Shown here: positions 1-32,258 of the stretch, piece by piece
Layout of the letters: every line of letters starts with the position of its first letter
Numbering within the stretch: position 1 is the stretch's first letter
From: Candidatus Methylomirabilis sp.
GTDB taxonomy: Bacteria > Patescibacteriota > Patescibacteriia > DYHP01
DNA length: 32,258 bases
NCBI GenBank assembly: GCA_020724105.1
Contig: DYHP01000004.1
Location: 1-32,258 of the forward strand
Reading direction: 5' to 3'
Translations under genes and position numbers: made by a program
Notes under the pieces: model-generated
What the model saw: the letters and a program-made list of their open reading frames with translations, nothing else
What the model was told of the DNA's origin: nothing
The model's database searches: none

Positions 1-2100
1 CAAGTCATAGACATTATTGGTTAAAGGATTGATGGAAGAGGCGAAAGTGGAGGTGGTGGTGTCGCCCTTGAGGGTGGTGTTGTTGACAAAAGCGGTGGTT
101 GAGGAATACAAACTTCTCCACGCCTGGCCATATGTTCCCAAATCATAAGTATTGTTGTCCGTGGCATAAAGATGCTGGAGGTGGGAAGTGGAAGAAGCGC
201 CTATTCCTCCAGACGGGTTTATCCAGCCGAGGATTGTTCCGCCTTCGTTTTGCCATTCAATAAGATTAGCAGATTGCGATGCGACTCGTCTGATGACAAT
301 GCCTTTGTAGTTTGAATTGGCAGTGTCAAGGGAAAGGCGGGTTTGGCCGAAAGTGGTGGAAGTGCCGACTCTTAATGCGGCGTTAACGGTAGTGGTGGTG
401 AAAACCGTGGTGTCGGTTTCAATGTTGGAAAGATAAAAATTATTCCATCTCAAAGCGGATGAACCCAAATCATAAGTGTCCGTGATTTTGGGCACGAAGG
501 ATGAACCAACGCGGCCGGTGAAAGTCAGGGTGTCTGAAGTGGCGTTGCCCAAAGTGGCATCGCCGTTAACAGTGATGCTGCCGGTAAAAGTGGAGTCGCC
601 CCCGACAGTAAGATGGCGGGTGATTGAAGCGTCATCGCCCACCGAGAGGTCGCGGCCCACGGAGAAATCATATGCCACGCCGCCAAAAGCGCCAGCAGTA
701 ACCGTTCCCTGAACCGCAGGCGTGCTGGCTTGTGTAACATAAGTGATGATTGGAGCGGCAGCGCCGGTTTGAATTCCCTTAACCGTGGCGCCTGTGAAAT
801 CTACCGTGCCGGTAACGCGGAGTTCCGGCGCCGAAAGAGCGCCAGTCATCACCAATTTTCCTCCCATTTCAAGGGAGCCGTCTTGCTTGACAGTGACGGC
901 GCCGAGTTTGAGGTCGCCATTTTCAATTTCCACCGGTCCTTTGATTCTTAATTTTTCCGCGCCAGCAATGATGCCGCCTTTGAGTTCTCCTTTGATGGTC
1001 AATTCGCGGTCAATGGTGGCGGAGTCAAGATTGAGTTTTGCGGCTTTGAGCAAAGTGATGATGTCGGCCGAGGTGAGTTTGGCCGCTTTTTCAATTTCTT
1101 TGATTTCTCTAATGATTATAGGAGCCGCCTTGCCTTCGGCAGATATGCCGCGCTCGCCTTCCGCCTCCGCCAAGGCTTCGGTGGACAAGTCGGCTTCGCC
1201 AACGCCGGGCAACGCCATTTCTGCGGGCGGTACGCCCTCCTCTGTTGAAACCTCCTCTGTTGAAACTTCGGCGGGCAAGCCGGGCGCGGTTTCTTCCGCG
1301 ATAGGACTAATAGGACTTATGGGTTTTTCTTTTGTAAACAGAGATACAACTTTGACTTGGATTTTAGATTTTAGATTTGAGGCAACATTGCGCAAGTGGA
1401 TGAGTCCCGCGGATGGCGCAGAGATTACTTTCTGGAGTCCGCCCTTTAGGGCGGTTTTAACAGATGTAGCCGCATCCTTTAAGCCGTGAGGGACACGCGG
1501 GCTAAAGCCCGCGGCTACATTAACTGCTCGCGACTTAAAAGTCGCGGCTACATTTTTGCCCGCCTGAAGACGGGACTCTATTTCTGAACCAACAAAAAGA
1601 ACACCGCTGCCGATGGATAATTCAACATGGCGGATGGAATCCTCGACTGTCTGCGCGAGATTTAAGATTTTAGATTTAAGATTAAATCTGTTAGTTGGCG
1701 GTTGTTGGTTGGCGGTTAGGGGTTGGTGATTGTTGGTTGATGGTTCGGCGGATTTTGCTTCTCCGCTGATTCTCTTCCCAAGCATTAAGAGAGAATCAAT
1801 CGCTCCCCTGCCGAATTCTTTAAACTTCTGTTTGACTAAACCCGCTCCTTCCTCCATCTCCATCCCCAGAGACAAGACCGCGTTGCCAAGGGTGAGTTCG
1901 GTCAGGCGCGCGGCGGATTCAACGCGTTGCGCCGCGGATTTGATAAGACCCATGGGGCCTATAGGACCTGTAGGACTTATAGGACTTGTTTCCGCAGCGG
2001 AAACCAAAAAAGGCGACAACAGAATAATCGCCGCAACTAATATGATTGTTGTTGCTTTGCAGATATTAAAATTGATATTAAAATTTTTTATTTTTTCCAT
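1..2100 (-). CDS. Large secreted/surface repeat protein; 5' complete, 3' end runs off the window
   Basis: My reverse-complement translation: ATG at 2100-2098, with the upstream 900 nt (2100-1201) checked codon by codon and the rest (1200-1) read once, showing no stop to position 1 (700 codons). It is not in the ORF track because it has no stop. The N-terminus MEKIKNFNINFNICKATTIILVAAIILLSPFLVSA resembles a signal peptide. The distal part is Gly/Thr-rich, with a (T/V)YDLG..W..Y motif recurring near 480-430, 150-100 and 18-1. The + ORFs 476-712, 785-1489 and 1730-2143 are antisense shadows. Confidence 0.75.
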   Translation of the reverse strand, partial: MEKIKNFNINFNICKATTIILVAAIILLSPFLVSAAETSPISPTGPIGPMGLIKSAAQRVESAARLTELTLGNAVLSLGMEMEEGAGLVKQKFKEFGRGAIDSLLMLGKRISGEAKSAEPSTNNHQPLTANQQPPTNRFNLKSKILNLAQTVEDSIRHVELSIGSGVLFVGSEIESRLQAGKNVAATFKSRAVNVAAGFSPRVPHGLKDAATSVKTALKGGLQKVISAPSAGLIHLRNVASNLKSKIQVKVVSLFTKEKPISPISPIAEETAPGLPAEVSTEEVSTEEGVPPAEMALPGVGEADLSTEALAEAEGERGISAEGKAAPIIIREIKEIEKAAKLTSADIITLLKAAKLNLDSATIDRELTIKGELKGGIIAGAEKLRIKGPVEIENGDLKLGAVTVKQDGSLEMGGKLVMTGALSAPELRVTGTVDFTGATVKGIQTGAAAPIITYVTQASTPAVQGTVTAGAFGGVAYDFSVGRDLSVGDDASITRHLTVGGDSTFTGSITVNGDATLGNATSDTLTFTGRVGSSFVPKITDTYDLGSSALRWNNFYLSNIETDTTVFTTTTVNAALRVGTSTTFGQTRLSLDTANSNYKGIVIRRVASQSANLIEWQNEGGTILGWINPSGGIGASSTSHLQHLYATDNNTYDLGTYGQAWRSLYSSTTAFVNNTTLKGDTTTSTFASSINPLTNNVYDL
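1301..1324. repeat. 9-mer family (ATAGGACTA/ATAGGACTT), in-frame in the surface protein
   Basis: ATAGGACTAATAGGACTTATGGGT, translated on the minus strand as PISPISPI. Confidence 0.7.
1658..1690. repeat. AGATTTA/AGATTTT heptamer array, in-frame in the surface protein
   Basis: GAGATTTAAGATTTTAGATTTAAGATTAAATCT, translated as NLKSKILNL. A shorter copy lies at 1361-1380. Confidence 0.7.
1944..1988. repeat. 9-mer family, in-frame just after the signal peptide of the surface protein
   Basis: ATAAGACCCATGGGGCCTATAGGACCTGTAGGACTTATAGGACTT, translated as SPISPTGPIGPMGLI. Confidence 0.75.
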
Positions 2101-2141
2101 GTATATCATGTATATATTATCTTGTACACAATATATATTAT

Positions 2142-2169
2142 AGTATAGCAAATTTATAGCAAAAATCAA
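2142..2169 (-). promoter_or_regulatory. Putative sigma70-like promoter for the surface protein gene
   Basis: On the minus strand: TTGATT (2169-2164), 16-nt spacer, TATACT (2147-2142). It lies about 40 nt upstream of the ATG at 2100. Confidence 0.3.
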
Positions 2170-2224
2170 GGGAATTCAAGCCCGTCCTGTGGATAACTAT
2201 TAAGCGCCATTTATGGTGCTCCCC

Positions 2225-2686
2225 CTACCTCAACATTTTATCCAATATTTTTCTCATCACCTTCACATCCGCCCGACCCTCTGTTTCTTTCATGGTCAAT
2301 CCGATAAAATACTGAAGCACCTCGACCTTGCCCGATTTATAATCTTGAACTTGTTTGGGATTGTTTTTAATTATGTTTTGGATTATTTCGGCAAGTTTCT
2401 CTTCGTCGTCCATTTTGCCCAGCCGTTTTTCTTCCATGATATGCGACGGGTCGGAGCCGGCCAAAAGCATTTCTTCAAGAACCGTCATTGCCGCCTGGCC
2501 TGAAATCTGATTTTGGTAAATTAATGTAATAAATTCGGCAAAATTTTCAGGCGAAATCCCCCTTCCCTCCCCCTTTATAAAGGGGGATAAGTGGGGGATT
2601 TTATGCTTTTCTATTAAACCGAATAATTTGGTTATTAACCAAGTTGATGTCAATCTAGCGAGTTTCTTTTTATGCTCTTCATTCAT
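2225..2686 (-). CDS. gatB: GatB C-terminal tail (GatB/YqeY-like) domain as a separate or frameshifted ORF
   Basis: The ORF-track protein 2225-2737 ends ...GKVEVLQYFIGLTMKETEGRADVKVMRKILDKMLR, typical of the GatB C-terminus. An internal ATG (MNEEHKKKLARL...) at 2686-2684 lies 11 nt after the TAA of the upstream gatB ORF. The frame differs from 2698-3843. Confidence 0.7.
   Translation of the reverse strand: MNEEHKKKLARLTSTWLITKLFGLIEKHKIPHLSPFIKGEGRGISPENFAEFITLIYQNQISGQAAMTVLEEMLLAGSDPSHIMEEKRLGKMDDEEKLAEIIQNIIKNNPKQVQDYKSGKVEVLQYFIGLTMKETEGRADVKVMRKILDKMLR
2554..2602 (-). repeat. Family C C-run/G-run hairpin (in-frame in the gatB C-terminal ORF)
   Basis: AAATCCCCCTTCCCTCCCCCTTTATAAAGGGGGATAAGTGGGGGATTT. 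It translates as IPHLSPFIKGEGRGIS. Confidence 0.7.
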
Positions 2687-2697
2687 AAAATGGGAAA

Positions 2698-3843
2698 TTA
2701 AATCTCTTCTTCGTGTTCCGGTTGTGATTTGACCCACTCATAAAGCTCTGATATCACTTTTTCGGTGTAATTGGCGAGGTGTAAGTCGTCGGTTAAAATT
2801 TTGGCGTCCGAAGCGTTAAAGCCGTATTCGTCTTGGAATCTCTGGCGTTTGGCAGCGGGCAATTCGGGAATTTTGTTTTTGAGCATCTCTCGAAATTCAA
2901 TCAAATTAAGCGGCGGGGTGTCGGGTTCGGGGAAGTAGCGGTAATCGTGCGATTCTTCCTTGATCCGCTGCTCCTCGGTGATGCCTTTTGTTTCATTCCA
3001 ACCGCGCGTTGATTGATACTTTGGCGGTTTGCCTTTTTCAAAAAGTTTTGTTTGGCGGATGATTTCATACTCCAGGGCGCGTTCGACGGCTTTGAAGGAA
3101 TTAAGATTTTTGATTTCGGTCTTCGGGTTAATAGGTCCTATGGGTCCAATAGGACTTATGGGTCCTAAAGGAGATAAAGAGATGTTGGCGTCAACTCGTA
3201 GATGGCCTTTTTCCATATCGGCGGAGGTAATGCCGAGATAGCGCATTATGAGCCGCAATTCCTGAAGAAAAATTTTCGCTTCCTGCGGGGAGCGGATGTC
3301 GGGCTCAGTAACGATTTCTAAAAGCGGGGTTCCTGAACGATTGAAATCAATGTATGTAGAAGCCATGTGCAAAAGCTTGGCCGCGTCTTCTTCAAGGTGG
3401 ACGCGCGCGAGGCGGATTTTAGTAGAAGCAGATTGACGCTGATTGAGTGCGCTGATTAACGCTGAAGAACTCCCTCCCTTACCCTCCCCCTTTTCAAGGG
3501 GGAGGGATGGGGTGGGGGATATTTCAAGATAACCTTGCCGCCCAATGGGTTTATCAAACTGTGAAATTTGGTAACCTTTGGGCAAGTCGGGGTAAAAATA
3601 ATTTTTGCGGTCGAATTTTGAAAAATCCAAAATCCCGCAATTTAAAGATAGTGCGGCGAGCACCGCATATTCTATCGCTCGCTTGTTTGGAACCGGCAAC
3701 ACGCCCGGATGACCCATGCAAACGGGGCAGATGGTGGTGTTGGGGGATTTGTCTTCGCCGGAATTGTCACAGGCGCAAAACATCTTAGATTTTGTTTTGA
3801 GTTGGACATGGATTTCTAATCCTATTATTGGAATATAATTCAT
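2698..3843 (-). CDS. gatB: Asp/Glu-tRNA amidotransferase subunit B, N-terminal catalytic part (ends early at TAA 2700-2698)
   Basis: MNYIPIIGLEIHVQLKTKSKMFCAC..., RVHLEEDAAKL and EIKNLNSFKAVERALEYEIIRQ are GatB hallmarks. It carries two in-frame repeat insertions (3470-3520 and 3129-3168). Confidence 0.85.
   Translation of the reverse strand: MNYIPIIGLEIHVQLKTKSKMFCACDNSGEDKSPNTTICPVCMGHPGVLPVPNKRAIEYAVLAALSLNCGILDFSKFDRKNYFYPDLPKGYQISQFDKPIGRQGYLEISPTPSLPLEKGEGKGGSSSALISALNQRQSASTKIRLARVHLEEDAAKLLHMASTYIDFNRSGTPLLEIVTEPDIRSPQEAKIFLQELRLIMRYLGITSADMEKGHLRVDANISLSPLGPISPIGPIGPINPKTEIKNLNSFKAVERALEYEIIRQTKLFEKGKPPKYQSTRGWNETKGITEEQRIKEESHDYRYFPEPDTPPLNLIEFREMLKNKIPELPAAKRQRFQDEYGFNASDAKILTDDLHLANYTEKVISELYEWVKSQPEHEEEI
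3129..3168. repeat. 9-mer family, in-frame in gatB
   Basis: TAATAGGTCCTATGGGTCCAATAGGACTTATGGGTCCTAA, translated as LGPISPIGPIGPIN just before the conserved EIKNLNSF block. Confidence 0.8.
3470..3520 (-). repeat. Family C hairpin (in-frame in the gatB N-terminal ORF)
   Basis: CTCCCTCCCTTACCCTCCCCCTTTTCAAGGGGGAGGGATGGGGTGGGGGAT. It translates as ISPTPSLPLEKGEGKGGS. Confidence 0.7.
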
Positions 3844-3848
3844 AAGAT

Positions 3849-3870
3849 AAATAGGACCAATGGGACTAAT
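3849..3870. repeat. 9-mer family, spacer between membrane-protein stop and gatB start
   Basis: AAATAGGACCAATGGGACTAAT fills the 22-bp spacer. Confidence 0.6.
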
Positions 3871-4693
3871 CGGCTTTACTTGCTTGTAAATCTCTAAATA
3901 AAATGACCATGCTGATTATAAACAGCGGAACAAAAAGAGCGTTGATGTAGATCGAGCCGAACAATTTGGCGAAATCCGCAAAGTAAGTCACAATTTTGTC
4001 GGCGCTTACAACGAGATATTCTTGAGTCAGTTCAACAAGATTTATAAAAATTTGCGACACCGCCCAGTTGAACATTGACCATAAAATAGTTGGAACAAAA
4101 ATCCTCAGTAATACCGGCCAGAAACGACCCTTGACCAAGACCTTACTTTGAATAAGAGAGTTCTTAATTCCATTCCCACCGCTTCCACCGTTTCCGCCTC
4201 CGAAGCGGAAACGACCACCTTGGAGGTGGAAATCCAATATTGCGAAGTATATGGCAAAAGCGAACCAGACGCTAAAAATTATGCCGGGCACAATCAAGAG
4301 AATGAGACCGGCAATTTGAATAAGGCTGACAATTACGGCAATTAAAAGCACCTCAAACCACAGAGATAAGGCGGCCTTGAACTCGTTCTTAATAGACACG
4401 GAGCTTGCGGAACTTGACACGATTGCGGGAGCGCTAAAGCGACTTAACTGTTTATCAGCAACTCTAACAAGCACTATGGTTAGAAGTATGGTTAAAATGA
4501 GAACACAAAAACCGACGACAATGCTTACCGCCATGCCGGCAATTCCCGCATATTTCAAAGTATTGAGCAATAAGCCGATGGCGCCGATCGGCACGGTAAT
4601 CAAAAAAATGAGCAAACTCAGTTTCAAATAAGTGCGGAGGTTTTGGCTGTATAAAGTCCAAGTGTTGGAAATGAGATTTGAGAGAGTTATCAT
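3866..4693 (-). CDS. Multi-pass membrane protein, unknown function
   Basis: The ORF has several long hydrophobic segments. I prefer the ATG at 4693 (MITLSNLISNTW) because the track start at 4738 is a TTG inside an intergenic hairpin repeat. A Gly-rich insert (GGRFRFGGGNGGSGGNG) is encoded by hairpin repeats. Confidence 0.6.
   Translation of the reverse strand: MITLSNLISNTWTLYSQNLRTYLKLSLLIFLITVPIGAIGLLLNTLKYAGIAGMAVSIVVGFCVLILTILLTIVLVRVADKQLSRFSAPAIVSSSASSVSIKNEFKAALSLWFEVLLIAVIVSLIQIAGLILLIVPGIIFSVWFAFAIYFAILDFHLQGGRFRFGGGNGGSGGNGIKNSLIQSKVLVKGRFWPVLLRIFVPTILWSMFNWAVSQIFINLVELTQEYLVVSADKIVTYFADFAKLFGSIYINALFVPLFIISMVILFRDLQASKAD
4189..4233 (-). repeat. Family E small hairpins, tandem pair in-frame in the membrane protein
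   Basis: CGTTTCCGC-CTCCGAA-GCGGAAACG followed by CCACCTTGGAGGTGGAAAT. The pair encodes part of the Gly-rich insert. Confidence 0.6.
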
Positions 4694-4702
4694 ATGTTTA
4701 AT

Positions 4703-4783
4703 AACACTGAACTCACAGAACATTACACGGAATAACAACGAAGTTTTCCGTGTGGTTCTGTGTTAAGTTCAGTAGATTCGGTG
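4703..4783. repeat. Family F hairpin (words TTCCGTGT, GGTTCTGTGTTA, GTTCAG, TTCGGTG), copy 1
   Basis: Left arm AACACTGAACTCACAGAACATTACACGGAA and right arm TTCCGTGTGGTTCTGTGTTAAGTTCAGT. It lies directly 5' of the membrane-protein ATG at 4693. Confidence 0.7.
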
Positions 4784-4794
4784 ATAAAAAGTTT

Positions 4795-5538
4795 CTATTT
4801 ATAAATATAATTTTTTAATGTTTTTATCGCTTCTTCAACCATTTCTTTGGGCGGTTTTGACGCGTCAAGATAACAAACGTCGCTGCCGTATTTTTTTATT
4901 AAAAATTTGAACCATTGCGATTTGAATCTGGTGTGAATCTTTTTCTGAAACGCCAATTTTTCAAAAATCATCTGGTCATGCTTTCCAACGCGTTTTCGAA
5001 GGCGCGCCATAGCAATCTCCGGTTTGATGTCGGCAATAAACAAAACATCGGGCGACCAGCTTAGAGCCAATGAATTTCCTTCAAATTTTATAACTTTTTT
5101 TATGGAAATTTTTCCGTTTTGAATCGGCTGATAAATCAGCGAGGTGGCAACGCCTCTGTCTTGAATTATTATTTTTCCCATTTTGAGCGCGGGAATCAAA
5201 ATTCTGCGGTATAAAACCGCGCGGTCGATTGAAAACGCTTGCGCGGTCATCTCGGCGGAATATTTTTCCGCCGCGCTGTCGTGAATCAATTCCTGCCTAA
5301 TTGCTTCGCCGACCCAAACGGAAGTCGGTTCCGCCGACAAAATGACATCCGCTTCAAGAACTTTGTGAAGTTCGGGGTAAGTTTTGTGTTTTTTCCAATA
5401 ATCTTTCAAATCAAAAATTTTCAGGTTACTTTTTTTGAACCATTCCGACACGCCGGCAATTATCGTGCTTTTGCCCGAACCGTCGATGCCGTCGATCATG
5501 ATAAATAAACCCGTGTACTTATTCCTGCTTTTTGACAT
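4795..5538 (-). CDS. tmk: Thymidylate (dTMP) kinase-like
   Basis: P-loop IDGIDGSGKST near the N-terminus and overall dTMP-kinase-like layout. Confidence 0.7.
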   Translation of the reverse strand: MSKSRNKYTGLFIMIDGIDGSGKSTIIAGVSEWFKKSNLKIFDLKDYWKKHKTYPELHKVLEADVILSAEPTSVWVGEAIRQELIHDSAAEKYSAEMTAQAFSIDRAVLYRRILIPALKMGKIIIQDRGVATSLIYQPIQNGKISIKKVIKFEGNSLALSWSPDVLFIADIKPEIAMARLRKRVGKHDQMIFEKLAFQKKIHTRFKSQWFKFLIKKYGSDVCYLDASKPPKEMVEEAIKTLKNYIYK

Positions 5539-5572
5539 ATAGAGAATTATAACACAAAAATAAAAAAAATCC

Positions 5573-5622
5573 CATAAAACCTATAGGACCTTATAAGACC
5601 TTTAGGACTTATAGGACTAATA
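5573..5622. repeat. 9-mer family, dut-tmk spacer
   Basis: CATAAAACC TATAGGACC TTATAAGAC CTTTAGGAC TTATAGGAC TAATA. It overlaps the dut stop. Confidence 0.8.
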
Positions 5623-6051
5623 AAAACCGGTAGAGCCGATGCCGCCGCGCGAATTATTTTTATTTTCTTTCGTCTCTTCCAACTCGGCTCTTTCTATTTT
5701 CACCAGAATCGCCTGGGCGAGCCGCTCCCCTCTTTTTATTTCCGCTTCTTTGTCGCTGAAATTAAAAAGTTCAAGTTTTATTTCATCGTCCGGTCCGCAA
5801 TAATCTTGATCCAAAATCCCCACGCAATTCGCCAAAGTCAGTCCCTTTTTGACGGGCAAACTGCTGCGCGGAGCGAGCATTAGCATGAAACCGGGCGGAA
5901 CTTCAACGATTAAATTCGCCGGCGCGATTTTAATTTCTTTCGGCTTTATAACAATGTCTTCGCGGGAATATAAATCAAACGCGACAGAACCCGAAGTTTG
6001 GTATTGAGGGGCCGGCAAAGAGGGATCGATAAGGTGGATTTTTAGTTTCAT
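5617..6051 (-). CDS. dut: dUTP diphosphatase
   Basis: 144 aa with dUTPase motifs (AFDLYS, PRSSL, GILDQDY, GGIGSTG). Confidence 0.8.
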   Translation of the reverse strand: MKLKIHLIDPSLPAPQYQTSGSVAFDLYSREDIVIKPKEIKIAPANLIVEVPPGFMLMLAPRSSLPVKKGLTLANCVGILDQDYCGPDDEIKLELFNFSDKEAEIKRGERLAQAILVKIERAELEETKENKNNSRGGIGSTGFY

Positions 6052-6056
6052 AAACA

Positions 6057-6140
6057 GGTCTTATAAGCCTGCCCCGTAGTTCCCGACTTGTCGGGATACT
6101 GCGGGGTCCTATTGGTCTTATGGGCCTCATGGGACTGATA
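6057..6140. repeat. 9-mer family flanking a GC hairpin, rplA-dut spacer
   Basis: AGGTCTTATAAGCC, then the hairpin CCCCG..TCCCGAC-TT-GTCGGGA..CGGGG, then TCCTATTGGTCTTATGGGCCTCATGGGACTGATA. Confidence 0.7.
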
Positions 6141-6143
6141 TAA

Positions 6144-6821
6144 TTAAACGGCGATTTTTATTGACGGGCCCATTGTTGAAGAAATGTAAGCGCCTTTTAT
6201 AAACTCTCCTTTTGAAGAAGACGGCTTTGCTTTTTTGATTGCCGAAATCAAGGCCTGAAAATTGCCGACAAGTTTGCTGTTGTCGTGCGAGATTTTTCCG
6301 AAAACAACGTGCACGTTGCCAGCGGCGTCGTTTTTGAAATCAACCTTGCCCGCCTTTTGCTCGCTGACCATCTTTTTGACGTTGGCGCCGACGGTATCAA
6401 GTTTGGGATTGGGCATCAAACCTTTCGGACCCAAAATCTTCGCGATTTTGGCAAGTTTGGGCATTATTTCCGGCATTGCCACCGCCACGTCAAAATCGCA
6501 TTTTTTTGACAAAGCGATTTGGGCAACCAACTCCTCGCCGCCAACGATATCCGCGCCGGCGTCTTTTGCTTCTTTTTCTTTGTCAGGCGAAACAAAAGCA
6601 ATGACTTTTTTCGTTTTGCCCGAGCCGTAAGGCAGCGCCACGCTGCCGCGGACGCTCTGCTCGCTTTTTGAAACGTCAATGCCCAAACGAAGATGCAATT
6701 CCAAAGTCGCGTCAAATTTAGCGTAAGAAGTTTTTTTTGCCAAATCAACGGCCTCTTCCAAGCTGTACACTTTCTTCGGGTCAATTTGTTTTAATGACTC
6801 TGTATACTTTTTACCATGCAT
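6144..6821 (-). CDS. rplA: 50S ribosomal protein L1
   Basis: 225 aa, typical L1 sequence, located downstream of rplK. Confidence 0.92.
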   Translation of the reverse strand: MHGKKYTESLKQIDPKKVYSLEEAVDLAKKTSYAKFDATLELHLRLGIDVSKSEQSVRGSVALPYGSGKTKKVIAFVSPDKEKEAKDAGADIVGGEELVAQIALSKKCDFDVAVAMPEIMPKLAKIAKILGPKGLMPNPKLDTVGANVKKMVSEQKAGKVDFKNDAAGNVHVVFGKISHDNSKLVGNFQALISAIKKAKPSSSKGEFIKGAYISSTMGPSIKIAV

Positions 6822-6858
6822 ATAATTTAAACCAAAAATTAAAAACCAAAAACCAAAA

Positions 6859-7284
6859 CTAATCTACAACCTCCAAGCCCATCTGCCTTGCCGTGCCCTC
6901 GATCATCTTCATTGCCGCCTCAACGTTGTCGCAATTGAGGTCGGGCATTTTCTTTTCGGCAATCTCGCGGATTTGGGCGCGGCTAACTTTGCCGATTTTG
7001 TCTTGCGGCGGCTTTTGCGAACCTTTTTCAACGCCGGCCGCCTTTTTTAAAAGTTCGGCCGCCGGAGGGGTCTTTAAAACAAACGAGTAAGTTCTGTCTT
7101 CGTAAACGGCAATCACCACCGGTATAATGTCGTCTCCCAGATTCTTGGTTTTTTCGTTGAATCGGCTGCAGAACTCGGAAATGTTGAGTCCGTGCTGACC
7201 CAGCGCCGGACCGACCGGCGGAGCAGGAGTCGCTTTGCCGGCGGGAATCTGGAGTTTGATATGTGTTTTTACTTTCTTGGGCAT
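6859..7284 (-). CDS. rplK: 50S ribosomal protein L11
   Basis: [35 protein letters not shown]... is canonical L11. Confidence 0.95.
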
Positions 7285-7292
7285 AAATTTCT

Positions 7293-7337
7293 GATAGGAC
7301 TGATAAGTCCAATAAGACCAACGGGTCTCATAGGATT
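7293..7337. repeat. 9-mer family, nusG-rplK spacer
   Basis: GATAGGACTGATAAGTCCAATAAGACCAACGGGTCTCATAGGATT. Confidence 0.75.
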
Positions 7338-7881
7338 AAAGTTTTTTAATTTGCAACGAATCCAATTCCACCGGCGTCTCTCTGCCGAACATGCTGACTA
7401 TTACTTTTACTTTGCCTTTTTCCTGGTCGATTTCCATAACCTTGCCTTCAAATCCTTTTAACGGTCCGTCGGCGATTTTAATCGCCTGCCCCACGGATAC
7501 ATCGATATTGTATTGCGGGGCTTCAACCGCCATTCTTTTCTGCAAATTTTTCATTTCTTCCTCGGAAACCGGGGTCGGCGTATTGCCAGTGCCGATAAAA
7601 CCGGTGACATTCGGCGTGTTGCGCACCATATACCACGAATCGTCGGTTACGAACATCTCAACCAAAACATAGCCGGGGAAAATCTTTTCTTCCACGAGTT
7701 TTCGTTTGCCGTTTTTGATTTTAATCTTCTTTTCCTTAGGAACGATGATATTAAAAACCTTGTCGCCCATGTCATACGACTCGATTCTTCTTTTTAAATT
7801 TTCGGCGACGTTTTCTTCGTAGCCGGAATAAGTGTGGATTGCGTACCAGCGCCTGCCGTATTGCGTTATTTGTTTAGGCAT
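7336..7881 (-). CDS. nusG: Transcription termination/antitermination factor NusG
   Basis: WYAIHTYSGYE NGN start and a KOW-like C-terminus, within secE-nusG-rplK-rplA synteny. Confidence 0.92.
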   Translation of the reverse strand: MPKQITQYGRRWYAIHTYSGYEENVAENLKRRIESYDMGDKVFNIIVPKEKKIKIKNGKRKLVEEKIFPGYVLVEMFVTDDSWYMVRNTPNVTGFIGTGNTPTPVSEEEMKNLQKRMAVEAPQYNIDVSVGQAIKIADGPLKGFEGKVMEIDQEKGKVKVIVSMFGRETPVELDSLQIKKL

Positions 7882-7909
7882 ATTAAAATGTCGCTTTTCA
7901 ATAAAACAA

Positions 7910-7926
7910 ATAAGTCCTATAAGACG
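7910..7926. repeat. 9-mer family, secE-nusG spacer
   Basis: ATAAGTCCTATAAGACG overlaps the secE stop. Confidence 0.55.
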
Positions 7927-8099
7927 AATTCTAATGCTTTGGAAAAAATATAGTCAAGGAAACCAATGAGCGCCGCGATGCCCAAACTGACGCCAACCAC
8001 CATCAGGGTATAATTTTTGGTTTCCCGGCGGCTCGGCCAAATAACTTTGTTCATCTCGGCTTTTGATTCTCGGATGTAATTAAATAATTTGTTTAACAT
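7917..8099 (-). CDS. secE: Preprotein translocase subunit SecE
   Basis: 60 aa with a single C-terminal TM helix, immediately upstream of nusG. Confidence 0.8.
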   Translation of the reverse strand: MLNKLFNYIRESKAEMNKVIWPSRRETKNYTLMVVGVSLGIAALIGFLDYIFSKALEFVL

Positions 8100-8171
8100 A
8101 ATTTTATCTTAAAAAAGCCCTCTTGGGCCGCAGCGATACTATAGCCAGTATAGAATAGATATGAAAATCTG

Positions 8172-9389
8172 TCAATAGTCTTTTAGAAACTTCTTGATTT
8201 CCCCCGCCGCCTCTTTGTAATTCTTCACCCACTTAATATTCCGATTTCTTCTAAACCAATTCATTTGGCCTCTTACGTATTTGTGGGTGCGGAACTTGAT
8301 TTTCTGCCCCGCTTCTTCAAGAGTGGTTTTGCCATTCATATAGTCGAGAATTTCTTTGTAACCAATGCCCGATAGGGCGGGGATTTTGGAAATTAGTTTT
8401 ATAGAAATTGGAAATTGGTTATGGAAAGCAGAAACTGAAAATTGGTTTTTTCCATTTTCTATTTTCTGTTTTCTATCACTAATTTCTAATTTCTGAACAG
8501 CTATTTTCTTTTTAAAATAATCAATAAGACATTTCGTTTCCCCCACCAATCCTTGTTTAATCATCTCCTCAACCCTCGCATCTATTCTTTTGTACAACTC
8601 ATGCCTGGGGACTTTAATTCCTATCTGCAAAGTATTAAAGAGCGGTTTTTCGGGTACCCGAAATACATTCTTCTTTTGTAAAGAGGAGTTAATGGGGGTT
8701 ATGTTTTGGCGTTCGGCGGCGTTGTTGTGGCGTTTTTTGGCTTCTACTAAAACTTCCAACGCGCGAATAATGCGCCTCTTATTTTCTAAATCAACGATTT
8801 TAGGCGCCGCCGGGTCTAATTTTTTTAATTGTTTAATTAAAATTTTTAAATCTTTTTTTTCCAATTTTTTTCTAAGCTTCCAGTTTGGAGGAACTTTGGG
8901 AATTGCCAAATTTTCACTTAAGGCGTGGAGATAAAACGCCGTGCCGCCGCAAATGATAGGAATTTTTCCGCGGCAAATTATATCGCGCGCAATTTTGGTT
9001 GCCATTTCTTTGAATTCAGCGACGGAGAAAATCTGGTCGGGTTCAAGAAAACCGATTAAATAATGTTGAATGCCTTTGTATAAACAAGGAGTAGAAGCCA
9101 GTTTTGCGCCATCACTACGCCAATTTACGCCAGCAACCCTCTCATTTTCAGGTACCTGAAAAATATTATGTAAAGGGGAGTTAGCGGGGGTTGTGTTTTG
9201 GCGTTTGGCGGCGTTGTTATGGCGTTTCGTGGCTTCTATGCGCGGGGCGGCTGTGCCGATTTTCATCCCTTTGTAAATTTGCCGCGAGTCGGCGCCGATA
9301 ATTTCGCCGTTAAATTTTTTGGCGATCTTAATAGCGAGTTCAGTCTTGCCGCAACCCGTCGGGCCAGTGATAATAATAATTCTTTTCAT
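8172..9389 (-). CDS. miaA: tRNA dimethylallyltransferase, enlarged by three repeat-derived in-frame inserts
   Basis: MKRIIIITGPTGCGKTELAIKIAKKFNGEIIGADSRQIYKGMKIGTAAP is MiaA-like. At 405 aa it is longer than the roughly 300 aa I recall for typical MiaA; the excess maps to repeats at 9092-9238, 8646-8746 and 8383-8493. Confidence 0.88.
   Translation of the reverse strand: MKRIIIITGPTGCGKTELAIKIAKKFNGEIIGADSRQIYKGMKIGTAAPRIEATKRHNNAAKRQNTTPANSPLHNIFQVPENERVAGVNWRSDGAKLASTPCLYKGIQHYLIGFLEPDQIFSVAEFKEMATKIARDIICRGKIPIICGGTAFYLHALSENLAIPKVPPNWKLRKKLEKKDLKILIKQLKKLDPAAPKIVDLENKRRIIRALEVLVEAKKRHNNAAERQNITPINSSLQKKNVFRVPEKPLFNTLQIGIKVPRHELYKRIDARVEEMIKQGLVGETKCLIDYFKKKIAVQKLEISDRKQKIENGKNQFSVSAFHNQFPISIKLISKIPALSGIGYKEILDYMNGKTTLEEAGQKIKFRTHKYVRGQMNWFRRNRNIKWVKNYKEAAGEIKKFLKDY
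8383..8493 (-). mobile_element. Family B AT-rich palindromic element (in-frame in miaA)
   Basis: 87-bp core at 8402-8488 bounded by TAGAAATT...AATTTCTA. It translates as KLEISDRKQKIENGKNQFSVSAFHNQFPISIKLISKI. Confidence 0.7.
8646..8746 (-). mobile_element. Family A element, diverged right half plus centre (in-frame in miaA)
   Basis: TTTTCGGGTACCCGAAA...GGCGTTGTTGTGGCGTTTTTTGGCTTCTA. It translates as EAKKRHNNAAERQNITPINSSLQKKNVFRVPEKP. Confidence 0.6.
9092..9238 (-). mobile_element. Family A element, copy 3 (in-frame in miaA)
   Basis: Same length (147 bp) and termini, with about 8 substitutions relative to the argS copies. It translates as EATKRHNNAAKRQNTTPANSPLHNIFQVPENERVAGVNWRSDGAKLAST. 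Confidence 0.75.
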
Positions 9390-9394
9390 AAGAT

Positions 9395-9447
9395 GAATAG
9401 GACAAATAAGTCCAAGCAGTCCGATAGGACGAATGGAAGGAATGGGA
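9395..9447. repeat. 9-mer family, miaB-miaA spacer
   Basis: GAATAGGACAAATAAGTCCAAGCAGTCCGATAGGACGAATGGAAGGAATGGGA fills the spacer. Confidence 0.75.
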
Positions 9448-10662
9448 TTATCTATTGATTAAATCGTTTAATATCCGCCAGCGACGTTTTTTCACCTCGC
9501 GCGGAATATCATCTGGGAAATTTTTATAAGCGAACGTTCTGCTTCGCGGCGAGTACATAGAGATATAAGCGATGTTGAAACCGACTTTTTTGCAAAGTTT
9601 TATGGTGTTCTGAAATTGTTTTTCCGTTTCGCCGGGAAAGCCGACGATAATGTCCGTTCCCAACTCAATGCTGGGTTTTGCTTTTCTCACTTTTTTTATG
9701 ATTTTTAAATAATCTTTGGCAGCATATTTCCGATTCATTGTGCGCAAAATTTTATCATCGCCGGATTGAACCGGCAAATGCAGATAATTTACCATTTTTG
9801 GCAATGCCAAAGCTTTTATTGTTTCATCGTTCATATAACGAGGATGAGGGGCGGTGAAGTGAAGTCGTTTTAATCCTTCTAATTGATTCAATTCCCATAA
9901 CAGAGCGGCGAAATGATTTTTAAAAGGATCCTTTTTAGAAAAATTTTCCGGGTCGGGAGCAACCCATTTATTAACAATCTGGCCGAGGAGAATTATTTCT
10001 ATCGCGCCTTCGCGAATCAATTTTTTCGCTTCGCGCAAAATTTCTTTAAGCGGCCTGTTATATTCCCTGCCGCGCGCGTAAGGCACAACGCAATAAGAAC
10101 AAAACTCATTGCATCCAGTTTGAATCGTGAGGTAACGGGAGGTGGCAAAGTCGGATCTGGGCAAGATAGACAAATAGTCGCCTGCGCTGCAAATTTTAGA
10201 AATTGGTTGTTTAGAAATTGGAAATTGGTTATGGAAAATAGAAAGTGGAAATTGGCTTTTGCTATTTTCTATTTTCTGTTTTCTATTACTAATTTCTATT
10301 TTCCATAAAGCTAATTTCTGCGCCAAAGATGGCAATTCATCTATTCTGAAAAAAAGGTCCGCGCCGAAAAGTTTTTTGCGGATTTTCCCATCTTTATCGC
10401 GGCCGACCAGACAGCCGGTAACGGCGATAATTGGTTTAGAGGCCAGCGTTTTTGTAGGGTTGTTATGGCGTCTTGTGGCTTCTACTAACCCGAATACCCT
10501 GTCTTCGGCCGTTTGGCGAACCGAGCAGGAATTTATAACGATAAAATCGGCCGAATTTTTGTCTTTGGCTTTTTTCATCCCCATTTTTTCCAAAACTGCG
10601 GCAATTCTCTCGGAATCATTTTTATTCATCTGACAGCCGTATGTAACTATGCAGTATTTCAT
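9448..10662 (-). CDS. miaB: MiaB-family radical-SAM tRNA methylthiotransferase
   Basis: MKYCIVTYGCQMN start and the CNEFCSYC radical-SAM cluster motif. I prefer the start at 10662 (or 10668), because the track start at 10740 lies within an intergenic hairpin repeat. It carries the in-frame repeat at 10193-10303. Confidence 0.82.
   Translation of the reverse strand: MKYCIVTYGCQMNKNDSERIAAVLEKMGMKKAKDKNSADFIVINSCSVRQTAEDRVFGLVEATRRHNNPTKTLASKPIIAVTGCLVGRDKDGKIRKKLFGADLFFRIDELPSLAQKLALWKIEISNRKQKIENSKSQFPLSIFHNQFPISKQPISKICSAGDYLSILPRSDFATSRYLTIQTGCNEFCSYCVVPYARGREYNRPLKEILREAKKLIREGAIEIILLGQIVNKWVAPDPENFSKKDPFKNHFAALLWELNQLEGLKRLHFTAPHPRYMNDETIKALALPKMVNYLHLPVQSGDDKILRTMNRKYAAKDYLKIIKKVRKAKPSIELGTDIIVGFPGETEKQFQNTIKLCKKVGFNIAYISMYSPRSRTFAYKNFPDDIPREVKKRRWRILNDLINR
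10193..10303 (-). mobile_element. Family B element (in-frame in miaB)
   Basis: 87-bp core at 10212-10298 with the same termini, roughly 85-90% identical by eye to the miaA copy, in the same orientation and frame (KIEISNRKQKIENSKSQFPLSIFHNQFPISKQPISKI). Confidence 0.7.
10457..10484 (-). mobile_element. Family A right-end fragment (in-frame in miaB)
   Basis: GGGTTGTTATGGCGTCTTGTGGCTTCTA matches the element's right terminus. It translates as EATRRHNNP. Confidence 0.45.
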
Positions 10663-10667
10663 ATTCA

Positions 10668-10760
10668 TTCGGTGTTGTTCCGTGTAATATTCCGTGTGTT
10701 CAATGATAAAATGTTTTAACACAGAACCAATCTGAACCATACACCGAACTACACGGAATT
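10668..10760. repeat. Family F hairpin, copy 2
   Basis: TTCGGTGTTGTTCCGTGTAATATTCCGTGTGTTCAA...AACACAGAACCAATCTGAACCATACACCGAACTACACGGAA. It lies directly 5' of the miaB ATG at 10662. Confidence 0.7.
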
Positions 10761-10784
10761 ATTTATAAGTATGGTATACTATGT

Positions 10785-10813
10785 TTGACAAAAATTCAAG
10801 AATTTGGTATAAT
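10785..10813 (+). promoter_or_regulatory. Consensus sigma70-type promoter (TTGACA-17-TATAAT)
   Basis: TTGACA at 10785-10790, an exactly 17-nt spacer, and TATAAT at 10808-10813. It lies about 135 nt upstream of the ATG at 10950. Confidence 0.55.
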
Positions 10814-10949
10814 AGGGTGTAAGAATTGAGATTAAAAATTTGGCTCAATTTACTACAAAATAACACTAAGAACCGCGAATAGGAACGCTAAAAACCGCGA
10901 AAATTTTGTGGTGCTTCGCGTCCCTTATTCGTGGTACTTCGCGTCATCT

Positions 10950-11903
10950 ATGGAAAAATTTGAAACTCAAAAAACGAAACTGGAACAAGAGAGCCTTTCA
11001 AGCGAATTGGCAGAATTAAAAATGAGGGAGCAAGAAATGCGCGAACGGCTTAAAAAACTCGGGGAAACCATTGCGGAAAAAGAAAAACAGGCAGCCGAGG
11101 CGCAATCGCTTGAAGAAAGCAAAAAAGCGATTCAAAGAGGAAAATTCAAATTGCTCCAAGAAGAATGGGCCGAAAGAGCAAGGGCGAAAGAGGAAGAAAA
11201 ATCAATGAGGGAAAAAGAAGCGCTGGCAAAAAAGGAGAAGCAAAAAGCGCAGGCAAAAGAGATATTGAAAAAATTCCTTGAAAAAGAAGAAGAAAAGAAA
11301 AAAGAAGTTTTAATTGACGAGGCGGAACAAGAAAAATTGATTCATGAGGCCCTGCGTGACCGCGAGGCCGAACGCTTATTGCGAGAATTTCCCGCCCGGG
11401 CTGATTTGGAATTGGCCATGAAACAAACGCGCGAAGAACTCAAAAAACCAAAAGAATTAGAAATAATGGAAATAAAATATTTTGAAGGAGGCGAATTGCC
11501 CGAAAAAGTTGAAATAGATCTTTTGACAGATTCGAAAAGGCTTGAGGCTGAAGCCGAAATTTTGGCAAAACAATGCCTAGAAACGGAAAAACAATTAAAC
11601 GAAAAAGGTGTTGACGTAAATAAAATGGAACTCTCATTGACCGAAAGAATGAAATTATCCATTAAATCTTTGTTTAATAAAAAATTAAGAAGTCTGTACA
11701 GAAGTTTCGAGGCGGCGCGTATGGCAGAAGACTCTAAACGTTTTGAAGCGCAAAGACTGCGCCTTGCCGCGACCAAGCCGGCCGATTACATAAAATTGAC
11801 GGCGGAAAAAGCTATGCGCGACATAGCCAGAAGACACGTTAAAAAATCAGAGAGGTTAAAACAGTCGTCTACGTCGCCCTTGGGCTGGGTGAAACGGGTT
11901 TAG
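10950..11903 (+). CDS. Lys/Glu-rich coiled-coil protein, unknown function
   Basis: Long open frame with strongly charged heptad-like E/K composition. I prefer the ATG at 10950 (MEKFETQK); the track start at 10908 is a GTG inside a repeat. Confidence 0.55.
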   Translation: MEKFETQKTKLEQESLSSELAELKMREQEMRERLKKLGETIAEKEKQAAEAQSLEESKKAIQRGKFKLLQEEWAERARAKEEEKSMREKEALAKKEKQKAQAKEILKKFLEKEEEKKKEVLIDEAEQEKLIHEALRDREAERLLREFPARADLELAMKQTREELKKPKELEIMEIKYFEGGELPEKVEIDLLTDSKRLEAEAEILAKQCLETEKQLNEKGVDVNKMELSLTERMKLSIKSLFNKKLRSLYRSFEAARMAEDSKRFEAQRLRLAATKPADYIKLTAEKAMRDIARRHVKKSERLKQSSTSPLGWVKRV

Positions 11904-11925
11904 TTATAGAGTTCACAGAGTTATT

Positions 11926-11958
11926 AAAAGAGCCCCGACCTTAAGCCGGGGTTCTTTT
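11926..11958. terminator. Bidirectional intrinsic terminator between convergent genes
   Basis: AAAAGAGCCCCG-(9 nt loop)-CGGGGTTCTTTT. The stem is about 12 bp (one G-U), with an A-run on the left and a T-run on the right. It lies between the coiled-coil gene (+) and hup (-). Confidence 0.7.
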
Positions 11959-11998
11959 AATAGGACCAAATAAGTCCGATAGTCCCAATTGGACTTAT
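11959..11998. repeat. 9-mer family at the hup stop
   Basis: AATAGGACCAAATAAGTCCGATAGTCCCAATTGGACTTAT. Confidence 0.75.
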
Positions 11999-12273
11999 TT
12001 TTTTAATGTGTCCTTGAAGTTTTTTCCCGCTTTGAATTTCGGTACGATGACGGGTGGGATGGTGATTTTCTCCGAAGGATTTTGCGGGTTCACGCCAATG
12101 CGACCCTTTCGCTGTTTTGCGGAAAACGTGCCAAAACCGACCAAGGTCACTGTCTCTCCCTTTTTAACCGTGCCGACAATCAAATCAAGCACACCGTCAA
12201 GCACCTCTTCTATCTTTGATTTGGACAAATCGTGTTTTTGGGAAAGCAAATCGATTAACTGCGCTTTGTTCAT
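11995..12273 (-). CDS. hup: HU-family DNA-binding protein
   Basis: MNKAQLIDLLSQK...GFGTFSAKQRKGRIGVNPQNPSEKITIPPVIVPKFKAGK is canonical HU/IHF. Confidence 0.92.
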   Translation of the reverse strand: MNKAQLIDLLSQKHDLSKSKIEEVLDGVLDLIVGTVKKGETVTLVGFGTFSAKQRKGRIGVNPQNPSEKITIPPVIVPKFKAGKNFKDTLKK

Positions 12274-12367
12274 ATAAATCGCTACTTTACGCAACTGGCT
12301 ACGCAACTGAACGCCATTTATTTATGCGTCAAGTTGCGTTGTAAGTCGCGTTAAGTTGCTTCTAAAT

Positions 12368-12616
12368 TTATTTAACTCCTTTAAACAATGGCCCCAGGAC
12401 GTCCAAGAGTATTCCTCCCAAACTGCCAGCCATGCCTAAAAGTGAAATAGCAATTATCGCAAGGCCTATTAGTTTCCAAAAAGTTCTTGTCCCGCCGTAC
12501 GTGCCGAGATGCTGTTCCGCCCAATCGACAGTGCCGAAATTCTGGACTATCCAGTTTGATTTCCAGATGAGCAAAAAACCGGCGATAAGACCCAAAATGC
12601 CTAAAATATACTTCAT
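12368..12616 (-). CDS. Small two-TM membrane protein
   Basis: MKYILGILGLIAGFLLIW... followed by a second hydrophobic helix. No recognisable family. Confidence 0.45.
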   Translation of the reverse strand: MKYILGILGLIAGFLLIWKSNWIVQNFGTVDWAEQHLGTYGGTRTFWKLIGLAIIAISLLGMAGSLGGILLDVLGPLFKGVK

Positions 12617-12633
12617 ACATTTAGTTTCCATAG

Positions 12634-12654
12634 TTTCCACTTCGGAGGTGGAAA
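12634..12654. repeat. Family E hairpin, left boundary of the tRNA-Val block
   Basis: TTTCCACTTCGGAGGTGGAAA. This is a direct repeat of 12988-13007. Confidence 0.65.
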
Positions 12655-12694
12655 TGGGTGATTAGGGACTCGAACCCCAGACCTTCTCGGCTTG
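12655..12694 (-). pseudogene. tRNA 3' half (anticodon-stem 3' strand, variable loop, T-arm, acceptor 3' strand), no partner adjacent
   Basis: Minus-strand read: caagc-CGAGA-AGGTC-TGGGG-TTCGAGT-CCCTA-ATCACCC-A. The T-loop is canonical. There is no D-arm or 5' acceptor before tRNA-Val begins. Confidence 0.55.
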
Positions 12695-12715
12695 CCCGCC
12701 CACCAATCTAGACCG

Positions 12716-12791
12716 TGGTGGGCACTGTAGGACTTGAACCTACGACCCCTTCGGTGTAAACGAAGTGCTCTTGCCGCTGAGCTAAGTGCCC
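12716..12791 (-). tRNA. tRNA-Val (anticodon UAC), CCA encoded
   Basis: Hand-folded: GGGCACT TA GCTC AGCGGCAA GAGC A CTTCG TTTACAC CGAAG GGGTC GTAGG TTCAAGT CCTAC AGTGCCC A CCA. This is a perfect cloverleaf. Confidence 0.9.
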
Positions 12792-12810
12792 AGATTGGTG
12801 GGAGGGTGAA

Positions 12811-12846
12811 TAAACGAGACGCTCTAACCAGCTGAGCTAAGCACTC
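12811..12846 (-). pseudogene. tRNA 5' half (acceptor 5' strand, D-arm, anticodon-stem 5' strand, first 4 loop nt)
   Basis: Minus-strand read: GAGTGCT TA GCTC AGCTGGTTA GAGC G TCTCG TTTA, followed by ttca-CCCTCCCACCA instead of the rest of a tRNA. Confidence 0.55.
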
Positions 12847-12851
12847 GTTCC

Positions 12852-12985
12852 TATACACCTTGAATTACGAAACGCAGTTATACCTGAGCCTGTCGAAGGC
12901 GTCACTGTATAATGAAGCCAAAATTTTACCCTTCGACAGGGCTCAGGGAATAAAATTTTGGCTATTTCGTAATTCAAGGTGTATA
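12852..12985. repeat. 134-bp nested palindrome (MITE-like or structured RNA)
   Basis: Outer 21-bp inverted repeat TATACACCTTGAATTACGAAA / TTTCGTAATTCAAGGTGTATA. Inner 17-bp inverted repeat CCTGAGCCTGTCGAAGG / CCTTCGACAGGGCTCAGG. In addition, GCCAAAATTTT in the inner loop is complementary to AAAATTTTGGC outside it. Confidence 0.6.
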
Positions 12986-12987
12986 TA

Positions 12988-13007
12988 TTTCCACTTCGGA
13001 GTGGGAA
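12988..13007. repeat. Family E hairpin, right boundary of the tRNA-Val block
   Basis: TTTCCACTTCGGAGTGGGAA. The first 14 nt are identical to 12634-12647. Confidence 0.65.
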
Positions 13008-13017
13008 CGATGATTGC

Positions 13018-13104
13018 TGGTGCCCGAGGTGGGATTTGAACCCACACGACCTTGCGGTCACATCCCCCTCAAAGATGCGAGTCTCCCAATTCCTCCACTC
13101 GGGC
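13018..13104 (-). tRNA. tRNA-Leu (anticodon GAG), type II, CCA encoded
   Basis: Hand-folded: GCCCGAG TG GAGG..ACTC G CATCT TTGAGGG GGATG, long variable arm TGACCGCAAGGTCGT, GTGGG TTCAAAT CCCAC CTCGGGC A CCA. Confidence 0.88.
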
Positions 13105-13144
13105 TCACCGAGGATGAACAGTCGTCCCCGAAGCCGAACAAAAA

Positions 13145-13957
13145 CTAAAACAATCTCCCCCTCCCCACAATAAACCTAATTTTTTCCTCCGCCATCCCTA
13201 TTTCAAAAACTTTATCTTCCATTTTTGCTTTATCGACATATACCGCAACACCGCTTTCAGATTCAATCCTGATTTTATTCACCGTCAAATGGCTTTGCCG
13301 CGCCGCATTTGCCTTGCCGCCAAACCACCATCTGACTTTGCCGAAAAACGACGGCGGCGAAGTGGAAATGAACAAGTCCAATTTTCCGTCCCGCGGATCC
13401 ATAAAATCATACTGCAAGGAAGCCGCTTCTTCGCTAAAAGAGGTATTGCAAATCGTTATGTTTCCCATTTCCTTGGGGACCAAATTAAAACTTCCGTCGC
13501 ACCGCATCTTATTTAACGTCTTCGGTATCGTAACAGAGGAAAAAAAATACTTGCCGTTCCCCGACTCATGCCGGGACCCGCCCGGGGTGGAAATTTTGCC
13601 AATGTCTATTTTTTCAACGATTCGCGCCGACAAGGTATCGCATGACAGAACCCCTTGCGGAATCCCCAAAAATTTGGCGATATCGCTTTCACCGCCGACT
13701 GGAATAAGCCCGAAGGTAACGGAAAAATCGGGAATGACTTTAATCGCTTCGCGGAATGTGTTGTCGTTTCCGACGATGACGACAGTTTTGGCTCCTTTTT
13801 TGACCGCGGATTTTAAAATATCCTTAACGGTCTTGAAAACCGAAACCCTTTCAATCGGTCCCGTAATGCCCAAATCGGTCAGATAACTTTCGATTTCTGA
13901 CATTTCTTTTTCGTATTTTCCCTCGCCCAAATATGAATCGTAAAGATAAAAATACAT
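13145..13957 (-). CDS. Diacylglycerol/lipid kinase catalytic-domain protein (YegS/BmrU-like), degenerate motifs
   Basis: KTVVIVGNDNTFREAIKVI and FGLIPVGGESDIAKFLGIP resemble the DAGK_cat GGDGT and PxGTxND motifs. Confidence 0.55.
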   Translation of the reverse strand: MYFYLYDSYLGEGKYEKEMSEIESYLTDLGITGPIERVSVFKTVKDILKSAVKKGAKTVVIVGNDNTFREAIKVIPDFSVTFGLIPVGGESDIAKFLGIPQGVLSCDTLSARIVEKIDIGKISTPGGSRHESGNGKYFFSSVTIPKTLNKMRCDGSFNLVPKEMGNITICNTSFSEEAASLQYDFMDPRDGKLDLFISTSPPSFFGKVRWWFGGKANAARQSHLTVNKIRIESESGVAVYVDKAKMEDKVFEIGMAEEKIRFIVGRGRLF

Positions 13958-13982
13958 ATACTACAATATTGCTTACACTATT

Positions 13983-14354
13983 CTATTCTTCTTTCTCTTT
14001 CTTATTCTTCTGCCCCGCGACTTCGCCGATGACGCATTTGCCGACCAATCTCGCGCCCGCCTCGATTGCCAGCACTTGGGCGTTAATGTCGCCGGTAATT
14101 TCAGCCGTCGGACCAATCTCGACTTTTTCGGCGACGCTTATGTCGCCCTTGACATAACCGGCGATGGTCGCGTTGCGCGCGGCGATATTTGCCTGAATCG
14201 CGGCGTTTTCGCCGATGAGAATATCGGCGGTCGTTTCAATGTTCCCGACAACCTCGCCTTCGATAACCACCCTGCCGGCGCTTTTAAACTCGCCTTCAAG
14301 GCGAACCCCTTGGGCTATAATCGTATCTCCCCCCTCGGATCCTTTGCTAAACAT
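13983..14354 (-). CDS. Bactofilin-family cytoskeletal protein
   Basis: Repetitive beta-helix pattern (VRLEGEFKSAGRVVIEGEVVGNIETTADILIGENAAIQANI...VEIGPTAEITGDI). I prefer the ATG at 14354; the track TTG start lies in a heptamer repeat. Confidence 0.78.
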   Translation of the reverse strand: MFSKGSEGGDTIIAQGVRLEGEFKSAGRVVIEGEVVGNIETTADILIGENAAIQANIAARNATIAGYVKGDISVAEKVEIGPTAEITGDINAQVLAIEAGARLVGKCVIGEVAGQKNKKEKEE

Positions 14355-14576
14355 ATATTTAAAATTCCTAATTCCCAATTTCTAATTCCTAATAAAATGC
14401 CAAATTATAAAGTTCAAATTATCCCGGCAACGAAGTTGCCTAGGGAATTTGATACAATTTGGATTTTGACATTTGGATTTTTATTAGGCCTTAGGTGAAT
14501 TAGGTGAATTTGATCTTCTATTATAAGAATGGCCGCCAATTACTAATTTACCTTAATCATCATAAAAAATCAATGT

Positions 14577-16571
14577 CTATACTCGTTGAAGCGGTTTTAT
14601 CCCCAACAACTTCATCCCTTGTTCAAACGTTTCGGCTATCTTTTTTATAAATAAAATGCGTTGCGTTCTGACGGATTCCGGGGCGTTAAGGACCGGCGTT
14701 GTTTCATAAAAATCATTAAATTTTTTTGCCAAATCATAAAGGTAAAGCGCCAGGTCTGAAGGGTCGAGATTTTTAGCGGACAACTCTATTGTTTCCTCAT
14801 ATTTGGCAAGATGCATTATCAAATTATTTATAGAAGCCATCTTTACGCCATCACCACGCCAATTTACGCCAGCAACCCTCTCATTTTCAGGTACCTGAAA
14901 AATATTATGTAAGGGGGAGTTGGCGGGGGTTGTGTTTTGGCGTTTGGCGGCGTTGTTATGGCGTTTTTTGGCTTCTACGAGAATGCTCTGTGTTCTGGCA
15001 TAGGCATATTCCAAATAAACGCCTGTTCTGCCCAACAAACTGACCGATTCCTCCGGCCTAAAAAGCAATTCCGATTTTGGGTCAACCTGCAAAATATAAA
15101 ATTTCAGCGCCGCCAAAGCCAAATTTTTAATAGAAGCCATCTTTACGCCATCACCACGCCAATTTACGCCAGCAACCCTCTCATTTTCAGGTACCTGAAA
15201 AATATTATGTAAGGGGGAGTTGGCGGGGGTTGTGTTTTGGCGTTTGGCGGCGTTGTTATGGCGTTTTTTGGCTTCTATAATTAGCATTTTCTCTAATTGT
15301 TCAATCAAATCATCGGCATCCACCCTTGCGCCTTCCCGCGATTTTAATTTTCCTTCGGGCAAAAGAACGAGGCCGTAATTTAAATGGAATAATTTTTCCA
15401 CAAAAGGCGCGCCAACAACTTCAAAAATTTTAAACAATTGCTTGAAATAATAATCCTGTTCGGAAGCGACAATATAAATCATTTTGTCAAATTTAAAATC
15501 CTTCGCTCTCTGAAACGCAAGTTCAATGTCATTTGTGGCGTAAACCGATGTGCCGTCGGCGCGCAACACGACCTTGTTTGCCAAACCGAACTTCGCCAAA
15601 TTCGCGATAATATTGCCTTTTTCGTCTTTTTTCAAAAATTTATTTTTAAAATATTCCGCCGCTCTTTTCTTCGCTTTTTTATAAATTTGACTTTCAAAAT
15701 AAATTTTGTCGAACTTTATGCCCAAATTTTTAAATGTTTCGTCAAACCCCCGAAGCGCCCAGTTGTTCATTTTTTTCCACAACGCGACAGTCGGCTTGTC
15801 GCCCGCCTCCCACTTTTTTAACAATTCGTACGCCTCATTTAGAAGCGACGGATTTTCTTTGGCTTTTTCACCGAATAAAACATAGTACCGCCCGACGAAC
15901 GCGTCGCCTTTTTCGGTTTTAGATTTAAGATTTAAAATTTCAGATTTGAATTTTTCTTCGGATTTCGGACCTGTTCCGTAGCGTCGCGAAGCGTCTGCTT
16001 CGGGGTTTCGAATCTCGGATTTCCGCTGCGAAGCAGTGGCTGGCGTTTCGCCATAACCAAATTTCTGGTAAGCAAGCATTGATTTGGCAATGTGGATCCC
16101 GCGGTCATTGACCAACGAGGTGCGGATAACTTTCGCGCCCCGCAATTCCAATATATTGCTTAACGCCTCGCCCAAAAGACCGTTCCGGACATGACCCAGA
16201 TGAAGCGGTTTGTTGCTGTTGGGAGAAACGTATTCTATTACCACCTTTTTAGATTTAAGATTTAAGTTGTCAGATTTAAGTTGTTTTTTTGTTAAAATTT
16301 CTCCGGCGATCTTTTCTTTATCCAAAATAAAATTTAAATAAGGACCCGCGATTCTGATTTCTTTTATATAAGGGTTCTTGGCGATGAAATCTTCCAATTT
16401 ATTTTTGAGTTCCTCCACCTTAGTTGTAAGTTGTAAACCGTGGCACGGCAGCGCCAAATCGCCCATTTCGGGTTTGGGCGGGTACTCAAAAACATCAGCC
16501 GTTATTGGCGATGGCAAGTGCTTATTAATCTCCTCTGCCAGATTTTGTTTCAGGGTCTTGAGAGAGAACAT
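14577..16571 (-). CDS. argS: Arginine--tRNA ligase carrying four repeat-derived in-frame inserts
   Basis: HLGHVRNG (HIGH-like) motif and a DALR-type C-terminus (YLEYAYARTQSIL ... LYLYDLAKKFNDFYE). 664 aa; roughly 150 aa map to repeats at 14831-14977, 15131-15277, 15917-16041 and 16248-16285. Confidence 0.9.
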   Translation of the reverse strand: MFSLKTLKQNLAEEINKHLPSPITADVFEYPPKPEMGDLALPCHGLQLTTKVEELKNKLEDFIAKNPYIKEIRIAGPYLNFILDKEKIAGEILTKKQLKSDNLNLKSKKVVIEYVSPNSNKPLHLGHVRNGLLGEALSNILELRGAKVIRTSLVNDRGIHIAKSMLAYQKFGYGETPATASQRKSEIRNPEADASRRYGTGPKSEEKFKSEILNLKSKTEKGDAFVGRYYVLFGEKAKENPSLLNEAYELLKKWEAGDKPTVALWKKMNNWALRGFDETFKNLGIKFDKIYFESQIYKKAKKRAAEYFKNKFLKKDEKGNIIANLAKFGLANKVVLRADGTSVYATNDIELAFQRAKDFKFDKMIYIVASEQDYYFKQLFKIFEVVGAPFVEKLFHLNYGLVLLPEGKLKSREGARVDADDLIEQLEKMLIIEAKKRHNNAAKRQNTTPANSPLHNIFQVPENERVAGVNWRGDGVKMASIKNLALAALKFYILQVDPKSELLFRPEESVSLLGRTGVYLEYAYARTQSILVEAKKRHNNAAKRQNTTPANSPLHNIFQVPENERVAGVNWRGDGVKMASINNLIMHLAKYEETIELSAKNLDPSDLALYLYDLAKKFNDFYETTPVLNAPESVRTQRILFIKKIAETFEQGMKLLGIKPLQRV
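14831..14977 (-). mobile_element. Family A 147-bp palindromic element, copy 1 (in-frame in argS)
   Basis: Termini TAGAAGCC...GGCTTCTA, central palindrome TTTTCAGGTACCTGAAAA, and arms that are imperfect inverted copies rich in ACGCC/GGCGT words. It translates as EAKKRHNNAAKRQNTTPANSPLHNIFQVPENERVAGVNWRGDGVKMASI. Confidence 0.75.
15131..15277 (-). mobile_element. Family A element, copy 2 (in-frame in argS)
   Basis: 147/147 nt identical to 14831-14977, exactly 300 bp away, in the same orientation and reading frame. Confidence 0.75.
15917..15950. repeat. AGATTTA heptamer array, in-frame in argS
   Basis: TTTTAGATTTAAGATTTAAAATTTCAGATTTGAA, translated as FKSEILNLKSKT. Confidence 0.7.
16248..16285. 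repeat. AGATTTAAG array, in-frame in argS
   Basis: TTTAGATTTAAGATTTAAGTTGTCAGATTTAAGTTG, translated as QLKSDNLNLKSKK. Confidence 0.7.
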
Positions 16572-16682
16572 GTCCTATCAAATTTTTAATTTTAAATTTT
16601 TAATTTTTAAACTGGGTTAAAAATTAAGCCAATAAAAATTTAAATAAAAATTAAGAATTAAAAATTGAAAATTACTATTTAT

Positions 16683-16710
16683 ATTATACTCCTCTTGCCA
16701 AAATTATCAA
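16683..16710 (-). promoter_or_regulatory. Putative promoter for argS (TTGATA-16-TATAAT)
   Basis: On the minus strand: TTGATA at 16710-16705 and TATAAT at 16688-16683. It overlaps the divergent + strand promoter. Confidence 0.4.
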
Positions 16711-16723
16711 TATGTGCTATACT
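16695..16723 (+). promoter_or_regulatory. Putative promoter for rny (TTGCCA-17-TATACT)
   Basis: TTGCCA at 16695-16700, a 17-nt spacer, and TATACT at 16718-16723. This implies a leader of about 185 nt before the ATG at 16908. Confidence 0.4.
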
Positions 16724-16907
16724 TCTATTTAGATGAATATTTAAGCAAAAAATCGCTGCTCTTAGAATCATAGATGGCACTACTTATTGGAATGAAAGTA
16801 AAGAAAGCGTATTCTTATGAATTTTTTCTCAAATTTGAAACTTAATCTCCCAAGACGAAAAACTCAAACTTCATCTCTGAAACTCTTCAAGAGGGCGAAT
16901 TTTTAAT

Positions 16908-18434
16908 ATGGAAATCTTAATCGTCTTAATACTGGCCGCGGCCTGCGTCGGCGGTTTTTTGGGTTATTTAATCAGAAGCGAGGTGGCTAAAAGAAGGGCG
17001 GCGAGCGCCGAGGCGCGCGCGGGAAAAATCATAAGCGACGCCAAAACTCGAGCCCAGGAATTTTTAATAAGAACAAAAGAAAAAGGGCTGCAAATCATTG
17101 AGGAAGCCAAGAAAGAAGAAACCGAGAGAAGAAAAACATTGCTTGAACACGAAAAAAGATTGGAAAAAAGAGAATCGCTCTTTGACCAAAAACTTTTGGA
17201 ATCCCAGGAAAAGCAGCAAAAACTGCAGGACAAACTGCGCGAAATCGAGGAGATAAAATTAAAAATAAACCAATTAAAAGACCGAATATTGGGGGAATTG
17301 CAAAGGATTTCATCGCTTAGCGTGGAGGAGGCCAAGCAAGAAATTTTGAAACGCGTGGAAGACGACGTGAAAGACGAAGCGCTTTCAAGAATCAGGAAAC
17401 TTGAACAGACCGCGGCGGAAGAACTTGAAAACAAAACAAAAGAACTGATTGGCGATATCTTGCAAAGAGTGGCGATTTCGCACGCTGTGGAAATCACCAC
17501 CACCAGCGTTAATTTGCCCAACGACGAAATGAAAGGAAGAATTATCGGCAAAGAAGGCAGAAACATCAGGACCATAGAACAATTAACCGGCACCGAACTT
17601 ATTATTGACGAAACGCCGAACACAATAACCGTTTCAAGTTTCTCCCCCATCCGCCGCCAAATCGCCAAACGGGCGCTCGACAAACTCATTGCCGACGGCA
17701 GAATCCAGCCGGCGCGCATTGAAGAAGCGATTGACATCTCCAAAAAAGAATTGGCGATAGAAATTAAAAAAGCCGGCGAAGACACTTTGTATTCTTTGGG
17801 GCTTGAAATCGCGGGATACGACCCAAAGCTCATCCAAATCTTAGGCAGATTGAAATTCAGGACAAGTTACGGACAAAATGTTTTGCAGCACTCAATCGAA
17901 GTGGCGTACTTGTCCGCGCTTTTGGCCCAAGAATTGGGGCTCAACGCTTCATTGGCGAAAAAAGGCGGTTTGTTCCATGACGTCGGCAAGGCGGTTGACC
18001 AGGAAGTGCAGGGAACTCATCCTGAAATCGGCTATAATATTTTGAAAAAATTCGGCCTTCCCGAAGACGTCGCTTATTGCGCCTTGGGACATCATGAAGA
18101 CAAGCCAAAAACCATTGAAGCGATATTGGTGAAAACCGCCGATGCCATATCGGGCGCGAGGCCGGGCGCGCGCAAAGAAACGCTTGAACAATACATCCAA
18201 AGGTTGGAAGATTTGGAAAAAGTCGCCACCGGTTTTTCGGGCGTGGAAAAAGCCTACGCCATCCAAGCCGGCCGAGAAATCAGAGTTTTCGTTAAACCCG
18301 ACCAAATCGACGATTTGTCGGCGTTTAATTTGGCTCGCGACATTGCCAAACAAATAGAAACGGAATTAAGATACCCGGGCGAAATCAAGGTGACGGTCAT
18401 CAGGGAAACCCGCGCCATTGAATACGCGAGATAA
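16908..18434 (+). CDS. rny: Ribonuclease Y
   Basis: N-terminal TM helix, coiled-coil, KH domain (GRIIGKEGRNIRTIE) and HD domain (HSIEVA...LFHDVGKA...GHH). Confidence 0.93.
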   Translation: MEILIVLILAAACVGGFLGYLIRSEVAKRRAASAEARAGKIISDAKTRAQEFLIRTKEKGLQIIEEAKKEETERRKTLLEHEKRLEKRESLFDQKLLESQEKQQKLQDKLREIEEIKLKINQLKDRILGELQRISSLSVEEAKQEILKRVEDDVKDEALSRIRKLEQTAAEELENKTKELIGDILQRVAISHAVEITTTSVNLPNDEMKGRIIGKEGRNIRTIEQLTGTELIIDETPNTITVSSFSPIRRQIAKRALDKLIADGRIQPARIEEAIDISKKELAIEIKKAGEDTLYSLGLEIAGYDPKLIQILGRLKFRTSYGQNVLQHSIEVAYLSALLAQELGLNASLAKKGGLFHDVGKAVDQEVQGTHPEIGYNILKKFGLPEDVAYCALGHHEDKPKTIEAILVKTADAISGARPGARKETLEQYIQRLEDLEKVATGFSGVEKAYAIQAGREIRVFVKPDQIDDLSAFNLARDIAKQIETELRYPGEIKVTVIRETRAIEYAR

Positions 18435-18484
18435 TAAGACCTTTAGGACCTATAGGACCCATTAGTCCGATTGGACTCATAAGA
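18434..18484. repeat. 9-mer family, rny-ymdB spacer
   Basis: ATAAGACCTTTAGGACCTATAGGACCCATTAGTCCGATTGGACTCATAAG. Confidence 0.8.
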
Positions 18485-18492
18485 TTTAATTT

Positions 18493-19326
18493 ATGACCAT
18501 ATTATTCTTCGGCGACATAATGGGCAAAATCGGCCGCAAGGCCGTAGAAAAAATAACGCCCAAGTGGAAAAAGAAATACAAACCCGATGTTATCATCGCC
18601 AACGGCGAAAACCTGGCGCACGGCATTGGCATTACCGAAAAAACGGCGCGCCAAGTTTTTGACGCGGGCGTTGATTTTTTAACCGGCGGCAACCACACTT
18701 TTGATAAAACAAGCGACCTCTATATATGGAACGACGAAGTTTTTGAAAAAAAATTGCTTCGTCCGGCGAACTTAACCCCCCTAATCCCACCCCTTATTTT
18801 AAGGGGGGGCAAGGAGGGATTACCGGGCGAAGGGGTGAAGATAATTGATGTTAAAGGAAATAAATTAATGCTTATCAATCTAATGGGTAGAGTGTTTTTC
18901 AAAGAAGAATACCTGGACCCGTTTAAAATGATGAATGAAATCTTGAAAGACAAGCCCAAAGACATTAAATGCGTTATTTTGGATTTTCACGCCGAAGCGA
19001 CATCGGAAAAAAACGCTTTGGGCTGGTATTTGGACGGGGGAATTTCCGCGATAATAGGCACGCACACGCACATCCCGACAGCCGACGCGAAAATCCTGCC
19101 GCAAGGCGCCGCTTACATCACCGACGTCGGCATGGTCGGCGCCAGAGATTCGGTGCTCGGCGAGAATAAAGATGCCATTATTAATGCTTTTTTGACTGAC
19201 AGCGGATTTAAACATGACATTCCGGAAAAAGGCGAAGCGATAATCGGCGCGGTTTTATTGAAAATCGACGAAAAAACCGGCAAGGCGAAAAAAATTGAGA
19301 GATTGGAAGAGACAATTAAAATTTAA
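18493..19326 (+). CDS. ymdB: YmdB-family metallophosphoesterase (TIGR00282-like)
   Basis: MTILFFGDIMGKIGRKAV...ANGENLAHGIGIT...GGNHTFDK...DFHAEATSEK...GTHTH, with conserved rny-ymdB synteny. Contains a hairpin-derived insert at 18774-18822. Confidence 0.85.
   Translation: MTILFFGDIMGKIGRKAVEKITPKWKKKYKPDVIIANGENLAHGIGITEKTARQVFDAGVDFLTGGNHTFDKTSDLYIWNDEVFEKKLLRPANLTPLIPPLILRGGKEGLPGEGVKIIDVKGNKLMLINLMGRVFFKEEYLDPFKMMNEILKDKPKDIKCVILDFHAEATSEKNALGWYLDGGISAIIGTHTHIPTADAKILPQGAAYITDVGMVGARDSVLGENKDAIINAFLTDSGFKHDIPEKGEAIIGAVLLKIDEKTGKAKKIERLEETIKI
18774..18822 (+). repeat. Family C hairpin (in-frame in ymdB)
   Basis: AACCCCCCTAATCCCACCCCTTATTTTAAGGGGGGGCAAGGAGGGATT. It translates as LTPLIPPLILRGGKEGL. 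Confidence 0.7.
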
Positions 19327-19327
19327 C

Positions 19328-19356
19328 TGGACTTATAAGTCCTATAGGTCCTATAA
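19328..19356. repeat. 9-mer family after the ymdB stop
   Basis: TGGACTTATAAGTCCTATAGGTCCTATAA, just before the terminator hairpin. Confidence 0.75.
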
Positions 19357-19361
19357 AATAA

Positions 19362-19390
19362 ATACCCCCGATAAAATCGGGGGTATTTTA
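19362..19390. terminator. Intrinsic terminator (bidirectional) after ymdB and the small minus-strand ORF
   Basis: ATACCCCCGAT-AAA-ATCGGGGGTAT is a perfect 11-bp stem, followed by TTTA. The left flank is A/T-rich. Confidence 0.75.
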
Positions 19391-19439
19391 GATTTAACTC
19401 TTCTCACTTGGTAATTCTTCTCACTTAGGAGAGGTTTGC

Positions 19440-19607
19440 CTAAATATCAGCGGAAATCAATTCCATTAATCTTTCGCGCTCCGCAAGAATGCAGGCGATT
19501 TTATCAAGTTCGCGCTCGCGCTTTTTCAAAATCTTTTTGGCCTTTTTGTAGCACTTTTTGATGATTTTTCTTACTCCGTCCTCTAAAACCGTGGTTTTTC
19601 CAACCAT
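19440..19607 (-). CDS. Small basic hypothetical protein (55 aa)
   Basis: ATG (MVGKTTVLEDG...) preceded by AAGGAGA at about 7 nt. A CCCCGAA/TTCGGGG hairpin lies immediately upstream at about 19624-19647. Confidence 0.4.
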   Translation of the reverse strand: MVGKTTVLEDGVRKIIKKCYKKAKKILKKRERELDKIACILAERERLMELISADI

Positions 19608-19784
19608 TTTTGTTCTCCTTTTGCCCCGAATCACACAGGGTTCGGGGTAACCCTGCACTCCGCGCGCTGTGGGGTTAAATTTTTAAAGCGCTTTCATCTA
19701 ATTTAAGAATAATGGATTGGGGCGCTTTGTTAATTAAGAATAAAAAATCCTTGTTGTTTTTCTTAACATTGTTTTTCTTGATAA

Positions 19785-19813
19785 TTGACTCGCTTTCTAC
19801 AATCTGATAAAGT
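19785..19813 (+). promoter_or_regulatory. Putative promoter for the Lon-family gene (TTGACT-17-TAAAGT)
   Basis: TTGACT at 19785-19790, a 17-nt spacer, and TAAAGT at 19808-19813. An AGAGGAG Shine-Dalgarno sequence precedes the ATG at 19869. Confidence 0.35.
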
Positions 19814-19868
19814 TAAATTAACGCAAAAAGCACCTTAAAAACCTGAAAATAAAGAGAGGAGTTGAACA

Positions 19869-22286
19869 ATGGATAAAAGAAAACTGGAAGCCAAAAGTTT
19901 AAGAAGGACTATTGACCCAAAAGACCTCGAAGGCAAGAATGTTGAAGAAGATATCATCGGCCAGGAAAGAGTCAAAAGAGCTCTCGGGCTTCTTGAAATC
20001 AAAGGCAAGGGTTACCATCTTTTCGTGGCTGGGCCCGCGGGCACTGGGAAAACAAAACGGGTCTTGGCGGAACTCGAAAAAATCGCTTCGACAAAACCGA
20101 CGCCGCCAGACCTCTGTTACGTTGAAAATTTTTCGAAACCGGACGAACCGCGTCTCATTGTTTTTCCCGCGGGCACGGCGAAAAAATTCGCCGAAGACCT
20201 GCCGCATGCAGTAAATATCGTTCAGACAAGAATCGCTCTGGCAGAAATGGAGCCTGAGTTTACAAAGGCCCGCGACCTCATTAACATCCATGTTCAGGCG
20301 GAACTTGAAAAAAAACTGCAAAAATCCAAGATTATCAAAGAAGGGAAAGCAAAAAACATCCGCCTCATTTTCACAACGCCGGGAAAATTTATCGTCTCGT
20401 TTGAAACCAAGGATGGAACAGTGGAAGTTAAGTTAGAAGATTTCTACGACGACCACAACAAGGCAAACGCGGTAAAACAGGATTCGGAAATGACCGAGGA
20501 AATGAAAAAGCAAATCACCGAAGACCTGAAAAACAAATACTGCGGCAGATTTGAAGAAATCGCTGAATTTATATGGGTCGTCTGCATCAAATTCCTCGTC
20601 CCCGCAACGGAAGAAGCGCAAAAACTCCATCAAAAGGCGCTTAACGAACATTACAACCACTGCGTCAAATCCACTCTTGCCTCTTTTGCCAAAATGTATC
20701 CGTCGGCGCGGGAGCATCTCCAAGACCTCGGCAATGAATTCTTGAAAAATATCAACATCTATAATCTGTATAACCTGAATCCCGCTTTCCTCCGTAAGGC
20801 TAATCCGGAAACGCAAGCCGCCATTCTTCTAAAACATGAACAACTTGCCAAGGTTAATGTCGCGGTCGACAATAGCGGAACAAAGGGCGCGCCGATTGTT
20901 ATTGAAACCAACCCGACATACCAAAACCTCTTCGGTTACATCGAGAAAATCGAAACAAAAGACGGTTTTATTAAGCCTACCTCCCAAAACATCAAAGCCG
21001 GCGACATCCACAAAGCCAACGGCGGATACCTCATTATCGACGCCCGAAACATTTTCAACCAGTACTTAGGTTTTGCAATCTGGTGCGCTCTCAAACGAAC
21101 GCTTAAAGACGGCAAAATAACCTTAAGAGGCCCGCGCGAATCTTTGGATTTGTCAGTTCCCTACCTCAGGCCGGAAGCGGCGCCGCTCGACATAAAAGTG
21201 ATTTTAGTGGGCAGCAAGTCGCTTTATAGCGCGCTGAATGACCATGACGACCAGTTTTCATCGCTGTTTGAAAAAGCGGAAATAGAAAGCGAATCGGATT
21301 TTACCGCCGAACTTTGCGATCGCCTCACCTCTCACTTGCGCAAATATTCTTGCGATAAAATCGGTAAGCCCATCACTCCGGCGGCTGTAGCGCGAATCCT
21401 TGAATACGGCTTTGAACTGGTGGAGTCGCAGGAAAAAATCAGCATGCAAATCGGCAAATTGGAAAGACTGGCGCAAGAGGCCGCTTTGTATTCCGAGGAG
21501 GACAAAATCTACGTTGAAGCGGTTATAAAAGCGCTCGAAGAAAAAGAGTTCCGCAACAATTTGATTGAAGAAAGATACCTTGAATACATCGGCAAGAACT
21601 TTTTGAAAATTGACATTCTTGGCAAAAAAGGCGGTGAAATCAACGCCATGAGCGTCCCGCGCCATGACAATCACGAATTCGGCCACCCCTCTAAGGTGAC
21701 CTGCAACGTTTTTGCCGGAAAAGGCGGTCTGATTTTTATTGACAGAATCATTAAACAAACCGGCCCGATTTTCAACAAAGCTGCGGAAATCATGGGTTCG
21801 TGGCTTCACAAAGAATTTGCCAAAAACAAACACTTGTCGTTTACGGCAAAAATCTGTTTTGAACAGAATTACTACGGCCTTGAAGGCGACAGTGCCTCAA
21901 TCGCCGAAGTTGCCGTGCTGGTTTCGGAAATTTCCGGCATCCCAATAAGGCAAGATTTGGCCGTCACCGGTTCAATGAACCAAAAAGGCGTTATCCAGCC
22001 AATTGGCGGAGTCAACTGCAAAATCAAAGGATTCTACAAAGCCTGCCAAAAAATCAATTTCACCGGCACGCAGGGCTTGGTGATTCCAAGGGACAACGTC
22101 AATGACCTGATGCTGCCGAAAGAAATCGTTCAAAGCGCGGCGGAAGAAAAATTCGCCATTTATCCAGTCGAGAGAATCGAGGAAGCGCTTGAAATCTTGC
22201 TTGACGCGGACTGGCTGGAAATCAAAAAAGCAATGGAAAAGGGACTTGAGCCTTTCTACTACGAAAAGAAAAAAACTGGTTTTTAA
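19869..22286 (+). CDS. Lon-family protease with N-terminal AAA_32-type ATPase-like domain (YcbZ/LonH-like)
   Basis: GQERVKRALGLLEIKGKGYHLFVAGPAGTGKTK...DLCYVENFSKPDEPRLIVFPAG at the N-terminus. The C-terminal S16 domain has GLEGDSASIAE...AVTGSMNQKGVIQPIGGVNCKIKG (Ser-Lys dyad context). Confidence 0.8.
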   Translation: MDKRKLEAKSLRRTIDPKDLEGKNVEEDIIGQERVKRALGLLEIKGKGYHLFVAGPAGTGKTKRVLAELEKIASTKPTPPDLCYVENFSKPDEPRLIVFPAGTAKKFAEDLPHAVNIVQTRIALAEMEPEFTKARDLINIHVQAELEKKLQKSKIIKEGKAKNIRLIFTTPGKFIVSFETKDGTVEVKLEDFYDDHNKANAVKQDSEMTEEMKKQITEDLKNKYCGRFEEIAEFIWVVCIKFLVPATEEAQKLHQKALNEHYNHCVKSTLASFAKMYPSAREHLQDLGNEFLKNINIYNLYNLNPAFLRKANPETQAAILLKHEQLAKVNVAVDNSGTKGAPIVIETNPTYQNLFGYIEKIETKDGFIKPTSQNIKAGDIHKANGGYLIIDARNIFNQYLGFAIWCALKRTLKDGKITLRGPRESLDLSVPYLRPEAAPLDIKVILVGSKSLYSALNDHDDQFSSLFEKAEIESESDFTAELCDRLTSHLRKYSCDKIGKPITPAAVARILEYGFELVESQEKISMQIGKLERLAQEAALYSEEDKIYVEAVIKALEEKEFRNNLIEERYLEYIGKNFLKIDILGKKGGEINAMSVPRHDNHEFGHPSKVTCNVFAGKGGLIFIDRIIKQTGPIFNKAAEIMGSWLHKEFAKNKHLSFTAKICFEQNYYGLEGDSASIAEVAVLVSEISGIPIRQDLAVTGSMNQKGVIQPIGGVNCKIKGFYKACQKINFTGTQGLVIPRDNVNDLMLPKEIVQSAAEEKFAIYPVERIEEALEILLDADWLEIKKAMEKGLEPFYYEKKKTGF

Positions 22287-22293
22287 AAATTAT

Positions 22294-22322
22294 AGAGCCT
22301 TGTTAGCAAGGCTCTTTTTTGT
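22294..22322 (+). terminator. Intrinsic terminator after the Lon-family gene
   Basis: AGAGCCTTG-TTAG-CAAGGCTCT is a 9-bp stem, followed by TTTTTTGT. Confidence 0.8.
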
Positions 22323-22327
22323 TAAAA

Positions 22328-22400
22328 TCCGCCCAAGAGGAGTCGAACCTCTAACCATCTCCTTAAGAGGGAGCCGCTCTGCCAGTTGAGCTATGGGCGG
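22328..22400 (-). tRNA. tRNA-Lys (anticodon CUU), CCA not encoded
   Basis: Hand-folded: CCGCCCA TA GCTC AACTGGCA GAGC G GCTCC CTCTTAA GGAGA TGGTT AGAGG TTCGACT CCTCT TGGGCGG A. There is one mismatch at the top of the anticodon stem. Confidence 0.8.
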
Positions 22401-22409
22401 TTGTCGGAA

Positions 22410-22440
22410 TGGTGGGAGGGCAAGGTTGAGCTATGGGCGG
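22410..22440 (-). repeat. Duplicated 16-nt 5' end of tRNA-Lys fused to a CCCTCCCACCA motif
   Basis: 22425-22440 is identical to 22385-22400. The minus-strand read is CCGCCCATAGCTCAAC-cttg-CCCTCCCACCA. The same architecture occurs at 12796-12846. Confidence 0.7.
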
Positions 22441-22450
22441 GCAAACAAAA

Positions 22451-22527
22451 ATCCTATAAGTCCTATAGGACCTATAAGTCCTATGTGTCCTATAAGTCCT
22501 ATAAGTCCTATAGGACTTATAGGCCCG
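22451..22527. repeat. Tandem array of about 8 units of the 9-mer TCCTATAAG/TCCTATAGG
   Basis: TCCTATAAG TCCTATAGG ACCTATAAG TCCTATGTG TCCTATAAG TCCTATAAG TCCTATAGG ACTTATAGG. It contains the perfect 24-bp palindrome CTATAAGTCCTATAGGACTTATAG and overlaps the rpoC stop codon. Confidence 0.9.
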
Positions 22528-25500
22528 ATTTATAACCGGTTCCGGTCGGAATCAATCTGCCGATGATGACATTTTCCTTCAAACCTTCAAGTTTGTCAAG
22601 GCGGCCGGTTGTCGCGGCGTTAATCAAAACGCGGGCGGTTTCCTGGAACGAAGCAGCTGATAAAAAGCTCATTGACGAGAGCGAAACGCGACTGATGCCC
22701 ATAAACAAATCCTTGGATGTCGCCTTTTTACCGCCGCTTTTCGCCATTTTCTCGTTCTCTTCTTCATAATACCAGCGCTCGACAATCTCGCCGGGCAACA
22801 TTTCAGTATCTCCCGGATCCTCAATTAACACGCGGGAAAACATTTGTTTTATGATTACCTCGATATGCTTGTCGTTTAATCTCTGACCTTGTGAACAATA
22901 AATTTTTTGGATGTTTTGGAGAATATAGCGTTGCGTCGCTTCCTTGCTTTTGAAATGATAGAGTTCTTGCAAATCCAAACTGCCTTCGGTCAAGGGATCG
23001 CCGGCCGTAACATATTCGCCATCCTTGACATGCAAGACATAGCCGGCCGGAATGATAAATTCCTTGACGATTTTCCCCTGCCAAGTCACTTTGACGATTT
23101 TGTCGCTTAGGGAGACCGCGCCCGATTTTTTGGCAACGACAAACTTACCATCTTCGCGCTCGATTAAAACCTCACCTTCCTTGATTTTCCCGCCGTCTTT
23201 TGCTCTGACTTTGTCTTTTGCGCCGAAGCGGTACGAAAATTCTTCGCTTCCTTCTTTTGACACTTCAACGATTCTCTGGGTTAAAACCGTACCCTTGTGA
23301 GCCTTGTCAATGTCTTTCACCTTGACTTCGCCGTCCGTGTCCGCGGTTATGGCGCGGTTTTTCGGCGGACGCGCTTCAAAAAGTTCTTCAACGCGAGGCA
23401 AACCTTGGGTAATGTCGAGCCCGGCCACGCCGCCGGTATGAAACGTTCTCATGGTAAGCTGAGTGCCTGGCTCGCCGATTGATTGGGCGGCGATAATGCC
23501 GACTGGCGCGCCTTCTTTGACAATCTGGTTATAAGCCAAATCATGGCCGTAGCATTTGGCGCAAACGCCTTTTTGGGATTTACAGCTTAAAACGCTCCTG
23601 ACTTTAGATTCTTTAATCTTGTGAGCGGCGAGTTCGCGGGCGATTTTGTGAGTAATCAACTCCCCCTTTTTCAACAATATTTTATTATTAACATCTTTCA
23701 GGTCTTGGGCTAAGAATCTGCCGACGAGCCTCTCAAAAAAACTCATGCCCAAATCGTTACTTTCTTCGGCGGTAATGAATATGCCGTCAGACGTCCCGCA
23801 ATCGTCCATTCTGATAATTATATCCTGTGAAACATCAACCAAACGCCTGGTTAAATAACCGGATGAAGCAGTGCGGACTGCGGTATCCGCCAAGCCTTTT
23901 CTCGTGCCGTGAGTTGAAATGAAATATTCCAAAACATCCAACCCTTCCTTAAAACTACGCTTGACCGGCAACTCAATAACGTTGCCGGCGGGATTAACCA
24001 CCAAACCCTTCATGCCCATCATCTGGGTGAGCTGCCCCCAGCTGCCGCGCGCCCCGGAATCAATCATGCTGTAGACCGAACCGCCTTTGTCCAATTTTTC
24101 CTTGCAGAGCTGGGTTATTCTGTCTTTGGTGGCGTCCCAAATGCCGATGATTTTGCTGTACTTTTCCTTAAAAGTCAAAAGCCCTTCCTCGTAAAGCGAC
24201 TCAATCCCGGCCACTTGTTTGTTGGCTTCTGTTATTAATTCGTTCTTTTCGGGCAAATCGGGAACCTCTTCCAAACTCCAGGTGTAACCAGATTTGGTGA
24301 TGTAGTAAAAGCCCGTTTCCTTGATGTCGTCCAAAATCTTAGCCGTCGCTTCGGGACCGTAAAATTCAAGACACATCCTGATGATTTCGCCTAACTTTTT
24401 GACATTTAGCGCCTCATTTTTGAAAGGTATTTCGGCCGGCAATCTTTGCCAGAAAATAACGCGGCCGACCGTGGTGTCCGTAATTTTCCCCCTGAATCTC
24501 ACTTTTATCGGTTCGTGCAAGGTAATTTTGCCAAGTTCATAAACCATTAGCGCCTCTTTCTCGTCGGCAAATGATTTGGGCTTGTCGCGATTTTTGCCCC
24601 ATGCTCCCAAAGTCAAAAAGTAACAGCCCCAGGCAATGTCTTTGTTTGGCGTGGCAATAGGCTGGCCCGTGCCCGGCTTTAACAAATTGCGGACGGAAAG
24701 CATGCGTTCGGCGGCCTCTTTATTGGCTTCCTCGGTGAGAGGAACGTGAACAGCCATCTGATCGCCGTCAAAGTCCGCGTTATAAGCAACGCAGACCATC
24801 GGATGGATTTGAATCGCTTTGCCTTCCACAAGCACCGGCTGAAAGGCCTGGATGCCCAAACGATGGAGCGTCGGGGCGCGATTGAGCATCACGTAGGCGT
24901 TCTTGATAATGTCTTCCAAAATATCCCAAACCTCCGGTCTGTCGCTTTCAATGAAACGATTGGCGCTTTTAATGTTGTGGACGAAGTCGGCGAGGATTAA
25001 TTTACTGATAAGAAAAGGCCTGAAAAGCTCAAGCGCCATTCTTTTCGGCAGACCGCATTGGTGCATTTTGAGACTAGGATTGACGACAATGACGCTGCGA
25101 CCGGAGTAATCAACCCGTTTGCCCAAAAGATTTTGGCGGAAACGGCCCTGCTTGCCTTTCAAGATGTCGGCGAGCGACCTTAATTCGTGTTTCGCTCCCG
25201 CGCCTGCCGCTCCTTTGGTTTGGCGGGCGCTGTTGTCAATTAAAGCGTCAACCGCCTCCTGCATCATTCTTCTTTCGTTTCGGCAAATAACCTCTGGCGC
25301 GTTCAACTCCGTCAATCTTTTCAAACGATTGTTTCTGTTTATAATGCGGCGGTATAAATCGTTTAAATCAGAAGTGGCGTAACGTCCGCCGTCAAGCGCC
25401 ACCATGGGCCTTAAATCCGGCGGAATGACGGGCACATTCTTCAAAATCATCCATTCGGGCCTGATGTTTTGTTTTTTTAAACTCTTTAAAAGTTTCAGGC

Positions 25501-26377
25501 GGCGAATAATTTTGTGGCAGCGGGAACCGGTTGATTCTTTTAGTTCCTCTTCCAATTCCGGAATAATTTTGGCGAAATCAATTTTCTTAAGCAACCTTTC
25601 AATCGCCGACGCGCCGATGTCGGCGTCAAAAATATGGCCGTATCTTAAAGACAATTCATAATAGGCATTTTCACTTAAAATCGCTTTTATTACCAAGTTC
25701 TTCAGTTCTCTTTCGGTTGCTTTGTAATCATCCTCGAGTTTTTGTATTTTTCCGAGTTGCGTGACGGCGATTTCTTTCGCTTTTTCCGGCATTTGTTTTA
25801 AATTTTCCGAAGTGACATAAGACGGGATTACCACCTCACTCATTCCCCGCTTCTCCAGCGTTTGTTTCAGTTCGGCGATGACGCCTTTTTGCTTTGCTCT
25901 GTATTCTTTTTTCAAATTATCAAGCATTTCGTTTTTCGCTTCTTCGTCTACGTCCGTAACGATAAAATCAGCGAAATAAAGAACTTTTTCAAGCGATTGG
26001 ATTGAAATATCCAAGCACAAGCCGATGCGCGACGGAACGCTGCGCAAAAACCAAATATGGGAAACCGGCGACGCCAATTCTATATGACCCATTCTTTCGC
26101 GCCTGACCAGCGCCTGAGCGACCTCCACGCCGCACTTATCGCAAATGATTCCCTTGTATTTTATTTTTTTATACTTGCCGCAATAACATTCCCAATCTTT
26201 GGTCGGACCGAAAATGCGTTCGTCAAAAAGGCCGTCCTTTTCGGGTTTCTGGGTTCGATAATTAATGGTTTCGGGTTTCGTAATTTCGCCGTAAGACCAG
26301 CTTAAAATCGTTTCGGGCGAAGCGATTTTTAGCCTCAAGGCGTCAAAATCGTTTATTTGGGAAAGATTTATAGACAT
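22517..26377 (-). CDS. rpoC: DNA-directed RNA polymerase subunit beta'
   Basis: 1286 aa with a zinc-binding CYCGKYK..CDKCGVE motif and the NADFDGD catalytic motif. Confidence 0.97.
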   Translation of the reverse strand: MSINLSQINDFDALRLKIASPETILSWSYGEITKPETINYRTQKPEKDGLFDERIFGPTKDWECYCGKYKKIKYKGIICDKCGVEVAQALVRRERMGHIELASPVSHIWFLRSVPSRIGLCLDISIQSLEKVLYFADFIVTDVDEEAKNEMLDNLKKEYRAKQKGVIAELKQTLEKRGMSEVVIPSYVTSENLKQMPEKAKEIAVTQLGKIQKLEDDYKATERELKNLVIKAILSENAYYELSLRYGHIFDADIGASAIERLLKKIDFAKIIPELEEELKESTGSRCHKIIRRLKLLKSLKKQNIRPEWMILKNVPVIPPDLRPMVALDGGRYATSDLNDLYRRIINRNNRLKRLTELNAPEVICRNERRMMQEAVDALIDNSARQTKGAAGAGAKHELRSLADILKGKQGRFRQNLLGKRVDYSGRSVIVVNPSLKMHQCGLPKRMALELFRPFLISKLILADFVHNIKSANRFIESDRPEVWDILEDIIKNAYVMLNRAPTLHRLGIQAFQPVLVEGKAIQIHPMVCVAYNADFDGDQMAVHVPLTEEANKEAAERMLSVRNLLKPGTGQPIATPNKDIAWGCYFLTLGAWGKNRDKPKSFADEKEALMVYELGKITLHEPIKVRFRGKITDTTVGRVIFWQRLPAEIPFKNEALNVKKLGEIIRMCLEFYGPEATAKILDDIKETGFYYITKSGYTWSLEEVPDLPEKNELITEANKQVAGIESLYEEGLLTFKEKYSKIIGIWDATKDRITQLCKEKLDKGGSVYSMIDSGARGSWGQLTQMMGMKGLVVNPAGNVIELPVKRSFKEGLDVLEYFISTHGTRKGLADTAVRTASSGYLTRRLVDVSQDIIIRMDDCGTSDGIFITAEESNDLGMSFFERLVGRFLAQDLKDVNNKILLKKGELITHKIARELAAHKIKESKVRSVLSCKSQKGVCAKCYGHDLAYNQIVKEGAPVGIIAAQSIGEPGTQLTMRTFHTGGVAGLDITQGLPRVEELFEARPPKNRAITADTDGEVKVKDIDKAHKGTVLTQRIVEVSKEGSEEFSYRFGAKDKVRAKDGGKIKEGEVLIEREDGKFVVAKKSGAVSLSDKIVKVTWQGKIVKEFIIPAGYVLHVKDGEYVTAGDPLTEGSLDLQELYHFKSKEATQRYILQNIQKIYCSQGQRLNDKHIEVIIKQMFSRVLIEDPGDTEMLPGEIVERWYYEEENEKMAKSGGKKATSKDLFMGISRVSLSSMSFLSAASFQETARVLINAATTGRLDKLEGLKENVIIGRLIPTGTGYKSGL

Positions 26378-26575
26378 ATTCGCTCACGCTCAAAATTAAA
26401 AATTAAAAATCAAATATCAAAAATAAATTTTAAATTTTTAATTTTAAATTTTTATTGAATTTTCAATTTCAAATTTCAAAACGGTTTTAAATGTTTAAAA
26501 ATTAAGTAAATAAAAATTGTTTAAAAATTTTAAATTATAAATTAAAAATTGGAAGATGGTTTTTTGGTTTTTAGT
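26378..26575. repeat. 198-bp extremely AT-rich spacer built from AAAATTA-type heptamers and inverted copies
   Basis: AAAATTAAAAATTAAAAATCAAATATCAAAAATAAATTTTAAATTTTTAATTTTAAATTTTT... lies between the rpoB stop and the rpoC start. Confidence 0.8.
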
Positions 26576-29500
26576 TTATTTTTTAATCTTACTGACATTT
26601 TTCTCCCTGATGAATTTTGATTTAGATTTATCGTCAACGCCGATGATTTGGCCGTCTTTAAACACCTCCACGTCCAAACCCAGACCTTTCAATTCTCTTA
26701 CCAAAACGTTAAACGATTCGGGAATGTTCACCTTTTCTATCGGCAAACCCTTAATGATTGACTCGTACGCTTTGCGGCGGCCCGGCACGTCGTCGGATTT
26801 AATCGTCAGCATTTCCTGCAAGGTGTGCGCCGCGCCGTACGCTTCAAGCGCCCAAACTTCCATTTCGCCCAAGCGCTGGCCGCCGAATTGCGCTTTACCG
26901 CCCAATGGTTGCTGGGTGATAAGGGAATAGGGACCGATTGAACGCTGGTGAATTTTGTCTTCAACCATGTGATTCAATTTCATCATATAAATGTAACCCA
27001 CGGCGACTTTTTGGATGTATGCTTCGCCGGTTCTCCCGTCGTAAAGCATGGTTTTGCTGTCCGGCGAAAAGCCGGCGCGCGCAAGCTCATTTTTCACGAC
27101 CGAAGTCGGTATGCCGTCAAGCGCCGGCGTGGCCACGTGATAGCCGAAATGGTTTGCCGCCAGACCGAAACTGGTTTCAAGAATCTGCCCCAAATTCATA
27201 CGAGAGGCGACGCCTAAAGGAGAAAGAATAATGTCAACCGGCGTGCCGTCGGGCAAAAACGGCATGTCTTCAACCGGAACAATTTTGGAAATTACGCCTT
27301 TATTGCCGTGGCGCCCCGCAACTTTGTCGCCGACCTGAATTTTTCTTAAATCCGCAACCGAAACCTGAATCATTTTAATTACGCCCGGATTCAATTTGTC
27401 GCCCTTGTCGCGCGAAAACATTTTTACGTCTATGACTTTTCCGTGCTCGCCATGTTCAAGATAAAGCGACGTGTCGCGGACGTCGCGCGCTTTTTCGCCG
27501 AAAATAGCCCTCAACAATCTCTCTTCCGGCGACAATTCCGTTTCGCCTTTTGGCGTGATTTTGCCCGTCAGAATATCGCCCGAGTAAACTTCGGCGCCGA
27601 TGCGCACCACGCCGTCGGCGTCAAGATTTTTAAGTTTTTCTTCACTGACATTGGGAATGTCCGGCGTCACAAGTTCAGGACCGAGTTTTGTGTCGCGAAC
27701 TTCAATCTGGTAATTTTCAATGTGAATTGAAGTGAATCTGTCGTCGTGCACCAAGCGCTCGGAAAGAATAATCGCATCCTCGTAATTGTAGCCGTCCCAA
27801 GACATAAAAGCCACTAAAAGATTGGTGCCCAAAGACATTTCGCTATCTCTGATAGCCGGACCGTCGGTGAGGGGTTGGCCGGCTTTAACTTTGTCTTCTA
27901 AATTCACAATCGGGTGCTGGTCAAGACAAGTTAAGGCATTTGAACGGGCAAACTTGTTAAGGAGATAAGTCGCGACATTGCCTTTTTTGTCAATAATTTC
28001 TATGCGGGAACCGTCGATTTTGGTCACAACGCCGTCCGCTTTGGACAAAACAATGTGGCCGGAATTTATTGCCGCCTCTTTTTCAACGCCCGTGCCCACC
28101 AAAGGCGGCTCGGGTTTGACGAGCGGGACCGCCTGTCTCTGCATATTGGTGCCCATCAGGGCTCTGGCGCCGTCATCGTGTTCCAAAAATGGAATCATGG
28201 AGGTGGCAATGCTGATAATCTGCCTTGAGGAAACGTCCATAAAATCGATTTTTGCCGCATCTTCCACCGCCGGTTCGCCAAACTTGCGCACCGGAGCGTT
28301 TTCCGCCTTAAAATAACCATTCTCATCAATCGGCGTTGTGGCAGCAGTAGTAATTACTTTTTCTTCGGCAAAAGCGTTAAGAAACACGATTTCATTGGTC
28401 ACTCTCGATTTGATGGGAATCGTCGCAAGAGATAATTTAGCCAACTCCAACGCCAAATTTTTGGTGATTTTTTCACCTTTTTTAGCGATTTCCTTTTTAG
28501 ATTTAGAGTCGATGACGTCTTCCCTTAAAATTTCGCCCATTGTGATACTGGCTTTATTCGGAACATCGTGAATAACGCGCCTGTAAGGCGTTTCAATGAA
28601 ACCGTACTCATTTAGGCGGGCGTAACAAGACAAATGACCCACCAGACCGATGTTGGGACCCTCGGGCGTGGCAATAGGGCAAATTCTTCCGTAATGAGTT
28701 CTATGGACATCGCGGACGTCAAAGCCGGCGCGTTCGCGCGAAAGACCGCCCGGACCCATGGCCGAGAGCCTGCGTTTGTGCTCCAGTTCGGCAATCGGAT
28801 TTATTTGGTCCATGAATTGCGACAATTGGGAAGACATGAAAAATTCGCGAACCACCGCGATGATCGGCCGCGCGTTAATCAATTTGCCCGGCGTCATTGC
28901 CGTAATTTCCATCGTGCTCATCCTGTCTTTGATGTTGCGTTCCAGTCGGCTAAGGCCGACTCTGAAACGATTTTGCAGTAATTCGCCGATTGCCCTGATG
29001 CGTCTGTTGCCCAAGTGGTCAACATCGTCGGCTTCGGTTTGGTTTATTTGAAGTTTAATCAATTCCTTAAGTATCAAAACCAAATCCTCTTTTCTTAAAA
29101 TCCTTTCCTCGGGCAAATGAAGTTTATCAACTTCGCAGACAAGACCGAAACGTTGGCAGAATTTGTATCTGCCCACTTCGCCCAAATCATATCTGTCAAA
29201 ATTGAAAAACATCGAATAAATAAGCGATTTGGCGTTGTCCGCGGTTGCCAAGTCCCCGGGACGCAACCGCCTATAAACCTCTATCAAGCCCTCCTCGTGC
29301 GTTTTCGACGGGTCTTTGGCAAGGGTAGCGGAAATAAATTTGATATCCGGCGAGATATCAACTTCCTTGAACAAAGCCAAAATTTCTTCATCGGTTCCGT
29401 AACCGAAGGCGCGGAGCAGCGAACTAGCGGAAACTTTGCGCTTTCTGTCGATTTTAATCCAGAGAGCGCCGAATTGGTCCACCTCAAGTTCGAGCCAAGC

Positions 29501-30007
29501 GCCGCGGTTGGGTATTACTTTAGCGCTATACCAATTTTTTCCTCTTATAAATTCCGAACTAAAAAATACCCCAGCCGAACGAATCATTTGGGATACGGTA
29601 ACGCGCTCAATGCCGTTGATAATAAAAGTGCCTCTCTCCGTCATGAGAGGAATATCGCCCAAAAAAACTTCTTGCTCCTTCGTTTCTTTCAATCTTTTGT
29701 TCACGAGCCTGACTTTTACGCGAAGCGGGGCGTCGTAGGTGGTATTTTTTTCTTTCGCGGTAACCTCGTCAAACCTCGGCTCGTCCAAATAATAATCCAA
29801 AAAATATATTTCCAAATCGCGGCCGATAAAATCGCGAATCGGGGAAATTTCGCTAAAAAGGTCCTTTAAACCCTTTTCTACGAACCACTTGAAAGAATTG
29901 GTCTGAATCCGGACCAAATTATCAAGCGGCAAAGCGTCGGGCGCCTTGCCGAAAGTTAAACGCTCGACGCTTTTTGACGGCTTGCGGCGAAATGAAGAAG
30001 GAAGCAT
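26576..30007 (-). CDS. rpoB: DNA-directed RNA polymerase subunit beta
   Basis: 1143 aa with canonical beta-subunit blocks (GRHGNKGVISKI, FGGQRLGEMEVWALEAYGAA). Confidence 0.97.
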   Translation of the reverse strand: MLPSSFRRKPSKSVERLTFGKAPDALPLDNLVRIQTNSFKWFVEKGLKDLFSEISPIRDFIGRDLEIYFLDYYLDEPRFDEVTAKEKNTTYDAPLRVKVRLVNKRLKETKEQEVFLGDIPLMTERGTFIINGIERVTVSQMIRSAGVFFSSEFIRGKNWYSAKVIPNRGAWLELEVDQFGALWIKIDRKRKVSASSLLRAFGYGTDEEILALFKEVDISPDIKFISATLAKDPSKTHEEGLIEVYRRLRPGDLATADNAKSLIYSMFFNFDRYDLGEVGRYKFCQRFGLVCEVDKLHLPEERILRKEDLVLILKELIKLQINQTEADDVDHLGNRRIRAIGELLQNRFRVGLSRLERNIKDRMSTMEITAMTPGKLINARPIIAVVREFFMSSQLSQFMDQINPIAELEHKRRLSAMGPGGLSRERAGFDVRDVHRTHYGRICPIATPEGPNIGLVGHLSCYARLNEYGFIETPYRRVIHDVPNKASITMGEILREDVIDSKSKKEIAKKGEKITKNLALELAKLSLATIPIKSRVTNEIVFLNAFAEEKVITTAATTPIDENGYFKAENAPVRKFGEPAVEDAAKIDFMDVSSRQIISIATSMIPFLEHDDGARALMGTNMQRQAVPLVKPEPPLVGTGVEKEAAINSGHIVLSKADGVVTKIDGSRIEIIDKKGNVATYLLNKFARSNALTCLDQHPIVNLEDKVKAGQPLTDGPAIRDSEMSLGTNLLVAFMSWDGYNYEDAIILSERLVHDDRFTSIHIENYQIEVRDTKLGPELVTPDIPNVSEEKLKNLDADGVVRIGAEVYSGDILTGKITPKGETELSPEERLLRAIFGEKARDVRDTSLYLEHGEHGKVIDVKMFSRDKGDKLNPGVIKMIQVSVADLRKIQVGDKVAGRHGNKGVISKIVPVEDMPFLPDGTPVDIILSPLGVASRMNLGQILETSFGLAANHFGYHVATPALDGIPTSVVKNELARAGFSPDSKTMLYDGRTGEAYIQKVAVGYIYMMKLNHMVEDKIHQRSIGPYSLITQQPLGGKAQFGGQRLGEMEVWALEAYGAAHTLQEMLTIKSDDVPGRRKAYESIIKGLPIEKVNIPESFNVLVRELKGLGLDVEVFKDGQIIGVDDKSKSKFIREKNVSKIKK

Positions 30008-30225
30008 AATTTTGTAATCCCTAATCCTTGACTATTAATCTTTGACTTTTGAAAATTTAAATTTAGACAAAAAGAGACTCTGCCATTCTATAGAAGGTTT
30101 TTGTTTAAAATATGTCTTGTTTTAGCGGAAAAATGCTGGGCGCATGAAGTCAATTTGTATAATATAGATGCGTCTTATTAAGTGTAGCACAAAAGCCCTT
30201 CCCCTGTCAATACCTTGACGGAGGA

Positions 30226-30250
30226 AAATCCGAAATCCGAAATCCGAAAT
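30226..30250. repeat. AATCCGA heptamer x3, trpS-rpoB spacer
   Basis: AAATCCGAAATCCGAAATCCGAAAT. The same word in reverse complement (TCGGATTTCGGA) occurs inside the argS insert at 15958-15969. Confidence 0.75.
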
Positions 30251-30296
30251 TTTTAAAATTGAAAAGCGGGACTGATTCGGGATTGGGGATTGGTTA

Positions 30297-31310
30297 TTAT
30301 TTTCTCAACCCAACCAATCTTTTCACCTCTCCAAGCGTTTTCGAAGCGATTTTTTGCGCCTTTTTTGAACCCTGTGAATAAGCCGCCGAAATTTTCTCCG
30401 AATTTTTGAGCAACGCCTCCTTCTTTTTTCTAAAATCGGAAAAGTAATCAGTGATTCTTTTTGCCAAGACCTCTTTCAGTTCGGCATATTTTATCGCGCC
30501 CGCGCGATAATCATCAAGAAATTTTTTTACATCCTTTGCGTCTCCAAAATTTTCCAAAAGCAAAAATAAATTTGAAACCCCGGGACTCATTACTGGTTGT
30601 TGGTTGTTAGTCGTTAGTTTTTGATTTTTGGCGGGACCGACGTCCGTCACCGCCTTTTTTATTTTTCTTTCTATCTCCGCGGGGGAATCCGACAAAAATA
30701 TGCAGTGGTCCGCGCCCAAACTTTTGCTCATCTTTTTATCCGGTTTGAGCAAACTCATTATCTTCGGCGTCTGCGTCAAAATCGCTTTGGGTATTTTAAA
30801 ATATTCTCCAAATCTATTATTGAAAAATTTTGCCGCGTCGCTTGCAAGTTCTACATGTTGAACTTGATCTTTGCCCACAGGAACCGCCTCGCCGCGATAA
30901 ATTAAAATATCCGCCGCCTGCAAAACCGGGTAAGTGAACAAACCCGCATTGACATTTTGCGACTGCCTTTGCGACTTGTCTTTATACTGCGTCATCCGCT
31001 CCAAAAAACTTATCGGCGTAATGCAATTGAAAATCCAGGCGAGTTCCGTAACTTGCGGCACTTGCGATTGGATGAATAAAATGGACTTTCCCGGGTCAAG
31101 CCCCAGGGCTAAAAGTTCGGCGCTGATTTCTAAGATTTGATTGTATTTTTCTTTGGGCTCAAAATTTTCCGTCAGCGAATGGTAATCGGCGATAAAGAAA
31201 AAGCATTCGTTATTTTTGTTTCTTTGAAGTTCAAGCCAATTCTTGACGGCCCCTAAATAATTACCTAAGTGCAAAGGGCCTGTGGGCTGGATGCCGGATA
31301 TAATACGCAT
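30297..31310 (-). CDS. trpS: Tryptophan--tRNA ligase
   Basis: MRIISGIQPTGPLHLGNYLGA (HIGH-type) and KMSKS motifs. Short low-complexity insert TTNNQQP at 30591-30630. Confidence 0.92.
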   Translation of the reverse strand: MRIISGIQPTGPLHLGNYLGAVKNWLELQRNKNNECFFFIADYHSLTENFEPKEKYNQILEISAELLALGLDPGKSILFIQSQVPQVTELAWIFNCITPISFLERMTQYKDKSQRQSQNVNAGLFTYPVLQAADILIYRGEAVPVGKDQVQHVELASDAAKFFNNRFGEYFKIPKAILTQTPKIMSLLKPDKKMSKSLGADHCIFLSDSPAEIERKIKKAVTDVGPAKNQKLTTNNQQPVMSPGVSNLFLLLENFGDAKDVKKFLDDYRAGAIKYAELKEVLAKRITDYFSDFRKKKEALLKNSEKISAAYSQGSKKAQKIASKTLGEVKRLVGLRK

Positions 31311-31319
31311 AAAATTAAG

Positions 31320-31364
31320 ATAAGTCCTATAAGTCTCCTATAAGTCCTATAGGTCTTATAGGTT
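31320..31364. repeat. 9-mer family, rnj-trpS spacer
   Basis: ATAAGTCCTATAAGTCTCCTATAAGTCCTATAGGTCTTATAGGTT. Confidence 0.8.
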
Positions 31365-31367
31365 AAA

Positions 31368-32258
31368 TTATACTTCAATCACCACCGGCAAGACCATCGG
31401 CCGCCGTTCGGTTTTTTTGAAAAGAAACTCGCCGATTTCGTTTCTAATCCTGTTTCTTGTATACATATTGTCCAGCGGCGACTTGGGGTCTTTGTCGCGA
31501 ATAATGCGCCTGACTCTCTCGCGCATATCTTCTATTAATTTCTTGTTTTCTTTGAGATAAACAAACCCGCGCGAAATAATGTCAGGACTGCCGGTGAGCG
31601 CGCCGGTTTTGCTTAGAACCGTGGCGATAATCACGACCATGCCGTCTCGGGCGAGGACTTTTCTGTCGCGCAACACAATGTCGCTTACGTCGCCCACGCC
31701 CAAGCCGTCGACAAACACGTAATCGGTCGGCAAAATTTCATTGGTTAAAACCGCCCTCCCTTTCTCAAACTCAATCACTTGACCGTTGGTTGAAATGATG
31801 ACTTTTTCCTTGGGGAAACCCGCGGCCTCGGCGACTTTGGCGTTTTCGCGGAGCATATATTGGCTTCCTTCAATGGGAATGTAATATTTCGGTTTAAGCA
31901 AAGAGAGTATTAATTTAATGTCGTCGTTTTTAGCGTGGCCGCCGGCGTGAACATCCATCATTTGATAATGAATTATTTCCGCGCCTTTTTTGACTAAAGT
32001 GTCTTTGAGCCGCGAAATGGTTCTTTCGTTACCCGGGACAACAGATGAAGAAAAAATGATGGTGTCACCGGGTTTAATTTGGACGGATTTATGTTCGCTA
32101 TTGGCAATTCTCATCAGCACCGCTTGTTCCTCGCCTTGGGCGCCGGTGCAAAGAATTATCACTTTGTCGTCAGGTAAATGATTGACTTGGGCAATGTCAA
32201 TAAGCGTATGGGGGTGATGTTTGATATAACCCATTTTGCGGGCGATTTCCACGTTTGT
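31368..32258 (-). CDS. rnj: Ribonuclease J, C-terminal two-thirds; 5' end beyond the window
   Basis: beta-CASP/metallo-beta-lactamase family sequence (...MMDVHAGGHAKNDDIKL...YIPIEGSQYML...). The frame stays open to the window edge at 32258. Confidence 0.85.
   Translation of the reverse strand, partial: TNVEIARKMGYIKHHPHTLIDIAQVNHLPDDKVIILCTGAQGEEQAVLMRIANSEHKSVQIKPGDTIIFSSSVVPGNERTISRLKDTLVKKGAEIIHYQMMDVHAGGHAKNDDIKLILSLLKPKYYIPIEGSQYMLRENAKVAEAAGFPKEKVIISTNGQVIEFEKGRAVLTNEILPTDYVFVDGLGVGDVSDIVLRDRKVLARDGMVVIIATVLSKTGALTGSPDIISRGFVYLKENKKLIEDMRERVRRIIRDKDPKSPLDNMYTRNRIRNEIGEFLFKKTERRPMVLPVVIEV

What the first reader, a model, noticed from the sequence alone, without database searches (positions are those of the whole stretch)
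22451..22527. Pervasive 9-bp-periodic GTCCTATAG/AAGTCCTAT arrays filling almost every same-strand gene junction
I count 14 clusters in 32 kb. The largest (22451-22527) has about 8 tandem 9-mers, including a perfect 24-bp palindrome abutting the rpoC stop. Eight clusters lie in the short same-strand spacers between one gene's stop and the next gene's start: membrane protein/gatB, dut/tmk, rplA/dut, nusG/rplK, secE/nusG, miaB/miaA, rny/ymdB and rnj/trpS. Several fill the spacer completely; those in the dut/tmk, rplA/dut and secE/nusG spacers occupy only part of it. Many downstream genes there have no visible Shine-Dalgarno sequence. Units are partially self-complementary (AAGTCCTATAGGACTT), so the arrays can form hairpins on either strand. 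This distribution resembles REP/BIME or REPIN elements but with a strict 9-bp phase. Candidate roles are intercistronic RNA processing or stability sites, a binding array for a nucleoid or regulatory protein, or substrates of a RAYT-like transposase. None of these is testable from this window alone.
Basis: partly seen in the sequence, partly recalled or inferred. Interest (0 to 1): 0.78.

Follow-up and report, generated by a model that had tools for sequence, protein, structure and literature searches.

The report
Nonamer hairpin repeats with Avd-like partner
The 9-bp repeats are real: they belong to a hairpin-forming repeat family that sits right after gene ends in many distant bacterial phyla and, in other genomes, brackets a small Avd/S23p-like four-helix-bundle gene, which points to a REP-like element I could not find described rather than to chance or a RAYT transposase system.

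Summary
The unit is TATARGWCY, with 36 hits against 1.8 expected, in about 14 clusters. The largest (22450-22526) is a 26-bp-stem hairpin that also supplies the rpoC stop codon. The window is a Patescibacteria (CPR) contig.

Three results change the picture.
1. The same nonamer array occurs in Acidobacteriota, Planctomycetota, Verrucomicrobiota, Bacteroidota, Chlorobiota and other phyla, including GC-rich genomes. It lies at gene 3' ends (convergent 52, divergent 4) and often donates the TAG/TAA stop.
2. In those phyla the arrays bracket one gene family, the "four helix bundle suffix" protein (TIGR04258, within PF05635, the family of the retroelement accessory protein Avd and of S23p). Of 80 such genes, 34 have an array within 300 nt. 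That is about 40 times the density farther away.
3. In this CPR clade, classical PF05635 genes sit inside hairpins whose arms are heptamer arrays (6 of 6). The window holds a gene-less copy of that hairpin.

Best reading: the nonamer clusters are mostly decayed, gene-less copies of a selfish hairpin element like the intervening sequences of 23S rRNA. They tolerate in-frame expansion and translation (gatB, a secreted protein). For the host they act at most as RNA hairpins. No RAYT link was found. How they spread is unknown. I found no description in Rfam or in the searched papers.

The parts
22450..22526 (.). Largest nonamer array, about 8 units. It contains a 26-bp perfect palindrome at 22498-22523 and supplies the rpoC stop (22517-19) plus 7 further in-frame stops. 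On the rpoC sense strand it is followed by UUUUUGUUU.
   Evidence: The sense-strand RNA fold is -45.7 kcal/mol with z = -9.1. It is flagged as terminator-like. Rfam gives only sub-threshold matches to generic hairpin models.
31320..31363 (.). Array in the rnj/trpS spacer. The array lies in the stop-codon frame of rnj.
   Evidence: Fold -14.8 kcal/mol, z = -3.5.
19327..19356 (.). Three-unit array directly after the ymdB stop. A separate canonical terminator follows at 19360-19388.
   Evidence: Fold z = -2.4.
18432..18481 (.). Decayed array that fills the rny/ymdB spacer from the rny stop codon onward.
   Evidence: It folds weakly (z = -0.3). The sibling contig L121 has an array of the same family at the orthologous spacer, 9465-9503.
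11959..11997 (.). Array between the convergent genes 10908-11903 (+) and HU 11995-12306 (-), next to a canonical terminator.
   Evidence: Fold z = -4.0.
9390..9450 (.). Decayed array that fills the miaB/miaA spacer. The miaB stop TAA is followed directly by TCCCAT.
   Evidence: Fold z = -2.7.
7905..7925 (.). One to two units at the secE stop. The stop TAG comes from TTATAGGAC.
7285..7338 (.). Array that fills the nusG/rplK spacer, starting at the nusG stop codon.
   Evidence: Fold z = -2.5.
6105..6143 (.). Array half lying directly after the rplA stop. It pairs with the units at 6052-6066.
6052..6066 (.). Other half of the rplA/dut array. A GC-rich hairpin (6067-6104) is nested between the two halves.
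5568..5622 (.). Array from the dut stop into the dut/tmk spacer. A TGTTATAAT promoter-like box follows it.
   Evidence: Fold z = -3.8. The orthologous spacer in L121 (17351-17429) has an array of the same family.
3846..3868 (.). Two-unit array between the unnamed 290-aa ORF (3866-4738) and gatB. The stop TAG is followed directly by TCCCAT.
3130..3170 (-). Array inside the gatB coding sequence, translated as PLGPISPIGPIGPI.
1943..1986 (-). Array translated as SPISPTGPIGPMGLI just after the signal peptide of a long minus-strand ORF that runs off the window.
1300..1326 (-). Array translated as KPISPISPI in the same long minus-strand ORF.
14363..14510 (.). Related element of a different family: a gene-less hairpin whose arms are heptamer arrays (AATTYCY ... 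RGRAATT). It is homologous to the arms that bracket PF05635 four-helix-bundle genes in CPR relatives.
   Evidence: Alignment A3. Gene-bearing copies are L122 and L276, L287, L288, L289, L290.

Best explanation
The nonamer clusters are copies of a dispersed, quasi-palindromic tandem-repeat element with unit TATARGWCY. Three units already give a 12-bp stem with a 5-nt loop.

The family is shared across many bacterial phyla. Its gene-bearing form consists of two inverted arrays bracketing a small 'four helix bundle suffix' gene (TIGR04258, within PF05635/TIGR02436). That is the family of Avd, the accessory protein of diversity-generating retroelements (DGRs), and of S23p, the protein encoded in intervening sequences (IVS) of 23S rRNA. 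The window holds only gene-less and mostly decayed copies.

Shown here:
- The arrays lodge at gene 3' ends and between cistrons.
- They often provide the TAG/TAA stop codon.
- They are read as [GS]PI in one frame, and the arrays found inside coding sequence here are translated in that frame.
- The longest copy is a strong hairpin followed by a U-tract.

Inferred:
- Once transcribed within operon mRNAs, the longer copies fold into hairpins. These could serve as RNase III or exonuclease barriers or as terminators, in the way the RNase III-cut stem of rRNA intervening sequences does.
- Unit number can change in 9-bp steps, which keeps the reading frame. This rests on one set of paralogues in a Chlorobiaceae locus.
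- The short, degenerate copies are near-neutral remnants.
- Spread depends on the four-helix-bundle protein or on recombination between arrays. The mechanism is unknown.
For: Family and spread:
- The motif is enriched 20-fold in the window.
- The same array was found in more than 120 loci from about a dozen phyla, many at 55-73% GC.
- Position weights from the window, the 120 loci and the gene-flanking arrays correlate at r = 0.98.

Placement at 3' ends:
- Arrays lie in 52 convergent, 60 codirectional and 4 divergent spacers.
- Array density per spacer is 0.36: 0.15: 0.04, which tracks the number of gene 3' ends per spacer. The median distance is 12 nt to the upstream stop and 68 nt to the downstream start.
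- In 52 of 226 array sides entered by a long ORF, the stop lies within 5 nt of the array edge. In 20 cases it is the array's first TAG. In four loci both convergent ORFs end this way.

Partner gene:
- ORFs flanked by arrays on both sides are TIGR04258 plus TIGR02436/PF05635.
- Of 80 independent homologues from metagenomes, 26/78 have an array within 300 nt upstream, 17/69 downstream and 9 on both sides. Only 3 arrays occur in 127 kb lying farther than 300 nt from the gene. In the subclade nearest the query, 23 of 32 genes are flanked.

Precedent for the architecture:
- CPR PF05635 genes lie between inverted heptamer arrays in 6 of 6 cases, and two Prevotella genes do the same with other heptamers.
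- The window has the gene-less homologue of the CPR heptamer hairpin.
- The Coxiella 23S rRNA intervening sequence carries its S23p ORF in the loop of an RNase III-cut stem formed by terminal inverted repeats. Variable-number heptamer repeats lie upstream of the ORF (PMC4990558).
- PF05635 resembles Avd (PMC10053308).

Mobility of sister elements in the window:
- A 158-nt hairpin element occurs twice in argS at 99% identity. A 127-nt element occurs in both miaA and miaB.
Against: - No four-helix-bundle gene lies in the window, or in the sibling contig that shares the nonamers. The rest of this genome could not be searched.
- The flanking association holds for one subclade. Homologues inside hsdM/hsdS and cas7/cas4 operons mostly lack flanking arrays.
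- Cause and effect are open: the gene might simply prefer to land in pre-existing arrays.
- Four-helix-bundle proteins have no known nuclease or transposase activity.
- Arrays next to one such gene were identical in all ten samples examined, one of which had a different upstream gene. So hypervariability is not shown.
- Gene calls in the foreign loci are crude, based on the longest ORF with a GC3 weighting.
- The orthologous spacers in siblings always hold some hairpin, of differing families. This could instead mean the host selects for a hairpin at those positions.
Confidence: 0.6

Rival explanations
1. The arrays are host-selected RNA structures at intercistronic positions and 3' ends. They would act as decay barriers, RNase III sites or terminators, with no link to a mobile gene. 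On this view the nonamer is simply a convenient self-complementary unit that also carries stop codons on both strands.
For: - Every orthologous spacer in the siblings holds some hairpin, even where its sequence differs.
- The arrays show a strong 3'-end bias.
- The rpoC array is a strong hairpin followed by a U-tract.
- An AU-rich, unstructured stretch of 8-14 nt is kept before the downstream start codons.
Against: - Structure alone does not explain near-identical sequence across phyla and in GC-rich genomes.
- Several window copies barely fold (z = -0.3 to -2.7).
- The sense strand does not fold better than the antisense strand (27 vs 37, p = 0.22).
- Canonical terminators sit beside two of the arrays.
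- The specific bracketing of one gene family is left unexplained.
Confidence: 0.15
2. The arrays are binding sites on DNA or RNA for the pentameric four-helix-bundle protein, which acts as a host regulator. The dispersed arrays would be its regulon, and the arrays around the gene would provide autoregulation.
For: - Periodic, strand-symmetric sites.
- The arrays abut the gene's own start and stop codons.
- S23p family proteins form toroidal pentamers (PMC4990558). That Avd forms a basic pentamer which binds nucleic acid is from my memory of the Avd structural work and was not checked here.
Against: - No such gene was seen in the window or the sibling contigs.
- Binding was not tested.
- In-frame insertion of arrays into gatB and a secreted protein looks like selfish spread rather than regulation.
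Confidence: 0.12
3. The arrays are REP/REPIN elements mobilised by a RAYT (Y1 HUH) transposase.
For: - The distribution is REP-like and the arrays donate stop codons, as described for GTAG REPs (PMC3733652).
- One RAYT-like ORF, judged by eye, was among the 150 neighbours of four-helix-bundle genes.
Against: - There is no GTAG or CGTC tag. The corresponding position is A in 78% of units.
- The architecture is tandem 9-bp units rather than a single palindrome.
- The sequence is shared across phyla, whereas REPs co-evolve with their RAYT within lineages (PMC6006769).
- The gene flanked by arrays is not a transposase.
- No Y1 transposase was found among the window ORFs scanned.
Confidence: 0.06
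4. The arrays are independent microsatellite-like slippage products or remnants of collagen-like (Gly-Pro-Ile) coding repeats, and are not a family of elements.
For: - One frame on each strand reads (GPI)n.
- Copy number differs between paralogous cassettes in L088.
Against: - Variation between units is symmetric about the palindrome (R1/Y5, W3, T6/A9), not concentrated at third codon positions.
- The Gly codon position is not conserved; it varies G/S/R.
- Arrays lie in any frame relative to their neighbouring genes.
- The placement at 3' ends and beside one gene family is far from random.
Confidence: 0.03

Closest known systems
23S rRNA intervening sequences that carry an S23p (PF05635) ORF (Coxiella, Leptospira)
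   Same: - A small four-helix-bundle gene sits in the loop of a stem made by terminal inverted repeats.
- Short tandem repeats of variable number lie next to the ORF.
- The stem is cut by RNase III.
- The element is regarded as selfish, and ORF-less hairpin versions exist (PMC4990558).
- The CPR heptamer elements and the TIGR04258-nonamer elements share this architecture.
   Different: - Here the elements lie between and after protein-coding genes, not in rRNA helices.
- The arms are arrays of 9-bp (or 7-bp) units.
- The gene-less copies are dispersed at high density (about 14 in 32 kb).
- The arrays donate stop codons and are sometimes translated.
- RNase III cutting was not tested.
REP/BIME elements and REPINs with their RAYT transposase
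   Same: - Short dispersed palindromes at gene 3' ends.
- They can supply a TAG stop and can sit inside ORFs (PMC3733652).
- A partner gene is flanked by its own repeats.
   Different: - There is no GTAG or CGTC tag.
- The build is a tandem nonamer array.
- The sequence is conserved across phyla.
- The partner is an Avd/S23p-like four-helix bundle, not a Y1 HUH transposase.
Avd, the accessory variability determinant of diversity-generating retroelements (DGRs)
   Same: The partner gene belongs to the same protein family, PF05635/TIGR02436 (PMC10053308).
   Different: - No recurrent reverse-transcriptase neighbour was found beside the TIGR04258 genes, and no template/variable repeat pair was looked for.
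- The neighbours are ordinary genes, type I restriction-modification genes or cas genes.
Rickettsia palindromic elements (RPE)
   Same: Palindromic repeats inserted in frame into protein-coding genes and translated. Here this applies to gatB, a secreted protein, and, for sister elements, miaA, miaB and argS. The comparison rests on my own knowledge of RPEs plus PMC3733652.
   Different: - RPEs are 100-150 bp single palindromes restricted to Rickettsia.
- They have no tandem short-unit arms and no known partner gene.
Cyanobacterial STRR (short tandemly repeated repetitive) heptamers
   Same: Tandem 7-nt units in intergenic DNA with no known function (from my own knowledge). The window and its relatives are full of such heptamer arrays.
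   Different: - A link between STRR and four-helix-bundle genes was not tested here and I do not know of one.
- The unit length and sequence differ.

Membership tests
REP/REPIN-RAYT | Dispersed 20-40 bp imperfect palindromes in extragenic DNA, mainly at gene 3' ends | tested here: met
   Most copies fold as hairpins. Spacer counts are convergent 52, codirectional 60, divergent 4.
REP/REPIN-RAYT | Conserved GTAG (or CGTC) tetranucleotide at one end (PMC3733652) | tested here: not met
   The unit is R-G-W-C-Y-T-A-T-A. The base before TAGG is A in 78% of units and G in 8%.
REP/REPIN-RAYT | A cognate Y1 HUH transposase gene flanked by the repeats | tested here: not met
   The flanked gene is TIGR04258/PF05635. 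No Y1 transposase was found among the window ORFs scanned. Whole genomes were not searched.
IVS-type element (stem plus S23p/PF05635 ORF) | Inverted terminal repeats bracketing a PF05635/TIGR02436 gene | tested here: met
   Met for gene-bearing relatives: the nonamer loci L042, L095 and 34 of 80 metagenome loci, and 6 of 6 CPR heptamer loci. The window itself holds only gene-less copies.
IVS-type element (stem plus S23p/PF05635 ORF) | Insertion in 23S rRNA helix 25 or 45 | tested here: not met
   All copies lie between, after or inside protein-coding genes. There is no rRNA in the window.
IVS-type element (stem plus S23p/PF05635 ORF) | Excision of the stem by RNase III at the RNA level | not testable with these tools
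   Only the rpoC array (26-bp stem) is long enough to be an obvious double-stranded RNA substrate.
Diversity-generating retroelement (DGR) | Reverse transcriptase gene next to the Avd-like gene | tested here: not met
   Recurrent neighbours are hsdM, hsdS, hsdR, cas7, cas4 and cas1, assigned by eye from translated sequence motifs without a Pfam scan. No recurrent reverse-transcriptase cluster appeared among the 150 neighbouring ORFs clustered by BLAST.
Diversity-generating retroelement (DGR) | A template repeat / variable repeat pair with adenine-specific differences | not tested
   Not examined.
Intrinsic terminator | GC-rich hairpin followed by a U-tract | tested here: inconclusive
   Two arrays qualify, at 22453-22478 and 11968-12000. 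The others lack a U-tract or lie within operons.
Known RNA families (Rfam 15) | A match at or above a family's gathering score | tested here: not met
   Only tRNAs matched, both in the window and in 18 array-bearing loci. The large array gives sub-threshold matches to generic miRNA-hairpin models.
Collagen-like or other coding repeat | Variation concentrated at third codon positions, invariant Gly, and a constant reading frame | tested here: not met
   Variation is symmetric about the palindrome. The frame relative to neighbouring genes varies.

The most novel reading that the evidence does not exclude
Short-period tandem-repeat hairpins may be the non-autonomous form of a widespread class of mobile element for which I found no description. 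This would include 9-mers with TIGR04258 genes, 7-mers with classical PF05635 genes, and perhaps cyanobacterial STRRs. The only encoded protein of such an element is an Avd/S23p-like pentameric four-helix bundle.

On this reading the protein recognises its cognate repeat arms. It would propagate them into hairpin loops and stop-codon-proximal sites of transcribed DNA, possibly through an RNA intermediate with a reverse transcriptase acting in trans. That would also explain why the same protein family turns up in rRNA intervening sequences, DGRs, restriction-modification operons and CRISPR adaptation modules.
Probability: 0.25. Interest if true: 0.9.

Novelty: new variant of a known kind. Interest (0 to 1): 0.78.

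Why it matters
- PF05635/TIGR02436 is a very large family with no known function outside DGRs. Both searches here hit the ceiling of 8000 scored protein clusters. A consistent pairing with cognate short tandem-repeat arms gives it a testable role.
- The pairing links four scattered observations: rRNA intervening sequences, heptamer repeats next to the Coxiella S23p ORF, four-helix-bundle genes wedged inside restriction-modification and cas operons, and unexplained short tandem repeats in intergenic DNA.
- It offers an explanation for much of the 'filled' intergenic space and for the in-frame protein insertions of these CPR genomes.
- It flags a source of annotation error: spurious GPIGPI or SYRSYK ORFs, wrongly placed stops and starts, and assembly breaks.
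- If the long arrays define mRNA ends, they would shape operon expression in this CPR lineage, whose downstream genes here show no visible Shine-Dalgarno sequence.

Tried and rejected
- **Coding origin (collagen-like GPI).** Rejected on the position weights and the varying reading frames.
- **RNA-only function shown by wobble-pair asymmetry.** Sense and antisense strands fold equally well.
- **Rfam.** No family matched.
- **Literal sequence and peptide searches of the literature.** Nothing relevant.
- **Exact-protein look-up of the window's YmdB.** The ORF as I delimited it is not on record; the database entry starts 9 codons later.
- **Viral contigs.** Only 52 array hits in 2.9 million contigs, so phage carriage is not the main story. 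Not followed up.
- **Profile search of PDB sequences with the partner protein.** No hit. The AlphaFold model (pLDDT 85) gives only a weak fold match, the most probable being 2RLD of the S23 family at probability 0.96 but E = 0.38. Family membership therefore rests on the TIGRFAM and Pfam profiles.
- **Array-length polymorphism between samples.** None at the P0125 locus. P0182 has no flanking arrays.
- **Internal array-like stretch of TIGR04258 genes as an insertion.** Rejected: the segment had a constant length in the 26 homologues where it could be delimited, so it is native coding sequence.
- **Search for classical PF05635 relatives in viral contigs.** Found none.
- **One scan_promoters_terminators call and one paper search** failed on argument limits and were repeated.
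Full report
**1. The observation**

The sequence at 22451-22527 reads ...TCCTATAAGTCCTATAGGACCTATAAGTCCTATGTGTCCTATAAGTCCTATAAGTCCTATAGGACTTATAGGCCC. GTCCTATAG with up to one mismatch occurs 36 times in the window, against 1.76 expected from dinucleotide-preserving shuffles whose maximum was 6. Tandem Repeats Finder gives period 9 with 6.8 copies at 22452-22512 and smaller period-9 arrays at seven other places.

The genes are:
- gatB (split into two ORFs), tmk, dut, rplA, rplK, nusG, secE, miaA, miaB
- HU, a diacylglycerol-kinase-like gene, bactofilin, argS
- rny, ymdB, a LonB-like protease, rpoC, rpoB, trpS, rnj

YmdB homologues place the contig in Patescibacteria (CPR).

- The perfect palindrome is 26 bp (22498-22523) and overlaps the rpoC stop.
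- Nonamers occupy 8 of about 13 same-strand junctions. The other junctions mostly hold heptamer arrays.
- The 9-bp phase is occasionally broken.
- Three clusters are translated: gatB reads ...SLSPLGPISPIGPIGPINPK.... A long minus-strand ORF that runs off the left end of the window reads ...AAETSPISPTGPIGPMGLIKS... and ...KPISPISPI.... The ORF listed at 785-1489(+) is therefore probably spurious.

**2. Anatomy of the unit**

Position weights from 721 units in foreign loci and 40 units in the window agree: R-G-W-C-Y-T-A-T-A, with G2, C4, A7 and T8 nearly invariant. The variable positions are symmetric about the palindrome (R1 with Y5, the central W3, T6 with A9). They do not coincide with third codon positions, which argues against a coding origin.

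On either strand, one reading frame gives (G/S)-P-I. A second gives S/T-Y-R/K. The third contains TAG or TAA in every unit.

Three units (ATAGGTCCTATAGGACYTATAGGACCTAT) make a perfect 12-bp stem with a 5-nt loop. That 27-31 nt form is the most common length elsewhere.

In the window the upstream gene's stop codon is usually part of the first unit. Examples are TAG|TCCTAT after dut and after the 290-aa ORF, TAA|TCCTAT after nusG, TTATAG|GAC at secE, and GGC CTA TAA at rpoC, which is followed by seven more in-frame stops.

Folding:
- The rpoC copy folds at -45.7 kcal/mol (z = -9.1) and is followed by UUUUUGUUU. The consensus scan also flags it and the copy at 11968-12000 as terminator-like.
- Most other copies fold moderately (z = -2.4 to -4.0).
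- rny/ymdB does not fold above background (z = -0.3).

**3. The same array occurs across phyla**

The loci come from:
- Acidobacteriota (the largest share)
- Planctomycetota
- Verrucomicrobiota, including Lentisphaeria
- Bacteroidota (Prevotella, Tidjanibacter, Alistipes)
- Chlorobiota, Armatimonadota, Desulfobacterota, Cloacimonadota, Nitrospirota
- Sumerlaeia, Hydrogenedentes, Aminicenantes
- two Patescibacteria, one Heliobacteriaceae and one Vibrio

There were no Actinomycetota, and only the single Vibrio and the single Heliobacteriaceae represent the commonly sequenced Pseudomonadota and Bacillota. Most of these loci are 55-73% GC, so the AT-rich arrays stand out from their surroundings, and each extends well beyond the 20-nt search pattern. 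Within these loci, period-9 repeats are dominated by this one family. Isolate genomes are among the hits (Chlorobium ferrooxidans DSM 13031, Chlorobaculum sp. 24CR, Prevotella pectinovora P4-76), so the arrays are not an artefact of metagenome assembly.

**4. Where the arrays sit**

Using crude gene calls, arrays lie in 60 codirectional, 52 convergent and 4 divergent spacers. The same loci contain 406, 143 and 90 spacers of those types. The array density per spacer is therefore 0.15 (codirectional), 0.36 (convergent) and 0.04 (divergent). That is close to 1: 2: 0, the number of gene 3' ends each spacer type contains.

In codirectional spacers the array lies next to the upstream stop (median 12 nt) rather than the downstream start (median 68 nt). 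It is closer to the stop in 45 cases and closer to the start in 15.

Of 226 array sides entered by an open frame of at least 120 codons, 52 have the stop within 5 nt of the array edge. In 20 of these the stop is exactly the array's first TAG. In L072, L076, L079 and L095 one array ends both convergent ORFs.

Sense and antisense strands fold equally well (sense more stable in 27 cases, antisense in 37, p = 0.22). So nothing points to selection on the RNA of one strand.

**5. The partner gene**

I looked for ORFs flanked by arrays on both sides. Two stood out, in a Chlorobiaceae locus (L042) and a Gemmataceae locus (L095). Both match TIGR04258 'four helix bundle suffix domain' (E = 1e-25) together with TIGR02436/PF05635. 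Three more of the 120 loci carry homologues with 55-68% identity across phyla.

A scan of metagenome contigs with a profile of these five proteins confirmed 594 relatives, and the best 80 were kept. Among those 80:
- 26 of 78 have an array within 300 nt upstream.
- 17 of 69 have one downstream.
- 9 have arrays on both sides.
- Only 3 arrays occur in 127 kb of the same contigs lying farther than 300 nt from the gene, which is about a 40-fold difference in density.
- In the 32 loci closest to the query, 23 are flanked.

The flanking contexts all differ. The arrays run from the preceding gene's stop up to the gene's ATG, which is often the ATG of a CCYATG unit, and they start again at its stop codon. 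Position weights of these flanking arrays match those of the window (r = 0.98).

More distant homologues sit between hsdM and hsdS or between cas7 and cas4-cas1. These neighbour names were assigned by eye from translated sequence motifs. Those homologues mostly lack flanking arrays.

Many homologues carry an array-like stretch inside the gene, translated SY[KR]TY[RK]TY. In the 26 homologues where it could be delimited this segment has a constant length, so it is native coding sequence and not an insertion. Why it resembles the repeat remains unexplained.

PF05635 is the family of the S23p proteins of 23S rRNA intervening sequences and resembles Avd, the DGR accessory protein (PMC10053308). It has also been noted in CPR rRNA insertions (PMC11270868) and next to CRISPR adaptation modules (PMC10910872).

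**6. The same architecture with heptamers in this CPR clade**

I fetched syntenic sibling contigs with 64-69% YmdB identity. In them the same spacers are filled by other short-period repeats arranged as inverted arms. L121 keeps the nonamer family at rny/ymdB and dut/tmk.

In L122 a classical PF05635 gene lies in the loop of a hairpin whose arms are AATTYCY heptamer arrays. Five further CPR homologues, each in an unrelated genomic context, have the same arms. One of them comes from the same assembly as sibling L124. Two Prevotella PF05635 genes lie between other inverted heptamer arrays.

The window holds a gene-less copy of the CPR heptamer hairpin at 14363-14510, and its arms align with the gene-bearing copies.

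The literature offers one precedent. The Coxiella intervening sequence carries its S23p ORF in the loop of a 28-bp stem formed by terminal inverted repeats, and RNase III cuts that stem. Two or three tandem GACAGAT heptamers lie upstream of the ORF, and their number varies between strains (PMC4990558).

I found no paper or Rfam family describing the nonamer arrays or the general pairing.

**7. How it most likely works**

Shown here:
- The arrays form one sequence family shared across phyla.
- They sit at gene 3' ends and often donate the stop codon.
- They are tolerated in coding sequence in the [GS]PI frame.
- They specifically bracket one clade of Avd/S23p-like genes.
- The longest window copy is a strong hairpin followed by a U-tract.

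Inferred:
- The window's clusters are gene-less, largely decayed copies of an element like an rRNA intervening sequence.
- Unit number can change in 9-bp steps, which preserves reading frames. This could explain how the arrays can lie against, or inside, genes. The only support is the 4, 2 and 2 units seen in the three paralogous cassettes of L088.
- Long copies act in mRNA as double-stranded RNA or exonuclease barriers, or as terminators, while short copies do little.
- Spread involves the four-helix-bundle protein or recombination between arrays.

Two observations give indirect support for mobility. First, sister hairpin elements in the window occur as near-identical copies inside different genes: a 158-nt element twice in argS at 99% identity, and a 127-nt element in both miaA and miaB. 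Second, in one metagenome sample an otherwise identical gene-plus-arrays unit has a different upstream neighbour, with the breakpoint exactly at the array edge. That second case could be an assembly join.

Against rapid slippage, the arrays at that locus were identical in all ten samples examined, one of which was the sample with the different upstream gene.

**8. What remains open**

- I could not search the rest of this genome for the partner gene.
- The direction of the association is unknown: the arrays might be made or moved by the protein, or the gene might simply land in pre-existing arrays.
- No biochemical activity is known that would move DNA.
- Host selection for 'some hairpin in every spacer' may coexist with selfish spread.

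**9. Verdict**

The REP-like reading is right in spirit, but REP/RAYT membership fails. The closest known relative is the S23p-bearing intervening sequence of 23S rRNA. The cross-phylum nonamer family and its pairing with TIGR04258 genes appear undescribed in the libraries I searched.

Noticed in passing
window 14363-14510; L122 4506-5035; L276, L287-L290: A hairpin with heptamer arms (AATTYCY ... RGRAATT) in the bactofilin/argS spacer is homologous to the arms that bracket PF05635 four-helix-bundle genes in 6 of 6 CPR relatives. So the gene-less and gene-bearing forms of one element occur within one clade.
   Followed up: yes
window 8383-8509 (miaA), 10193-10319 (miaB); 14820-14977 and 15120-15277 (argS); 8674-8746, 9166-9238, 10450-10484: Other hairpin elements are inserted in frame and translated inside housekeeping genes. 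A 127-nt heptamer-arm element occurs in miaA and miaB at 86% identity. A 158-nt element with TAGAAGCC...GGCTTCTA ends occurs twice in argS at 99% identity, with partial copies in miaA and miaB. These proteins are longer than in most of the sibling contigs.
   Followed up: partly
window 1658-1745, 6829-6858, 16581-16674, 26390-26575, 30226-30293: Many intergenic spacers hold tandem heptamer arrays (AGATTTA, GTTGGTG, AAACCAA, A/T-rich units, AAATCCG facing GATTGGG), often as inverted arms. Similar heptamer, octamer and decamer arrays occur in the array-bearing loci of other phyla (for example AATCCGC in L003 and AATTATG in L076).
   Followed up: partly
window 6067-6104: A GC-rich hairpin (CCCCGTAGTTCCCGACTTGTCGGGATACTGCGGGG) is nested in the middle of the rplA/dut nonamer array, as if hairpin loops were insertion sites. 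Similar small GC hairpins sit inside repeat hairpins in the sibling contigs.
   Followed up: no
window 2683-2737: gatB is split. The GatB_N ORF ends at TAA 2698-2700. The GatB/YqeY part starts in another frame (ATG at 2683), leaving a short overlap or gap. This could be a real split gene, a frameshift or a sequencing error.
   Followed up: partly
window 19440-19658 (-): A 72-aa ORF matches only the C-terminal part of Peptidase_M41 (FtsH). Sibling L124 has a full ftsH next to the LonB-like gene, so this looks like a gene remnant left by a rearrangement.
   Followed up: no
window 12640-12850 and 22401-22445; L121 1446-2200: There are tRNA fragments around intact tRNA genes. A tRNA-like 5' half and 3' half flank tRNA-Val. 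A duplicate of the tRNA-Lys 5' end (TTGAGCTATGGGCGG) lies just upstream of tRNA-Lys. L121 shows similar partial duplicates.
   Followed up: no
L177-L256 (for example L054, L023, L215, L240): 27 of 80 TIGR04258 genes contain, at a fixed position, a stretch whose DNA looks like 2-3 nonamer units and is translated SY[KR]TY[RK]TY. The segment had a constant length in the 26 homologues where it could be delimited, so it is not an insertion. Its resemblance to the flanking repeat is unexplained.
   Followed up: partly
L192, L204, L210-L212, L230/231, L246, L255; L221, L227, L237, L248-L253, L256: TIGR04258 genes are repeatedly wedged between hsdM and hsdS of type I restriction-modification operons, and between cas7 and cas4-cas1 of CRISPR-Cas operons. 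These neighbour names were assigned by eye from translated sequence motifs, without a Pfam scan.
   Followed up: partly
L262 versus L257-L266: The same gene-plus-arrays unit has a different upstream gene in one sample, with the breakpoint exactly at the outer edge of the array. This is either recombination or mobility at the array, or an assembly join.
   Followed up: partly
L122 versus L123: Two assemblies of one CPR population (99.9% identical) differ by indels of a repeat unit of about 90 nt, in the HU/hyp336 spacer and inside miaB (606 versus 546 aa).
   Followed up: partly
L088 6494-7412; L075 4365-4467: Three paralogous cassettes in a Chlorobiaceae genome carry 4, 2 and 2 nonamer units at the same position. 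A Chlorobaculum array has eight TATCCGTCC units followed by TATAAGACC units, showing expansion of variant units.
   Followed up: no
L009 1063-1089; L019 569-685: In Bacteroidales the array is sometimes read as the hydrophobic core of a signal peptide or N-terminus ([21 protein letters not shown]; MMGLMGLMGL...IGLIGLI).
   Followed up: no
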